From IMG/VR virus record IMGVR_UViG_3300010355_000481: DNA of 64,000 nucleotides; one strand, given 5' to 3'. The notes beneath the pieces are model-generated. The model did not search any database and had not been told where the DNA came from. It saw only the letters and a list, made by a program, of their open reading frames with translations. This DNA comes from an uncultured virus (IMG/VR IMGVR_UViG_3300010355_000481) (lineage: Duplodnaviria; Heunggongvirae; Uroviricota; Caudoviricetes; Crassvirales). Below, piece by piece: positions 1-64,000 of the stretch. The translations under genes and the position numbers were made by a program. Within the stretch, counting starts at the first letter, position 1. Each line of letters opens with the position of its first letter.

Positions 1-65
1 GTTAGTTTGTTTAACATATTTGATAGTATAAAAACTTCATATACACCTAATTTAAATTCAAATTA

Positions 66-257
66 ATGGAAACGATTACTTATTTTATTGATCGTAAAGT
101 ATTTTCTATCATTAAAACAGAATATAATAAAAAGCAAATCGAAATTTATCGAAGAAATGTTGTTTTTCGAAAAAATAAAGGTACGCAATTTTATCCTATT
201 TATGATACGATAGAAATTACTCAACTCAAATATTTAATAATAAATGCGACAACTTAG
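66..257 (+). CDS. small hypothetical protein (63 aa)
   Basis: ATG ORF overlapping the next ORF; QFYPIYDTI resembles QFLPIMDTL of 6809..6976. Confidence 0.6.
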   Translation: METITYFIDRKVFSIIKTEYNKKQIEIYRRNVVFRKNKGTQFYPIYDTIEITQLKYLIINATT

Positions 258-459
258 GAAATACTTATATGAATATTATGCAACTTTCTATCACTTTCAG
301 ATGCCTTTACCTATTCATAAACAATTAGGACAAAAAGAATGGAAAATAGTAAATGTTATTTTTGATGGTAGAAGAAGTCGTAGGACATTTCTTGATCTGC
401 AGTGTCCTGTATTACAAGAAATTTTATTAATAATACGTCCAATACAAGTAAACATATGA
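244..459 (+). CDS. small hypothetical protein (71 aa)
   Basis: Ends in an ATGA overlap with the HNH gene start at 456. Confidence 0.6.
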   Translation: MRQLRKYLYEYYATFYHFQMPLPIHKQLGQKEWKIVNVIFDGRRSRRTFLDLQCPVLQEILLIIRPIQVNI

Positions 460-992
460 GTAAACGCCACGAAGAATTTGCAAAAAAACAAGGGTACCAA
501 TGTGCATACACAGGTAAACGATTAGAAGAAAAATTTCAATTAGATCATGTATGGCCTACATGCCGAGGTGGATACGATAGAGCTTACAACATTAAAGCAT
601 GTTTAACTATCGTTAACCATTATAAGAGAGCACAAACTCTCGAAGAATTTAGGGAATATATGTTGACGTTCCACTTACGTTTAGCTAAACTACCTAAAAA
701 GACAAAAAGTATTAAAACCAAAAAACGTATCGAATACATGCATAAAATAGCGTGGGCATTTGATATAAAAGTTGATAAACCATTCAACGGTAGATTTCAT
801 TTTGAAAAATTTGGATATCCTTTTACTGAAAATCATGCTATTATAAGTATAAAATATGAATTAGATAATAATCTTCAAGTCAGATTTAAAAAACTTACTA
901 ATAACATGAGAAAACATTACTGGGATCCTACTTGGCAAAACGTAAAAACATCAGTTATTTCACAATTTAAACTTAACTATGAAAACAGTTAA
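456..992 (+). CDS. HNH endonuclease
   Basis: CAYTG...LDHVWPTCRGG...NIKACLTIVNHYK HNH motif; ATG at 456 overlaps the upstream TGA, a likelier start than 402. Confidence 0.8.
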   Translation: MSKRHEEFAKKQGYQCAYTGKRLEEKFQLDHVWPTCRGGYDRAYNIKACLTIVNHYKRAQTLEEFREYMLTFHLRLAKLPKKTKSIKTKKRIEYMHKIAWAFDIKVDKPFNGRFHFEKFGYPFTENHAIISIKYELDNNLQVRFKKLTNNMRKHYWDPTWQNVKTSVISQFKLNYENS

Positions 993-1200
993 TATAAGCC
1001 TTATTTTACACGAATTATATCAAAAATATGCACCACATGGCGGAGGTAAATTAATTTATAAAGAATGGCCTCGTATATTATTTAATAGTTCGTTAGACGA
1101 AAATTCTAAAACAAGTATGTTATTATTAGGAAAGATACAAAATCGAATACACGCTATTGTGCACCAACACTTATTAAAATTTAATCATGAACAAAATTAA
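979..1200 (+). CDS. small hypothetical protein (73 aa)
   Basis: ORF overlapping both neighbours. Confidence 0.6.
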   Translation: MKTVNISLILHELYQKYAPHGGGKLIYKEWPRILFNSSLDENSKTSMLLLGKIQNRIHAIVHQHLLKFNHEQN

Positions 1201-1666
1201 AAACATCTCGACATATTTATCTATAATATTGTGGGGTATAGTATTATTTATTTTTATAATAAATGATTTTCATATTACCGTACCGATATTAGGTGCCGCA
1301 GCTGCTGCATCCATTATGGGGATATTAGTCGTAGTTATTAAAGACGACACTAATATTGATTATTGGCGAAAAAAGTATGACGAAGCTTTAAATGATAACG
1401 TCGAAAAAGCTAGATTATACATCAATGCTAGGAATATGCTTGAACAAGCTATTTATGAACACTATAAACCAATTATGGAAATGACAAAAGAACAAATGTT
1501 TGAAAAATCATTCGAACGCCCCTCAAATTACTTTAAACTATCAGAACGTCAACAATGGGATATTGATAGTAGATTAGGTATCCTTGATTGGAAAGGAGAT
1601 AAACTTACCGAAGAACAACTTAAACGTTTTAACGCACATTACGATGATAATAGAAAAGAAAAATAA
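1187..1666 (+). CDS. membrane protein, unknown function
   Basis: Two N-terminal hydrophobic segments, then a soluble domain. Confidence 0.65.
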   Translation: MNKIKNISTYLSIILWGIVLFIFIINDFHITVPILGAAAAASIMGILVVVIKDDTNIDYWRKKYDEALNDNVEKARLYINARNMLEQAIYEHYKPIMEMTKEQMFEKSFERPSNYFKLSERQQWDIDSRLGILDWKGDKLTEEQLKRFNAHYDDNRKEK

Positions 1667-3974
1667 TGATGTTATTGTTGACGAATCTTTGGATATCCAA
1701 GGTAAAATGCGTCTTGCAGATGGAGCAGGTAATGACGTAGTTCGTATGCTGACTAGGGCTTATTCAGACCCTATCGGTTCAATTATTAGAGAAAGTATAT
1801 CTAATTCATCAGATTCTCATATAATGGCTAATAACCCTGAACCAGTTATTTGTCGTTTATTTAAAGATGAAACAGAACAATGGTATTTTGAAGCTATTGA
1901 TATGGGCTTAGGTTTAGATGATGAGGATTTTCATAAGTATATTATGGGTGTCGGGGCTTCCTCAAAAATAGGAATACCAGGTGTTCTGGGAAATTTTGGC
2001 ATCGGAAGTAAAGCAGCTAGTTCTCATGTAGATCAATATTTCTATACTTGTCGTAAAAATAGCGTAGAACGTAAATACATGGTATTTCAAAAAGATGACG
2101 AAGTTCTGCCGGCTTTATTGTATACGAAAGATACGGAAGAGCCTAATGGTGTTATCGTTAATGTTCCTGTACCTGAAGGTGAATACCGCCAATGGCAAAC
2201 TAAGTGTAAAGAACAACTTGCTTATTTTGATAATGTAAAGTTTGAAGTACCTGGTATATTTAACGACCATACGATATTTCGTGGGGATGTTTGTCAGTAC
2301 AGTACTTTAAGTCCTGATACTGATTTACATATTACATTAGGTAATGTATACTACCCATTAAATTTTAAGAAGTTAGGTATAGATCGTATTAATGTGCCTG
2401 TCGCTTTACGGTTTAGTTTAACTGACGGTATTAATCCTATCCCAAATAGGGAAGAGATTGAATATACAGGGAAAGCAAAACAAATTATTTTAAACAAGAT
2501 ACAAGAAGTTGCTAATTGGTTAGTGGATCATTATAACGCAAATCTTAAAGAATACACTGATTGGGAAAAATGTAAAGAATTAGTAAATCCTACATGGTAT
2601 AATTGTAATCTAGCCGGACATGTATTTGATATTAAACCTATATTAAAGTATACGGATAAATTTTGTAATAACCCTGTATTTAAAGGATTACAAATTTTAA
2701 CTCCAGCTGATATAAAGTCTCTTCAAAAATCTTTATTAGGTGATAAGTTTATTAATGGTTTAATTAGCTCTACGGGTTCATGGAGAACACCTAAGCATCC
2801 TGTTTTATTAGAAACAAGTTTGTATAATAGTTCTTTATATATAGCAGATGTATATGAAAAACCAAAAGGATATTTACGAAAGTATTTAAACCATTTGAGT
2901 GATTCTAGACAATATGGAAATATTTTATATGGCGTACACTGGACTAGTCGTAGATTGCGAAAATCTAAAGATGGCCCACATAAAGGTCGTGGAGAGTATT
3001 ATCATATACAATCTTATTATGATTTACTTCGTTTGGATAAGCACCCTAAATCAGAGTGGAGAGCTCGTATTCAAGATTTTCAATTGGCTGCAAATAGTTA
3101 TATCAAAAATTCTACAAGTCTTAAAGAAATTTTAGATAGCGAAGAGTATAAAACATTTGTCGAAGATACTATTGCTAAGGAAAAACGTATGAAAGCTATG
3201 TATCCGAAAGTAAAAAAAGAACGTGTAGTTGGTACTCCAACTAATATTGTTCTAGGGATATTAGTATACTCATCTCGTTCTGTTTATCAGTATAAAGTAG
3301 AAAAAACATCTTATCCTTTAAATACTTTACATAAAAGTAAGAAAGTATGTATACATTTTTCTCCAGACGAAATAGAAAAAGCTCGTCAATTAGCAAATAT
3401 CTTATATGAAACACGTGATACACACCTTGTCTGTGTTACTTCTTCTAAAGATTACGCTAAAATTAAACATTTACATAACCATTTAAATTACACGGAATAC
3501 ATGAATTCAAAACCATTTGCCAGACTTTGTACGGCAGTTATGTTTAATCGATTATTAGAATCTTACAAAACTATTATAAATAGTGATAACCTTAGTGTTA
3601 CTAAATTTATCGATCCTAATATTTCTGATCATTACAAACTTTTAAAAAAGTATGTAAAAAATAATGAATGTTTAATAGATAATCATAACGCTATTACTCT
3701 TATCGAGCATGCCCATAGTCAAGATTTATACGATAAAACTTTGTGGGATTCTTACCTAGCTATTAAAAAGATAGTTGACGAATATGGATTTTTAGAATTC
3801 ATGAAAGTCAGTTATGGTTTTAGTACGTCGGAAGAAGAACGTCAAATTAAAAAATTAATCAATTCTTTCTTGCTTTTACAGAAAAAACAATATAAACGTT
3901 TTACCGACGTAGATATTCGTATTATTCCTAAAGCCAAAAAAGAAGTTAAAGAACAAATCCAAGAATATGCGTAA
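1644..3974 (+). CDS. rIIA: RIIA-like protein (N-terminal GHKL/HSP90-like ATPase)
   Basis: YSDPIGSIIRESISNSSDSH, DMGLGL and GNFGIGSK motifs; directly upstream of the rIIB-like gene; ATG 1644 preferred over TTG 1584. Confidence 0.85.
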   Translation: MIIEKKNNDVIVDESLDIQGKMRLADGAGNDVVRMLTRAYSDPIGSIIRESISNSSDSHIMANNPEPVICRLFKDETEQWYFEAIDMGLGLDDEDFHKYIMGVGASSKIGIPGVLGNFGIGSKAASSHVDQYFYTCRKNSVERKYMVFQKDDEVLPALLYTKDTEEPNGVIVNVPVPEGEYRQWQTKCKEQLAYFDNVKFEVPGIFNDHTIFRGDVCQYSTLSPDTDLHITLGNVYYPLNFKKLGIDRINVPVALRFSLTDGINPIPNREEIEYTGKAKQIILNKIQEVANWLVDHYNANLKEYTDWEKCKELVNPTWYNCNLAGHVFDIKPILKYTDKFCNNPVFKGLQILTPADIKSLQKSLLGDKFINGLISSTGSWRTPKHPVLLETSLYNSSLYIADVYEKPKGYLRKYLNHLSDSRQYGNILYGVHWTSRRLRKSKDGPHKGRGEYYHIQSYYDLLRLDKHPKSEWRARIQDFQLAANSYIKNSTSLKEILDSEEYKTFVEDTIAKEKRMKAMYPKVKKERVVGTPTNIVLGILVYSSRSVYQYKVEKTSYPLNTLHKSKKVCIHFSPDEIEKARQLANILYETRDTHLVCVTSSKDYAKIKHLHNHLNYTEYMNSKPFARLCTAVMFNRLLESYKTIINSDNLSVTKFIDPNISDHYKLLKKYVKNNECLIDNHNAITLIEHAHSQDLYDKTLWDSYLAIKKIVDEYGFLEFMKVSYGFSTSEEERQIKKLINSFLLLQKKQYKRFTDVDIRIIPKAKKEVKEQIQEYA

Positions 3975-4993
3975 TTTATTTAAAGAAAGCTTTAAAGCTA
4001 TACATGATATTTGGACCAAGAAAAAGGAAAAAAATCCTGTAGAAAATGCTCCAACATTAGTAGTACAAGAAGCTCCTATTATTAATCGAGTATTATATAA
4101 TAGCGTAAAAGAAACATGTACCGTCATCACACCAGATGGCGATACATTTGTTTTTCAAACTGTCACGCCTGAAAATCTTATAAAGTATAAAACTTTACCT
4201 ATCAAAGAATTATTTGCATATGTTAAAGAAGAGCAACGAAAGTTTAACGTAGCGAAAATTAATGCAAATCTAGATATCGTCGAAGATGACTACGATTTAG
4301 AAGATATAAAAGAAATGACCGACAGTCTTATTAAGACTATATTCGAAAATCACGAAGTATTTATAGTAAAGGAAGATCAACTGTATTTTAAAGATATAGA
4401 TATGCCTATTCCTTTTCCTTTAGTACCTGTATTGACTAATTTCGAATCCCAACATCAGAAAGATTCTGATAATGCGGTTATATTAAATAGTTACAATGTT
4501 TTTATTAGATTTACCCTTAAATTAATGGCAAATCCCGTAGAAGCTAATCGGAACCAATTGCTCGAATTTATCCAACGAAATAATGTTCAAATTACTTATT
4601 ATGGTAATATAATCCTATATCGACGAGCTATTCGAATCAAAGATGAATTAGAAAAACTTAAAGCATTTGTTATAGAATCGTATCTCAAAGTAAAGAAACA
4701 AAAGCATAATCCTAAGAAGTATAGTATATATACTCACATCGATACGCCCGAAGAATATAATCTTATCCAAACTCATCGTATTTATCTAAAGAAATTTCAA
4801 GATGAAAATTATGTATTGGTAAATGATGCCCCGAATGGTGAATCTTTGTATGATCTATATATGCAATATGAAGAGGAAGAAATATGGTTTACTTCAAATT
4901 ATGACAAAACAGTAAGGTTTAAGCTTCATGGTATTTATGCTATCGACGAAGATAAGATTGAAATAAATCCTGGTCTATGTCATAGTGGAGGGT
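3967..4993 (+). CDS. rIIB: RIIB-like protein, exon 1
   Basis: LMANP...QLLEFI...ITYYGNIILYR rIIB-like pattern; ends in CHSGG(L) at the predicted 5' splice site. Confidence 0.8.
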
Positions 4994-5097
4994 TAGAGAA
5001 GTAGCCCCCCTACCAAGTGATTGGTAGGTAAACTTCGGGCAAAAACAGTGAAGGCTACGGTCTGCACATGATAATATTTTATTTTTAATTTCCATAA

Positions 5098-5119
5098 AAA
5101 ATCATTATCTTGTATTGTA
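5098..5119 (+). promoter_or_regulatory. putative phage promoter motif upstream of the intron ORF
   Basis: AAAATCATTATCTTGTATTGTA, 18/22 identical to the - strand motif at 41709-41730. Confidence 0.45.
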
Positions 5120-5133
5120 AATACCACAATATA

Positions 5134-6198
5134 ATGATTAAAGCTATTCATCAACAAATCTATCAAGAACTTCTTTTAAACAAAGAAACCTTACCTGCAT
5201 TATGTTTAAAATATAATGCAGTTTATGCTACTGTAATTGGGGCTATTCGTAGAGAATATCCTGATCATGTTTTTACTTATATACCCAATAAAAATGTTAA
5301 TCATACTTTTATGAGTAAACCTTACACACCAAATAACATGTATTTTTTAGGAATGATGTTGGCTGATGGTTGGGTTACAAGTAATAACAAAATAGGATTG
5401 CGTTTAAAAAAAGAAGATATGTATCTTGTTGAAAAATTATACAAATTAATAAACTCTAATCAAAAATTTAATGGTAATGTTCTTACCATAAGTTCTGATC
5501 AATTATACAAAGATTTATGTAATTTAGGGTGTAAACCTAATAAAACTTTGAATAAATTTAAATTACCAGCTATACCTGATAATTTATTTTTTCATTTTTT
5601 GCGTGGATATTTTGATGGAGATGGTTCTATTTCTTTACGAAAACATAGAAAGCATCAAATTCAAGTGTATATATGTTCAATTGATGAAGATTTTTTAAAA
5701 CAAATACAATCTAAATTATCTTTTTTTTCTATTTCTAGTAATATTTATAAAGAAATAAGAAATGGTAAATCTTTAAAATTACCAGCAGGGAATTATAAAG
5801 ATAATTGTGTAGATATGTACCGGTTAAGAATATCAGGATTTAAAAATCTTTTTAGATTATATGAAAATATGTATAAAGATAGTGATTTAAAGATGGAAAG
5901 AAAATATAAAATGTTTAGTGTATACTATGTTAATACTGTGCTAACTTTAGCGGCTAAATACCCTAAAGCAGTGCAACGCATAGATAATGAAACTTTTAAT
6001 ATTAATTATGATATTGAAATGGACTTAGCAAAATGTTATGGAAAAGAACAAAAACCTCCTTTAAATAAGGAAGTTTTGTTTGATCTTTATATAACTCAAC
6101 AATTACCTGCAATTAAAATTGCTAAATTGTTAAATTGCTCAAGAACTTTCGTATCAAAATGGTTAAAAGAATATAATTTATCCAAGAGTGCCCGATAA
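5134..6198 (+). CDS. intron-encoded double-motif LAGLIDADG homing endonuclease with C-terminal HTH
   Basis: YFLGMMLADG and HFLRGYFDGDG motifs; C-terminal AIKIAKLLNCSRTFVSKWL HTH; ATG 5134 likely start. Confidence 0.85.
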   Translation: MIKAIHQQIYQELLLNKETLPALCLKYNAVYATVIGAIRREYPDHVFTYIPNKNVNHTFMSKPYTPNNMYFLGMMLADGWVTSNNKIGLRLKKEDMYLVEKLYKLINSNQKFNGNVLTISSDQLYKDLCNLGCKPNKTLNKFKLPAIPDNLFFHFLRGYFDGDGSISLRKHRKHQIQVYICSIDEDFLKQIQSKLSFFSISSNIYKEIRNGKSLKLPAGNYKDNCVDMYRLRISGFKNLFRLYENMYKDSDLKMERKYKMFSVYYVNTVLTLAAKYPKAVQRIDNETFNINYDIEMDLAKCYGKEQKPPLNKEVLFDLYITQQLPAIKIAKLLNCSRTFVSKWLKEYNLSKSAR

Positions 6199-6286
6199 CT
6201 GGTGAAGATGCCAGTTAAAAATATATGCTGAACTTTAAGGAAACTTAAAGAATCTAGGGATAAAAAGCCTTAGAGATAACAAATTG

Positions 6287-6636
6287 TACACGCAGCAACT
6301 GTTGATTTTAATTATTCTTCATATGGAGATACACCTTTGGTTGTATTAGTTAATCCGATGAAGACATTGGTTATACCCCACGGGGACGCTAAAAAAATGC
6401 GAGTTACGGAAATGTATATTGCCGCCATTAACGAAAACGAAGGTTCTCAGATTTCCGAAGATCTTATCCACGAATTTGACGAAGAATTTCATAATTATAC
6501 GACCGAAGAGCTAGTTGATTTGTGTCGAGCAAATACCACTGTGCCTAGTATAAAAGAAAATAATTGTCAACTTACTAATAACGAATTACCTGTATTAACC
6601 CAATTATTAACTCAAGCTACTGTAATACCTATATAA
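6287..6636 (+). CDS. rIIB: RIIB-like protein, exon 2
   Basis: (L)HAATVDFNYSSYGDTPLVVLVNP...IPHGDAKKMRVTE matches the rIIB C-terminal pattern; spliced product 458 aa. Confidence 0.8.
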
Positions 6637-6812
6637 TGAATATTAAAATTTATGGTATAGATATAGCGATAAACTTACTGGTAGATAAAATGAGATATAG
6701 AATATATGAAAAAATTCAATCTGATTTAATGAGTAATATTTCAGAAACATGTTGTAAAGAAATTTCAGAAACTGTTAGAAACTTTTCCAGTCAAATTAAT
6801 AGTAATATATGA
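6636..6812 (+). CDS. microprotein (58 aa), not in ORF track
   Basis: MNIKIYGIDIAINLL...SQINSNI; TAATG overlap with rIIB, ATGA overlap with the next ORF. Confidence 0.6.
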   Translation: MNIKIYGIDIAINLLVDKMRYRIYEKIQSDLMSNISETCCKEISETVRNFSSQINSNI

Positions 6813-6976
6813 AATTAGTAGCTACAAACATTTCTTCGTGGAAATTGGGACTAACTGTTAATATGAAACATAATCCTCAATTTTTACCTATAATGGATAC
6901 ATTATGGAATGATGAATCTTTTTACTGGAATTTTCTCATGAATATTATACGCAAAATATATAAAAATATAGTATGA
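6809..6976 (+). CDS. microprotein (55 aa), not in ORF track
   Basis: MKLVATNISSW...IIRKIYKNIV; ATGA overlaps at both ends. Confidence 0.6.
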   Translation: MKLVATNISSWKLGLTVNMKHNPQFLPIMDTLWNDESFYWNFLMNIIRKIYKNIV

Positions 6977-7080
6977 AACATGTAGATGAAGAAATTTGGG
7001 ATATTATGTGTAAAGAATTACGTGCAACTGATTTACATACAGAACGGTTAGTAGAAATACAAAAACCCTCTAAGAAGTAG
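6973..7080 (+). CDS. microprotein (35 aa), not in ORF track
   Basis: MKHVDEEIWDIMCKELR...; ATGA-coupled to the upstream ORF. Confidence 0.45.
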   Translation: MKHVDEEIWDIMCKELRATDLHTERLVEIQKPSKK

Positions 7081-7118
7081 GAAATTAATTATTTAATTTA
7101 TAATAAAAATTTTTAAGT

Positions 7119-7880
7119 TTGAACGATAGATATATAACTGATAAGGCTAGTATTCTTAATACGCCTATCACCAACAATCGAAGCGCCAAATATGGTCGCA
7201 TACACCACAGCGTGTTTTTACAGGAAATTCCTGAACAATTAGCCTTAAACGGTTACACTATTAAAGAAGAAAGACTAATGACTGCCAATAAGTGTAGTAT
7301 ATTGTCTGGGAGTTATATGATCCAGTCAGATCTTGACATAGAAATGTGCCCGACAATTAGTTTTGTAAACTCTTATGACGGTAGTAAAAAAGCATTAGTA
7401 CAAGCAAGTTCGACAGTTCTCGTATGTAAAAATGGTATGTTACGTGCCGGATTTAAAGGGAGTCGTAAACACATTGGTGACAGTGCTGCCAGCGACTTCA
7501 GAATTATGCTTCAACAAGCTATCGGACAGCTTCAATCTGAGTTTGAACAATTAGTTCGTAACAAAGAAGAAATGAAGTGTATCGAACTTGATAAGATGAC
7601 GATTTCCAACATGGTTGGGGATTTATATTTAAATCAAGGTATTATTACTGAAACTCAACTTTCGGTATTTAAACATGAAAGAAAACATTCTAAAGATTTT
7701 CAAGGGAATACTTTATGGTCGGTGTATAATAATATGACCGAAGCATTCAAAACGCTTCATCCTAGTAATTATGCTAAAACCCATGCGTTATTTCATACGT
7801 ACATTTTGGATTCTTTCGGACTATCCAATGCCCCACAATTATTTGAACAATTAGAATTATCATTTCCAACACCTGAATAA
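7119..7880 (+). CDS. DUF932/DUF945-family protein
   Basis: NSYDGSK...VLVCKNGM...RKHIG...TLWSVYNNMTE signature. Confidence 0.8.
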   Translation: MNDRYITDKASILNTPITNNRSAKYGRIHHSVFLQEIPEQLALNGYTIKEERLMTANKCSILSGSYMIQSDLDIEMCPTISFVNSYDGSKKALVQASSTVLVCKNGMLRAGFKGSRKHIGDSAASDFRIMLQQAIGQLQSEFEQLVRNKEEMKCIELDKMTISNMVGDLYLNQGIITETQLSVFKHERKHSKDFQGNTLWSVYNNMTEAFKTLHPSNYAKTHALFHTYILDSFGLSNAPQLFEQLELSFPTPE

Positions 7881-8788
7881 TGCAAAAGAAAACCATTCAA
7901 AAAGCTATCCAATCTTACGTGGATACATGGCTTAAAACAATTACCGACGAACAATTACGTGAAGACACTAGAGATTCTCTAGTTGTTTCTGGAGGTAGTA
8001 TATGTTCGATGTTCTTAAAAGAACCAGTTAATGATTACGATATCTACTTACGCGACGTAAATGTAGCTTATCGATTAGCGGTTTATTATGCTGCCGGAGA
8101 TATCGGAACTGATAATATCCTTATCGGCACTAAACGTGAAGAATATCTAAAACAGTTTAACGAACATCAACATAATATTACTAAAGTAATTTATGAAAAT
8201 TTAAAACCCGAACAGGTTAAGTTAATGATCGCTACTGGCGGACAAAAAACTCAACATGAAGATGACGGTACATTAAAGTTTAGACCTACTTTCTTTTCGC
8301 CGAATGCTATCAGTTTATCTGATAAAATTCAAATTGTATTACGATTTACAGGTACTGTCGAAGAAATTCACAAAACGTTTGACTTCGTACATGCTACCAA
8401 TTATTTTACGTTCGAAGAAGGTTTAGTTACTAATCTTGAAGCTGTCGAATCTATATTAACTAAACAATTACGATATCAAGGAAGTCGTTATCCATTAACT
8501 ACCATTATACGTATTAAGAAATTCTTAAAACGAAATTGGAACATTAATGCGGGAGAACAATTAAAGGTGATGTTTCAAATATCTCAACTTGATTTAACAA
8601 ATCATTGGGTACTTGAAGATCAATTAATCGGAGTTGATGTTGCTTACTTTGCGAAGATTATCGATATTTTGAAACTAAAAACAGAGAAAGACCCTAACTT
8701 TTACTTAAGTTATGAGTATCTTTGTACGATAATCGATAAAGTATTTAACGACGAAGAAGATGATTCAACTACGACACAACCAAACTAA
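7880..8788 (+). CDS. nucleotidyltransferase-fold protein (CCA/poly(A) polymerase head-like)
   Basis: VSGGSICSM...VNDYDIY (hGG...DhDh) plus a downstream FDF motif. Confidence 0.6.
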   Translation: MQKKTIQKAIQSYVDTWLKTITDEQLREDTRDSLVVSGGSICSMFLKEPVNDYDIYLRDVNVAYRLAVYYAAGDIGTDNILIGTKREEYLKQFNEHQHNITKVIYENLKPEQVKLMIATGGQKTQHEDDGTLKFRPTFFSPNAISLSDKIQIVLRFTGTVEEIHKTFDFVHATNYFTFEEGLVTNLEAVESILTKQLRYQGSRYPLTTIIRIKKFLKRNWNINAGEQLKVMFQISQLDLTNHWVLEDQLIGVDVAYFAKIIDILKLKTEKDPNFYLSYEYLCTIIDKVFNDEEDDSTTTQPN

Positions 8789-10199
8789 GCCAGTCGAGCT
8801 TGCTATTCAATTTATTCAAGATAAAGCGAAAAATAAGCGAAAACCTGTTATAGTAGCACCTACGGGAGCAGGTAAATCTTTATATATTGCAGCTATAGCT
8901 GATGCTATACCTAATGCTATATTGGTATTACAACCTAATAAGGAGTTACTAATGCAGAATTACGAAAAATATATTGCTTTTGGTAACAAAGCCAGTATAT
9001 GTTCTGCTTCTTTAAAGACTAGAGAAATTGGTCATGTTACTTTTGCTACGCCTGGGAGTATTAAAAATAATGTAGCAGAGTTTAAAGCATTAAAAGTTGT
9101 TGTTATTATTGACGAGTGTGATAGAGCTAACCCTACGGGGGGAGTTCTACACACTTTCCTTAAAGCTTTAGGTGATATAAAGATCTTAGGCCTTACAGCT
9201 ACCCCAGTGATGTTATTACAACAAATGGAAGGTGCCGTACTTAAAATGTTGAACCGTACAAATAGTAGTTTCTGGAATGAGATACTTCACGTAACTCAAA
9301 TCAGAGATATTATTAAAGATGGATTCTGGGCTAAACATAAATATATGCCGATGCCCGTAGATACTTCATCTCTCAAATTTAATACTTCCGGTTCAGAATA
9401 TACTGAAGCTTCTATAATGGAAATGTATGAATCAAATGATTTAACTAATATCATTGCTTTACATTTAGCCGAGCTTAAGCAAATTAAAAAACATATTATC
9501 GTATTCTGTCCGTCCGTACAGACAGCTAGAGATTTACAAGCAATTGTATCTAATTCTACGGTTGTTTGGGGAGATATGCATGATAAAGACAGAGCTATAG
9601 CTATTAATGGATTCAAAGCTGGCGAGTATCAAGTTATGATTAATGTATTCGTACTTTCTATCGGATTTGACTTTCCTGGTATTGATTGTATTATTGATGC
9701 TACGCCTACGGCTTCTATTGCTCGTCGTTACCAAAAACTTGGTAGAGGTGTCAGATTGTTCGAAGATAAAGAATGTTGGTTTATCGAGTACACTGATGGA
9801 TATGAAAAATTTGGCGAACTAGCTGATTTATCTTTCGAAGATCATCCTGTACTTGGTTGGCAAATGTTTAGCGGAGATGTTTTATTGAGTAATATCCCAG
9901 TCAGCAAAATTGGAAAAGTTACTAAACAGAATTTTCGAACTATCCGTTGGTTTATGGATACTTTACCTAAAAGTAAACAATCTACTAATGTCACCCCTTT
10001 GTTTATAGGAACATCAAGTACAGACTATTTAAAAACTTATACATTCACTTTCGGAAAATTTAAAGGAAGTACTATCAAACAAGTACCATTATGGTACTTA
10101 GAGTTTATCCTTAAAGAATTTGACGATACGCCTGATAATTATCGATTAAAAGAGAATATCAAGATATATCTTCAATATTCCGAACCAAAAGACATTTAA
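8760..10199 (+). CDS. SF2 DExD/H helicase (RadD/YejH-like)
   Basis: APTGAGKS, DECD, LTATP, GFDFP and QKLGRGVR motifs; C-terminal FTFGKFKG...VPLWYL small domain. Confidence 0.9.
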   Translation: MIQLRHNQTKPVELAIQFIQDKAKNKRKPVIVAPTGAGKSLYIAAIADAIPNAILVLQPNKELLMQNYEKYIAFGNKASICSASLKTREIGHVTFATPGSIKNNVAEFKALKVVVIIDECDRANPTGGVLHTFLKALGDIKILGLTATPVMLLQQMEGAVLKMLNRTNSSFWNEILHVTQIRDIIKDGFWAKHKYMPMPVDTSSLKFNTSGSEYTEASIMEMYESNDLTNIIALHLAELKQIKKHIIVFCPSVQTARDLQAIVSNSTVVWGDMHDKDRAIAINGFKAGEYQVMINVFVLSIGFDFPGIDCIIDATPTASIARRYQKLGRGVRLFEDKECWFIEYTDGYEKFGELADLSFEDHPVLGWQMFSGDVLLSNIPVSKIGKVTKQNFRTIRWFMDTLPKSKQSTNVTPLFIGTSSTDYLKTYTFTFGKFKGSTIKQVPLWYLEFILKEFDDTPDNYRLKENIKIYLQYSEPKDI

Positions 10200-10367
10200 A
10201 TGAAAGAATTTCAAGCCGAGTTAAAAGCATTACTCGAAAAATATAATGCTAAAATCGTACTTTATAACGAAGAAAATTTTTTGTTTCTTAATTTACATGT
10301 TGGCGATACTAAAATTATTGTAGATTCTGGTTATCGTGATTTAGAAATTACTCCTCAAAATCTTTAA
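10200..10367 (+). CDS. microprotein (55 aa), not in ORF track
   Basis: MKEFQAELKALLEKYNAKI...; exactly fills the gap between neighbours. Confidence 0.6.
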   Translation: MKEFQAELKALLEKYNAKIVLYNEENFLFLNLHVGDTKIIVDSGYRDLEITPQNL

Positions 10368-10368
10368 T

Positions 10369-10650
10369 ATGAAACATTGTGACGGATGCCCGATAGATAT
10401 TCATACAGAACAAGGGGAGATAATTAGTAATTATGGTTGTCTTGCTTCTTTTAAAGAAGCATTAACTTGGTATCAAGATACTGGTAAAGTTTGGGCTTGT
10501 CATGAACAACCAGATAAACCTTGTATTGGATTCTTACAACTCTGTAAAGAAAAGAATATCCCAATTAGCGTTAATAAAAATACGATATTAATTACCGAAC
10601 AAACAACATTAGAACAAATTTATGAACATACATTATTTGAAGAAAATTAG
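10369..10650 (+). CDS. small Cys/His-rich putative metal-binding protein
   Basis: CDGCP...NYGCL...WACH...PCIG. Confidence 0.6.
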   Translation: MKHCDGCPIDIHTEQGEIISNYGCLASFKEALTWYQDTGKVWACHEQPDKPCIGFLQLCKEKNIPISVNKNTILITEQTTLEQIYEHTLFEEN

Positions 10651-10984
10651 AAAGAGATACGAATGGTATTTTAATCCTCAAGGTTTTCCTGTATTACTTG
10701 ATAAAAAACTTAGGACTGTTCAAGTTTATAATGTTGAGTATGTATTGCAAATTACTGGACATATAAACTGGACAGAATTAATTGAAAAAAGCTGGGTAAA
10801 AAAAGATACTCCTAATAAAGAAGTAGCTTTTTATGTATTAAAACAAGTTTTATACCGATATATCGGAGAATCTATGCCTAATCATACTAAACGAACTAAT
10901 TATAATATGGCAAAGAAAAGATTAGATAATTTAAAAGGAAAAAAATCTTATGAAAACAACAATACTGATACCCAAAATATGTAA
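10622..10984 (+). CDS. hypothetical protein
   Basis: 120-aa ORF in an overlapping gene chain. Confidence 0.6.
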   Translation: MNIHYLKKIRKRYEWYFNPQGFPVLLDKKLRTVQVYNVEYVLQITGHINWTELIEKSWVKKDTPNKEVAFYVLKQVLYRYIGESMPNHTKRTNYNMAKKRLDNLKGKKSYENNNTDTQNM

Positions 10985-12119
10985 AGTTGGGTTTAACGAA
11001 CGTACCGATACTTTTACAGGAATGTTAGGCTATATAATTTACTTTGACGGTAAAAAATGGCGTAAAGAAACTTCTTGGGAAAGTTGGCGAGAAAAATATA
11101 TAGATCCTACTGATTTTGAAATAGAACGTTCTGCCGAATATGAAGAACGTATTCAGAATTATATGAAAGGATATTGGGATTCAAATGCCGGAGCATATGT
11201 TCCAATCAGTAAAGAAGAAGCTTTAGAACGTTTAGGTCCATATGAAAAATTTGGTCAACATTTAAGAAGAAAACGTTCTACAAATCCAAGTATCAACCCT
11301 GTCGAGTTTGATAATGTACCTACGGGTGGATTTGTTTTAAACAAAAAAGTAGGAGGAACTTCTTGGAGTAGTTATAACCCTCGCCAAACATATTGTCGAA
11401 TATATGATCCTAGAGGGTTTGAATTCGAAATATCTATACCTAATCTTTTGTATATCCTTGAAAATACGAACAGTATTAAAGGAAAAGGACTTGAAGGTGA
11501 GTTTGTGTATGGATGGCAAGGAAAAGACCTTATATTGATTCCTGTAAATGCGCCGGAGTATAAAGAAATGCTCACTTTTACAGAGAATTCAACCAAAACA
11601 ATAAAGAAAGCCGATCTTATACCTGGTTTTCAATACTTAGATAGTTCTAATAGAACTTTAACCTATATGGGTTATTATTATTTAGGCCGAACAAATAACA
11701 ACTTACCAGTTAAGAATCATATTTTCTTTAACGGTAATGGTTTAGAAGGATATGCTAGTTATTCTTCGCTCAGGGTTAAACTTGATTTTGATGATACTTA
11801 TCCTGATAGGATTAAAGAAGCTTTTGAAAAAGACCAAATATTTGAAGGTTTTGAATATGTTTCTTTTGATCTAGCTCAGGCAGTGCTTGATTCAACTTCT
11901 ACTTATTATTCTACTTGGTTTATTACGAAACAAGATAATAAGTATATTCGTGCTTATATTCAACCTACACAAAGGGGGTACAGATACAATTCTACCAGTA
12001 CTACTGAATGGCAAGTTAATTATAATGGCGAAAAAGAAATTTATTTATCAATTAATGGCGTTTTAAAAAAACATGATAGCTTATGGCAAATACAAATGAT
12101 AAAGAAATCCTTAAACTAA
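10950..12119 (+). CDS. conserved phage hypothetical protein
   Basis: 389 aa; WRKETSWESWR...YDPRGFEFEI pattern recalled from other phage proteins of unknown function. Confidence 0.7.
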   Translation: MKTTILIPKICKVGFNERTDTFTGMLGYIIYFDGKKWRKETSWESWREKYIDPTDFEIERSAEYEERIQNYMKGYWDSNAGAYVPISKEEALERLGPYEKFGQHLRRKRSTNPSINPVEFDNVPTGGFVLNKKVGGTSWSSYNPRQTYCRIYDPRGFEFEISIPNLLYILENTNSIKGKGLEGEFVYGWQGKDLILIPVNAPEYKEMLTFTENSTKTIKKADLIPGFQYLDSSNRTLTYMGYYYLGRTNNNLPVKNHIFFNGNGLEGYASYSSLRVKLDFDDTYPDRIKEAFEKDQIFEGFEYVSFDLAQAVLDSTSTYYSTWFITKQDNKYIRAYIQPTQRGYRYNSTSTTEWQVNYNGEKEIYLSINGVLKKHDSLWQIQMIKKSLN

Positions 12120-12493
12120 AGGATATTATTAAAATCAAAAAGGATAAATTAGGTAAACTTACTAGATTTAATCCTAAAACTAATTGCATCTTAGAATTGA
12201 ACGGAGAAAAGATCAATATTCACGTTGCAACTAAATCTAAGCTATTATTATTGATAGCTCAATTACGTGTTCTTTCCGACGCATTGAAGAAAGAATATCC
12301 AGAAGAAACGCTTATTATCGGTACCTACAATGTTCAAGATTGGATCGATGATTTAAAGTCTAAATTTGAGTATGCTAACGAGCAAGACGAGCGTGCACGT
12401 TTAGATGCTCTCGAGAAAAAATTAACTTCTTTACTTACGGAAGAGACATCTACTAGTCTTGTGATTGATGACATTAAAAATCTTTTATCGTGA
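12083..12493 (+). CDS. hypothetical coiled-coil protein
   Basis: 136 aa, helical C-terminus, overlaps the upstream gene. Confidence 0.7.
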   Translation: MANTNDKEILKLKDIIKIKKDKLGKLTRFNPKTNCILELNGEKINIHVATKSKLLLLIAQLRVLSDALKKEYPEETLIIGTYNVQDWIDDLKSKFEYANEQDERARLDALEKKLTSLLTEETSTSLVIDDIKNLLS

Positions 12494-12942
12494 ATAGTAA
12501 TTATTATTACTTATTTGGTTTAGATGCTATTTCTGCTTATAATTTATCGTTAACTAATGATCTTATTAGTAAGTTGAAAGAAGATAGTTCTGCAGGTACT
12601 ACTTACCATTATAATGAAGAACTAGAATCTCCTACATCTTTATTAGAGGCATTTAGCGGATGGGGTGATTTTATCGTTTTAACTAAACCGGAATATGATT
12701 ATATCCGTGCAAAAATAGATGATGATAATTCTCATCTTAAAGATATTCTTGCTTTCATGCAAAAATATGCTGCAACTGTCAGAGATGATGAAGATATAGC
12801 TTATGTAGAACTTGTAATGGATAATCATATATGTATAGAATTTGAAGAAGTTCAATATTATATACCGAAATCTAATTCTTCGTGGACGGAAGATGATGAT
12901 AAGATCTATGATTTTTTTAACGAACACTTAAAAGTTATTTAA
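12490..12942 (+). CDS. hypothetical acidic protein
   Basis: 150-aa ORF, GTGA overlap. Confidence 0.6.
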   Translation: MNSNYYYLFGLDAISAYNLSLTNDLISKLKEDSSAGTTYHYNEELESPTSLLEAFSGWGDFIVLTKPEYDYIRAKIDDDNSHLKDILAFMQKYAATVRDDEDIAYVELVMDNHICIEFEEVQYYIPKSNSSWTEDDDKIYDFFNEHLKVI

Positions 12943-12943
12943 T

Positions 12944-13477
12944 ATGAAACATGTAATGTTAGACCTCGAAACTATGGGTAATCACCACAATAGTGTTATT
13001 GTGAGTATTGGCGCCGTACGTTTCGAGCCTACGACAGGTGAAAAGGGAGAATCTTTTTACCGTAAAATTGACTTCGCTTCTTGTTTAAAGCTTGGATTAG
13101 AAGTCAATGCCGATACCATCGAATGGTGGATGCAACAAAATGAAGTTGCTCGTATGAAAGTTGCCAAAGTAAAGGGTACACATATTTCCGAAGTTTTAGT
13201 TTCTTTTGCCGAATTTATAGGAAAAGACGACTATATCTGGGGAAATTCTGCCCGATTTGATATTGGCATCCTTCAAAATGCTTATAATAAAGCAGAAATA
13301 GATATTCCTTGGGACTTTAAAAAAGAGCTTGATGTTCGTACCGCTATGTTCTTTAGACAAGAAATTAAGGCTAAAGTTTCATGGAATGGCCCAGCCCATG
13401 ATCCTATCGTAGACTGCAATAATCAGATTGATTATGTCAGTAAAGCGTACCAAAGTATTATGGAGAATTTCGGCTAA
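12944..13477 (+). CDS. 3'-5' exonuclease/exoribonuclease (DEDDh, DUF5051-like)
   Basis: MLDLETMG, WGNSARFD, DVRT and AHDPIVD motifs. Confidence 0.85.
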   Translation: MKHVMLDLETMGNHHNSVIVSIGAVRFEPTTGEKGESFYRKIDFASCLKLGLEVNADTIEWWMQQNEVARMKVAKVKGTHISEVLVSFAEFIGKDDYIWGNSARFDIGILQNAYNKAEIDIPWDFKKELDVRTAMFFRQEIKAKVSWNGPAHDPIVDCNNQIDYVSKAYQSIMENFG

Positions 13478-13482
13478 AAAGC

Positions 13483-13513
13483 TTGATATTACAGGCTTTT
13501 CGTCGTATCTTTG
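13483..13513 (+). promoter_or_regulatory. Bacteroidota sigma70-type promoter
   Basis: TTG (13483-85), 20-nt spacer, TATCTTTG (13506-13), matching TTG-N19-21-TAnnTTTG. Confidence 0.75.
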
Positions 13514-13560
13514 ATTAACAATTAACTCAGCTATGAGATGAATAGCGTGAAATACCAGTT

Positions 13561-14382
13561 ATGAGTAGAACAGAACAATTAGACGTCAAGCAGAACGTCG
13601 CCAAGAAAACCCTTCAATGGAAAAGTGGTGAATCTGCAGTAGCTTATTATGACAAAGAAGCCGATGGTGGTGATGGTGCCAATGTAGCACTTCCTCTTCC
13701 TTTCGAATTCGTAGTCTTAAGTAAAGATTACATATCCTTTAATGGATATTGCGAGGCCGAAAAGAAAGGTTTTTGGTCGAATGAAGTTAAGTCAAGTAAT
13801 AAAGATGCATTAGTGCATGTACGCTTGGGTAACGAAGTAGCTCGTACATTTAAAAAATCTGAATGGAAAGGTACGAAAAACAATCCGGGAGTTAAAGATG
13901 ACCCAGATTTAAAAGGGTGTAAATACACTCAAATCTTGTACATCAGTGCTCAATTGCCTGGTGATAACCAACCTGAGATTTATCGTATGATGTTGAACGG
14001 CGCTTCTTTCTCTGGGGGAATTACTGCCGACAAAAAAGGTAATGAACACGAAGGTCAAGAAAATGATGGATGGGTACGTTTTACGTCAAATCTTTGTAAG
14101 ACTGACGCTAACGCCTTATTCAAAACAGCTATTACGATTACGGAAGCTAAGTCTAAGAAAAATGGTAGTGTAAATTACACTATGCCTGTTTTCACAGCGA
14201 CTGAACTTGACGCAGATATGGAAGCTTTATACGAAGATCAATACAAAAAAGTGTTGGATTGGTTCAAGTATTACGAAGGTAAACAAGCTGCTTATAACAG
14301 TGAGAATGCCGAAACAACTGCAACACCTGTATCTAGTGCAAGCCCTGTTTCTACAGTACCAGATGATGACGCAGATCTTTAA
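13561..14382 (+). CDS. putative single-stranded DNA-binding protein
   Basis: Beta-rich, aromatic body; flexible linker and acidic tail PDDDADL; replication module; own promoter and terminator. Confidence 0.55.
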   Translation: MSRTEQLDVKQNVAKKTLQWKSGESAVAYYDKEADGGDGANVALPLPFEFVVLSKDYISFNGYCEAEKKGFWSNEVKSSNKDALVHVRLGNEVARTFKKSEWKGTKNNPGVKDDPDLKGCKYTQILYISAQLPGDNQPEIYRMMLNGASFSGGITADKKGNEHEGQENDGWVRFTSNLCKTDANALFKTAITITEAKSKKNGSVNYTMPVFTATELDADMEALYEDQYKKVLDWFKYYEGKQAAYNSENAETTATPVSSASPVSTVPDDDADL

Positions 14383-14398
14383 TCATTTATTACAATTT

Positions 14399-14435
14399 AA
14401 AATATCCCCTTACTTCGGTAGGGGGATTTTTTTTT
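14399..14435 (+). terminator. intrinsic terminator
   Basis: ATCCCCTTAC-TTCG-GTAGGGGGAT followed by a T run. Confidence 0.8.
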
Positions 14436-14439
14436 GCTT

Positions 14440-14610
14440 ATGAAAAAAATACATGGATGGGTTAATCATGAAATTAGAGATTTCCAATCTAAATTATTTG
14501 ACCATTTTCAAAACTTAGGTTCTGAACAATTTGGTACATATATAAATTTTCGTAATAACTATAAACCAAGTGCTAATCCTGCAAGAATATGGATAAAAAA
14601 AGTAATATGA
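14440..14610 (+). CDS. microprotein (56 aa), array member 1
   Basis: MKKIHGWVNHEIRD...RIWIKKVI; ATGA overlap with the next ORF. Confidence 0.6.
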   Translation: MKKIHGWVNHEIRDFQSKLFDHFQNLGSEQFGTYINFRNNYKPSANPARIWIKKVI

Positions 14611-14753
14611 ATCAAGTAAATTTTGAGATTAAAACTTCAACATTTGAAGTAAGTACGGGAATCTATATTCGTTTAAGAGAATTAAATATTCATAAACCAA
14701 AATTTAAAAGAGTAGTAAATGTTAATGGTTTTTGGGAAAAAACTAAATTATGA
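14607..14753 (+). CDS. microprotein (48 aa), array member 2
   Basis: MNQVNFEIKTS...FWEKTKL; 147 nt, ATGA at both ends. Confidence 0.6.
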   Translation: MNQVNFEIKTSTFEVSTGIYIRLRELNIHKPKFKRVVNVNGFWEKTKL

Positions 14754-14896
14754 ACAATAAAAGATGGGTTATAAACAGAAGTGCACGTTTAACTCAAAAA
14801 ATTCAATTAAGGGAGTATAAAATAGAAACTTTATATTTTTCTCAATTATTAATAAATTTAATACTTTTAAGACATCAAACACTTTTACATATATGA
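14750..14896 (+). CDS. microprotein (48 aa), array member 3
   Basis: MNNKRWVINRS...RHQTLLHI; 147 nt, ATGA at both ends. Confidence 0.65.
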   Translation: MNNKRWVINRSARLTQKIQLREYKIETLYFSQLLINLILLRHQTLLHI

Positions 14897-15039
14897 AACA
14901 AAAAGAATATGTAATAATTACAGAAATGGATCAATTTAGAATTGATAATTTACGAAATTGTGGTGCGGGACCTCTTTATCCTGTAATAAATTTAATGGTT
15001 GCAGTATCTATCAAACGTCAAATACTTTCGCATATATGA
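14893..15039 (+). CDS. microprotein (48 aa), array member 4
   Basis: MKQKEYVIITE...KRQILSHI; 147 nt; stop overlaps the primase ATG. Confidence 0.65.
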   Translation: MKQKEYVIITEMDQFRIDNLRNCGAGPLYPVINLMVAVSIKRQILSHI

Positions 15040-16028
15040 GTAGAATAAATCAAGTAGATCTCGGGCCTACTGCAGCTGAAATAGAAAATAGTATCTCCTT
15101 AGTTGATGTTATTAATAAGTATACGAGGTTAAAAGCTTCTAATGGTAAGTATATAGGTTTATGTCCTTTTCATAATGAGAAAACTCCTTCATTTACTGTT
15201 TCTCAATCTAAAGGTATATACAAATGTTTTGGTTGCGGAGAAGGAGGTAAAGGAGTTATTAATTTCATTATGAATAAGGAAAAGTTATCTTTCTCCGATG
15301 CCAGAGCTTTATTATTAACTGATTTTAAAGTAACATCTACTAAAAAAGATATTATTATTCGTCCCGAGAAAGAAACTGAACCTCTTGATATTGAGTTTGT
15401 AGACATGCCTTTTACTAAACAGCATAACAAGTATTGGGAAAAGCTCCGTATGGATCAAACTTTTCTCAACAAAAACAATGTATTTGCCGTTAAAGAATGG
15501 GCTATCGGTCGTAAAAAGAAGGGAACTATGAGGATAAAACCTAAAGAACCTGGTGAAATTACTTTTTGCTACTATGCTCCCGATATTAACGGGGAAAAAA
15601 TACTACGAATCGGGCCAACTATTACTAAAGCTGATAAATGGGTTTCTAATATTAAATCTGACTATCTATGGTATTTTGATCAATACGAACAATGTAATGA
15701 TCTTTATATCGTTAAATCATTAAAAGATACGTTGGTAGTTAAGAAATTAGGGTATTGTGCATGTGCTGTTCAATCAGAAAATGCTAGAGTACTTCTTGAT
15801 AAAAATAAAGAACGTATCGAAGCTAAATGCGAACGCCCTACTTTAGTGTTTGGTATTGATACCCAAGCTATCGGTCAACGTGATATTATCCTTTCAGAAA
15901 CCGATTGGAAGAGTTGGCGCTTAAATGAATCATTGTATGAATCTCATAAAATCTCGGATCCGGCAGAATATATAGAAGCTGGGTTCAATTATAAACAATT
16001 AAGACAAGAATTATTAAATGGAAAATGA
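15036..16028 (+). CDS. DNA primase (CHC2 zinc finger plus divergent TOPRIM)
   Basis: CPFHNEKTPSF...YKCFGCGEGG zinc finger; KSLKD...QSE...D.D...SDPAE; ATG 15036. Confidence 0.85.
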   Translation: MSRINQVDLGPTAAEIENSISLVDVINKYTRLKASNGKYIGLCPFHNEKTPSFTVSQSKGIYKCFGCGEGGKGVINFIMNKEKLSFSDARALLLTDFKVTSTKKDIIIRPEKETEPLDIEFVDMPFTKQHNKYWEKLRMDQTFLNKNNVFAVKEWAIGRKKKGTMRIKPKEPGEITFCYYAPDINGEKILRIGPTITKADKWVSNIKSDYLWYFDQYEQCNDLYIVKSLKDTLVVKKLGYCACAVQSENARVLLDKNKERIEAKCERPTLVFGIDTQAIGQRDIILSETDWKSWRLNESLYESHKISDPAEYIEAGFNYKQLRQELLNGK

Positions 16029-16209
16029 AATAATAATTGACGAAGAACCTATAGAAGAGCATCATTTTTTCGTAGATATACCACAATCAGACAAAGAAGA
16101 ATGGTTAAATATTCAAAGCTTTTCTACTAGGGAAGAAGCTATTGATTTTGCTCAATTTAAGTTTGGCGCTGACGAAAATGGTATGGTATCTTTAATATCT
16201 CAATCATAA
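16018..16209 (+). CDS. small acidic hypothetical protein
   Basis: 63 aa; FSTREEAI motif common in small phage proteins. Confidence 0.6.
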   Translation: MENEIIIDEEPIEEHHFFVDIPQSDKEEWLNIQSFSTREEAIDFAQFKFGADENGMVSLISQS

Positions 16210-16212
16210 ATT

Positions 16213-16581
16213 ATGGAAAATAACTTATATTCAGAGGAACCTATATCCCTCTATAATACAGATAAAAAAGAATTGATAGGTATTTTTACTTCTTTTAGGA
16301 GCGTAGCTAAGTATATGTTTGATCATGAGTATTGTCATAAAGAAGGTGCTTTACGTTTATCGTTAAATCGTAAAGCAAAAATTCTTTGCGACAAACTAAA
16401 GTGTACGATAACATTACGGTATGCTAATGCGACCCAAAAAGAACAATTGGAAGGAAAATTGTACTATATTGCTGATGATTACCCTAAACCTATCATAAGT
16501 GGTACAATTACCCAAGAATTCAGCTCAAGTAGATTAGTAATGGCCTCTAAATTAAAAAATAAACGTGTTAAAACCTGTTAA
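16213..16581 (+). CDS. NUMOD1/IENR1-like DNA-binding domain protein
   Basis: ISLYNTDKKELIGIFTSFRSVAKYM resembles NUMOD1; no nuclease domain seen. Confidence 0.45.
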   Translation: MENNLYSEEPISLYNTDKKELIGIFTSFRSVAKYMFDHEYCHKEGALRLSLNRKAKILCDKLKCTITLRYANATQKEQLEGKLYYIADDYPKPIISGTITQEFSSSRLVMASKLKNKRVKTC

Positions 16582-16774
16582 ACTCAAATCGGACGGAGAT
16601 GGCCATGACTATCTTATCCCCAATGATATGGAAGCTTCTTTTGAATGGTATATGAATGCTATATCTGAAAATGAAGATGATCAGAAAGTTATTGATAATT
16701 TCGAAGAAGTCTTTTCAACTTATCGCCTCGGCGGTGATATAAACAACAAACAATTATATGCTGACATTAAGTAA
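16565..16774 (+). CDS. small hypothetical protein
   Basis: 69 aa; DGDGHDYLIP. Confidence 0.6.
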   Translation: MLKPVKLKSDGDGHDYLIPNDMEASFEWYMNAISENEDDQKVIDNFEEVFSTYRLGGDINNKQLYADIK

Positions 16775-17216
16775 TACACCAACTGATTGGATATTAGTCA
16801 AAGCTGATAATAATTCAGACTGGTTTTGTTCTGACTTTGCCATTATACAACTAAGTTCTGTTGTACCTATACTTGAAAAAGTAAAAGAAACTAATTTGTT
16901 AAACATTTTAGGTGATATTTCTTATTCCGTAGAATTGTATAAAGGTTATGTTAATTTTTATACTACCGAAGATGATACCCTAGATTTTATTGATAATTTC
17001 GTAGGAGATGAAAAACCTACTGCCGCCGATTATCTTTATGTAGATTATGATTATAATCGTGATCATGAAGATTTAGGTACGTTAGAAGTTACATTAGATA
17101 CTACTTCTTTAGTAATTTCTAAATTTGCAGGAATTTCTCTTCGTAAAAACAGTAAATACACTTCTGATGAATGTACCTGTAATTTACCTGATGATTTTAT
17201 ACCAAACTTTGAATAA
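16758..17216 (+). CDS. hypothetical acidic protein
   Basis: 152-aa ORF in gene chain. Confidence 0.6.
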   Translation: MLTLSNTPTDWILVKADNNSDWFCSDFAIIQLSSVVPILEKVKETNLLNILGDISYSVELYKGYVNFYTTEDDTLDFIDNFVGDEKPTAADYLYVDYDYNRDHEDLGTLEVTLDTTSLVISKFAGISLRKNSKYTSDECTCNLPDDFIPNFE

Positions 17217-17476
17217 TGACTATATATAGTATAATTACGTTAAAAAAATACGGGGCGGGAGTTGTTTTTGATTCAATTCAAAATTTCGTAGCTTTAGATA
17301 TTGGCACTGGGCAGGAAGGAATAAAACAAAGAGCCCAAGAAGCTTTTATTACGACTATCGAAGCTTATGGTCCCGATACTGTTACTTATCGTGTAGGTAA
17401 AGCTTATATAGAAGCGGAAGAATATGAAGATAGTCAAGTTATTATTTACTTTAAAACTTCAGAAGATGCTTCGTAA
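17216..17476 (+). CDS. hypothetical protein
   Basis: 86 aa, TAATG overlap. Confidence 0.55.
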   Translation: MTIYSIITLKKYGAGVVFDSIQNFVALDIGTGQEGIKQRAQEAFITTIEAYGPDTVTYRVGKAYIEAEEYEDSQVIIYFKTSEDAS

Positions 17477-18062
17477 ATTTGAATACAACAAAGACATGAT
17501 AGTTGATAATATCATGGAAATGTGGGATGGTTTATCCATCGCTGCAATATTAGCGAATAAAAATTGGTACAGAGATACCCATATGTGGTGTAAACAATTA
17601 GCAGATGCTCATGGAATAGATGTATTAACTCTCGTTGGGATTTTTGCTGCCCTTAGTCCTCAGTGTAGTTTTAGACAAAATAAATTATACTGCGAACAAT
17701 ACCTTATTGGTGTCAACAAACATACGAAGGGTCAAATTGGAAAATGTGATCAAATTATGCTTACCGAAGGTACTTACGAAGAACGACATGCTCAAACCCT
17801 TATTGAACTTGGCGGGAAGAAAACTCAATCTTTTTTCGATAATATCTTACATTACAAAACTAGTCAAATGGTGACTTTAGATCGACATGCTTTCCGTGTC
17901 GCTGGGTTTGATATAGTTAGTATTACCGAAAGGCAATACGAATTTCTCGAAGATGCTTACCAAACATGTGCAAAAAAAGTTAATATGTTACCTTGTGAAC
18001 TTCAAGGTATAACATGGCAACATTGGCGGGATTCTAATAATAAATCTAAACATTTTGACTAA
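17466..18062 (+). CDS. HhH DNA-glycosylase-like phage protein
   Basis: WY...AALSPQ....N...GKKTQSFFDNI...VTLDRHA...LQGITW pattern; ATG 17466. Confidence 0.55.
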   Translation: MLRKFEYNKDMIVDNIMEMWDGLSIAAILANKNWYRDTHMWCKQLADAHGIDVLTLVGIFAALSPQCSFRQNKLYCEQYLIGVNKHTKGQIGKCDQIMLTEGTYEERHAQTLIELGGKKTQSFFDNILHYKTSQMVTLDRHAFRVAGFDIVSITERQYEFLEDAYQTCAKKVNMLPCELQGITWQHWRDSNNKSKHFD

Positions 18063-18262
18063 TGGCATATCCAAAAGATATTAAAGCAATAATGGATAAA
18101 ATCCCAAAAGAACATCATAAAGATATCAACAAAATAATTCATCATTATTATTCATTAGGAGTAACCACTACACAAGCGTTAGTAAAAGATATAGCTCGTA
18201 TCCCTGTAAATAAAATTATTGAATATGTTGTTTGTAATGAAGATGAACTTGCTGGGGGTTAA
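18062..18262 (+). CDS. small hypothetical protein
   Basis: 66 aa, coupled start. Confidence 0.55.
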   Translation: MAYPKDIKAIMDKIPKEHHKDINKIIHHYYSLGVTTTQALVKDIARIPVNKIIEYVVCNEDELAGG

Positions 18263-18280
18263 CTTTAAAAAATTATATAA

Positions 18281-18766
18281 ATGGCAAATATGTGCAGTAA
18301 TACAGTATGGTTTCAAGGTTCTTACGAGGATTTAAAACCTTTGTATGATTTATTGATTCAATACGATATTCTTTGTTCTCATCATCGAGAAATTGATTTA
18401 AGTCAGTATCCCCCTAAATTTGAAGAATTTAATTGGTATACTTCTGATTATTATATCGAAGATAGTTTTGAAGAGTTTAATGATAGTTTTTATATTGAAT
18501 TCCTCACACGTTGGGCCCCTAGACCTGAATGTATTGTCAAATTGGCTGAACACTATAAACTTGATTTTACATATGCTTACGAAGAAGGTTCAAATGAATA
18601 CGGAGAATTTAAGTATGAAAATGGGATAATTATGAATCGATGTTTAGATGAACTAGAAACAAAAATGTTAGAAGGTAAACACCATTTTAACGACGGATTA
18701 TTTGAATTATTTGATAACTATTTAGAAACTAAATTATGGATACCTTACACCTTGAACGAGTCTTAG
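18281..18766 (+). CDS. YubB/DUF1281 ferredoxin-like domain protein
   Basis: MANMCSN...FLTRWAP...YAYEEG signature. Confidence 0.7.
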   Translation: MANMCSNTVWFQGSYEDLKPLYDLLIQYDILCSHHREIDLSQYPPKFEEFNWYTSDYYIEDSFEEFNDSFYIEFLTRWAPRPECIVKLAEHYKLDFTYAYEEGSNEYGEFKYENGIIMNRCLDELETKMLEGKHHFNDGLFELFDNYLETKLWIPYTLNES

Positions 18767-18957
18767 ATCATGTAAATGACGAAGAATTAGTATATTTTGA
18801 AGAAGAACATGAAATAACTTTACCTGAAGATCTTGACGAATCTATAGCTAAAATAGAAGAACTAGATTTAACTCATGAAGTTCTTTATAGTGTTTTAAAA
18901 GTTAGACGTTCACTAATTCCTCCTGTTCACGAAAACGCAGTTACTAAAGAAAGATGA
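18736..18957 (+). CDS. small acidic hypothetical protein
   Basis: 73-aa ORF in gene chain. Confidence 0.55.
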   Translation: MDTLHLERVLDHVNDEELVYFEEEHEITLPEDLDESIAKIEELDLTHEVLYSVLKVRRSLIPPVHENAVTKER

Positions 18958-19277
18958 ACACATCAGGATTTGAAGACACTTTATTAAAACTTCATCGTCA
19001 ATACAGTAAAGACGAAATTATCGGATTACTTGAACAAAAAGTAAAAAAATTAGAGTATAATCAAGGAATATTAAAATCTGACATCGCAGAGCTTTATCAT
19101 GAACTTGAGTTAAAATATACTCCAGAGCCTTGTAATTTAATAGAAAACCAATTACGGGGTAAAAATGGTGCCTTACGTAAAGAACTTAAATTGCGAGAGG
19201 AACAGATCAAAGAATTAACAAATCGCTTAATGGTATACCAAAAAACAGAAAAAGATGAACAAATCACAAGTGATTGA
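18954..19277 (+). CDS. coiled-coil hypothetical protein
   Basis: 107 aa with heptad pattern. Confidence 0.6.
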   Translation: MNTSGFEDTLLKLHRQYSKDEIIGLLEQKVKKLEYNQGILKSDIAELYHELELKYTPEPCNLIENQLRGKNGALRKELKLREEQIKELTNRLMVYQKTEKDEQITSD

Positions 19278-19455
19278 TAGATTAATAGATTACGGTATTA
19301 GTACTATCCCAGATAATATTACGAAAAAAGATATACCTAGGCTTAATTCTCATATTCAAGGATCTTTATTATATTTTCATTCAAGTACTAACGCCGAGTT
19401 AGAGAGTATTTGGAAATTTACTTTTCTTGAAACTATAACTATCACAGATGACTAA
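19255..19455 (+). CDS. small hypothetical protein
   Basis: 66-aa ORF overlapping neighbours. Confidence 0.55.
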   Translation: MNKSQVIDRLIDYGISTIPDNITKKDIPRLNSHIQGSLLYFHSSTNAELESIWKFTFLETITITDD

Positions 19456-20500
19456 AGAAGAATATAAAAGACTAATGGGTTACAACATAACTACCTTATT
19501 TACATTTATGGTATTTCATAATTCTTTATATAGAAAATATAAAGGATTATTATATAACTGTTATGGATACAATAAAGAAGTTACAACCCCAGAAAATACA
19601 TTAAGTGATGATTTTGCCTACTTTGTATTTGAATACGCCACTTATTTAGATGAAGATCTTGATAATGAATTTAATCTCCACCCTGCATTTATATCAAAAC
19701 AGTATGCAGGAGATTATATCGTGATCAAAGTTGATAAGTGGTATTATATGGACAAAAAAGATTGGGAATTAATACGTAATAGTCAGTACGCCGATATTTC
19801 AGGTAGATTATTAAGAGGAATAAAGCAACTAAAACCTACTAATTTAGTAAACAGTATTGTTAATAAGAATCTTTTATTACAGCAAGAATTATCTGAATAC
19901 TTAGAGGAAGATATTACTAAAACAAATATGTTTTGGAAAGTGTTCGAACCTCAATATGAAGTCTTAATTTTATCGGAAATTACCGAGATGACTATGATGA
20001 CATACAGTAAAGATTGGATCTTGAAAGAAATTAAAAATGCTTCTATAGCAGATAAAATCGTTTACCAAAACGTATTGGCTAACAGTACTGAATGTACTAC
20101 TCCCCAAATTATTTCTTTAGGTCACGAACCTAAAGAAACTAAATATCCTACGGATTTTACTTATTTGCATGAAAAATTGCAAGATAAATTAGTAGAATTA
20201 GTGGGTAAGAAACAATATCGCGTAGAAATCAAAGGAACTAAGTATAGTTTTCTCCCGAACGCAACTGATTTAACTACTAAATTAGTTAAAGTTTGTAAAA
20301 AATACAATCTTACCGATATTAATAAAGTAGAGAAATGCCTTATGGCCCATTTATCGAAACTTAAAGCACCGCTACTTGATTATTATATTATGAAAGATAA
20401 TATATCAAGACTTGCAGCAGATTATGAAACATGGGATGACGAGAATACAGAAGTTAAACGTGTAGTTATTGACGCTAAAAAAGCATTCTCGAATGGATAA
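19448..20500 (+). CDS. hypothetical protein upstream of helicase (possible two-domain fusion)
   Basis: 350 aa; internal Met cluster EMTMMTY near the midpoint. Confidence 0.65.
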   Translation: MTKEEYKRLMGYNITTLFTFMVFHNSLYRKYKGLLYNCYGYNKEVTTPENTLSDDFAYFVFEYATYLDEDLDNEFNLHPAFISKQYAGDYIVIKVDKWYYMDKKDWELIRNSQYADISGRLLRGIKQLKPTNLVNSIVNKNLLLQQELSEYLEEDITKTNMFWKVFEPQYEVLILSEITEMTMMTYSKDWILKEIKNASIADKIVYQNVLANSTECTTPQIISLGHEPKETKYPTDFTYLHEKLQDKLVELVGKKQYRVEIKGTKYSFLPNATDLTTKLVKVCKKYNLTDINKVEKCLMAHLSKLKAPLLDYYIMKDNISRLAADYETWDDENTEVKRVVIDAKKAFSNG

Positions 20501-21434
20501 ACACGCTAAGATATATAAACCGGAAGATTGTATTGACGAAATGCTTTACGGTCTTAAGCATGGTAAAGTTAAAGGGACTACTACATATAGTCCTTTACTT
20601 GACAATGCTTGGACGTGGAGACTTCAAGAGTTCAATATATGGACTGGTTACGGTAATGAAGGAAAAAGCTTAATGCTTAAACAAGTGTGTCTTATCAAGA
20701 CATTAGAAGAAGGTTGTAACTTTATATTTTCTTCTCCCGAGGATTATCCTCCAGGAGAATTCTTTGATGATATGATCCATACTATAGCTGGCGCTACTAC
20801 TGATAAACATTTTCCAGAAGTTATTTCTCCAGAATTATATATACATTGTTATGAGTTGATCAAAGATCATTTTGATTTTGTGTATATAAAACCGCCACAT
20901 AATACTATCGAAGCTACTATCGAACAAGCAGAAAAGATCATGAAAACTAAAAAGATTACAGGGTTAATTATAGATCCTATACTTAAGTTTTCTAAGTCTA
21001 AAACAGCTCCAGATAGAGATGATCAGTATGCAGGGTATATTGGTGCCTTACTTACGGATACTGCTCGTGTTAATAACATTAGCGTACATATGGTTATGCA
21101 TCAATTGACACCTAAATTAACTGAAATGGGTATATATCCAAAACCTAATATGTATAGCGTAAAAGGCGGAGGTTCTTGGGCAGATGGCGTAGATAATGTT
21201 ATATTTGTACAAAGACCCATGTATGCTAGGGATAAAGAAGATACTGGCGTAGTTTTTGGTTCTCAAAAAATCAAAAAACAAAAACTAGTAGGTATTCCTC
21301 AAGAAGTTCCATTAACTTTCGATCGATTTTCTAATCGATATCGTACGGAAGCCGGTGATTTCTTATTTGATTTTGATAAATTTATTAAAAAACCTTATAA
21401 AACACTAAGTGTAGAAGATGAAAAAGATATTTAA
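20493..21434 (+). CDS. DnaB-like (SF4) replicative helicase
   Basis: Walker A TGYGNEGKS, SPE, Walker B LIIDP, VMHQ, KGGG...DN motifs; ATG 20493. Confidence 0.85.
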   Translation: MDKHAKIYKPEDCIDEMLYGLKHGKVKGTTTYSPLLDNAWTWRLQEFNIWTGYGNEGKSLMLKQVCLIKTLEEGCNFIFSSPEDYPPGEFFDDMIHTIAGATTDKHFPEVISPELYIHCYELIKDHFDFVYIKPPHNTIEATIEQAEKIMKTKKITGLIIDPILKFSKSKTAPDRDDQYAGYIGALLTDTARVNNISVHMVMHQLTPKLTEMGIYPKPNMYSVKGGGSWADGVDNVIFVQRPMYARDKEDTGVVFGSQKIKKQKLVGIPQEVPLTFDRFSNRYRTEAGDFLFDFDKFIKKPYKTLSVEDEKDI

Positions 21435-21678
21435 TTTTATAGGATTTTTCGGAATCCTTTTTTTATCCGGCGGATGTCGGAGAATGAGTACTGATTTTAA
21501 TGAACGGAAAGCCTCAGTAGTTGAAACATGCCCTACTTGTACTTTTGTAATGTCAGAAAATAGATATTACGCTTGTGATACAGGTAAACAACCTAATATT
21601 ATCTATCAAGTTTATTTTAAATCTGGTGGCTGGTTTTTTAAAGCTTCCGATATTGATCACTTAGTAAGAATTAACTAA
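21418..21678 (+). CDS. putative lipoprotein
   Basis: MKK + hydrophobic stretch + LSGG-C lipobox-like sequence. Confidence 0.55.
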   Translation: MKKIFNFIGFFGILFLSGGCRRMSTDFNERKASVVETCPTCTFVMSENRYYACDTGKQPNIIYQVYFKSGGWFFKASDIDHLVRIN

Positions 21679-21869
21679 TGTATAATTTAAGAAATGATAT
21701 ATTAGATGCTATGAAAAATAAAGTCAAAGGTAAAATTTGGAATGCAATAGATGGGGCACTTTCTTATCCTGTTTGGCACCATGTTATCGATGAATCAATT
21801 GTTTATAGTTCGGATATGTTTGCAAATCTTGTAATTAAAAAAGCTAAATTAAACCCAAATAATTGGTAA
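21678..21869 (+). CDS. small hypothetical protein (63 aa)
   Basis: TAATG-coupled ORF. Confidence 0.55.
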   Translation: MYNLRNDILDAMKNKVKGKIWNAIDGALSYPVWHHVIDESIVYSSDMFANLVIKKAKLNPNNW

Positions 21870-21870
21870 A

Positions 21871-22182
21871 ATGAAATATATAAAATTAACAAGCGATCAG
21901 TGGATCGAACAATATGATCCTATCTTTGATGATAATGGGACTTTAGTAGATTATGATCCTCGTATAGATGAAGGATTTGGACTACCAAGCCTTAAAAGAC
22001 AAGATTTAGAAACAGCAATAGCTGAAAATAGAGCTTGGACTATGCTTGATACTGATGGGCATTTGTACATAGTATCAGGCACACATACCGTAAATATGCT
22101 AAGTTATCATATTACGGAAAAACCTTATAACGAAGATGAGGATATTGAAGTTGACTATGAAAGTGACTTTGATGATCAATAA
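21871..22182 (+). CDS. hypothetical acidic protein
   Basis: 103 aa; WTMLD...SG.H.VN...Y.IT pattern seen in phage proteins. Confidence 0.65.
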   Translation: MKYIKLTSDQWIEQYDPIFDDNGTLVDYDPRIDEGFGLPSLKRQDLETAIAENRAWTMLDTDGHLYIVSGTHTVNMLSYHITEKPYNEDEDIEVDYESDFDDQ

Positions 22183-22675
22183 AGAATATCTACAATTAAG
22201 AATTTCAGAAAAGCCGTTAACTTTCAAAAGACGGCCTTTCTTAGAATTCTTTCATATTTATGGAAAAAACTATAAGTTAGAAACAATACACAATGCTTTT
22301 TGTAATTTTTTCGGGATAACCGAAGAAATTTTGGCGGGAAAAAGCCATCAGCATATACATACTCGTCCTAGATTTGTATATATAGCTGTCCTTGCTGCAA
22401 ATGGTATTGATTTTAATACTATAGGTAAAATACTTGGAGGACGAGATCATAGTACATGTATCCATGGCGTAGATACGCTAAAGGATTTATTAGATACCGA
22501 TTCTACTTTTAAATCAAATTGCGACCAATTAATGGAGATTTTATACAACATGGTTGAAACAGATGTTGATGTAAATTTTGAAGTTAAAACTTTTTGTAAG
22601 CTTGTTTTAAACAGTAATTTAATTGATATTCAATTAAAGAAGAAAGCAGAAGAAATTTTAAACATTTTAAATTAA
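22172..22675 (+). CDS. DnaA domain IV (Bac_DnaA_C)-like HTH protein
   Basis: TRPRFVYI...IGKILGGRDHSTCIHG, the DnaA signature GGRDH(T/S)TV. Confidence 0.75.
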   Translation: MINKEYLQLRISEKPLTFKRRPFLEFFHIYGKNYKLETIHNAFCNFFGITEEILAGKSHQHIHTRPRFVYIAVLAANGIDFNTIGKILGGRDHSTCIHGVDTLKDLLDTDSTFKSNCDQLMEILYNMVETDVDVNFEVKTFCKLVLNSNLIDIQLKKKAEEILNILN

Positions 22676-22679
22676 AAAT

Positions 22680-23414
22680 ATGGGAATTTTAACAGCAATT
22701 CACGGACAAATTGGCTCGGGGAAGGACACTGTAGCTCTTATGAGCGTATTATTACATTACCATATCGTTGATATTGGAAATTTTCCCGATATCGATGATT
22801 TTAAACGGGCAGAAAAGACACAATACAGATCTACGAGATATGGTGTCGAAATTAAAAAATTCGCAACTTCTTTACGAAAAGTTGCAGAAATACTTACGGG
22901 TATAGATCATTGGAGATTTGAGGATAGAGATTTTAAAGAAAATTTTTACCGTAACAATCTTACAGGTGAAATACGTCAACGTAATGAATTACCTAATGGA
23001 GCTATTGCTGTAGAAAATTGGCAAAAAGAGGGTTATGAAGAAAATTCATGGATTAAGATTCGTGTATATCTTCAAGATCTTGGTACTGATGCTATTCGTC
23101 GTAGAGATGAACATGCATGGGTAAATGCTTTATTTAGTAAATATAACCCTAAAAAAGACATATGGGCTATCAGCGATATGCGTTTCCCCAACGAGTTTGA
23201 TCGTGTTAAAAAAGAGAACGGGTACACTATAAAAGTAGTTCGTCCAGAAACTGATCGTACGGATTACGAAAACATGCATCCGTCAGAAACTGCTTTACTT
23301 AATCGCGATTTTGATATTACTATTATTAACGATGGTTCTTTAGAGGATTTATTAAAAAAAGTCCATATAGAACTTACAAAAATTAATTTTTATGACGATA
23401 AAGGAAAATATTGA
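22680..23414 (+). CDS. deoxynucleoside monophosphate kinase
   Basis: GQIGSGKDT, FATSLR, RVYLQDLGTD, SDMRFPNE and HPSE motifs. Confidence 0.9.
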   Translation: MGILTAIHGQIGSGKDTVALMSVLLHYHIVDIGNFPDIDDFKRAEKTQYRSTRYGVEIKKFATSLRKVAEILTGIDHWRFEDRDFKENFYRNNLTGEIRQRNELPNGAIAVENWQKEGYEENSWIKIRVYLQDLGTDAIRRRDEHAWVNALFSKYNPKKDIWAISDMRFPNEFDRVKKENGYTIKVVRPETDRTDYENMHPSETALLNRDFDITIINDGSLEDLLKKVHIELTKINFYDDKGKY

Positions 23415-23757
23415 AGAAGTAGAAAGTCTTCAAGCAAAACTTGATCAAGCAACTAATGCCTGCCAAAAACGACTTAAAGATGAAAAAATTTTCGATACTA
23501 CGACAGATAGAGTATTATATTATGCTTTATCCCAAGAAGACCAAGATGAAAGTAATATTGAGTATTATATCAATGCTTATAGTCGTCACGGTCAACTTTA
23601 TGAAGGGTCTGTATATACATTAAATTCTCATGGAGAAATTCTTGTTTATATTAACGATTTAGATGAAAAATGGACTATGAATGTCTCTGATTTAAACGTT
23701 TCTAACTATTTTACAATCTTACAAATAATGAAAAACTCATGGAAACTAGCCAATTAA
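23392..23757 (+). CDS. hypothetical protein
   Basis: 121-aa ORF in gene chain. Confidence 0.6.
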   Translation: MTIKENIEEVESLQAKLDQATNACQKRLKDEKIFDTTTDRVLYYALSQEDQDESNIEYYINAYSRHGQLYEGSVYTLNSHGEILVYINDLDEKWTMNVSDLNVSNYFTILQIMKNSWKLAN

Positions 23758-23963
23758 TGCAAAGATTCTTGATCGATATGAAATGCGATCATTGTGAAGA
23801 AGGGGTTATGCGTCCCGTTCTTCAAATAGCTGCAACTATTTACGAGCATAAATGTAATAATAATGCTTGTGGAAAATCAGCTCATTATTCTAAACAATAC
23901 CCTCATATTGTAGAATTACCTGGTGATATTGCTAAAATAAACAATTCTACGAATGGAAAATAA
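23739..23963 (+). CDS. zinc-ribbon protein
   Basis: CDHC...HKCNNNACG. Confidence 0.6.
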   Translation: METSQLMQRFLIDMKCDHCEEGVMRPVLQIAATIYEHKCNNNACGKSAHYSKQYPHIVELPGDIAKINNSTNGK

Positions 23964-24297
23964 TGTAAAATTTACGACTATTCATAATTATAGTGAAACA
24001 GTCGATTTATCTGCTTTGTTTGATATTAACCCAGACGGTACAGTAACATACTGTATGGTTTCGCTTTCTATCAAAATTGGGGATAACTTTAACGAAACAT
24101 ATGATAATGATAGGTATATTTTCGACGATTTTAAACCTTATTTAGATCGTTGGAAAAGTAGAAGATTAACAAGTGATGATATGTTGGATGAAAGATTCAT
24201 GGAGATTCACGAACTTCTTAACGATACTTTAGTAGATGAAATACTAGAAATTATCGAGGATGGTATAAAATTAGGATGGCACAAATTAAAAAAATAA
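23953..24297 (+). CDS. hypothetical protein
   Basis: 114-aa ORF in gene chain. Confidence 0.6.
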   Translation: MENNVKFTTIHNYSETVDLSALFDINPDGTVTYCMVSLSIKIGDNFNETYDNDRYIFDDFKPYLDRWKSRRLTSDDMLDERFMEIHELLNDTLVDEILEIIEDGIKLGWHKLKK

Positions 24298-25400
24298 TGA
24301 CAATAAAAACAATTATGACCGAAAAGGAGTACAGAACGCTCCCAAATGAAATACTTTCGTATTCTCAGCTCAAAACTTTTGACCAAAGCCGTCATAAGTA
24401 TTATAAACGATATGTACTAGAAGAACAGGATGATGACTCTAATCAGAGTGCACTACTTGGTTCGATAGTGGATTGTTTATTAACATGCCCAGAAGAGTTT
24501 GATAATCGTTTTCATAAGATGACTGGAAACGCTCCTACGGGCCAATGGGGTGAATATATTAACCAATTAAGTACTACGTGTCGTAGATTCTTAAAAGGAG
24601 GTAAATTCACTATAGAATTCACAGATATCATGAAAATTGCTTTCGATGAATTCAAAGAAGTAAATCCTGACAAGTTTAAAGGTAAAGATTTTGAATATAT
24701 CGTATTAAATTATTCCAAAGAAGATTCTCGTTCGAAAATTGTTCCTCGAGATTATTTCCAACAATGTTTAGATCATATCGATAAAACCCCAGTAGATTTA
24801 GCTATGATTACTCGTGCAGAAAAAGTACGAGAAAGTTTAGTTGAAGGTAAGTATACATCTAAATATTTTCAACTCAAAAGTAGTCGTTTAAATCAAACTT
24901 CTGCAACTACTACCGACGATATTGAAGTGTTAAGTCAATTCCCTTATCGTTTTGTTTATCGTGGCCAAGAATTTAAGATCCTTATCGATCGGTTAGAGAT
25001 TAATCATACGACGCAAACTGTAACTGTATACGATATTAAATGTGTATGGGATTCATTAGGGTTTGATTTTACCGTATTTAAAGATCGATATTATCTTCAA
25101 GCTTCTTTGTACTGGACAGGTGTTTCTATGTTTATCAAAGAAATGCTTCCCGGATATACATTAAATGAAGATTTCTTTTTCATTATTGCCGATACTACGT
25201 TGAATTATAAGAGTTGTCTTTATAGATTTCCTCAAGAACTAATTCAATTAGGATTAACTGGTTTTACTGATAAACGTGGACGAAAATGGTCTGGCGTAAA
25301 TGAAATCATGGATGATATACTATTTTGTCGCGAAAATAATGATTATAAAGATAGTCTTTATTTAGCAGAAGTAAATGGCGTTGTAACTATAGAAATCTAA
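24297..25400 (+). CDS. PD-(D/E)XK exonuclease (RecE/ExoVIII-like)
   Basis: LSYSQLK, GSIVDCLL, KILIDRL...VYDIK and YYLQASLY motifs. Confidence 0.85.
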   Translation: MTIKTIMTEKEYRTLPNEILSYSQLKTFDQSRHKYYKRYVLEEQDDDSNQSALLGSIVDCLLTCPEEFDNRFHKMTGNAPTGQWGEYINQLSTTCRRFLKGGKFTIEFTDIMKIAFDEFKEVNPDKFKGKDFEYIVLNYSKEDSRSKIVPRDYFQQCLDHIDKTPVDLAMITRAEKVRESLVEGKYTSKYFQLKSSRLNQTSATTTDDIEVLSQFPYRFVYRGQEFKILIDRLEINHTTQTVTVYDIKCVWDSLGFDFTVFKDRYYLQASLYWTGVSMFIKEMLPGYTLNEDFFFIIADTTLNYKSCLYRFPQELIQLGLTGFTDKRGRKWSGVNEIMDDILFCRENNDYKDSLYLAEVNGVVTIEI

Positions 25401-25403
25401 ATT

Positions 25404-25763
25404 ATGATTACAGTTTTTAGAAATAAAAGTAAGTTTAAATTTTATAAAGATATTGCTAGTATACGTATCGATAATAATTCAATTTATTTGTCGAAAGCTG
25501 CCGTAAATTTATTATCTTTGAATGTAAATATAGGTGAAGACAGTGGAGGTATATATATCGCCAACGGAAAATCTAAAGGTGAGTATACTTTTAAAAATCG
25601 TCCTGGAACTAATACAGTAAATCTTTGTAATAAAGATTTAGCAAATAAAATTAGATCGGTTTTCGGTATAAAATATACAACTCCTTGTATGTTCAACTTA
25701 GACTTGAAAAAAGCAAAAGACGAATACGGATCAACTTGGTTTAAATTAACAGAAATTAAATAA
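25404..25763 (+). CDS. hypothetical basic protein
   Basis: 119-aa ORF between the nuclease and RecA. Confidence 0.6.
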   Translation: MITVFRNKSKFKFYKDIASIRIDNNSIYLSKAAVNLLSLNVNIGEDSGGIYIANGKSKGEYTFKNRPGTNTVNLCNKDLANKIRSVFGIKYTTPCMFNLDLKKAKDEYGSTWFKLTEIK

Positions 25764-25764
25764 T

Positions 25765-26817
25765 ATGGCGAAAGAAAAGAAAAAAATGACCTTAGCAGAA
25801 GCTAAGGCAGCGATTAACAAAGAATACGGTGAGGGTAGTGTCATGTCAGGGACGGATATACCTCCTTGTACTGATGTTGTTAGTACTGGTAGTCTTGGAT
25901 TAGATATTGCCACGGGCGTAGGTGGTTTTCCTATGGATGGGCGTATCATAGAAATTATTGGATGGGGATCTGGAGGAAAAAGTACGTTAGTACAAACCTT
26001 TATAGGAAAATATCAAGAAGCTTTTCCTGATAAAGCAGTTGTTTATTCTGATTCAGAACATTCATTAGATGCGGTATATTCTCCAAAATTAGGAGTAAAA
26101 TTGAATGAATTACAGCTTATTCAAATGGATGAACATGGTGGCGAAGCTGCTTTTGAGAAATCAGAAATGTTAGTACAAACTGGAGAAGTTGGTTTAGTTA
26201 TTTACGATAGTTATAATGGCTTCCAACCTTTAAAAGTTATCCAAGAAGGTCTTACTGATAGTAATATGGGTCTTCATGCTCGTTTATTAGGTAAAGCGGT
26301 TGTAAGGAGTGCTGCTGCGAATATTACCCATAAAACTAACTTTATTTACATCGGGCAACTTCGTGAAAAAATAGGAGTAATGTTTGGTGATAATACTACA
26401 ACTCAAGGGGGTAAAGCTCTTGAATTTTACTCTCATATGAGATTACGTGCTTCTCGTAGTACTACTGTAGCTAATAGTGTAATGGAAGATAATCTTAAAA
26501 TGGGGAATGAACATACGATCGAGGTGTTCAAAAATAAAGTAGCTGCTCCTTTTCGTAAAGCTAAATATAATATTATTTACGGGGAAGGTATTGATATTTA
26601 TGACGAATTAAACACTCTTGGGTTACAGTATGAAATATTTACTAAATCGGGCGCATACACTACTTGTGATGGTCAAAAATACAAAAATGCTGACTTTTTA
26701 GAAAAGTTAAAATCAGATAAGAATTTCTTTGACGATTTGCGTGCACGTACTCTTGAAGCTGGTTTATCTAAAACATCAAAAACAGTAACAGTTGAAAAAG
26801 AAACCATGGAAGAATAG
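25765..26817 (+). CDS. recA: RecA-family recombinase
   Basis: STGSLGLDIATGVGGFP.GRIIEIIG..SGGKST, DSEHSLD, MGLHARL, QLREKIGVMFG...GGKALEFY, KNKVAAPFR. Confidence 0.95.
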   Translation: MAKEKKKMTLAEAKAAINKEYGEGSVMSGTDIPPCTDVVSTGSLGLDIATGVGGFPMDGRIIEIIGWGSGGKSTLVQTFIGKYQEAFPDKAVVYSDSEHSLDAVYSPKLGVKLNELQLIQMDEHGGEAAFEKSEMLVQTGEVGLVIYDSYNGFQPLKVIQEGLTDSNMGLHARLLGKAVVRSAAANITHKTNFIYIGQLREKIGVMFGDNTTTQGGKALEFYSHMRLRASRSTTVANSVMEDNLKMGNEHTIEVFKNKVAAPFRKAKYNIIYGEGIDIYDELNTLGLQYEIFTKSGAYTTCDGQKYKNADFLEKLKSDKNFFDDLRARTLEAGLSKTSKTVTVEKETMEE

Positions 26818-27082
26818 AGCTGCTTGGTTAGTCCTTATTCAGAAATGGTGGGATGAAATGAAAGATAAGCGTTGTCAAGCTTGTGGTAAAAAGATATGGG
26901 GCGAGAATAAAACCTTATATTGGGACCATTTACTTGATAAAGCTAAATATCCTGAATTTGATCTCGAAAAAAATAACCATTTCTTTTGTTGTTGGGATTG
27001 TCACACCGAAAAAGGTAATGGATTCCCAAAACCTAAACATCTGGAAGCAATCGAAAAAGCTAAAGAACAGTTTTTAAACTAA
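26792..27082 (+). CDS. small HNH endonuclease
   Basis: CQACG...DHLL...N....CWDCH. Confidence 0.7.
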   Translation: MKKKPWKNRAAWLVLIQKWWDEMKDKRCQACGKKIWGENKTLYWDHLLDKAKYPEFDLEKNNHFFCCWDCHTEKGNGFPKPKHLEAIEKAKEQFLN

Positions 27083-27086
27083 ATGA

Positions 27087-27120
27087 AAAATCCCCTACTA
27101 TAACGGTAGGGGATTTTATT
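27087..27120. terminator. bidirectional intrinsic terminator between convergent halves
   Basis: AAAATCCCCTAC-TATAACG-GTAGGGGATTTT with A run on the left and T run on the right. Confidence 0.85.
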
Positions 27121-27154
27121 TTAGCCTATGGCTCAAAATTCCTGTCGGGGAAAA

Positions 27155-28954
27155 TTATACACCTGTTGGTGAAAGATCATGCTTGCAATCTGATAAGAAA
27201 TTAGTAGTTCCTCCTATACCATTTACGGCCGGAGTAATAATTGCATTACCTGCAGTAGTTACATGTGTCATTGTCGGCATATGAGAAGGTGTGGTCAAAT
27301 ATATATCATCTTTAAACCAATCTTCTATTTTATGAATAGGATTACCATTATCAGCATATCCCCATTCGTTTAATGGTCCAATTGCTCCAGCTACAGAAGA
27401 TAAATTGTGCCCAGATAAATGAGTTAATACCATCGTCGTAGGTGTATCTATAGTTAAGGTAAAAAATCGATCTAATTGATTTGTATTATCAACTGTAGTT
27501 GTGGTTCCATCTTCAATACTACATACGATACAATACCCTTGAGCTTGTGCTGATAAAGTAATGTGTTCTATCAAACGTCTTTTAAAAATATTAAATGCAG
27601 CTATATTTAATGGAGGCGCTCCTCCAATTTCGTTATATCCTCTATTGGAATAACCATTTAAACCTATACCATCTGTTACGCCGTCTAGTTTAAATTCAGA
27701 AAATGTATATCGAAACATGTCTTTTAATCCCCGGGTTCTAAATAAATTTACCTTGGTATTTGTGTGTAATGTCCCATATATTCCATCTATAAAGTGTATA
27801 TTGTTACTATCTGCCCCTGGAACTTTATTAGCAGGTAAGACTAAATCTGTAAATGTGTTGTTTATCGCCGTAGGGGATTCAAATAACGGAAGATTTTCGT
27901 CGGTATATGAATTGTGAATAGAGGTACCTATTGCAAGTTTTAATACTTCATAAAAGAATTGAACCGTGTATCGATTGAATACTTTAGTAGTTAGATCACC
28001 TGGAGCTGGAGTTGTTCCTTTAGGTACTGATAAAATAAAAGCGCTACTGTCTTTAGTTTTATAACTAGCACAAGGTATATTATTATAAAATTGTTGTGCA
28101 TTTAATTGAGCAACTAAAGCATCTGTTCCAAAAACTTCAGGGCTTAAGTTAGTTGATCCTATATTATCAATTATTATACTCGTAATAGGTAATGTACAAT
28201 TATTAGAATTTAAAACGGGACCACCATTAATAGTACTCTCCATTACTTGCATATCTCTAAATAAGCAACTAGCGTCGTATTCATACTCATCATATTCGCT
28301 GTATTCGATATCAAGTATAAAATGCCCTACGATATCTGTATCACATAATATATGTCCTGATAATTTTTTCTTACCACAATAAGGATAAAAATTAGTCGTA
28401 TTGATAGATACTATACCTGTACTTGCGTTAATAGTTGCTCCGGTTCCATCAGTATTTAGTAATACATAGGTTTTTGTTCCCGTACAAGCTGGTTGATTAG
28501 GTAAAGTAGATACGTCAATTGATGTACTATTTATTGTATTACTTGTTAATACATTTATAGGTGCGGAAGTGGTTCCTCCTACATTAAACGTAGTAGTTGT
28601 ACCTGCTTCATTAGTATATGTATAGGTACCGTTACCATTATCTACCATCGTAGTAGTAATGTTTAATTGAGCTATAGGTATACATACGGCGTTTGAAACC
28701 GTAGCAGAAGTAACTACATTTAATAGATCAAAACATAAATCAGTACCATTAACGTGAGGATTTACTAATCTAGTATCTGTATTGACTACAGTAGCATCAG
28801 GTACAAAAGGACAGCAAGCAAAATTAGGGTTTAAACCAAACTCTTTCAATTGGTGAAACATCCATAAAGTTAGATCGATATCCCTTACTGTAGGGTTTTC
28901 TGGATCAAAGTCTTTACGATAAAAATGCCCGGCTTTAAGTACTAAATTTTTCAT
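27155..28954 (-). CDS. putative virion structural/tail protein
   Basis: T/N/G-rich; DNGNGTYTYTNEAG repeat; N-terminal ~95 aa paralogous to 34526..35041. Confidence 0.6.
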   Translation of the reverse strand: MKNLVLKAGHFYRKDFDPENPTVRDIDLTLWMFHQLKEFGLNPNFACCPFVPDATVVNTDTRLVNPHVNGTDLCFDLLNVVTSATVSNAVCIPIAQLNITTTMVDNGNGTYTYTNEAGTTTTFNVGGTTSAPINVLTSNTINSTSIDVSTLPNQPACTGTKTYVLLNTDGTGATINASTGIVSINTTNFYPYCGKKKLSGHILCDTDIVGHFILDIEYSEYDEYEYDASCLFRDMQVMESTINGGPVLNSNNCTLPITSIIIDNIGSTNLSPEVFGTDALVAQLNAQQFYNNIPCASYKTKDSSAFILSVPKGTTPAPGDLTTKVFNRYTVQFFYEVLKLAIGTSIHNSYTDENLPLFESPTAINNTFTDLVLPANKVPGADSNNIHFIDGIYGTLHTNTKVNLFRTRGLKDMFRYTFSEFKLDGVTDGIGLNGYSNRGYNEIGGAPPLNIAAFNIFKRRLIEHITLSAQAQGYCIVCSIEDGTTTTVDNTNQLDRFFTLTIDTPTTMVLTHLSGHNLSSVAGAIGPLNEWGYADNGNPIHKIEDWFKDDIYLTTPSHMPTMTHVTTAGNAIITPAVNGIGGTTNFLSDCKHDLSPTGV

Positions 28955-31050
28955 TACTCTGTAATTTCAATTAAGAAGTCTTCTGTTTCACCTGAGCTAT
29001 ACATAGAACAGCTATTTAAATTTACACCATTAATACCATCTGCTACGATTAATCTCATACCAGTTACTCCTGATAATGCGTTTAAAGGAATTTCGATAGT
29101 GCTAACAACGTGTCGTGGATTTAATACTGGAGCATTAGATTCTGAATAAACTTTTTCATCTAAAGAGAAGAAACCGTCGTGATCAAAGTCAATCCACATT
29201 GCAAATCCTGAACTGTAGAAAGGAGAACCATCGCAATCATCTAATTCTACATCAAAGTCTACAAAGCTACCTTTTTGTACAAATAAAGCAATACCTTCTG
29301 TTTTAGTGTAACGACCTTCTAAAGACCCAATTACAGATTCAGTAGGACATTCTGTATCTTTCGTATACTCTCCTATTGTAATTGCTTGCATATCTACATC
29401 AGCATCGTTCATAGCTATACTTGTACAATAACAATCGTAAAAAGGTTTCATACCAATTACAACAGGTGTGCTATATACTGTGTCTGTCATACAAATTACT
29501 CGACAATAAAAGAATGCAGTGTCATTAATAACGCCTGTGTACTGCAAACTAGTAGCGCCAGCCAAGGGTGTGTTATGTTTAAACCATTGATATTCTACAT
29601 TACCACCTTCGATTAAATTCTCTAATGATACTGTTACTGGTGTTCCTTTACAAACTAATGTATCTGTTGCTTTAGTTGCTCCTGGCGTAGGGTTGCTACA
29701 TAAAGAACTTTCTAAGATGTTTACTAAGTAATCTTCTGTTTCTCCAAAAGAATAATATCCGTAGGGAGATGTAATAGGATTATTTTGCTCAGATACAATA
29801 ACTCTCATTTTTGTTATCCCGTGTAAAGCTTCTGCAGGGATTGTAATTGTACCTACAATTTCATTATCACCTAATTTAGGAGTGAGAGTTTTTACAACTT
29901 GCTCGTCAGCTTCAAATGCTCCACTTTGATCATAATCAATAAAGATAGTTCCAAAGTTTAAGTAATCATTTAAACATGTTTTGATTCCAATTACATATGG
30001 GATAGCTTTTCCTTTCTCTATTTTAATGGGGGGAAGATTTTGATAATTAGTATATAAGTGATCACCAGTAGTGCAAGATGAAACGTTTGTAATATTGTTT
30101 AAAGAAACTTTTACAATATCTTCGTCTGCTGGAGAAATAGCTTTACTAATTCCGAAGCAATCGTATATAGGAGAAACTGTTAATCTGAATACAGGAGTTG
30201 TATCTGATTTACCTGCACAAGATGCTATACATTGGTAATAGAAAGGTTCAGCCCATTGTACATTAATGTTATTACCATAATCAGCGACTCCAAAGTTTAA
30301 ACTATCATAAGAAGACATCCAAGTGTATGTTACACCGCTTACAGGTGTAGAAGTTAAAGATAAATTAACTGTTTCAAATTGACAAGCATGTGCTGGTCCT
30401 ACGATTGTACCTGCTTTAAAATCACAAGAAGTATCAGGTAAAGAATATGTAATTCTTAGTGTAGGACGTAAATTACCATAATTTGGTCCTACAAGATTAG
30501 TAGCAGATGTTAAAGGAGTAGTAGACGCTGTACCGACTGATTTACCTGCAGCATTAATTCTATGAAATTTGATAGCACCTAAAGAAGGAGTTGTTCTGTT
30601 CCAATTAGTTGTTAATTGTAATGTATTTCCTCCGTATACAAAAGAAGGAACATCGCAACTAATCCAACCATTTGCTTGCGTTGGAACTACTAAACTAGGA
30701 TTACTATACACTAATGTAGATCCTGATAATACAGAACCAAATGTAGAAGTAGAAATAGTTTCTACACTTGTATTCTTTAAATATACTTTAAATTCCCCGG
30801 TAGTACCGACAGAACTAATTTTCAACCATTCTAATTTAGTGATTGTAGACCCTGTAGGAATATCTAATTCTGATGCAGTGTATAAATAACTGTTAGCAGA
30901 AGATGTTAAAAGTGAACCAGTTGATAACTGGATAAAAGGTCCATAATTAGCAGAATTAGCTCCTGTTAATGGTCCAATTGTTTTTGTCAATTGTGCGTAG
31001 TTTACTATCGTAAACAATGCAAATAGTATTGATAATACTGTTTTTTTCAT
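28954..31050 (-). CDS. signal-peptide protein with two GEVED domains (Bacteroidota secreted-protein-like)
   Basis: MKKTVLSILFALFTIVNYA|Q signal peptide; IDYDQSGAF...GETEDY and WIDFDHDGFF...GETEDF. Confidence 0.8.
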   Translation of the reverse strand: MKKTVLSILFALFTIVNYAQLTKTIGPLTGANSANYGPFIQLSTGSLLTSSANSYLYTASELDIPTGSTITKLEWLKISSVGTTGEFKVYLKNTSVETISTSTFGSVLSGSTLVYSNPSLVVPTQANGWISCDVPSFVYGGNTLQLTTNWNRTTPSLGAIKFHRINAAGKSVGTASTTPLTSATNLVGPNYGNLRPTLRITYSLPDTSCDFKAGTIVGPAHACQFETVNLSLTSTPVSGVTYTWMSSYDSLNFGVADYGNNINVQWAEPFYYQCIASCAGKSDTTPVFRLTVSPIYDCFGISKAISPADEDIVKVSLNNITNVSSCTTGDHLYTNYQNLPPIKIEKGKAIPYVIGIKTCLNDYLNFGTIFIDYDQSGAFEADEQVVKTLTPKLGDNEIVGTITIPAEALHGITKMRVIVSEQNNPITSPYGYYSFGETEDYLVNILESSLCSNPTPGATKATDTLVCKGTPVTVSLENLIEGGNVEYQWFKHNTPLAGATSLQYTGVINDTAFFYCRVICMTDTVYSTPVVIGMKPFYDCYCTSIAMNDADVDMQAITIGEYTKDTECPTESVIGSLEGRYTKTEGIALFVQKGSFVDFDVELDDCDGSPFYSSGFAMWIDFDHDGFFSLDEKVYSESNAPVLNPRHVVSTIEIPLNALSGVTGMRLIVADGINGVNLNSCSMYSSGETEDFLIEITE

Positions 31051-31122
31051 ATTTTTGTTTAATTTTTGGTTTAATTTTTATAATCTTACGCCCTCTATAG
31101 CGTTAGTTGCTTGTATTTTTAA

Positions 31123-31933
31123 TTAATTGTATACTGTGTTTAATAATTTGAATTTATTTTTATAAAAAGAAATAGCTTTTTGTTCTGCATAATTTAAAAT
31201 ATCTAAAGGAACGTTTTTCATTATAGGTTTAATTTCTGGGATGTAATTAATATTTTTAAGCCATTTACCCATTTTTGTTTTTTTATTATTTGCACAATGG
31301 TGTTTCAACCTTACCCTTATATCTACTATAGTTTTTCCTATATATACAATGTTATTATTTATATCATAAATTGCATATACTGTGCCTTGAGTTACTCCTA
31401 CATTTCTAGAACATCCACAGCTTTTAGTATTACCTTTTTTAAGGTTACTTGCAAAGATTATACGTTCTTTTCCACATTCACACCGACAAACCCAAAGATG
31501 CCCAGTGTTTTCAGAAGAGTGGCTATACTTTATTACAATTAATTTTCCAAATTTTTGTCCTACTAGATCTTCTTTTATATGGTGATTACACCCGCAACTT
31601 TTTGTACTTCCATTTTTTAAACAACCTCCTTGAATTATAGCTTCTTTTCCGCATTCACATTCGCATAACCAGTGAGAAGCTCCTTTTTTTTATAGTTGCA
31701 AGAGATTTTACAGTGAGTTTTCCAAATAGTTGTCCTGTTAAATCTTCCCTATTATTTTTTAAACAACCACAACTACTTGTGTGCCCATTATTTAAATTAT
31801 AACCTAAAACAATCTTTTCAGTACCACATTCACATTTACATACCCAGTGACTATTACCTTTTGTGTTTTTATGAGAATATTTTATTACTTCTAGTTTTCC
31901 AAACTTTTTACCAATTAAATCTATTCTTTTCAT
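31123..31933 (-). pseudogene. frameshifted homing endonuclease: three Zn-ribbon repeats plus C-terminal GIY-YIG
   Basis: Three DL.G.KFGKL.V...W.C.CECG...SCGC repeats, then GTVYAI...VYIGKT...RLKHH; a single +1 shift at the A8 run (T8 at 31684-31691) joins both fragments. Confidence 0.75.
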
Positions 31934-31951
31934 TTTATAAAAATGTAAAAA

Positions 31952-33499
31952 TTATAACCTAACAGCTTCTACACAGAACGTAGCTTGATTGTAATATAAA
32001 TATGTGTTATCTGGGGCAGCTCCTGCACCTGTGTTAATAGCTGTAGTAGCTGCAGATCTGTTAGCAAATGATGGTAAATTATCATTGCTTATAATAAATT
32101 GATTATTTAAAGTGTTTGCAATACTATAAACTGAATCAACCCCTGCATGAGAACCTAAAGCTATTACATCATCTCCTGCACCAGAAGCTAAAGCACCAGG
32201 CCCAATACCTATAGATTGTTTTCCAGAGTATTCAAGACCTGTTGGTGCTTCTAAGTTTGTAGTTATACCAAAAGCTCCTCCACCTACATTATAAGGACAT
32301 GTTCCTGGCATTCCTATAAACAAATTCTTTTCTCCTGTATTTGATTGCCCAATATCTTTACCTATACCTATACTACGATTACCTACATTTCCTCCCATAG
32401 CTCCTCTACCTATTCCTATAGCATATTCACCAGCATTAGTAGTACCAGCAAGACTTCCTATAAGAACAACTTCTGAAGCAGCATTATCTGATCCAGCGTA
32501 TGCTCCTATAATAATTGGATTTTCCGCACCATATTGACCATACCCTGCAGCAACACCGATAAGAATAGCACTAACAGTTGTAAAACATTGTTGACCTGCT
32601 TGATAACCAATTAAAACTGAATCTGATGCGTCGCACGTATTACCTGCGTCAGCACCGATGGAAACAGTTCCACCTGCAGCACCTGTAGCATTAGTCATTG
32701 CACCAACACCTATAGCCACATTTCTTGGTCCTATATTATTTTCTCCTGTAGTTTTACCAATAAGAACACAATCATTTGCAGTGTTCATTTTACCAGCAGA
32801 GTTGCCAATCATAATATTAGTAGAACCAGTATTATTTTGACCTGTATCTTTACCTATAAATACATTATCAATAGCTGTATTATCTTTACCTGCATTAGTG
32901 CCAATACCTATAACATTGTTTGCAGGATTGTTTTCTAAAGCATTAATACCTATTGCTACCATATTAGCTCCTGTATTCAAAGATCCTGCATTAGTTCCTA
33001 TACCTATAGAATCAGCACCTGTATTTGAAGACATTGCTGACGCACCAATAGCTACAGCATTAATACCTGAATTATCATTACCTGCAAAAGATCCTATAAT
33101 TGTAGAATAATTTCCTGTATTAGAAGATCCTGCACGTTCACCTAATAAAGTTGAGTTAGTACCTGTATTTCCAGATCCTGCATTGAATCCTACAACAGTA
33201 GTAGTAGGGATAGATAAATTACCATTACCAACACGAACATCTTGATTAAGGAAAATATCAGAACTGTGTTTAATCTCTTCGGTATAATCATTAACACCAT
33301 TAGGTAATACAGCACCCGTAGCGGCATCTCTCCAAAAATCTGGAGCAGCGGTCCATACAGGAACGCCTCCAACTATATTTAAAGTTTGGCCATTTGCCCC
33401 AGGTGCTACATATGTTTGTTCGTTAATTCCGTTAGTTACTATAATAGATCCAGGTAATAATGATAATTCCTGATCTTTACTAATTCTATTCCTACTCAT
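31952..33499 (-). CDS. tail fibre/spike-like protein with ~14-aa beta-roll (YadA-head-like) repeats
   Basis: Many IG.NAG..NTG repeats; N-terminus paralogous to 33569..34492. Confidence 0.7.
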   Translation of the reverse strand: MSRNRISKDQELSLLPGSIIVTNGINEQTYVAPGANGQTLNIVGGVPVWTAAPDFWRDAATGAVLPNGVNDYTEEIKHSSDIFLNQDVRVGNGNLSIPTTTVVGFNAGSGNTGTNSTLLGERAGSSNTGNYSTIIGSFAGNDNSGINAVAIGASAMSSNTGADSIGIGTNAGSLNTGANMVAIGINALENNPANNVIGIGTNAGKDNTAIDNVFIGKDTGQNNTGSTNIMIGNSAGKMNTANDCVLIGKTTGENNIGPRNVAIGVGAMTNATGAAGGTVSIGADAGNTCDASDSVLIGYQAGQQCFTTVSAILIGVAAGYGQYGAENPIIIGAYAGSDNAASEVVLIGSLAGTTNAGEYAIGIGRGAMGGNVGNRSIGIGKDIGQSNTGEKNLFIGMPGTCPYNVGGGAFGITTNLEAPTGLEYSGKQSIGIGPGALASGAGDDVIALGSHAGVDSVYSIANTLNNQFIISNDNLPSFANRSAATTAINTGAGAAPDNTYLYYNQATFCVEAVRL

Positions 33500-33519
33500 T
33501 TGTTTAAAATTTATTTATT

Positions 33520-33554
33520 AAAAAATAACTTAGACACCGTAGTGTCTAAGTTAT
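33520..33554 (-). terminator. intrinsic terminator / strong hairpin
   Basis: Perfect 13-bp stem ATAACTTAGACAC-CGTA-GTGTCTAAGTTAT, followed by Ts on the - strand. Confidence 0.7.
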
Positions 33555-33568
33555 CTTTAATGTTGTGA

Positions 33569-34492
33569 TTAGTATCTGTAATCTAACTCAACTGTTTCTG
33601 CACCTTGAGCTCCTGTAGATACACCAAATGCTGTTACAAACGTAACTGTCGTACCTGATAATGTGTAATCGGCAGTTAATTGTTGTCTACGACCATTTCT
33701 GTATACTCTCATAGTAGCCGCGATAGGTGTTTGAGTAGCTGTGACAGTAGAACCTGATGTTAAACCTGTAAAGTTATCAAGTTGTTCTCTTAAAGAGATA
33801 GTCAAAGTATCAGTTGCCGTACCTGTAACTAAGATACCATTTGCAATACCTGTGATAGTTAATGTATCACCTGCAGAGATTGTTTGGTTAGTACCTGCTG
33901 TACCTGCTACGGTAAATGTAGAACCCGTTACTGGTGTAACTGCTTCCCATTCTGACGTAGTATTGTTCCAAGTTAACACTTGGCCTGTAGCTGTACCAAC
34001 TGGTGGAACAAGTGTTACGTCATTACCTGCTGTAACTGTTATATTAAATCCGTTGTTTCCAATGAAATTAATAGTATCAGATACACCTACTGTTTCTAAA
34101 CCACCAACTGTATCTGCAATGTCAAAAGTATAACCAAGATAATCGGTCATATTAACAGTTACCGTAGACCCATCATTTAACGTTAAAGTTAAGATGTTGG
34201 TAGTAGGGTTTAATGAGGCACTAGCTAAGAATTTTTCTAGCGGTAAGTTAATATTAGTAGTTGCGCCTAATTCATCTACATACGATAACACACCTGTAGT
34301 GCCATTATATGCAATAGATGTTAATACATCTGCTGGAGCTGCCGTCCATGTAGGGACACCTGCTACGATTGTTAATACTTGCCCTGCGGTTCCAGGTGCT
34401 AAGTACATTTGTTCATTAGAAGCATCGGTTACTACTAGCGACCTAGGGACTAACGATAATTCTGTTTCTTTACTGATGCGTATTCTGCTCAT
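33569..34492 (-). CDS. putative tail fibre/structural protein
   Basis: Thr/Gly-rich beta segments; C-terminal VYRNGRRQ...DYTLSG domain. Confidence 0.65.
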   Translation of the reverse strand: MSRIRISKETELSLVPRSLVVTDASNEQMYLAPGTAGQVLTIVAGVPTWTAAPADVLTSIAYNGTTGVLSYVDELGATTNINLPLEKFLASASLNPTTNILTLTLNDGSTVTVNMTDYLGYTFDIADTVGGLETVGVSDTINFIGNNGFNITVTAGNDVTLVPPVGTATGQVLTWNNTTSEWEAVTPVTGSTFTVAGTAGTNQTISAGDTLTITGIANGILVTGTATDTLTISLREQLDNFTGLTSGSTVTATQTPIAATMRVYRNGRRQQLTADYTLSGTTVTFVTAFGVSTGAQGAETVELDYRY

Positions 34493-34525
34493 GATTTGTT
34501 TTTGTTTTTATTTATAAATAATTTT

Positions 34526-35041
34526 TTAATATTTGTAGTGTACGGCAACCTCTTCTGGTCCAACTGCGCCTCCTGATATCCCGAAAGGTATAGTAAAAGA
34601 AATAGTTACTCCTGATCTAGTATAATCTGTACCTTCTACTTGGAATCTACCATTTCTAAATACAAGAGGTATTGTATTTACAGCTGGGGTGTTAGTTATC
34701 GTAACTGTACTTCCTGAATTTAAATTTGGAAAAACATTTACAATTTCTGTAGTCGCTCCCGGTAATGTAACTGAAACAGCATTAGGAGTAACTACATTTG
34801 TCGTAACATTTAGTATATCAAATACTAAGTTATTTCCGATAATATGTGGATTATCAAGTCTTGTGTCTACTCCCGTTGGAGGTATAATAGGATCATTACA
34901 GCATGCGTCACTAAAAGGTACGCCTAGTCGTAATAATTCTACCCTTAACCAAGAATTAAAGTCAAGACCATTTTCAATCTTTTTCTTACTTTTAGCGGTT
35001 ATTTCCTGAAAATAACCTTCTTTTATAATTAGTCTTTTCAT
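34526..35041 (-). CDS. putative structural adaptor protein
   Basis: Shares its N-terminus with 27155..28954 and its C-terminus with 33569..34492; ATG at 35041 in TAATG overlap. Confidence 0.6.
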   Translation of the reverse strand: MKRLIIKEGYFQEITAKSKKKIENGLDFNSWLRVELLRLGVPFSDACCNDPIIPPTGVDTRLDNPHIIGNNLVFDILNVTTNVVTPNAVSVTLPGATTEIVNVFPNLNSGSTVTITNTPAVNTIPLVFRNGRFQVEGTDYTRSGVTISFTIPFGISGGAVGPEEVAVHYKY

Positions 35042-35463
35042 TAACAGCAAGGATTTGTATAGGTGATTCCGAATTCAGTTAATTTACGTTCGATAAAATG
35101 AGAAAGTGACCCAGATTTACTTCCTTGACGTTTTGAAAAATATAATTTATCTGTAAAAACTTCTAAACGAGTAGAAGATGTACAACATAATGCGTCTACT
35201 TGGGGTTGAGTTAGTACCCCAAAAAATACTAACATCCGTGTAAAGTATTTTTCCATATCATATATATTTGCCATATGATGTGGAGTAAATTGATAAGTAC
35301 CTGGCTGTAAAAACAATGCGTGAGCTTGGCAACAACTATCCGCTACAATAGGTACGCTATATTTTAATAATAACCCTCGAAAATAGTTATCAAGGTTTAA
35401 GCCTGTTTTTTGTTTAGAACTATCTATTCGATAAGCTCCTTGTTTTATATTTACTGTATACAT
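35041..35463 (-). CDS. putative structural protein with three internal repeats ending in CC
   Basis: ...ADSCC, ...DALCC, ...TNPCC. Confidence 0.6.
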   Translation of the reverse strand: MYTVNIKQGAYRIDSSKQKTGLNLDNYFRGLLLKYSVPIVADSCCQAHALFLQPGTYQFTPHHMANIYDMEKYFTRMLVFFGVLTQPQVDALCCTSSTRLEVFTDKLYFSKRQGSKSGSLSHFIERKLTEFGITYTNPCC

Positions 35464-35496
35464 AATAAATCTTGTTTTAAGGTAACAAGAAAACTT

Positions 35497-36033
35497 TTAA
35501 GCTTCGTTATCGCTAAGTGCTCCTCCGACATCCATATAACTTTTTACACAACCTGCTGGCATTCCAATAGCGTATATTGGACGTCTTACTGTATGTAATC
35601 TTGATTTAGCAATACGAGTTATCCCAACTTTGTTAGATTGGTTTCCACCAAACACATAGAATGAATCTTTTGTTTCGGCTACATATGTTCCTACATGATT
35701 TCCTCCTGTACGTTTAAATACTAAAACATCTCCTCTTACTGCATCTGTTTTTGCCACTGGCGTACCAAATTTTGTCCACGATATAGCCGCTGCAGTGATC
35801 ATTGATACATCTTTTCCAGCTCTTTTGTAAACAATTGCACAGGCCGTAGAACACCATGGAGTTTCATCATCTTTAATCCAACTAAAGTTTTTACCTAATT
35901 CTTTAATCCATCCCATAATAATGGAACTGTGGTTACGTCCTGGAATTTCTCTTACATCGTTGATTGCTAACCATTCTCTGATTGCACGAGGTGAATCTGA
36001 TGAAGTTTTTAAATGTTGGATTATTGATTTCAT
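35497..36033 (-). CDS. endolysin, TIGR02594 / NlpC-P60-like Cys-His peptidase
   Basis: DDETPWCS, RGDVLVFKR.GGNHVG and FGGNQSNKV motifs. Confidence 0.85.
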   Translation of the reverse strand: MKSIIQHLKTSSDSPRAIREWLAINDVREIPGRNHSSIIMGWIKELGKNFSWIKDDETPWCSTACAIVYKRAGKDVSMITAAAISWTKFGTPVAKTDAVRGDVLVFKRTGGNHVGTYVAETKDSFYVFGGNQSNKVGITRIAKSRLHTVRRPIYAIGMPAGCVKSYMDVGGALSDNEA

Positions 36034-36248
36034 TATTCTTGGTTTAAAGTGTCCTCAGTTTTAAGGAAAAAAGTTGTTGAATCTATCGAAGAAGAGTCAA
36101 TACTTTGGGTATTTTCGATTGGTTTTAATACATTTATAGGTAAAGATTCTATTGAAACATTGTATCCGCACCAAAATGCTACTGTAGTTAATATTAAAAT
36201 CACAATATTTTTGGTCTTTTCGCTGTATAGAATGTCTTTTATATTCAT
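36033..36248 (-). CDS. small membrane protein (lysis cassette candidate)
   Basis: One hydrophobic segment; next to the endolysin. Confidence 0.5.
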   Translation of the reverse strand: MNIKDILYSEKTKNIVILILTTVAFWCGYNVSIESLPINVLKPIENTQSIDSSSIDSTTFFLKTEDTLNQE

Positions 36249-36249
36249 A

Positions 36250-36612
36250 TTATTCTAATTTAATAGTATCGATTGTTGTGTGGTACCCCCTCGGCGTGTA
36301 TATTGAGTATACGACTTTGTAGTAAGTCGGAACTTCCACATATACAGGCATCTCTTTAATTTTACGAACAGTATGGGTATCTGTAATAACTTTAATGTTA
36401 GTAAGGAAAATAGTATCTCGGAAATTATCCAAAGAATTATGCAAATTAGTCTCTTGTTCATCAAGTATGTCTTTTTTAGAGTTAATGACGTTTTTTATGT
36501 ATTGGTCAGTTGTGTCTGTTTGGGATATACTGGTTTCAGAACTGGTTGAAGCTTGTGGAGCTACAATTAAAGTTAGTATAAATAAAGGAATTATTAGTAT
36601 TAAACTTTTCAT
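36250..36612 (-). CDS. exported/membrane-anchored protein (spanin-like candidate)
   Basis: N-terminal hydrophobic signal, then a helical region. Confidence 0.45.
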   Translation of the reverse strand: MKSLILIIPLFILTLIVAPQASTSSETSISQTDTTDQYIKNVINSKKDILDEQETNLHNSLDNFRDTIFLTNIKVITDTHTVRKIKEMPVYVEVPTYYKVVYSIYTPRGYHTTIDTIKLE

Positions 36613-36932
36613 TATTTCTTACGATTGTTTTTTAAAGAGTCAATTTGTTTTTGGAAATGTTCAACAGCTAGTGTTCTTTCATAAATTTTAATCAATTCTC
36701 TTGCCGAAGAGTCTTTACGTTCTATAACAATTTGATAATTAGCATTCAATGTTTTTACTTCGACGGCATTAGATTTCACTTCATTTACCCATAAATATCC
36801 CATACTCAACGCGATAAGGATGAATATGAAAGCTACGCCAAGGCAAGGAGTCTTTTTAAACTCTAACCATGCATATTTAATTATTTTAAAATGTTCCATC
36901 ATTAATTTTGTATTTTTTATATTCTTACCCAA
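36612..36932 (-). CDS. single-TM coiled-coil protein (holin/i-spanin candidate)
   Basis: LGVAFIFILIALSMGYLWV TM followed by coiled coil. Confidence 0.45.
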   Translation of the reverse strand: MGKNIKNTKLMMEHFKIIKYAWLEFKKTPCLGVAFIFILIALSMGYLWVNEVKSNAVEVKTLNANYQIVIERKDSSARELIKIYERTLAVEHFQKQIDSLKNNRKK

Positions 36933-38134
36933 ACACCAATTCCACCGATATTAATTGCAGTAAATGTATGGTTTAAACCTGCGCCTCCTGCAGAATGTGC
37001 TCCTATTGAAGATGTTATTCCAGTAGTTCCATTAAGTGCTTGAATTACATTTGTACTACTTCTTTGTAGTGTAATACTTCCAGTACTTCCTGCTGCTCTA
37101 CTAAATTTATATTCTCGACCAATACATGTCAAAGCATCTGGTAAAGTAATTGTAATATTTACTGCAGCATTACTTACTAATATTTTTCGATGTGTAGCGT
37201 TTAATACGGTAGTAGCAGTTATGTTCAATATTGCCCCTGCTTCACTTCCATTTACATGAAAAGTGCTTGTAGGTGAAGTTAATCCTATAGCTACTCTTTC
37301 ATTAAAATAACCTGAAACACCCCCAGCTACAGTATTAATTCCTGTAATTGCCGGAGCTGCCGCCACTCCTGAATTACCTCGAACTCCACTCCATCTAGTA
37401 CCATCCCAAACTCCTAATTCTCCATACACGCCAGTAGCCGCTCCTGTATTTACAGATTCACCTTTAACTGCAAAACCCCCAGATCCATTATTATTCTTGA
37501 AATAAGCAGTACTGCTCATAGAAGAATTTCTAACATCAAATTTAGCTGTAGGTACTGCAATATCAATACCAACCTCTCCTGAGTTAGTGATAGTTTGCCT
37601 TATTACATTATTAGTTCTAAAACTTAATCCTATGTTATCTGTGGTACCTATAAAGTTTGTAGCTTGAACAGTGCCTGCATTACCTGTAATTTTCCAGTCA
37701 GGGGAAACGGGTGCAGTCACATAACTTGAACCATTATAAGTCCATTGGCTACCATCAATAGAAGATACATAGATTACAGTTGTAAGTCCTGGGGTATTAG
37801 GCGTAAAAATTGTACCTCCTGTATTTGGGTTAGTATTTACACTAAAACTTACTGTAGCGTCGTAAATAGCGTTTGGTTGTAAAACCCAAGATGTACCATT
37901 CCAGTCATACCGATTTCCATTTAATAATACTCTAGTATCAACCCCAGCAGGTGGTGCACCTGTAGGAATAGTATTGTTTCCTGTGTATTGTACAAAATCA
38001 GAATTAGCAGAATCTAAGGTATATCTATTTTTAGGTTGTAAATCATCTCTGTCTTTTACCAAAGACATACCCGAGCCAATGTTTATCACGGCTTCATCTA
38101 GTCTTATCTGATTTGGGTTTTCTTTTGCTGGCAT
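36917..38134 (-). CDS. tail fibre-like protein
   Basis: YDWNGTSW, WKITGNAGT...NFIGTTDN...FRTNN and GI...PT.KFDV repeats typical of Bacteroidota phage fibres. Confidence 0.7.
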   Translation of the reverse strand: MPAKENPNQIRLDEAVINIGSGMSLVKDRDDLQPKNRYTLDSANSDFVQYTGNNTIPTGAPPAGVDTRVLLNGNRYDWNGTSWVLQPNAIYDATVSFSVNTNPNTGGTIFTPNTPGLTTVIYVSSIDGSQWTYNGSSYVTAPVSPDWKITGNAGTVQATNFIGTTDNIGLSFRTNNVIRQTITNSGEVGIDIAVPTAKFDVRNSSMSSTAYFKNNNGSGGFAVKGESVNTGAATGVYGELGVWDGTRWSGVRGNSGVAAAPAITGINTVAGGVSGYFNERVAIGLTSPTSTFHVNGSEAGAILNITATTVLNATHRKILVSNAAVNITITLPDALTCIGREYKFSRAAGSTGSITLQRSSTNVIQALNGTTGITSSIGAHSAGGAGLNHTFTAINIGGIGVWVRI

Positions 38135-38157
38135 TATATATTAAAGTTATTGAGTTA

Positions 38158-38247
38158 AAGATAAGACCACCCGAGGGCAGCCCCACTAAGATAAAACCAC
38201 CCGAGGGCAGTTTCATTAGGATAAAACCACCCGAGGGCAGTTTCACT
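38158..38247 (-). repeat. three tandem 30-bp repeats, each an 11-bp RNA hairpin on the - strand
   Basis: Units 38158-87, 38188-217, 38218-247; invariant core ACCACCCGAGGGCAG. Confidence 0.9.
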
Positions 38248-38251
38248 ATTT

Positions 38252-39985
38252 TTAACGATTGAAGCCAATTTGCCAATCGTATACATACGTATCATCTTGA
38301 GGTACAAAATGCCCCCATTTAGGTTTTATATAAAGTGTTTCACTAGGAGGTCCTAGTACAACTGATTTGTTATCGCTAGGATCTATGTATGCAAACCTAA
38401 ATCTTATTGGTTGTTTAAATGTATTAACAACATATTGTCCAGGTTGTGCTTGAGCACCTTGACGATGTTGATAACGAAGATTATGCCCTCCTGTTACAAA
38501 ATCTACCCATCTTTTTGGTAAGATAGGAGGATTCCCATAAAACAATTGAGGTTCTAATTCTAAAATTTGATTCTCAAAATCAATAGTAGTAAGATTCCAT
38601 TCTGTAGTCATATATGCGCCACCTGGACTTCCACCATAATTAGTTCCTGTTCTATTTAACGGACCAGCTAAATTAGGGGAATGTATCCATTTTGGTTTTC
38701 TTTGCTTACGACGATAATTTGATTTTTTGATATGAGCTAAGACTTCCATAAAAATCATAGGCTTATTATTCATTAAAGTATCATAACTTCCTGGCGGAAC
38801 ATTAATAGCTACTTTAAGTTTGTCATTAGCCCAATTAGGTACTGTATTTGTTATAGACCCTCCAGTAATATAATTACTTGAAGAATAGGAAGATGCTACG
38901 AAAGTAGTATAATCATCTTGACGATTATGTTGAAGTATATAATTATCTCCTAGTTCTATCATAGGTACTGGGATATTGGTATCTGAACAACCTATTTTTC
39001 CTTTAAATAATCCTGGTTGGCCTGCAACACCATAAGTAACATTTGATAACGGTACTTTTTTAACTCCAACTTGTTTTAATAGCCAATCACCCCCAGTAAC
39101 GCTATCTTCAATAAGAAGATTAATATCGTTAAAACTGTTTGTAGTAAAATAAGGATCAGAAGCTAGTAATGGTGTAAATGATGTATCTGTAACTAAAACC
39201 CTATTGTCAGTAACTCCTATAAGTCGAAATGACGAACCATAAGAAGCTAGTTGAGCATTAAAAACATTAATTAAGTTAGCAAACGTAGTGTAAGAAGCCG
39301 AACCTGTTGTATAAGTTGTAGGGCCTAAACCATCAGTATCTACAGTTAGTTCGAGCAACCAAGGTCGTGTATCAAATAACGGTACATTAGACCATTGTAC
39401 TGCTTCTGGTTCAGACATACCTACGTATGTACCATCTAAAACCGCGCCTGATCCTGGTTTTAAAAATAAAACTTCGTCATTTATACAATCAAACTCATTA
39501 ACTGCTACCGGTAAAATTTTACAAGGTTCGCTAAAATCGATTATGTTAAAGAAATAAGGAGGTTCCCCATTTACAGAATCTCCATCAGGGTCTACACCTA
39601 AAGGATTTCCCCATACGCCGCTATTGCTATTTTGGATAGCTAGTTGGCTGTTATTAACATTTGTACCAGTTAGAATAAAATAACCATACGTACCATTTAT
39701 TACATATGATAAAGTTGTACTGTCTCCGATTCCTGTCATTAAAGTATTGTAAACATCACATACTTTGCCTAACAAACCGTCCATAGTTCCTGAACCAATA
39801 GTAGTACTTATCGTACCTAAATCATTAGTAAGTTCTATGTTAATATCATCTACACCTGGGGTTACTATAAAATTAGAAAAATCCCACCCAAATACAGGTA
39901 TCATTTTTCTTCCCACAAATCCATGGGAATCAAACTGTTCCGTTGCAGTAGGACAACTATTTTTTCTAATATTATTTCTAATCAT
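38252..39985 (-). CDS. putative virion structural protein
   Basis: 577 aa, beta-rich, in the late operon. Confidence 0.6.
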   Translation of the reverse strand: MIRNNIRKNSCPTATEQFDSHGFVGRKMIPVFGWDFSNFIVTPGVDDINIELTNDLGTISTTIGSGTMDGLLGKVCDVYNTLMTGIGDSTTLSYVINGTYGYFILTGTNVNNSQLAIQNSNSGVWGNPLGVDPDGDSVNGEPPYFFNIIDFSEPCKILPVAVNEFDCINDEVLFLKPGSGAVLDGTYVGMSEPEAVQWSNVPLFDTRPWLLELTVDTDGLGPTTYTTGSASYTTFANLINVFNAQLASYGSSFRLIGVTDNRVLVTDTSFTPLLASDPYFTTNSFNDINLLIEDSVTGGDWLLKQVGVKKVPLSNVTYGVAGQPGLFKGKIGCSDTNIPVPMIELGDNYILQHNRQDDYTTFVASSYSSSNYITGGSITNTVPNWANDKLKVAINVPPGSYDTLMNNKPMIFMEVLAHIKKSNYRRKQRKPKWIHSPNLAGPLNRTGTNYGGSPGGAYMTTEWNLTTIDFENQILELEPQLFYGNPPILPKRWVDFVTGGHNLRYQHRQGAQAQPGQYVVNTFKQPIRFRFAYIDPSDNKSVVLGPPSETLYIKPKWGHFVPQDDTYVYDWQIGFNR

Positions 39986-40005
39986 TGTCTAATTTTATAT
40001 TATTG

Positions 40006-40046
40006 TAAGTAGAGGGGAATCGAACCCCTCTATAACCATTTACTTA
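40006..40046 (-). ncRNA. tRNA-like minihelix/T-loop element
   Basis: - strand TAAGTAAATGGTTA-TAGAGGGG-TTCGATT-CCCCTCTA-CTTA: T-loop consensus with a GG-containing linker, no anticodon arm. Confidence 0.45.
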
Positions 40047-40050
40047 ATTG

Positions 40051-40689
40051 TTAGATAATCCAACGAACCTTTGCTTCGTGTCCTGTAGCAGGAGTTACCA
40101 CGATAGCAGCGTTGATGAATGAATCTTGATCTTCTTCTACGTTGTATTCGAAATATGATTCTACTGCAAACATTGTTTCAGTTAAACCACCAGAAATAGC
40201 AATATCTGCAAATTCCATACCTAAATGGTTTAAACCTAGGTTTAATACGCTAAATGATTTTACATTAGCTGGGATTGTTACCGGAGATGTGCTCAAAGCT
40301 ACTTCAGAAAAAGCTTCTGGTTGTACTACTGCGTCAGCTGCACAAATAGCTACAGTTCCTGTCGGAGTGTATGCTGCACCTGTGATATCATAGTTTACAA
40401 CTACCGGAGCTGTAGTATGATTACCTACCCATGTGAATTTACGGAAGAATGCTGTAGGTACACCTGCATTTACGTCACATAGTTGTACTACTTCAGAATC
40501 TACAGTACCATCAATACATGGAACTGGCGTTGCCGGCGCACCTGTTTGGCGAACTACGGTACCGTCATTGTTTACTAAATCCCAGATAATACTACCATCT
40601 AGCATTACTGTTCGAGTGTAATTGTTACCACCAGAGGTGAAACAACCTGAAAAAAGAACTTCGAAATCTCTAAGTTGATTACTTGTCAT
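40051..40689 (-). CDS. putative virion structural protein
   Basis: 212 aa; LCD...FFR...YTPTGTVAIC module shared with 40719..41630. Confidence 0.6.
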   Translation of the reverse strand: MTSNQLRDFEVLFSGCFTSGGNNYTRTVMLDGSIIWDLVNNDGTVVRQTGAPATPVPCIDGTVDSEVVQLCDVNAGVPTAFFRKFTWVGNHTTAPVVVNYDITGAAYTPTGTVAICAADAVVQPEAFSEVALSTSPVTIPANVKSFSVLNLGLNHLGMEFADIAISGGLTETMFAVESYFEYNVEEDQDSFINAAIVVTPATGHEAKVRWII

Positions 40690-40718
40690 GTTTTTATATT
40701 GTGTTTTTAATTAAAAAG

Positions 40719-41630
40719 TTATTTATGTCTAAATTCTACTGTTACGTGAGGTCCTACTGAATTAGTAATAATTACTGAATTGAGTATACCAGTTGCAAAA
40801 GAAAAACTTTCTTGATTGTTAGGAAATACTTCAAATGTCCCATTACCTAATGTAATATCTGGTAATTGAACTGTTATAGGGTTAGGTGTACCTAATGGCG
40901 GGTCATAACTAATACGAACATAATCTGCCGCAAATGGAGAAACTTGTGTGCTATTCCCTACACTTTGTATTAATTGTAATCCTGGCGTATTTGTTATTGT
41001 TGCCGAAGTACATACTCCTGCCGACACTGGCCCTGTAGTAGTATATAAAGCCCCACTTAAATCTGTATCGATCGTAGTTAAGATGCCAGCGCCATAATCA
41101 TAAGCAAAATGACGAACAAATGTTGTACCATTATCGCACATAAACATCGGTTCTTTTTGTAAAGGAACTGATTCAGGAAGATTTGCTGTGCCTGCAGGAA
41201 GTGTAACTACTACATTTGTAATAGGATCTGTATATACTGTTGAAAGTAAAACACCTGAAGAATCGTATACTCTAGTCTCTCTAATTTGATTTGCAAGAGG
41301 TTGACCGTTAATATTTGTAGGAGTGACTAAACGTTGAGAAACAGAAAAACTCCCACTAGTCGCACAATTTTCAGGTGCCGGACCAGTATAAGGAGTTCCA
41401 TCTAAATTTGTATTAGTAATTGTTAAAGCACCTAAAGAATCATAACCGTAAGATACGATTACTATTTCTCCATTCAATGGGTTACAGGCTGTTATTACTT
41501 CATGATCTACTGAAGCACTTCCGCCAGGGCCAAGACTGTCAATTTTACAACAAAGGTTTTTTAAACCTGATTTAAGGTTATCTCTTATAGCGTAAAGTGC
41601 TTTTAACTCTGCAGAAGAAGGAGTTGCCAT
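40719..41630 (-). CDS. putative virion structural protein with Cys-bounded repeats
   Basis: 303 aa; repeats C...YD..G...DL.G..YT...C. Confidence 0.6.
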   Translation of the reverse strand: MATPSSAELKALYAIRDNLKSGLKNLCCKIDSLGPGGSASVDHEVITACNPLNGEIVIVSYGYDSLGALTITNTNLDGTPYTGPAPENCATSGSFSVSQRLVTPTNINGQPLANQIRETRVYDSSGVLLSTVYTDPITNVVVTLPAGTANLPESVPLQKEPMFMCDNGTTFVRHFAYDYGAGILTTIDTDLSGALYTTTGPVSAGVCTSATITNTPGLQLIQSVGNSTQVSPFAADYVRISYDPPLGTPNPITVQLPDITLGNGTFEVFPNNQESFSFATGILNSVIITNSVGPHVTVEFRHK

Positions 41631-41708
41631 GTAATTAAGTATTTAATTGAAAGAAAATCTTTCGTGGTAAGAACCACGTAGCAAAGTGCTACACATAGAA
41701 TTTTCATC

Positions 41709-41730
41709 TACAATATAAGGTAGTCATTTT
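41709..41730 (-). promoter_or_regulatory. putative late promoter of the structural operon
   Basis: - strand AAAATGACTACCTTATATTGTA, matching 5098-5119. Confidence 0.45.
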
Positions 41731-41759
41731 AAAAATTAATACGTAATTAATTTTAAAAA

Positions 41760-42014
41760 TTAATCGTCGTATGGTTCCCAATCTATCGACGTATCGAAGT
41801 CTTCATCAAATTCCGAGTCAGGGATAGTTTCAATTTGGATTACGGAATTATCAAATGGATCAACAATCTCTTGATGGTAATCGAAGGAAGTTTTCTGCAT
41901 GAGGAAGAAGTTTTCTATCTCTGCGTCGGACATACTATACCATCTGTCACTAGGTACTTTTACCGTCATTCCTCCTGGAAGTTCTATATTTATTTTTTCA
42001 TTATCATTAGCCAT
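41760..42014 (-). CDS. small highly acidic protein
   Basis: 84 aa, Asp/Glu-rich C-terminus. Confidence 0.65.
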   Translation of the reverse strand: MANDNEKINIELPGGMTVKVPSDRWYSMSDAEIENFFLMQKTSFDYHQEIVDPFDNSVIQIETIPDSEFDEDFDTSIDWEPYDD

Positions 42015-42078
42015 ACTGTAGTATTTGTTGTAAAGTAAATGAATATTATTTATATATATAAATAATTTTTAATGTGAA

Positions 42079-45000
42079 TTATCGGGCGCCGAGATTGATA
42101 TTAAAGTCTTTACGGAAGTCGTCATCAAGTAGTGCACTCCAATTTAAGAACTCTTTTGTTATCGGGAATAATTTTAAGAAATATTTAGTAGGTTGTGCCT
42201 TTTTTAAATCTTTAGATTCATCTCCGGTAAATACTTCTTGGGCTTGATTAAATGATTCTTTACTTAAATTTGAAGCAAAAGCTTGTACGTCGGTTAAAAC
42301 AGAAACTAAAGGTACAGGGCTTTTTACTAAATCTGTAGCTGATTTAGGATTAATAAAAAACGTTAATTCTGAATTAGCTCTATTTAATAACAAAAGAGTA
42401 TATCGTTGAGCTGCGTTTAATTTATCATCGTCATCCCAAGCTGCCATAAGACTATATACCATGGTTGTCATCGCGACCATTATTAAAATTTCTTTTAAAG
42501 TTGATCTAATATTGGCTACATATACATTTTTAAATTCACTCAAAGTAATAAAATCTCCTTTAGTGCCACCATTATCTATGTGTTTTTGGAGTAATTCATT
42601 ATATTTTTTTACGATTGCATCGTATGTTACGTCATTAAGGTTTCCATAAGCTCCTATAAATCCTTGGATAGTTTTGGATAAATCGCGTGAGAGTAAGCTT
42701 ACGGCTGTCATATATTTACCCCAGTTTAATTGTCCAGACACATTATCGATCTCGGCGCCACCCCATCTTTGTAATACAAGTCTAGGCATCCAAGATTTAA
42801 ATTGTCCGGCAACTTGCCCTAAGATAGTGTCTTTATATTGTGCGACGTCATCTCTGGAAGCATTACCTAATATTTGTTTTGAATATTTTTGTAATATAGG
42901 TCGAAGTTTAATTTGCATTTCTTCAGTTATTCCTGATTCTTCCCCTTTCAGTTCTTTAGAAACTACTGAATCTGTTTTCTTTAATTCTTCTACACGTTTT
43001 TCTAACTCTTTTTCAAATTGATTAAGTTTATCCCATTCTCTATTTTCTGCGAATTGCTTAAACTTTGTGTCGTAATCCATTTCTGTTTTTACATAATCAG
43101 ATATTTTATACAAAGTACCATCTTTAACCATATAGTTATTCATGACTGCCATTCCTGATACGAACTGAGTAGATTTATCTACTTCACGTAACATAATCAT
43201 TAAGTTATCCGAAGTAACTATTTTATCAAATTTAGTTAAAGAGAGATTATTAATACGATGATTATTTAAATCATCTATTATCGGATCTATAGCTTGTAGC
43301 ATTTTTAAAACTCTCATTGCTTTCGGTTCGCGAAAAAGTGTTTGGGATAATGTCGCCATAGCTGTTGATGCATCTTTAGCGTTGTATACACCATTACGGC
43401 CAGCTTCAAGAAACATGTTTAAATTACCTCCAATACCTGTGACGATAGCCGATGTAGAGTTCAAACCTAATGTAGTCATACTACGCCATGTCATAATTTT
43501 ACGTAAAGTTCTAACGAGGTTTACTTCTTTACCTAATATTTTAACGGTAGATTTAATGTCAGAAAATGGAGTAACTCCATAAACAGTACGATTAATTGCT
43601 TTTTCGAGGATATCGGTATTTTTATTTACCCCTTCCGTGATTTCTTTTATTAAATTACCTTCGCTGTCTTCATTATAAACAGCATTACCTTTTACGGAAA
43701 GTACATTACTTTTACGCTTTTCTAAATCAAGTAATAAACCTGCTTGAACTTCTAATTCACTTCGAGATTCATACTCCATCATATGGTTTACATACTGACC
43801 GTATACTTTTGCAATATTAAATGATTGCTTCGAGTATTCATATGTACCATCTTCTTTCTCGGTACCAAGAGAACGTTGATATAATTTAGGTATTTTTCGA
43901 TCAATTTGTTTTGTAAGAGGGTTGATTTCGACATTCCCATTAGTAATAGTTTCTTCATCCTGATCAGAAGCTTTAAATGATTCCATAAACCTTGACATAG
44001 AGAATACGCCTGTTTCTCCTGCCAAAAGTTTTTCTTGAGAATTTGCTAATATTGAAGGAAAAAAGGTAAACTTTTGACGATAAGAAATTAACCCTAATTT
44101 GAAAGCTTTTTCGTTAATTTCCATAATCGTATTATACAATTCTAAACGTTGTGGTTTAGAAGCCATTTCTTTATATTCGGATGTAAACCACTCTTCTTCG
44201 TAATCAGGATGGATATCATAATACTTCCAATTAACACCTACAGCTTTTTCCCCTGAAATTATAACTGGAAAAGAATTCTTTTCTTCCCATTCTCCTAACT
44301 TACGCTCGAAGTACTGCTCTTTCATATCGTTGTAAGCATCGATTTGAAGATTAGCATCTTTGAATTCTTTTTCAGTCATATTACCAATATTTGTAATACG
44401 TTCTTTAAAGTGGAGAGAATCTCGTAACATTGCTGAATAATCAGCTAATCCTTGATCGTATACGTCTTGTTTAAAGATAAAATTTTCATGATTAAGCCCT
44501 TCTTCATTATTAATTTTTTCTAATTTTTCTTTTAAGTTATATTTAGAGATTAATCTTGGTTGCATTTTCCCATTAACAGTATGGAAGAAAGTTTTAATAT
44601 CTTCGGCAGTTAACCCATCTATACCTTTCCCAAGTTTTTCGTAGTACATTAATTTACCTTTATTAGCTATACCTTGGGCTTTACGTTTTATTCTATCGAA
44701 AAATGCTACAGTTTTTACCTGAGTAATGGCTGACAATTCTGTGAACCATCTTTTTGCTCCACTATATGCCATTTCATTTTCTAATATATTTGGAACTCCT
44801 TCACGTAAAGCTGCATTTTGAGTGTAATTGTTTGTACGATCAATTATACGATCAATCATATAGATAACAAGTTGCTGCTTCTGTGCCATATCATAAGATA
44901 TACCAGGCTTTCCTTCGATATCAAAATACTTTTGCATGTCTTTATACAAATCAAGCTCATACTTGATATCAGTCAATTTTTCAATATTGATAGTATCATC

Positions 45001-48000
45001 TGATAGTATGATTTGTTCTTCTGCAAGTTTATTTAATACGTCAATACGATTTAAAATGTTTTTATGATTACGAGAAATTTGTAAATCTTGGATGATTTTA
45101 CGCAAAGCATCTATTTGTAACTCTCTGGCTATTTTTTTATGATCTTTATCAGATTGTAACATATTAGAATAAACCTTAATATATCCTTCCAATTTACCTA
45201 TAAAATCATTAATGAGTTTATTATCTGGAGTTTCTCCTTCTAAAGTTACTGGTAATAAATACCGTTGTTCTTCCCCCGTAGCTGCAGATGTAGTTATAGT
45301 TTTTAAAGTAGGATCGCCAAATGTAATATCTGCCATTTGGTAATACCCACTAATAGTTTTATATGTTTCTACTCCTATAGGGATAGCTCTTGCAGTTCCT
45401 AATCGTAAACCAGTTAATTGGTGTACCATCGTAGCATATTCTTTCATTTGAAGTTTATACGCTGTTTCTTTGAAGATAGGTAACATTTCCATCTCCGATT
45501 TAGTATCGTTAAAACGATTATACTTTTGAGGTGCTACCGTTTTCCAATCATAAATATCAAAAGTACGTGGTCCAATTATAAGTAAATCTGCCGTACCTGC
45601 TCTACCTTTTTCGGTATTTAATAATCGTTGTTCTGCATAAAATTTAACAGACGGTCCATGTGTTTTAATAGCACGCTTTATAATATGATGAAGATAACCA
45701 TGTGCTTGCTCATAATAGTATTGAGAATTTGCAGGTTCTATTACCCCCAAATCTGGTGTGGATTCTGCATATACAGTTGCTCGTTGTTTGGCAAGAATAG
45801 GTTGAAAAAATTCTTGATATTTTTGTAAAGTCTCTTTTGTCGGATTTGTATAATAATCAAGTACAATTGGACGTAATGTATTAGTTGTAGGATCAACAAA
45901 GACTTCATACAGTGTATTTTGGAATACTTCATGTAAAGCTGTACCTGCATCTTTTTGAAAAGTTATTGCAGGTGTTTCTTCTAATTTATTTGGGAAGATT
46001 TTATCATAATATGGTTTAATTACATCTTCATGTACGCCATTATAGATATCCCCTGTACGATTATTCTTGTATTTTCTGTGTTCTTCAAGTTGACCTTCTT
46101 CATTATTCGTAAAAGTAGATTCCGTAACTAAATCTTCACCTAAACCTTTTAAAACATTGTGAATTTCATCAGCAGATAAGTTTTGATTTGCATTATTTGC
46201 ATATGGACGCATATCATACACAAAGTTTGAATCAAGCATCATATTCACTACTGAACGGAATGGCGTATTCAAGTTTATGTTTTGTTCAAAGTCAAATCCT
46301 AATAATTTCCCGATATTATCCAGGAACATTTTCAAATAATCTAAGAATGATTTATTTACGGAAGTTTCAACTAAACGACCTATAGCAGCTAAACCAGCTG
46401 CTTCAACAATAGCTTCTTCGATTAATTCGTCGCCAACTAATTCAGGGTTGTTTTTCTTAGTTTCAAACAATACATTTTTTCCTGTAATATCTGTTACCGC
46501 CATCACTGAATTTGAAAGTAATTGATAAAATGGTGAACCCTGTTGTTTAATCAAATTGATAAATGGGTGTAAATATTCATGAAATGGCGTATCAAATGTT
46601 GCATGATTAGGATTAATCAATACCTTACCGTCACGGATAGCCCCTCGTTGAGCCATTTCATAATCGTAACCCCAATTTACTTGAAATCTAGTAGCTAAAT
46701 CATCAAGCATTTGTTCTATATTATGAGCTAGTTTTGGTTGATTAGGTATAGATTCATTTTCAATTGGCGCTATAGTATAAGAATCTTCTATATTTTTGAT
46801 TTCATACTTATTATTTCCTATTTTAGTAGCTATACCATCTTTAACCAAAGATTCCCATACACCTTTAGAATCGTCAGTTATTTGAGAAGAACTTTGTAAC
46901 GTTTTAGTTGGGTTTATTTTGGCTAGTTCTATGTAAGCTTGTTTTGCTAACCCTTGTTTTCGGTATTGGGGGTCTACTTCTATACCCGTAGTGATCAACA
47001 CATTGGGATTATCTTGGGATAAGTATGTATTTAATTTTCCAACTGTTTTTCCATCTACTTGTATTTTTATTTCTGGTGTACCTAAAGTTTCATTAATATT
47101 CGATTGAAAATTAGAAATGGGACTGCTATATAATCGTTTAGTCTTTTCTAGTAATCCCGCACCTTTATTTATCAGACTAGTTTGCATATCTTTATACAGC
47201 TGTTCATCTGTGTAAGGTTTTACATTTCCTTCTTTAAGGAAAGTATTAAAACGATTAATAATTACTTCGGCAGTTTTTTCATTTGAGAACAATTTTTTAA
47301 TATAATTAAGAACTTTTTCTGTTAATTTCTTAATTATAAACTTAGTTTCTTGCTCTGTAATAGCATTAAAATGTTCTAATTGTAAGGCCATTCTGATATA
47401 CTCATTTGCAATGGCATATTCTAAATCCTTCCCTGTTTGTTTAAATTCATAAATCTCTTTAATTTTTTTTCTTTTTGTTTCCGACATTTGGCTATAAACA
47501 TCGTGAAACCAAGAAATAGGCGCTAAATTATTAGCAGTATAGTGTATAACTTCTTCCGTTAATATTAATTCTAGAGCATTTTTGTAGTCTTCAAATGTTT
47601 GGTAATTTCCCATTTGACTGAAAACTACTTTTGGATTTACGTAGATTCCACTATTGTCGGCACTGAAAAAGGTATTATCGTTTGTAATGTAGATTCTTCC
47701 AAGTGTTCCTCCTGGTTTTGAATTAAATAATTTACTAGTGAATTCATCTTTTCGGTTGAAAAGTCTGTCGGCAAGTAAGGCCACGAACCCCATCTCATCA
47801 CTTTCACTTTGAGTACCCCTGACGACTCTGGCCCAGATATCTTGCATAGTACTTCCTGCAGCGCCTTGCTCCAAGGCAGATAGTACCAATGATCGTGAAA
47901 TCGGTGTGGGTTGTACCGTATAAATATCACCTTTTTTGTTTGTAAATATTCGCTTATATTCCTCTTCCACCAACATTCCTGCTGATAAAATGTTTCTATA

Positions 48001-49296
48001 TTGCTCGGTAGATTGAAAGTCAACGTTTTCGATTTTTCCATTAGTTGATAAATTTGTATGCAAAAGTAATGCATTTACAGATACTTTATTCTCTGGAGTA
48101 ATAGAAACAAAATTTGTAGAAGATTTTATGCTATTTTTAAATTCTTCTATATCTTGTTTACTCCCTAATATATGAATTTGTTCTGGTTCAAATACTACAA
48201 ATACATCTCCTCTTTCTCCAAAATCTTCTGTATTTTTTCTAACAGTATTATCATTTATATCTTGTATGTCTAATATAGCAATCTTTATTCTATTTCCAAC
48301 TTTTTCTGCTATATTTTTAGTACCAAAATAAAATCCTTTTAAACCATCTCTAGTACCTTGCCCATAACCAATATAAGATTTATCAAATACTTCAAATTCA
48401 GGCTTACGAACTCCTGATGGACTAAATTCTCTTGTACCATGATAAACAATATCCTTCACTTTACTATCAGGAAATATAGTATCTAAGTATTGAGAGTAAA
48501 CTTGTAATGCTTGTTGTTTTTGTTGTGGGGTTATTTGATTTTCAAATATTTTATTAGTAAATATAAAAGGAGGATTTTCATATTTAATGTTATCATACTG
48601 AGAATTTGAAATATTTTTATTTAAAACTTTTGATAAATAACCTTGTTTTTCTAATTTAAGCATCATATCATATCCATAGCCTGATACTAAATTATCTATA
48701 ACAGGTGTATATCCTCTTTTAGTTATTAATCTATTAGCTTCTAAAAATGCTTTTAATCCCAACCCCTTTTTTAATGGATGAGTTACGTCATTTTCAAAAT
48801 TTTCAATATTAGATACAAATGCTGTTTTATTAGAATCATCAAAATAAATAGTTAGTCTTACGTCTATTCCTTTATTCTCAGTATTGATTTTTATTGAATA
48901 TTGTTCTTTATTTACAAAGTTATTATCACCTCTCTGTTTTGGTACCTTCCCCCAAACATCAGTAGCATAGGGTTTTAGCTCAATTTCTGAATATTGTTCA
49001 AACCCTAAAGCTTCATATACTTGATTAGCTAATTCAGGATTTTCATTAAATAATTCTTCTACGCCAGATTTAATAGTAGCAGTAGATTGTCCATTAAGTT
49101 CATCGATTAATCGATCTTGGGCATTACGTTTTTTAGTCCCTGGCATATTTGCCATGAACGAATTACCTACACGTTCAAATAACTTGGATTCTTTAATAGT
49201 ATTCCAAGCACCTAATGCTTTTTCCGTTAATTGATCGGCAAGTTCTGGGTTAGAATTTCTTAATCTTTGCTCGATGCTCTTTATAGTACAGCTCAT
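42079..49296 (-). CDS. giant polyvalent virion cargo protein (ART-like, GNAT, zincin, PD-(D/E)XK domains)
   Basis: IVYHGT..FDK..GFYF..VFEPEQI (ART-PolyVal-like); EVDPQYRKQGLAKQAY (GNAT); HEYLH (46567-81); AGTADLL...IYDWKT; hydrophobic C-terminus; next to the vRNAP gene. Confidence 0.75.
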   Translation of the reverse strand: MSCTIKSIEQRLRNSNPELADQLTEKALGAWNTIKESKLFERVGNSFMANMPGTKKRNAQDRLIDELNGQSTATIKSGVEELFNENPELANQVYEALGFEQYSEIELKPYATDVWGKVPKQRGDNNFVNKEQYSIKINTENKGIDVRLTIYFDDSNKTAFVSNIENFENDVTHPLKKGLGLKAFLEANRLITKRGYTPVIDNLVSGYGYDMMLKLEKQGYLSKVLNKNISNSQYDNIKYENPPFIFTNKIFENQITPQQKQQALQVYSQYLDTIFPDSKVKDIVYHGTREFSPSGVRKPEFEVFDKSYIGYGQGTRDGLKGFYFGTKNIAEKVGNRIKIAILDIQDINDNTVRKNTEDFGERGDVFVVFEPEQIHILGSKQDIEEFKNSIKSSTNFVSITPENKVSVNALLLHTNLSTNGKIENVDFQSTEQYRNILSAGMLVEEEYKRIFTNKKGDIYTVQPTPISRSLVLSALEQGAAGSTMQDIWARVVRGTQSESDEMGFVALLADRLFNRKDEFTSKLFNSKPGGTLGRIYITNDNTFFSADNSGIYVNPKVVFSQMGNYQTFEDYKNALELILTEEVIHYTANNLAPISWFHDVYSQMSETKRKKIKEIYEFKQTGKDLEYAIANEYIRMALQLEHFNAITEQETKFIIKKLTEKVLNYIKKLFSNEKTAEVIINRFNTFLKEGNVKPYTDEQLYKDMQTSLINKGAGLLEKTKRLYSSPISNFQSNINETLGTPEIKIQVDGKTVGKLNTYLSQDNPNVLITTGIEVDPQYRKQGLAKQAYIELAKINPTKTLQSSSQITDDSKGVWESLVKDGIATKIGNNKYEIKNIEDSYTIAPIENESIPNQPKLAHNIEQMLDDLATRFQVNWGYDYEMAQRGAIRDGKVLINPNHATFDTPFHEYLHPFINLIKQQGSPFYQLLSNSVMAVTDITGKNVLFETKKNNPELVGDELIEEAIVEAAGLAAIGRLVETSVNKSFLDYLKMFLDNIGKLLGFDFEQNINLNTPFRSVVNMMLDSNFVYDMRPYANNANQNLSADEIHNVLKGLGEDLVTESTFTNNEEGQLEEHRKYKNNRTGDIYNGVHEDVIKPYYDKIFPNKLEETPAITFQKDAGTALHEVFQNTLYEVFVDPTTNTLRPIVLDYYTNPTKETLQKYQEFFQPILAKQRATVYAESTPDLGVIEPANSQYYYEQAHGYLHHIIKRAIKTHGPSVKFYAEQRLLNTEKGRAGTADLLIIGPRTFDIYDWKTVAPQKYNRFNDTKSEMEMLPIFKETAYKLQMKEYATMVHQLTGLRLGTARAIPIGVETYKTISGYYQMADITFGDPTLKTITTSAATGEEQRYLLPVTLEGETPDNKLINDFIGKLEGYIKVYSNMLQSDKDHKKIARELQIDALRKIIQDLQISRNHKNILNRIDVLNKLAEEQIILSDDTINIEKLTDIKYELDLYKDMQKYFDIEGKPGISYDMAQKQQLVIYMIDRIIDRTNNYTQNAALREGVPNILENEMAYSGAKRWFTELSAITQVKTVAFFDRIKRKAQGIANKGKLMYYEKLGKGIDGLTAEDIKTFFHTVNGKMQPRLISKYNLKEKLEKINNEEGLNHENFIFKQDVYDQGLADYSAMLRDSLHFKERITNIGNMTEKEFKDANLQIDAYNDMKEQYFERKLGEWEEKNSFPVIISGEKAVGVNWKYYDIHPDYEEEWFTSEYKEMASKPQRLELYNTIMEINEKAFKLGLISYRQKFTFFPSILANSQEKLLAGETGVFSMSRFMESFKASDQDEETITNGNVEINPLTKQIDRKIPKLYQRSLGTEKEDGTYEYSKQSFNIAKVYGQYVNHMMEYESRSELEVQAGLLLDLEKRKSNVLSVKGNAVYNEDSEGNLIKEITEGVNKNTDILEKAINRTVYGVTPFSDIKSTVKILGKEVNLVRTLRKIMTWRSMTTLGLNSTSAIVTGIGGNLNMFLEAGRNGVYNAKDASTAMATLSQTLFREPKAMRVLKMLQAIDPIIDDLNNHRINNLSLTKFDKIVTSDNLMIMLREVDKSTQFVSGMAVMNNYMVKDGTLYKISDYVKTEMDYDTKFKQFAENREWDKLNQFEKELEKRVEELKKTDSVVSKELKGEESGITEEMQIKLRPILQKYSKQILGNASRDDVAQYKDTILGQVAGQFKSWMPRLVLQRWGGAEIDNVSGQLNWGKYMTAVSLLSRDLSKTIQGFIGAYGNLNDVTYDAIVKKYNELLQKHIDNGGTKGDFITLSEFKNVYVANIRSTLKEILIMVAMTTMVYSLMAAWDDDDKLNAAQRYTLLLLNRANSELTFFINPKSATDLVKSPVPLVSVLTDVQAFASNLSKESFNQAQEVFTGDESKDLKKAQPTKYFLKLFPITKEFLNWSALLDDDFRKDFNINLGAR

Positions 49297-49305
49297 AGTT
49301 GTTTA

Positions 49306-49458
49306 TTAGAAGTTTTCTCCGATGTATTTGTCTAAGATAAGTTTGTCTGATGATAATTTAGAAATATCAACTAAACTATGTACCTCATCCATTTCGATAC
49401 GTTGGATTTCGTTATATTTTTGTCCTAAAGCAAATAAGGTCCAATCTTGTAACTCCAT
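49306..49458 (-). CDS. microprotein (50 aa), not in ORF track
   Basis: MELQDWTLFALGQKYNEIQ...YIGENF between the two giant genes. Confidence 0.5.
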   Translation of the reverse strand: MELQDWTLFALGQKYNEIQRIEMDEVHSLVDISKLSSDKLILDKYIGENF

Positions 49459-49470
49459 TGCTTTAGAAGT

Positions 49471-49478
49471 CAAAGGTA
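49471..49478 (-). promoter_or_regulatory. Bacteroidota -7 promoter box
   Basis: TACCTTTG on the - strand, intergenic, just upstream of the 50-aa ORF; no clear -33 box. Confidence 0.45.
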
Positions 49479-49514
49479 CTTAATTTGTTTAGGTATATTA
49501 AATTTTAAATTTAT

Positions 49515-52500
49515 TTATAATATTAAAAAAGGACAATCTGGGTATTCTGTATTATCTTCTGTAGAAGATTCTACGGGGGTTTCTACTTCTCTTTCTTCTT
49601 GAGTTTCATCTGTTACATCTACTATTTCATCCTGTTCGAGATTATCATTAAATGCTACAGATGATTTGAATGCAGATATTGGTAAATCATCAGGTAAAAT
49701 ATAAGCACCGTATGGTAATTCTTCGCTAGGATCAAGATTTGCTGTATCGTCCGGCAATGTTACCATAGCGTATTTACCCATACCTATTTTAGTAATTTCA
49801 TGATAAATACTTGCACCTTTTGGGCCTCTACCGATACGTTCAAGCAACATTGATTTGCCTCTTAAACTTACGATTTCATTACCATCTTCATCAAATACTG
49901 CATATTCATCTCCGCTACCTGGGAATATATCTTTATCATATTTAATACTACCATAGTTGTTGATATATTCTCTTGTATCATTAATTAAATAAGTACGACC
50001 TTCGGTAGCTGTCATTAGATGATTTGTTCGTTTAACAATTTTGGCGTCGCTCCATTTTTGTTGGTGGAACATTTTCCATAGCGTGTCAAATCTTAAATCC
50101 TTCGCGTCAAACTCTTCTAAGTATTTATTAACAACTTCCGAGTATAAACCGGTTGGTAACGTAGGTTGAAGACTTACGTGCGAAGAATCTACTCCTGATT
50201 GAAGAATAGTTAACGTAACCATATCATTCATAACATTTACCACATCTGTATAAAAGTTATACTTAGGGGTATCAATAGCATCTTTACGATTTTGGGCCCA
50301 TTTAATATGCTTTTCGGCTCTTTCTAATACTTCCTCATATCTAGCAATTTCTATATTACGATCTACACTATCCTCACGACTATTGTATAATGTTACATTC
50401 ATGATAGGGTTTTCTTCCGTTTTTGGATCAGAGTATGAAGTTCTGAATGATAAATTATCAAAAAATTTATAGTCCAAATCTTTATACACATCGCTGGCTT
50501 TTAAATCTTTAATACGTTTTACTAAGTTATTTTCAGACTCTGGATCTAGTAAACTATAATTTTTACTAAATCCTGGAGAATTTTGTATAACATAAGTTAC
50601 TAAATAATTAGTAAAGCTATTTAATACTACGTCTTTATTTCTTTCGCCGATCTTAGCAGCTACTTTTTGAGTAGCTTGTTTTACTATACGACTAAGTGCT
50701 GGATTTTTTGCAAGAAGTAAGAACGGAGATAAGTAACTATTAAATTGCTCTCTATTTTTAATAATATTACCTAAATGGGTTTTTCCTGGAATATTTACGG
50801 CAGTACCAAATTTTAATCCTTCAGTCACAGCATCTAAAGCAAGATTATTTTCAACTAACGTTTTAGTTCTTTTACTATCGATATTTAAAGCATTGTTTAA
50901 GTTACCAAGTGATTGGCCTGGTTTACCTAAAGCCATAAAATCTTTTAACATAATAGCTTGAACGTATCGTGCTTTTTCTTTTTTATAATCCTTAACTCTA
51001 TCGATATCTTTTGCATAATCCATATCTGGATCGGATACTTCGATATCTTCTAGGAACTCATCTATAGCATCTTTAATATCTTTTAATTCCCAATAAGATA
51101 CTGTATCTTTTTCATTAGGACTCATATACATTTCGGCCAAAGTATTTAAAGGTATTCCTTTTTTACTTACACCGGCTAAAGCTTCTGTACCTACAAGTAA
51201 TTTAACCAAAACTTGCATGTACATGTCGGATTTGTTTCCTTTTAACCCATCGACTTCTCTGAATAATGACGTATTATTTTCTGACATACGTACAAATTCT
51301 TTAATTGCCGGTTGGTTTATAAACTTCATTGTGTCTTCAATACTTAATCCTAATCGTTGTAATAACATCAATTGAGGCATTGTATGCGTATTGATATTTA
51401 AACGAACAACGAACGGATCTTTGGCGGCATCCGCAAATCCAGATACATATTCACTGATGTTTCCTGAAATTAATCGACCTTTATTGTCAAATTGACGAGC
51501 TAAACTGTGATACCCTTCGATAGCTTTTACTTTATCAAATTTTAATGCGGGAATTTCTTCTATATGAAGATCTCCGATTTGAGCCATGCCATGTCCTGTT
51601 ACATTTACAGCACCAATACCTACTAAATCTTTGGCGGCACTTAATATATGACGTTGACTGGTTGAACCTAATAAACTTGATAATGAATAGGATTTAACTG
51701 AAGATTGATCATTTAGAATACTATCCATTTTTTCTAAAGTAGCTGCAGAATTCGGGGCTAAGTGTTGTAATCTATTCTGAGGAAGAGATAACAAATTACG
51801 CATTAGTTCGATATTTCTATTTTCTAATGCTTCTCGGCTATTCTGCGCACCAATTGATAATTCACGGAATTGATCTAAAGACATTATATTTTCTTGGCCA
51901 TCTGACAAGAATTGTCCTAAGTATGCATAATCTGCTGCGGCATCTGCTTTTTCTTCTCGATAAGCATCTCGTTGAGTAAGAAAAGCATTCAATAAATCTC
52001 TACGAACACCTCCTTCTTCGATATAATCTGCATACTCTTCTAACATTTCTTCTAAAATAGGAATTACTTGCTGAGAGTCTACGATTTGTTCATAGTAAGT
52101 TTTTGTATTTCTATTATAAGCTTGAAGAGTTATACTTTGTGTATTTTCTAATTGAGCAATCCATGCTTTAGTAAAATCACGGTTCCACATTGTTTTATCA
52201 AACCCTGATTTATTAATAAAATCAGTAGTCGATTGGTTATCCCAATATTGTTGTTTTATACTTAAAGGTAAACTGAAGAATACATTAGATCTGAATTTCT
52301 TTTGTTTTTCTTGCTCGTTAAGTTTAGTATAAAGATCATTCAACTCTTTGTTTGATAATTCTAAACGTTCTTTTATAAGATTTTTTTGAATCTTATATTC
52401 TTTAGCTAAACGTTTTCTAACATATTTATTATAACGACGTTCAACCCCAGCTTCCGTTTCATCTTGATCAAATTCTACATAATGGTAATAATTGTTTTCA

Positions 52501-55500
52501 TCAACATAATAATGAGGAAGGTATAGATTCAATTTATCGATATCGAAATCTGAACCTGATTTACCTACAAGTTCTGCCGGCACCATAATACTATCACCAT
52601 AAGATTCATCTAAGAATCCTACTACTTGGATTTTCTCTGCTTGGCCTAATGATTGAGTTGGGATACGATATCCAAGTATTTCTAATAATTTAGTATCGAC
52701 ATTGTTTATATCAACCCCATTATCAGCTAAATATGATGGAATTTTAACTTCAATAGTACCATCTTCACGTAATTTTAAATCATTAGAACCTATCTTAACG
52801 TTTGCTAATTCTTCTGGTGTTAGTGTTTCAGGTGAAGTTACTTTTTGATAAATACCATCTTTTAGTATCAATAAGTCATTACTATTGCGTAAGAATACTG
52901 ATGATACTTGAGGAGCTTGAGTACCTTTTACTTTTTGGTGCACAAGTGCTTTATCCAATATACTATTCAATACATACTCGATACGATTTCTTTCTGTCGA
53001 AGCGTCAAACATGTATCGGAGTTGTCTAGTTTCTGGGTCAATATCAAACATATCGATAACATTCTGAGGCATATCAAGGCTAATTGCTTGAGCTTTCAAT
53101 GTTTCAGATAAATTTTCTACGCTATCTACTTCGTATTCTCCAGTAACAGTATTAAGACGTATACCTAGTTTTGTATATAAAGTATCGGCGCCTAATGCAA
53201 TCATGTCATTAAGGTTTTGATAATAATCCGATATAGCTTTTACTACGGTAGGATCATCCATATGCGCCGTAAGATTCGAAGTAATAATTTTCGTAATCTG
53301 CACACCTCGATTTGATTCTGCTTTATATACATTAGCTGTTTCTACTTGCAGTCCAAAATCATCCATATGAATTCGTTGTACTGGGGGTATATCGTCAATT
53401 GTTTGACCTACTTTATCGTAAAGAGGAGTTAAAGTGCCTTGTTTATTTACCAAGTTACCCATTTTTTGTCCTGAATTAAAACCGATAAGGTCAATTTTAT
53501 TCTTTTGTGCTTGTAAATATATTTTTTCAAGTTGAGGATTACCTTCAACTCTACTCCAAGATAGTGGCATTACCGAATTCTTTAAAAAGATAGGAGTTAA
53601 TATATCTATTTTTTCGTTATATCCAGATCCTTGAGGTTTAATTACTTGAAGTACAGCTATAGGTTTTGGTTTGGCTAATATTGTTTCATCTTTTGCTTTA
53701 GTGAAAATTGCATGTTTTGTCAAATATTTATAATGACGAGGATCTTCTTTATCGAATTTATTTCTCGTCACACGTTCATAAGCTTGTTCCCATTGAACTC
53801 TTGCAATTTGTGTACTAGTAAGTTTACCACTAGTGTACATCATATCAAACCATCCGTCCAAAGTCATAAATGCTTGAGCATCTGCCATCTCTAATTTAAC
53901 ATAAGGAGCTATAAGTGTACCTTTAACCGGTTTTTCTGGAATTTCGATAACTTTACCTGTTGTTTCATCAAATTTAGCACCTACGATAGCTTCTATTTCT
54001 GTATGCGTAAGATTTTGATCAGTATGAGCTTTATAAAAAGTTTCTGCTAAGTAATTAATGGATGACGATACGGCCTCCACATCTTCATATGATACAAAAT
54101 TATAATATGAATCACGTACTTTTCCATCTAAACGAGGACGATATGTATCCATTTCTGACATAACTTCTGAAGAAGTGGCGGAAGTTTGTTTACTACTAGT
54201 GATAAAGTTCCAACGTTTTTGGGCATCACCTGGTTTGTACATACTTAAGTTACCATAAGCTAACGCTTGTAAATCACGATTGAATACTTCATAATTATAA
54301 AATATGAATCGGAATAAAGGCCCCTTATTGTTTTTATCTCTTAAAGCTTCGGCATAAGTTTCAGTCCAAGAAAGTGTTTTTGTTACGAGCTCTTCTAAAC
54401 CTGTAACTGGATTAAAATCTACCTCTGTGTAAGTAGCTTGAGGTATTTTCATAACCTTACATGCTTGCTCTGCATCTAAGTACTTTGCGATATCCAATTC
54501 TTGGAATTTATCCAATACTGATTTATATTCGGCTTTTACATGGTTTTCTAGTCGTGGGAATACATATTCGATAAATCTATCAACATCTTTATTTTTAAGT
54601 AGTTGATCGTACTCTGCTTGGGTTAAATTTAGAATATCGGTGAACGTTCCTAAATTAACTTTATCCTTCGTATTATCTCTAAATATCTTAACGTCTTCTG
54701 CTAGTTTTTTATTAAATAGGATATCAATTTCGTCACGAAGTTGTGGTATAACAAAATCATTAATATATATCTGATGATCAGTTTTACCTGTAGCACAATA
54801 TCTACTATAATCAACTAATTGTCTTCCTAATTGTAGACCGTATTCAGTACTTTTATCTGAATTAATTAATAATGAAAATCTATTATGTAATACACCATTA
54901 GCTTTTAATATCAATTTATCTGATTCTGGTAAAGAGGTAAAAGAACGCCCTTCATTGGTTACGCCATTCATCAGTCCATCAAAAGTTACTAGAGTTAAAT
55001 TTGATTTTGCATTTTTATTAGTTTTATTGTCAAACAAAACCCCATTTCGACGTAAAAATACATTATTAGCTAAACCTACTTTTAACTGACCATTTTTACC
55101 TACTAAATGAGGTAAAGACTTCATTGCATCTAATAAATCTGCTGCCCCATTAATTTTATTGAACATACGTCCAATAGTATTCGGGTTGATAATAGTGTGG
55201 GCAGTTTTACCAGTTGCTTTACGGAAGTTTTGTAAATTTTCATTACTATCCACTACACTATTTTTTGCTAATGTATAGATACGTGTTCTAGCTTGTTTTT
55301 CAAACAATTCTTTTATAGACATCGTAGGATTTTGCATTAATACCCCTAAGACAGCTTGAAGAGCTTCATCTTTTTCTGGGGTACGTGCACCAAAATCCAT
55401 CCCTAAATTCTTAAAGAAACGATAGTTTTGTATAGGGTTAACATTAGCTTCGAAGTTTCTAAAAACTACCATATTGTTTTTATTAATAGCTAAATGATCA

Positions 55501-58500
55501 TGTCTTTGGTTTGCTAAAGTTTTTAAATTAGATAACCAACCCTGAATAGTATTGTGTATATTATTTTCACTTACCGGATCGACGAATACAACTTTTTCGT
55601 TATCAATTTTTAATGATAAGGGGGAATATTGAAGATTATGGAAAGAATTTTCGAATGCAATTCGAATCTTTAGTTTATTTTCCCCTGAAGTTTTAGTTCC
55701 CGTAAGTTTTTTCTTAAGATCGTAAACCCAACCATATTTCACTTTATCATTTGTAACAAGTTCATCTAAAGCTTCCATCATTACTTCAAATGTATTTTTA
55801 TACATATCCTTGTTATAATGACCTTCTTTATTGCTTAATACGTTTAATAATACATTTTGTAAAGTATGCGGAGCTGGTTTTACATAACGTTTTAACATAT
55901 TCCCTTTACTCCAAGGAGTATTATCTTCTAATAAAACTTTTTTACCGTTCTCGTTTGTATGGTATAATGTCCCTAATAAAAATCTAATAACAGTGTTTAC
56001 ATTTGAAGTTGGGTTGATTTCATCTTCGGAAACACGCCCTTCTTTAGAACTTGTTTCAATCTCATCATACGCTTGGAAATCTACGAAATCTTTTAATTTA
56101 GAACGTTTTAAGAATTGTTCGACGTATAGGTTTTTAAGTTCATCTTTTAAACCTTCTTTTAAAATTAATCCGGTTTTAGCTGGGGCAAATAATGTATTCG
56201 AAGCTCGGAAAGAAGGTTTACCTGGTGCAGGTAAATTTTCAGGCAATTTCGATACGGCCCCCATTTCCATCTCAAAAGCATCTAAAATCGGATCAATTCG
56301 ATTCATTATATATTCGGCAAGAGAATTTTCAGCTTCGTCGGCATTATCTAATAGATTATAAATATTCACATTGTCATCTTTTTCTAGTATTTCTTCGACA
56401 AATTTATCGTGAATAATGTCTAATGCATCTTGCATATGAGAAAACGCTACTTCAGGAGTTTTAAATCTTTGAATTAATCTGTTTTCCGCATATGGATAGA
56501 ATGAGTTAATATTATGATTAAAGTAACTAGCATCCGCAATATTTTGATAAATATTATTGATAGTTGCTTTTGCTTGGGTAGTAGAGCCAAAGAACGCTTT
56601 GATTTGGTTAATTAAATCGATTAAAGCTTTCTTTAAACGGAAGAAGAAAGTATTTGCTTTAGGGTTAGGTTTAACAGTAGTGTTACGCATGAAATCAATG
56701 AATTCTTCCGCCATAGTTTCTTTGGCTTGAAGATCAGTTGCTTTATCATATTCTAACATTTCTCCGCTAAAAGCATATTTAAATGATCCTTTTCTTTCTC
56801 GGAATTCTACCAATAAATCTTTTTGTTGTTCTGGCGTAAGGATATTATTCCATACGGCTTCGAATGCTTCATGAAAACCTGTACCTTTTTCGGCCCCTTC
56901 CCATAGACGAATAACATTTTGCACTAATTGTCCTTGAGCAATACCATCAATAGGTTTACTTTCCGTCGTAATTAAGAATTGCGGTAATACTTTGCTTAAC
57001 CAATCAGAAAATTCTGGGACATTTTCAATATCATCATACTTATATAATGGATTTAATCTATAAGGTTCGGCATCTTCAGCTTCAAATGCAGCTATTTCCT
57101 CTGGGGTATATATAGTCGCAGGAGGAGTGTCTGTAGAAGTTGAAGTTGTATTATTTTCTATAATATCATTTTTCACTTCATCTTCTGGTAATGGCGTTGC
57201 GTCATATACACCTTCGATGGTGATTTGTTGATTGTCGTGATACATAATATCAAACTCGAAGTCTCCTATTTTAGCCATAGCTAATCCCGGAGGAGTAACA
57301 CTCCAATCAGTATTACGTAACCCTTTTTTGACTATCTTTATAGTTTCTGTAGGTACGTTTGTAGGGTAATCATAGTCTTCGTAATTACTTACGACTGTAG
57401 TACCGCTTTCTTGCTCCTGATCTTTAGAAGTATCGTATGTATACTTATTTGCTTCATAGTCAAAACTAAATATTGCTTGGCGGTTTTTTTGTATAGGATC
57501 GCTTTCATTTAAAGGCATATACATTGTAAGTACATTTCTGTCTTTCAAGTATTCTGAATACCCATTTTGATAAGTAGTTCCTGTAGCTAAATCTGTAAAT
57601 AAGTCTGTAGACTTTACATCTTTACTAACAAAGTGTTTCAGTTTTTTAAGTTCTTCTCTAAAATTTTCCAACCTAACTATCTTTCGCATACCTACTTTAC
57701 GTGGTGCGAATACAATACTGCCATCAATTATCCCTATAGAGTTTTGCTGACCACCACTTACTGTGTAATCATCATACCAGTTAATTACGTGAGTAAGGTA
57801 ATTTTTTTCTTCCCCGGTAAGTTCTCCGGTAGTTGCTAGTTTTGTTACTAATTCTGTTATTTTATCAAGTTCTTGGTCGCTATAATCTCGATATCGAACA
57901 TGAAAATATTTACCATCTTTGAATGCATATACTCTACCTTTTTGTAGAGTTTGTCCGGCGCCTACTTGTTGATTTTTAGATAAAGTAGCTATTTTGAATG
58001 TGTACTCATCCCCTATTGATTCTAACTTAGATTGTGATTTAATTTGTATGCCGGGTGTTATTCCTGTAATAGGTTTTACTAAGTCTAAATAATTGTCTTC
58101 GGTCATATTAATAGACTCGTCATACATTTTATTTAAAGACTTTAAATACGTCCCTACGATTTCTATAATTTCTTCTTCGGTTACCGATTTAGTACTAAAC
58201 TCTTGTTTAATATCTTTTGTATCGGATTTAACCCCTTTTACCCATTCAATCCAACGTTTATGTGTATCTTCGATAGATTCATCTTTGCCTTGGGGATGCG
58301 GCGCTGAACTTTTTGAATATACTAAATCTTGAGGAACGTTATCCCCGAACAATACATCATTCAAAGGTAATGTTTCACCATTCTCACGAACTGCATGAGT
58401 CATACCTTTGACCTGTTTAGTCATAAGATAAAGCAACTCGTGACCTTTCATTAAAAAAGGAGAATAGGTTTTTCCAGTTTTTTTATCAACATAAGTTCCT

Positions 58501-61500
58501 GCAATAGAATTGTAGAACTTCATTTCTTTTGCTTTAATCTTATTCCCAAGTTCACTATCAAGTGCTACAGGAAGTAAAGCATATTCATTATTTTCTGGAT
58601 TTACTTTGTCGTCGAGGAATTTATGGAAAGGATTATGTTGAGTAGCTTGATTATCTCTATCTGTACCTGCAGTGTGCGTTTTAAATACTGTATCTAAAGT
58701 CAAAGGAGTTGCAGAATCCCAATCACTATCGTTAAACATTGTATCTTCTTCCACTTCTGGTAAAGGTTGTAAAGCTAGTAAATCTGCTTTTACTTTAGCT
58801 TCGGCTGCTTTCTTTTCTGCAAGTTTACGAGCAAATTCTGCTTTTGCTTTTTCTTCTTCGGTCTCTGCTAATTTTTCTAATTCTTTAGTTTCCTTTAATT
58901 CTTCTTCTGCTAATTCTACTTCCGCTTTAGCATTATCAATTTCTTCTTTGGTAGGTACTTCTATAGGAGCAGGGCCTTCATCTTCTACTTGATTTACACT
59001 TACAGGTGCTGGTTTTGGTGCTGGTTTTTCAGGAACTCTAGTCTCTTGAATTGTATTTAAAGTCTTTTCATGGGCCATAGCTTCCTTGATAAGAGTATCC
59101 TTGTCGGTAATCTTTTGGAAGTACTTATTTTGTAAATCTAAAGCCTCTACATTTTCTTTATCTGCGGCTTTTAAACGTATGTATTTCTTATATTCAGGAG
59201 AATTCTTATCTGTAAACTCTTCAGAATCAAGTAGTTTGTCTACGTCTATAGAAGTTTTAGATGGGTCCATGTATAATTTCTTCAATGAAGGTAGTTCATA
59301 CAAAGCAGTTTTTGTATCATCTATTGCAGATGCAATTTTTTCTAATCTATCCTGTAATTCACTTTGTACTAAAGCTGATCTAAATACTTCTTTTAAGTTT
59401 ACAGTAATAGGTGATCTATATGTTTCTTTACCCTTCTTGATAATTACATGAGTCAAGGGTTCGTTGTAACGATTAGCAAGTGATTTATATAAATCTACTT
59501 GACGTGATAAGTCATCTCTAAATGTAGAGATATCACTCTTTACCTGTTCGATCTCTGTTGATTTGTATATCTTTCCGAAGAATTCTAAGCCATCTTTTTT
59601 TGCAGATTCCGTATTAGGGTTGGCTATAGATTCCTCTAAACGATCTAATTCGTCAAAGAGTTTCTGCTCTACGCCATTTGATACATGGTCGTATACATAA
59701 TTTGATTTAACTAGATGAGAGTATAAACTACGAAGATTAGAATCCGTAACTTCTGTACCTTCTGGTTGACGACGTAATGTATCTAAAACCGAAATAACTT
59801 TTCTACGAGTAGATTCATCTTTAGTTTGTAAGAAAGTTTCTAAAGATTGTTTAGCAGAGGTACCATTATCAGAAGTATCTATATAATCCTTTAAAGTATT
59901 GAATACAGCTTTAAGATTTGCATCATCTCCAGTATATCCTTTAGTAAGATCTTGTAATGATGATGCGATCACCATAGATTGATCTGTAGATAATTGGTTA
60001 ATATGTGATAATGCTTTGGCTAATTGGAAAATTCGCCCTGGATCATCTATACGGCGGATAGTACCTGCAGGATCTGGGATTAATGTACCGTCTTCGTCTC
60101 GTGAGTATGTTTGAAATAGTTGACCGTTATAAGGAGCTGTATGTTCTGACATAAACAAAGCAGCCTGAGTCATTTTATCAATAGGAGTCTTTAAAGCTTC
60201 TGGTATTTGTAAACTATTTGCTTGTTTTCTATCTGATAGTTGTCCGGCAATACCCCCATTAAAACCACCAACACCCATGATAGACCCAAATAAAGCGCCT
60301 CCAAACCAGTTAGATATACCTTCATCAGAAGTTAAACCATCTTTGTATGCGTAGATAATTTCGTGAAGGAATGAAGTATGGACTGGGTTATTTGGGTTAG
60401 CAGTATTTAATTGGTAATTTTTAGCACCTTCCGATATAGCAAATTGACCTAATTCTTCTGCAAAACCTTCCATTACAACACCTTTACCCATTTGCTTAAC
60501 AGTGTTTCCTAGAATATTTTTTACTAAAGTTTTAGTAGTGTTATCTACAGCCCAGTCTTTTGTAAACCATTTTCCTAAACTTAGGATAATGGATTTAGTG
60601 TTCATCAATAGGTTTAGACCGAACTGGTTTGTAATACCTAATACGGCTAAATTTCCAAGTAAAGTTTTGTTGGCAGCTTTGTCTGCAATCTCAGAAGCTT
60701 CGGCTATACTACGACCTTCTTGGATCGCTTGATTATAAGTATCCTTGTAAGCATTGGCAGCCTCGATACGTCCTTCACCATAAGAAGCAAGCATAGTACG
60801 TTCAAATGAACTTAAAGCAGATAAACCCATACCACCTTCTTTGAAAGCGTTATTAAGTTTTGTACCATAACCTTCGAAGAATTGTTTAGCGCCTTGGACG
60901 CCATCATCCCATACTGCTTTCCCTAAATCTTTTGTTCCTCCTAATAATCCTTTAGAGAATGTGGTTTCACCAAAAGCAAGTCCTGTACGTTCAGCTTTAA
61001 CTCCTTGATTAAATAACATCGAAGCTTGTTTACCTACGGTTGGCAGAAAGTCTCCTATTAATTTTCCACGCTTTAATACATTTGGTGCGTCAAATACAGA
61101 GTTTAATAAACGTGCACCGCCTACATTTAATCCGCTAGTCATTTTCATACCGCCGATCATACCTAAAGTAAACCCAGCCATATCTGCTATCTCGTTTTGT
61201 AACCCTTCGCCCGTGAAGAATTTAGAAAACGGCCCTTTATTCATATAGTTTTTTGACAAGGCAGCTTTGTATTCAGAACTTTCTACTCCTTCTGATAATG
61301 ATTGAGATAATGGATTATTTCCCCAATCGTGGAAATCTTTACCCATTATGGCTCCAAATGGCGTAGATAGTAAAGCTGCGGTTCCACCTATAGAAGTTTC
61401 GAATGTTCTATTAATAAGATTATTGGCGAGACCTGTTAATCGGTTCCCTACTCCTGATTGAAGTTGTGCTGTATATTCTTGGTTATCTCTTCCAAGTTTA

Positions 61501-62057
61501 TAACCTTGTTTACTTGACACACCAAATAATCCTGAAATAAATCCTGTAGCCCCTCCAGCAAGTCCTCCAATAATAGCCCCACCTAATGGCGCAGCTCCTC
61601 CTAATTCACCTACTGGCGCTGATGCTATAGCTGCAGTAGTCATACCTAATAAAGCCCCCGACGTAGCTCCTTTTGCTCCTTGGCCTAATGCCGCAGTTAA
61701 ATTACTCCCGTAATCGTTAGCTGTTTTTACATAAGGCATAACTTCGTCTATAGGTACAGTACGCCCACCATAAAGAGAATTATTATAATTTGGATCTTTT
61801 CTTTGTAGTTCATTATCTAATCCATGTAATACCCCATCCAATTTACTACCTATCGATTGATTTGTAATAGCTGGATTTATGCCATGGTCCAATTGTAATG
61901 TAGGGATATGATATATAGTAGGCATAGGTGTATCCATCAAACTCTTAAAGGTATCTTCGAAAGTGTTTGGTAGGATTACTTGAGATAACGTAGGGTTAGT
62001 GTTTACTAATCCTGGGGTTACTTCTGATTTATATTGTACTAGATTATCTAAATTCAT
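49515..62057 (-). CDS. giant virion-associated RNA polymerase (crAss-like vRNAP) fused to N-terminal cargo domains
   Basis: GYRIPTQ...GSDFDIDKL (DFDID at 52536-52550); ADAQ, IKPQG, LKNS and SGQKMG motifs; HEAFE zincin-like segment; Gly/Ala-rich hydrophobic N-terminus. Confidence 0.88.
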   Translation of the reverse strand: MNLDNLVQYKSEVTPGLVNTNPTLSQVILPNTFEDTFKSLMDTPMPTIYHIPTLQLDHGINPAITNQSIGSKLDGVLHGLDNELQRKDPNYNNSLYGGRTVPIDEVMPYVKTANDYGSNLTAALGQGAKGATSGALLGMTTAAIASAPVGELGGAAPLGGAIIGGLAGGATGFISGLFGVSSKQGYKLGRDNQEYTAQLQSGVGNRLTGLANNLINRTFETSIGGTAALLSTPFGAIMGKDFHDWGNNPLSQSLSEGVESSEYKAALSKNYMNKGPFSKFFTGEGLQNEIADMAGFTLGMIGGMKMTSGLNVGGARLLNSVFDAPNVLKRGKLIGDFLPTVGKQASMLFNQGVKAERTGLAFGETTFSKGLLGGTKDLGKAVWDDGVQGAKQFFEGYGTKLNNAFKEGGMGLSALSSFERTMLASYGEGRIEAANAYKDTYNQAIQEGRSIAEASEIADKAANKTLLGNLAVLGITNQFGLNLLMNTKSIILSLGKWFTKDWAVDNTTKTLVKNILGNTVKQMGKGVVMEGFAEELGQFAISEGAKNYQLNTANPNNPVHTSFLHEIIYAYKDGLTSDEGISNWFGGALFGSIMGVGGFNGGIAGQLSDRKQANSLQIPEALKTPIDKMTQAALFMSEHTAPYNGQLFQTYSRDEDGTLIPDPAGTIRRIDDPGRIFQLAKALSHINQLSTDQSMVIASSLQDLTKGYTGDDANLKAVFNTLKDYIDTSDNGTSAKQSLETFLQTKDESTRRKVISVLDTLRRQPEGTEVTDSNLRSLYSHLVKSNYVYDHVSNGVEQKLFDELDRLEESIANPNTESAKKDGLEFFGKIYKSTEIEQVKSDISTFRDDLSRQVDLYKSLANRYNEPLTHVIIKKGKETYRSPITVNLKEVFRSALVQSELQDRLEKIASAIDDTKTALYELPSLKKLYMDPSKTSIDVDKLLDSEEFTDKNSPEYKKYIRLKAADKENVEALDLQNKYFQKITDKDTLIKEAMAHEKTLNTIQETRVPEKPAPKPAPVSVNQVEDEGPAPIEVPTKEEIDNAKAEVELAEEELKETKELEKLAETEEEKAKAEFARKLAEKKAAEAKVKADLLALQPLPEVEEDTMFNDSDWDSATPLTLDTVFKTHTAGTDRDNQATQHNPFHKFLDDKVNPENNEYALLPVALDSELGNKIKAKEMKFYNSIAGTYVDKKTGKTYSPFLMKGHELLYLMTKQVKGMTHAVRENGETLPLNDVLFGDNVPQDLVYSKSSAPHPQGKDESIEDTHKRWIEWVKGVKSDTKDIKQEFSTKSVTEEEIIEIVGTYLKSLNKMYDESINMTEDNYLDLVKPITGITPGIQIKSQSKLESIGDEYTFKIATLSKNQQVGAGQTLQKGRVYAFKDGKYFHVRYRDYSDQELDKITELVTKLATTGELTGEEKNYLTHVINWYDDYTVSGGQQNSIGIIDGSIVFAPRKVGMRKIVRLENFREELKKLKHFVSKDVKSTDLFTDLATGTTYQNGYSEYLKDRNVLTMYMPLNESDPIQKNRQAIFSFDYEANKYTYDTSKDQEQESGTTVVSNYEDYDYPTNVPTETIKIVKKGLRNTDWSVTPPGLAMAKIGDFEFDIMYHDNQQITIEGVYDATPLPEDEVKNDIIENNTTSTSTDTPPATIYTPEEIAAFEAEDAEPYRLNPLYKYDDIENVPEFSDWLSKVLPQFLITTESKPIDGIAQGQLVQNVIRLWEGAEKGTGFHEAFEAVWNNILTPEQQKDLLVEFRERKGSFKYAFSGEMLEYDKATDLQAKETMAEEFIDFMRNTTVKPNPKANTFFFRLKKALIDLINQIKAFFGSTTQAKATINNIYQNIADASYFNHNINSFYPYAENRLIQRFKTPEVAFSHMQDALDIIHDKFVEEILEKDDNVNIYNLLDNADEAENSLAEYIMNRIDPILDAFEMEMGAVSKLPENLPAPGKPSFRASNTLFAPAKTGLILKEGLKDELKNLYVEQFLKRSKLKDFVDFQAYDEIETSSKEGRVSEDEINPTSNVNTVIRFLLGTLYHTNENGKKVLLEDNTPWSKGNMLKRYVKPAPHTLQNVLLNVLSNKEGHYNKDMYKNTFEVMMEALDELVTNDKVKYGWVYDLKKKLTGTKTSGENKLKIRIAFENSFHNLQYSPLSLKIDNEKVVFVDPVSENNIHNTIQGWLSNLKTLANQRHDHLAINKNNMVVFRNFEANVNPIQNYRFFKNLGMDFGARTPEKDEALQAVLGVLMQNPTMSIKELFEKQARTRIYTLAKNSVVDSNENLQNFRKATGKTAHTIINPNTIGRMFNKINGAADLLDAMKSLPHLVGKNGQLKVGLANNVFLRRNGVLFDNKTNKNAKSNLTLVTFDGLMNGVTNEGRSFTSLPESDKLILKANGVLHNRFSLLINSDKSTEYGLQLGRQLVDYSRYCATGKTDHQIYINDFVIPQLRDEIDILFNKKLAEDVKIFRDNTKDKVNLGTFTDILNLTQAEYDQLLKNKDVDRFIEYVFPRLENHVKAEYKSVLDKFQELDIAKYLDAEQACKVMKIPQATYTEVDFNPVTGLEELVTKTLSWTETYAEALRDKNNKGPLFRFIFYNYEVFNRDLQALAYGNLSMYKPGDAQKRWNFITSSKQTSATSSEVMSEMDTYRPRLDGKVRDSYYNFVSYEDVEAVSSSINYLAETFYKAHTDQNLTHTEIEAIVGAKFDETTGKVIEIPEKPVKGTLIAPYVKLEMADAQAFMTLDGWFDMMYTSGKLTSTQIARVQWEQAYERVTRNKFDKEDPRHYKYLTKHAIFTKAKDETILAKPKPIAVLQVIKPQGSGYNEKIDILTPIFLKNSVMPLSWSRVEGNPQLEKIYLQAQKNKIDLIGFNSGQKMGNLVNKQGTLTPLYDKVGQTIDDIPPVQRIHMDDFGLQVETANVYKAESNRGVQITKIITSNLTAHMDDPTVVKAISDYYQNLNDMIALGADTLYTKLGIRLNTVTGEYEVDSVENLSETLKAQAISLDMPQNVIDMFDIDPETRQLRYMFDASTERNRIEYVLNSILDKALVHQKVKGTQAPQVSSVFLRNSNDLLILKDGIYQKVTSPETLTPEELANVKIGSNDLKLREDGTIEVKIPSYLADNGVDINNVDTKLLEILGYRIPTQSLGQAEKIQVVGFLDESYGDSIMVPAELVGKSGSDFDIDKLNLYLPHYYVDENNYYHYVEFDQDETEAGVERRYNKYVRKRLAKEYKIQKNLIKERLELSNKELNDLYTKLNEQEKQKKFRSNVFFSLPLSIKQQYWDNQSTTDFINKSGFDKTMWNRDFTKAWIAQLENTQSITLQAYNRNTKTYYEQIVDSQQVIPILEEMLEEYADYIEEGGVRRDLLNAFLTQRDAYREEKADAAADYAYLGQFLSDGQENIMSLDQFRELSIGAQNSREALENRNIELMRNLLSLPQNRLQHLAPNSAATLEKMDSILNDQSSVKSYSLSSLLGSTSQRHILSAAKDLVGIGAVNVTGHGMAQIGDLHIEEIPALKFDKVKAIEGYHSLARQFDNKGRLISGNISEYVSGFADAAKDPFVVRLNINTHTMPQLMLLQRLGLSIEDTMKFINQPAIKEFVRMSENNTSLFREVDGLKGNKSDMYMQVLVKLLVGTEALAGVSKKGIPLNTLAEMYMSPNEKDTVSYWELKDIKDAIDEFLEDIEVSDPDMDYAKDIDRVKDYKKEKARYVQAIMLKDFMALGKPGQSLGNLNNALNIDSKRTKTLVENNLALDAVTEGLKFGTAVNIPGKTHLGNIIKNREQFNSYLSPFLLLAKNPALSRIVKQATQKVAAKIGERNKDVVLNSFTNYLVTYVIQNSPGFSKNYSLLDPESENNLVKRIKDLKASDVYKDLDYKFFDNLSFRTSYSDPKTEENPIMNVTLYNSREDSVDRNIEIARYEEVLERAEKHIKWAQNRKDAIDTPKYNFYTDVVNVMNDMVTLTILQSGVDSSHVSLQPTLPTGLYSEVVNKYLEEFDAKDLRFDTLWKMFHQQKWSDAKIVKRTNHLMTATEGRTYLINDTREYINNYGSIKYDKDIFPGSGDEYAVFDEDGNEIVSLRGKSMLLERIGRGPKGASIYHEITKIGMGKYAMVTLPDDTANLDPSEELPYGAYILPDDLPISAFKSSVAFNDNLEQDEIVDVTDETQEEREVETPVESSTEDNTEYPDCPFLIL

Positions 62058-64000
62058 TATTCTCCGATTAGATCGTTAAGTTTTTGGTCGGTCATACTTA
62101 GGTTTGGATTTTGGTATCCAAGTGCCCTAAATAAATCACCTGATTGTTTTATTTGTTCGCAACGAACTTTAATAAGCTCTGCTATTTTGCCTGATGCTTG
62201 TAATGCTTTTAATGTTTCTTTAGTTTTCGAAGCAATTTCATCTTGAGGTACTTTCTGGTTTTGAAGATCTGCAATAATAGATTGTTTCAAAGTTCCGAAT
62301 ACGTCTTCCAAAAGTACGTTAGAAATTTTATCCGTAGCCGCTTCTACATAAGTTTCTGCGGAAGAAGGATTTTCAAATGTTTTTGGTACAGGTATATGAA
62401 CATCTCCTACTATAATTTCTGCAGTTAAAGGGGCGTTTCCTGTATAAGGTGTTCTGGTAGCTGTTCCTACTTTATACTCTAATTCAAGTTCTCCTTTTTT
62501 TACAGCTTTTGTGTATGATCCGTTTTTACTCCAACTTAATGCTCTGAATTTTGCAGCATCTACATCTGATATTGCTTTTAAAGAAGGGTCAGCTATAATA
62601 ATAGATTCCCCGTCTTCCGATGTTATAATAGTTTTACCATCTTTTGAATCTAATTCTTTAGTTTTTAATTCATAACCACCGTCTTTTTGGATAATCTGAC
62701 GAATAGATAACGGATCGATATCTTTGAATGATTCAGGATGTTTTGTCATAATCTCCGTCAACTGAATATTGAAATTACTATCTCTAGTTTTATCTAATTG
62801 AGTTTCAGTTGTTATAGGTCGAGAGATTACTTGTTGATTACCTATCAAGACAGCTTTTAGTGCGATATCTTTTTGAAGTTTGTCGTAATATGCTAGTCCT
62901 ATTTTTGGTACGGGAAGAGTAGATGTTGATGACGCTAATGCTGCTCTACCTGCCCCGACTACGGGGGTTAATAATGGCATATTATTACTTGCAAATTCTC
63001 CTACAACTCTAGCTGAATTATTAATGGCAGCACTTGCTATATCCCCAGCACTTTGCATACGATCGTCAAATCCTGCTGCAAAATCTTTGTCGGTGATTAA
63101 ACGTTGAGCTACTTCATCTAAAGATTTAAAGTTATGTTGACGAGTAGTAAAAGTACGCCCAAAACGTAAACCATCTTCTGTTTTATGTATTAAACCTTCT
63201 TGTCTATAAGCGTCTGTTATGTCAGTACTACCCATTGCTTTATTGATTTGATCAACGGTAACTCCTGACTTTTGTAACTCACCAATAATGCTTGCTTTAC
63301 TTGATTTTTGTAAAGCCATTTTATTATCATGATAAGCTACTGCTTCAATTACGTCGGCATCATTTTTCTCAAATTTTAAAGCTATTGCTTTTTTAGCTTT
63401 ATCAAGTGTCGTAAGTTGAGAATTTGGAGTATTCATTATGCCCGCTAATTTTCCGTCGGCGTATTCTCGAGACACTGAATATGCAAATGCTAACGCTTTT
63501 TTGTCATTTGTATAAGACTTTTCCGTAAAACCTAAAGCAGAGTATGCATCTGAGGCTATGCCTACGATGGCGCCATTGATTTTCTTTTGCATATCTCCTT
63601 CATAATTATCTACGGTGGATTGTATAGCTTCTCCGTCAGTTAATTCTGAAGGTGTTACCGTAGATAAAGCCCCTCCGGCTACTCCTTTACCCCCAGGTGA
63701 ATTAGTACCTCCACCAGTTATTGGAGTTCCGTCAGGGTTTAAACCTTCTTTACCCGCATTAATCGCGTTCTTTTGGGCTTCTAGTTGAAGTTTAGCTTGA
63801 TCTATACCCATACGATCGTTATGAAACTCACGTTCTTGGTTTAGCCTCATGATAAGTTCATTGGCGCCTTGCTCCCTATTACGTAAAGAAACTATCGCAG
63901 AATTTGACCCTAAAGTTTGTGAAGTCTTTTTTACTTCGAGAGATCGTGATAAATCAGCTATCTTTTGGTTTGCATATGTATTAGCGTAGTTATCGACTTT
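62057..64000 (-). CDS. large virion cargo/ejection protein, 5' end beyond the window
   Basis: Frame stays open from 63850 to 64000; stop overlaps the vRNAP ATG. Confidence 0.7.
   Translation of the reverse strand, partial: KVDNYANTYANQKIADLSRSLEVKKTSQTLGSNSAIVSLRNREQGANELIMRLNQEREFHNDRMGIDQAKLQLEAQKNAINAGKEGLNPDGTPITGGGTNSPGGKGVAGGALSTVTPSELTDGEAIQSTVDNYEGDMQKKINGAIVGIASDAYSALGFTEKSYTNDKKALAFAYSVSREYADGKLAGIMNTPNSQLTTLDKAKKAIALKFEKNDADVIEAVAYHDNKMALQKSSKASIIGELQKSGVTVDQINKAMGSTDITDAYRQEGLIHKTEDGLRFGRTFTTRQHNFKSLDEVAQRLITDKDFAAGFDDRMQSAGDIASAAINNSARVVGEFASNNMPLLTPVVGAGRAALASSTSTLPVPKIGLAYYDKLQKDIALKAVLIGNQQVISRPITTETQLDKTRDSNFNIQLTEIMTKHPESFKDIDPLSIRQIIQKDGGYELKTKELDSKDGKTIITSEDGESIIIADPSLKAISDVDAAKFRALSWSKNGSYTKAVKKGELELEYKVGTATRTPYTGNAPLTAEIIVGDVHIPVPKTFENPSSAETYVEAATDKISNVLLEDVFGTLKQSIIADLQNQKVPQDEIASKTKETLKALQASGKIAELIKVRCEQIKQSGDLFRALGYQNPNLSMTDQKLNDLIGE

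Follow-up and report, generated by a model that had tools for sequence, protein, structure and literature searches.

Chained small genes with repeated stop/start junctions upstream of a phage primase gene, and a one-gene difference between natural strains

We analysed a 64,000-nt stretch of DNA (hereafter, the window) from an AT-rich, uncultured tailed phage. The phage is novel, has a size of about 139 kb and comes from wastewater: a 138,596-nt contig represented in a protein collection carries the same proteins as the window, and the stretch was found in activated-sludge and wastewater metagenome runs (none of the runs listed for it was an RNA run). Positions 1-27 kb of the + strand constitute a DNA-metabolism block in which Pfam and PHROG searches identified rIIA/rIIB-like proteins, helicases, an Rv2179c-like exonuclease and a DnaG-type primase. 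The block also encodes a UvsX-like recombinase (6e-61) and an exonuclease VIII-like protein (1e-16). Inside this replication module, with the helicases and the recombinase nearby, an array of four small open reading frames (ORFs), here called m1 to m4, lies between an SSB-like gene and the primase gene. The locus is organised as follows:

13561..14382, + strand: ORF of the upstream flank, 273 aa, product with an acidic tail at its C terminus
14404..14435, + strand: intrinsic terminator, 10-bp stem with 5 GC pairs (stem 14404-14427) and a T8 run, fold z-score -2.5
14440..14610, + strand: ORF m1, 56 aa, codon log-odds 0.30
14607..14753, + strand: ORF m2, 48 aa from its ATGA start (54 aa from the ATG at 14589), codon log-odds 0.33
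14750..14896, + strand: ORF m3, 48 aa, codon log-odds 0.12
14893..15039, + strand: ORF m4, 48 aa, probably a diverged relative of m3, codon log-odds 0.30
15036..16028, + strand: DnaG-type primase, 330 aa, Zn_ribbon_DnaG 4e-30 (Pfam), PHROG DNA primase

The protein upstream of the array had been labelled a single-strand binding protein (SSB) in an earlier note on this DNA. We could not verify this label: no known SSB or OB-fold family was matched in Pfam, PHROG or PDB. With no Pfam family above the cutoff and no PDB match, the 273-aa protein matched PHROG 6706 (5e-12), a family of unknown function, and otherwise just hypothetical proteins of Mycobacterium phages (24-32%). Its acidic C-terminal tail is the sole feature that we take to resemble SSB proteins. 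The terminator that had been noticed behind this gene is genuine, and its end is located 4 nt 5' of the m1 ATG. On the other side of the array, the primase aligned over its full length with primases of crAss-like phages, at 25-28% identity.

As had been read from the sequence before, the four chained ORFs (56, 48, 48 and 48 aa) tile positions 14440-15039 and end on the primase ATG at 15036. All four junctions are ATGA overlaps (at 14607, 14750, 14893 and 15036), in which the stop codon of one gene overlaps with the start codon of the next. ATGA links are not a general habit of this phage: on the + strand of the 64 kb we counted nine ATGA junctions with at least 40 open codons on each side, five of which fall within 14440-15036, and the one at 14440 closes an off-frame ORF only. 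When the 600 nt of the array were shuffled with preserved dinucleotides, 47% of 5000 shuffles contained one open stretch of 47 codons or more, while four or more such stretches appeared in a single one of the 5000. The codon log-odds listed above compare with 0.36 +/- 0.13 for gene chunks and -0.82 +/- 0.25 for off-frame chunks, both taken from long genes of the same window.

These results bear on the possibility that the region is an AT-rich origin or a regulatory spacer whose frames are open by chance. The GC content over the array is the minimum of the neighbourhood (0.22-0.29), a weak 16-nt repeat lies at 14914-14960, and our promoter searches found nothing; neither a sigma-70-like promoter on the + strand between 13512 and 15329 nor a Bacteroidota-type promoter core between 14383 and 15036 was detected. 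All of this would suit a stretch without genes, but such a stretch would have to reproduce a tiling seen in 1 of 5000 shuffles and show gene-like codon usage in all four frames, with a 37-aa ORF as the sole one on the minus strand. It would also have to display a protein-level conservation pattern that indicates coding, and a natural deletion, described below, that preserves the frame and the stop/start overlap exactly. We therefore consider a non-genic origin very improbable. By these sequence criteria, each of the four ORFs is a protein-coding gene, and together they form a tight chain of stop/start overlaps.

The view that three of these genes are equal in size stood in part. Counted from their ATGA starts, m2, m3 and m4 measure 147 nt each and start 143 nt apart, but the length of m2 depends on the start chosen. 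Since every public gene call starts m2 at the upstream ATG at 14589 (54 aa), the picture of three equal 48-aa genes hinges on this choice. Two substitutions in the overlap of m1 and m2 change Ile to Val in the m1 frame, and Asp to Gly as well as Asn to Ser in the extended m2 frame; judged from sequence comparison, they would mildly favour the 48-aa start.

Shine-Dalgarno motifs were detected at none of the 45 gene starts examined, and also in or before none of the array junctions. The host thus presumably initiates translation independently of them. In other organisms, there is good documentation of termination-reinitiation at ATGA overlaps (Huber et al. 2019, PMC6728339; see also a 2025 review, PMC12548453). 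Like the pairs of genes coupled in this way, the genes of the array are co-directed, and the stop codon of one overlaps with the start codon of the next. If the analogy holds, ribosomes that finish one gene would go on to translate the following one, down to and including the primase gene. Unlike known coupled pairs, the array has no Shine-Dalgarno motifs, comprises four links in a row and contains repeated junction sequences. The proposed coupling to the primase gene applies to the window, where ATGA covers the primase start, but probably not to a relative with a 91%-identical primase. That protein starts with Met-Ala, and the G that follows the ATG in such a gene would leave no ATGA overlap, as deduced from the protein. 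The last ATGA link therefore appears not to be obligatory.

We compared the four proteins with sequence collections. None of m1-m4 had a Pfam or PHROG family; a zf-MYST match of m3 was rejected, scoring 14.6 bits against a cutoff of 28.8. A tblastn search of m1-m4 against 50,697 phage records gave a best E of 0.3. A profile built from m3 and m4 recovered only these two proteins among 1.84 billion representatives, and a word search of 5.8 billion sequences found no others, while the relatives of m1 and m2 are confined to this phage lineage. On the basis of these searches, none of the four appears to have a homologue outside this lineage. At the nucleotide level, blastn against known phages returned three short matches to the zinc finger of the primase only, and the best Rfam hit (E 0.14) was well below the gathering score. 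Queries of viral contigs, made with the SSB-like protein, an m1 alignment and the primase as both single sequence and alignment, yielded distant zinc-ribbon relatives of at most 57% identity or nothing. With the primase as query, metagenome contigs gave distant matches only and genome contigs gave nothing.

Structure prediction with AlphaFold2 modelled m3, from a two-sequence alignment, as one helix spanning residues 2-47 (pLDDT 81, pTM 0.44). The N-terminal half of m3 is basic and its C-terminal half hydrophobic, and m4 has the same hydropathy pattern. The basic and probably beta-rich m2 was modelled by AlphaFold2 as strand-helix-strand-strand with confidence values too low to use (pLDDT 57, pTM 0.27). 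A protein atlas gave nothing for m3 and linked m2 to clusters of Arm-type DNA-binding domains at 0.87-0.88, below the 0.9 level. This lead to PF17293 gained no further support: neither the 48-aa nor the 54-aa form of m2 matched any Pfam family at E up to 10, and PDB gave no match. The domain folds into a three-stranded sheet plus a helix, a comparison for which the m2 model is too poor.

Some of these features would fit dedicated replication accessories, that is, microproteins which bind the primase, the helicase or the SSB-like protein and are made in a fixed ratio with the primase. The array sits within the replication module, near helicases and the recombinase, the lone long helix predicted for m3 would need a partner, and the weak atlas lead connects m2 with DNA binding. 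Nevertheless, we regard this role as unlikely: m4 is missing from natural strains, the searches above revealed no homologues of the microproteins in other phages with a related primase, and for m2 the Pfam and PDB searches were empty and the model poor.

The array had also been described as tandem-amplified. We could follow this for m3 and m4, whose ungapped alignment indeed contains 13 identical residues among 48 (27%). In register, 72 of 143 nt are identical (50%), compared to 39.5 +/- 6.0 nt in 9100 control pairs with the same 143-nt spacing, among which 72 was reached by m3/m4 itself only. Shuffling of residues gave p ~1e-4 in register and p=0.0025 with gaps, and the hydropathy profiles correlate with r=0.45, a value that none of 47 circular shifts equalled. 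The similarity is weighted towards the ends, with 17/26 identical nt at the 5' end and 19/26 at the 3' end versus 36/91 in the middle (p ~0.02-0.03). BLASTP was blind to it at E up to 100, phmmer reported it at E ~5, and Tandem Repeats Finder found no 143-nt array. Judged from the sequences, m3 and m4 are thus probably diverged duplicates that go back to an old duplication. Because BLASTP and phmmer miss the similarity and the middle parts are weakly alike, shared ends around unrelated bodies are a possible alternative. The amplification could not be extended to m2, which has no detectable kinship to the other two; as a third paralogue it was rejected (p 0.29-0.57 in register, hhalign P 0.08). 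The motif VNxEI, previously noted in m1 and m2, is present as VNHEI in m1 and as VNFEI in m2.

The junctions themselves are repeated. Each consists of a gene's last ~seven codons, its stop and the next start. Two kinds occur, both as direct repeats on either side of a single gene, m2 for type A and m4 for type B:

14584..14610, + strand: type A junction, copy 1, last codons of m1 (..IWIKKVI), stop and overlapping m2 start
14727..14753, + strand: type A junction, copy 2, diverged in the window strain, end of m2 and start of m3
14876..14896, + strand: type B junction, copy 1, 21 nt, with the deletion crossover at ACTTT (14881-14885)
15019..15039, + strand: type B junction, copy 2, end of m4, stop and primase start

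The 21-nt 3' end common to m3 and m4, CAAAYACTTTYRCATATATGA, had been recognised before. Within the 64 kb it occurs at 14876-14896 and 15019-15039 only, a count that is merely descriptive, as these same sites were the source of the pattern. In the 23 nt before ATGA, the type B copies are identical at 18 positions; 0 of 378 control pairs from other genes of the window reached that number and none exceeded 15. The three codons that differ all change the residue, the identical codons match at their third positions too, and the longest exact identity between the two copies is 9 nt. The type A copies in the window share 12 of 23 nt, a value reached by 2.9% of the 378 control pairs. In a more distant relative, two variants of m2 (on contigs of 589 and 1131 nt) end in ..IWLKKVI, like the ..IWIKKVI of m1, while their cores are unchanged. 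The comparison of m1 with the m2 variant of this relative gave p=0.0005 (versus p=0.16 for m1 and the m2 of the window). In the distant relative, m2 is hence bracketed by a repeated type A junction. The folds of the junctions had z-scores from -0.56 to +0.57, corresponding to unstructured RNAs with no stem-loop. A further resemblance, 17 of 21 nt shared by the starts of m2 and primase, was dropped, since we estimate that chance alone would produce a few pairs this similar within 900 nt.

Does the number of genes in the array differ between strains? We aligned contigs of four runs to positions 13400-16200, with one of them, X6, providing no cover over 14434-15091. Contigs of two wastewater runs, X3 (9503 nt) and X5 (1214 nt), join position 14880 to position 15024, with exactly 143 nt absent:

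14881..15023, + strand: segment missing in the natural variant, 143 nt, end of the m3 junction plus the m4 body

At the joint, five ambiguous letters (ACTTT) fit both sides, which places the crossover inside the 21-nt type B junction. The X2 contig (628 nt, 14546-15173) contains both cassettes and shows one difference. Two type B cassettes are present in X1 and X2, and one in X3 and X5. An assembly artefact caused by shared k-mers would be unlikely, as the longest identity between the junctions is 9 nt. Thus, the cassette number between the conserved flanks varies by one 143-nt unit while the ATGA chain is kept, which bears out the variation that the earlier note had anticipated.

Independent evidence came from the protein collection, where a 373-aa primase (P0013) is found on three contigs, the longest with 9503 nt. 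Its N-terminal extension of 43 residues corresponds exactly to the primase frame read across the 143-nt skip, in a reconstruction that uses 5 listed SNPs and 5 inferred single-base changes, each of them uniquely determined. The surviving cassette retains an open frame of 48 codons that is identical to m3 at 42 of 48 residues, carries the last codons of m4 and ends with ATGA on the primase start. A TAA-to-CAA change, by which the overlapping primase frame became open, is the probable reason why this cassette was left uncalled and is absent from the word search. In the same collection, m3 and m4 each occur on four contigs. A transfer of m4 sequence to this cassette by gene conversion was considered and rejected, with 1 of 10 variant letters matching m4.

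The comparison captures a single indel event: X3 and X5 differ in study code, but both are from 2023 wastewater and maybe from one campaign. Since the cassettes are 50% identical and the strains 2-3% different, the event was either the recent deletion of a cassette or its acquisition from some other phage rather than a recent duplication. As read from the sequences, both loss and acquisition of m4 are compatible with the X3-type polymorphism. The divergence between the strains is uneven, with no differences at 13541-14210 and ~3% rightward of that, and this indicates that the strains are mosaic.

To describe selection on the microproteins, we obtained Nei-Gojobori counts for the window versus the X3-type strain. 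They are based on 3, 5 and 10 changes, respectively, with 1 of the 11 differences of the m3 cassette missing from the count:

m1: 1 synonymous, 2 non-synonymous, pN/pS 0.44
m2: 2 synonymous, 3 non-synonymous, pN/pS 0.36
m3: 4 synonymous, 6 non-synonymous, pN/pS 0.33

In m3, pS was 0.17 and pN 0.057. Read in the alternative frame that overlaps m3, each of the 10 known substitutions alters the residue, although 5 of these 10 were inferred from that very frame, in which silent changes are not visible. Among the listed primase differences, 7 of 8 are synonymous, and the primase proteins of the two strains are 98% identical. Small as these numbers are, they indicate moderate purifying selection in the frames of m1-m3 and give no sign of a diversifying one. 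The rapid diversification suggested earlier is not borne out by these values, with pN/pS at ~0.3-0.45 for m1-m3 and with m1 and m2 being conserved. All 5 variants of m2 agree in residues 10-39 (numbered in the 54-aa form), and this core is unchanged even in the relative whose m1 homologue (56 aa) is 79% identical, with mostly conservative changes. The invariance of m2 in this distant relative could also reflect a recent mosaic exchange instead of constraint. The ATGA overlap is kept both across the natural deletion and in the m2 variants.

The 'accordion' of the earlier note, an arms-race array whose anti-defence or host-takeover peptides undergo repeated amplification and fast diversification under positive selection, has to be weighed against these data. 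Poxvirus accordion copies are recent, nearly identical and expand under a known selective pressure. The array resembles them in having tandem related copies, and the number of type B cassettes differs between strains (1 vs 2). The m3 cassette also differs at 11 of 143 nt between strains versus 8 of 305 nt in m1-m2, and both m3 and m4 are orphans. However, pS of m3 is raised too, so the extra divergence is not specifically non-synonymous. Unlike poxvirus accordions, the array comprises two related copies at most, near-identical copies are absent, and the selective driver is unrecognised; m2, moreover, is highly conserved. At 50% nucleotide and 27% residue identity, m3 and m4 do not represent a recent amplification of the poxvirus type, and we find little reason to favour an accordion.

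A second alternative assigns no relevance to the peptides. The chain would then act as a relay of leader ORFs that carries ribosomes from an entry site behind the terminator to the primase gene and sets the primase output. Consistent with this, the ATGA chain terminates at the primase start, Shine-Dalgarno sites are absent from the 45 starts, the type B junction is conserved as DNA and m4 is dispensable. But a relay does not account for the invariant core of m2, the conservative nature of the m1 changes across relatives or the pN/pS below 0.5 in m1-m3. In addition, four ORFs exceed what a relay needs, and the primase of the related lineage would not carry the ATGA overlap. Such a relay is improbable in our judgement.

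We favour a different interpretation, with a probability of roughly 0.6: the array is a slot in the replication module where small accessory genes are gained and lost through their junctions. As a place where genes are swapped, the slot is genuine but fairly ordinary. The closest described system is the shuffling of T4-type ORFans by PeSLs. In T4-type phages, modules of the hyperplastic regions are shuffled by way of PeSL motifs (Arbiol et al. 2010, PMC2839356; Comeau et al. 2014, PMC4122927), which are intergenic promoter-plus-terminator cassettes, made up of a strong sigma-70-like early promoter and a stem-loop terminator. As in these regions, small non-essential ORFans stand between conserved core genes, and close relatives differ by whole-gene indels with end points in short repeats that flank the genes. 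Unlike the PeSLs, the repeat found here lies inside a coding overlap and has neither a sigma-70-like promoter nor a stem-loop. A literature search of incomplete coverage found no description of junction repeats embedded in coding sequence.

Recombination between repeated junctions would remove, and could add, exactly one gene, and such an exchange would leave the start of the next gene and the hand-over of ribosomes intact. The UvsX-like recombinase and the exonucleases of the phage are possible agents. m3 and m4 themselves may have arisen from one old duplication via junction recombination. Polymerases that read through the upstream terminator, or a promoter that escaped recognition, would start expression, which would continue by termination-reinitiation along the chain. 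The products may be dispensable or modulatory microproteins, with m3 and m4 as putative single amphipathic or hydrophobic helices and m2 as a putative small basic domain. From the genomic context, host takeover or service as replication accessories would be their likeliest role. A comparable small ORFan of a lytic phage is T4 55.2, an inhibitor of topoisomerase I (PMC4396842). Like ORFans of this type, m1-m4 are very small, phage-specific, devoid of homologues, located among DNA-metabolism genes and dispensable in some strains. To T4 55.2 itself, they bear no relationship in sequence or fold.

A bolder version of the slot is conceivable, although we would rather bet against it. The ~21-nt junction may be a selected 'plug-and-play' device in phages of non-Shine-Dalgarno hosts, combining a C-terminal tag, a stop, a start and a recombination hot spot, and m3 and m4 may be helical, fast-turnover cargo for host takeover or counter-defence. 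If this were true, small genes with matching ends could be inserted, duplicated and removed without disturbing the expression of the essential primase.

As the functions of m1-m4 remain unassigned, the immediate biological payoff is modest. The locus provides a strain-resolved example of tiny orphan genes that are gained or lost while the operon stays unbroken. Here the overlapping stop and start codons themselves contain the recombination site, in place of the intergenic promoter/terminator cassette of T4-type phages. If this arrangement is general, it could explain why runs of equal-sized small ORFs persist beside essential genes, and junctions of this kind could help to trace exchangeable microprotein cargo among uncultured phages.

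We compared the phage with contigs from four metagenomic runs of wastewater and activated sludge over 13400-16200. The differences between strains were unevenly distributed. Five were clustered at 13527-13540, none fell within 13541-14210, and from 14211 onward the strains diverged by about 2.6-8%. This pattern suggests a recombination boundary within the SSB-like gene upstream of the array, the chain of four small ORFs (m1-m4) that ends on the primase ATG.

At 15150-15250, many unrelated contigs were stacked in all four runs, reaching depths of 12.8-52.8 versus roughly 2-5 elsewhere. This pile-up does not reflect variation within the phage: the stretch is the conserved CHC2 zinc-ribbon motif, matched by DnaG-type primases of other organisms.

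The primase reading frame differs in the one-cassette strain, a natural variant that lacks 143 nt and retains a single m3-type ORF. Here, the stop codon at 14818 is changed from TAA to CAA, which opens the primase frame back to an ATG at 14764 (span 14764-15036). Gene callers therefore reported a primase of 373 aa, whose 43-residue extension overlaps the surviving m3-type ORF in a different frame.

The window has three further features:

14914-14960: weak 16-nt tandem repeat inside m4 (3 copies, 74% matches, TRF score 48)
6337-7080: another chain of short ORFs, of 99, 58, 55 and 35 aa
within 42079-62057: two giant ORFs on the minus strand (2405 and 4180 aa)

The second chain is flanked by an endonuclease gene and a gene at 7119, and its ORFs are linked by TAATG at 6636 and by ATGA at 6809, a junction similar to that between m1 and m2, and again at 6973. 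Neither giant ORF matched a PHROG family at E values up to 1e-5, nor did five further large minus-strand ORFs. For a 515-aa ORF at 31955-33499, tail-spike was the only PHROG match.

Near the array, a TAnnTTTG motif was found only at 13506, roughly 55 nt ahead of the start of the SSB-like gene. Judged by the consensus for such promoters, it could represent a Bacteroidota-type promoter core. Regions upstream of the examined gene starts were A/T-rich, and a Shine-Dalgarno motif preceded none of the 45 starts examined across the whole window. The primases nearest to the full-length protein belong to crAss-like phages (25-28% identity). Together, the absence of Shine-Dalgarno motifs and the crAss-like primase similarity hint at a Bacteroidota-type host.
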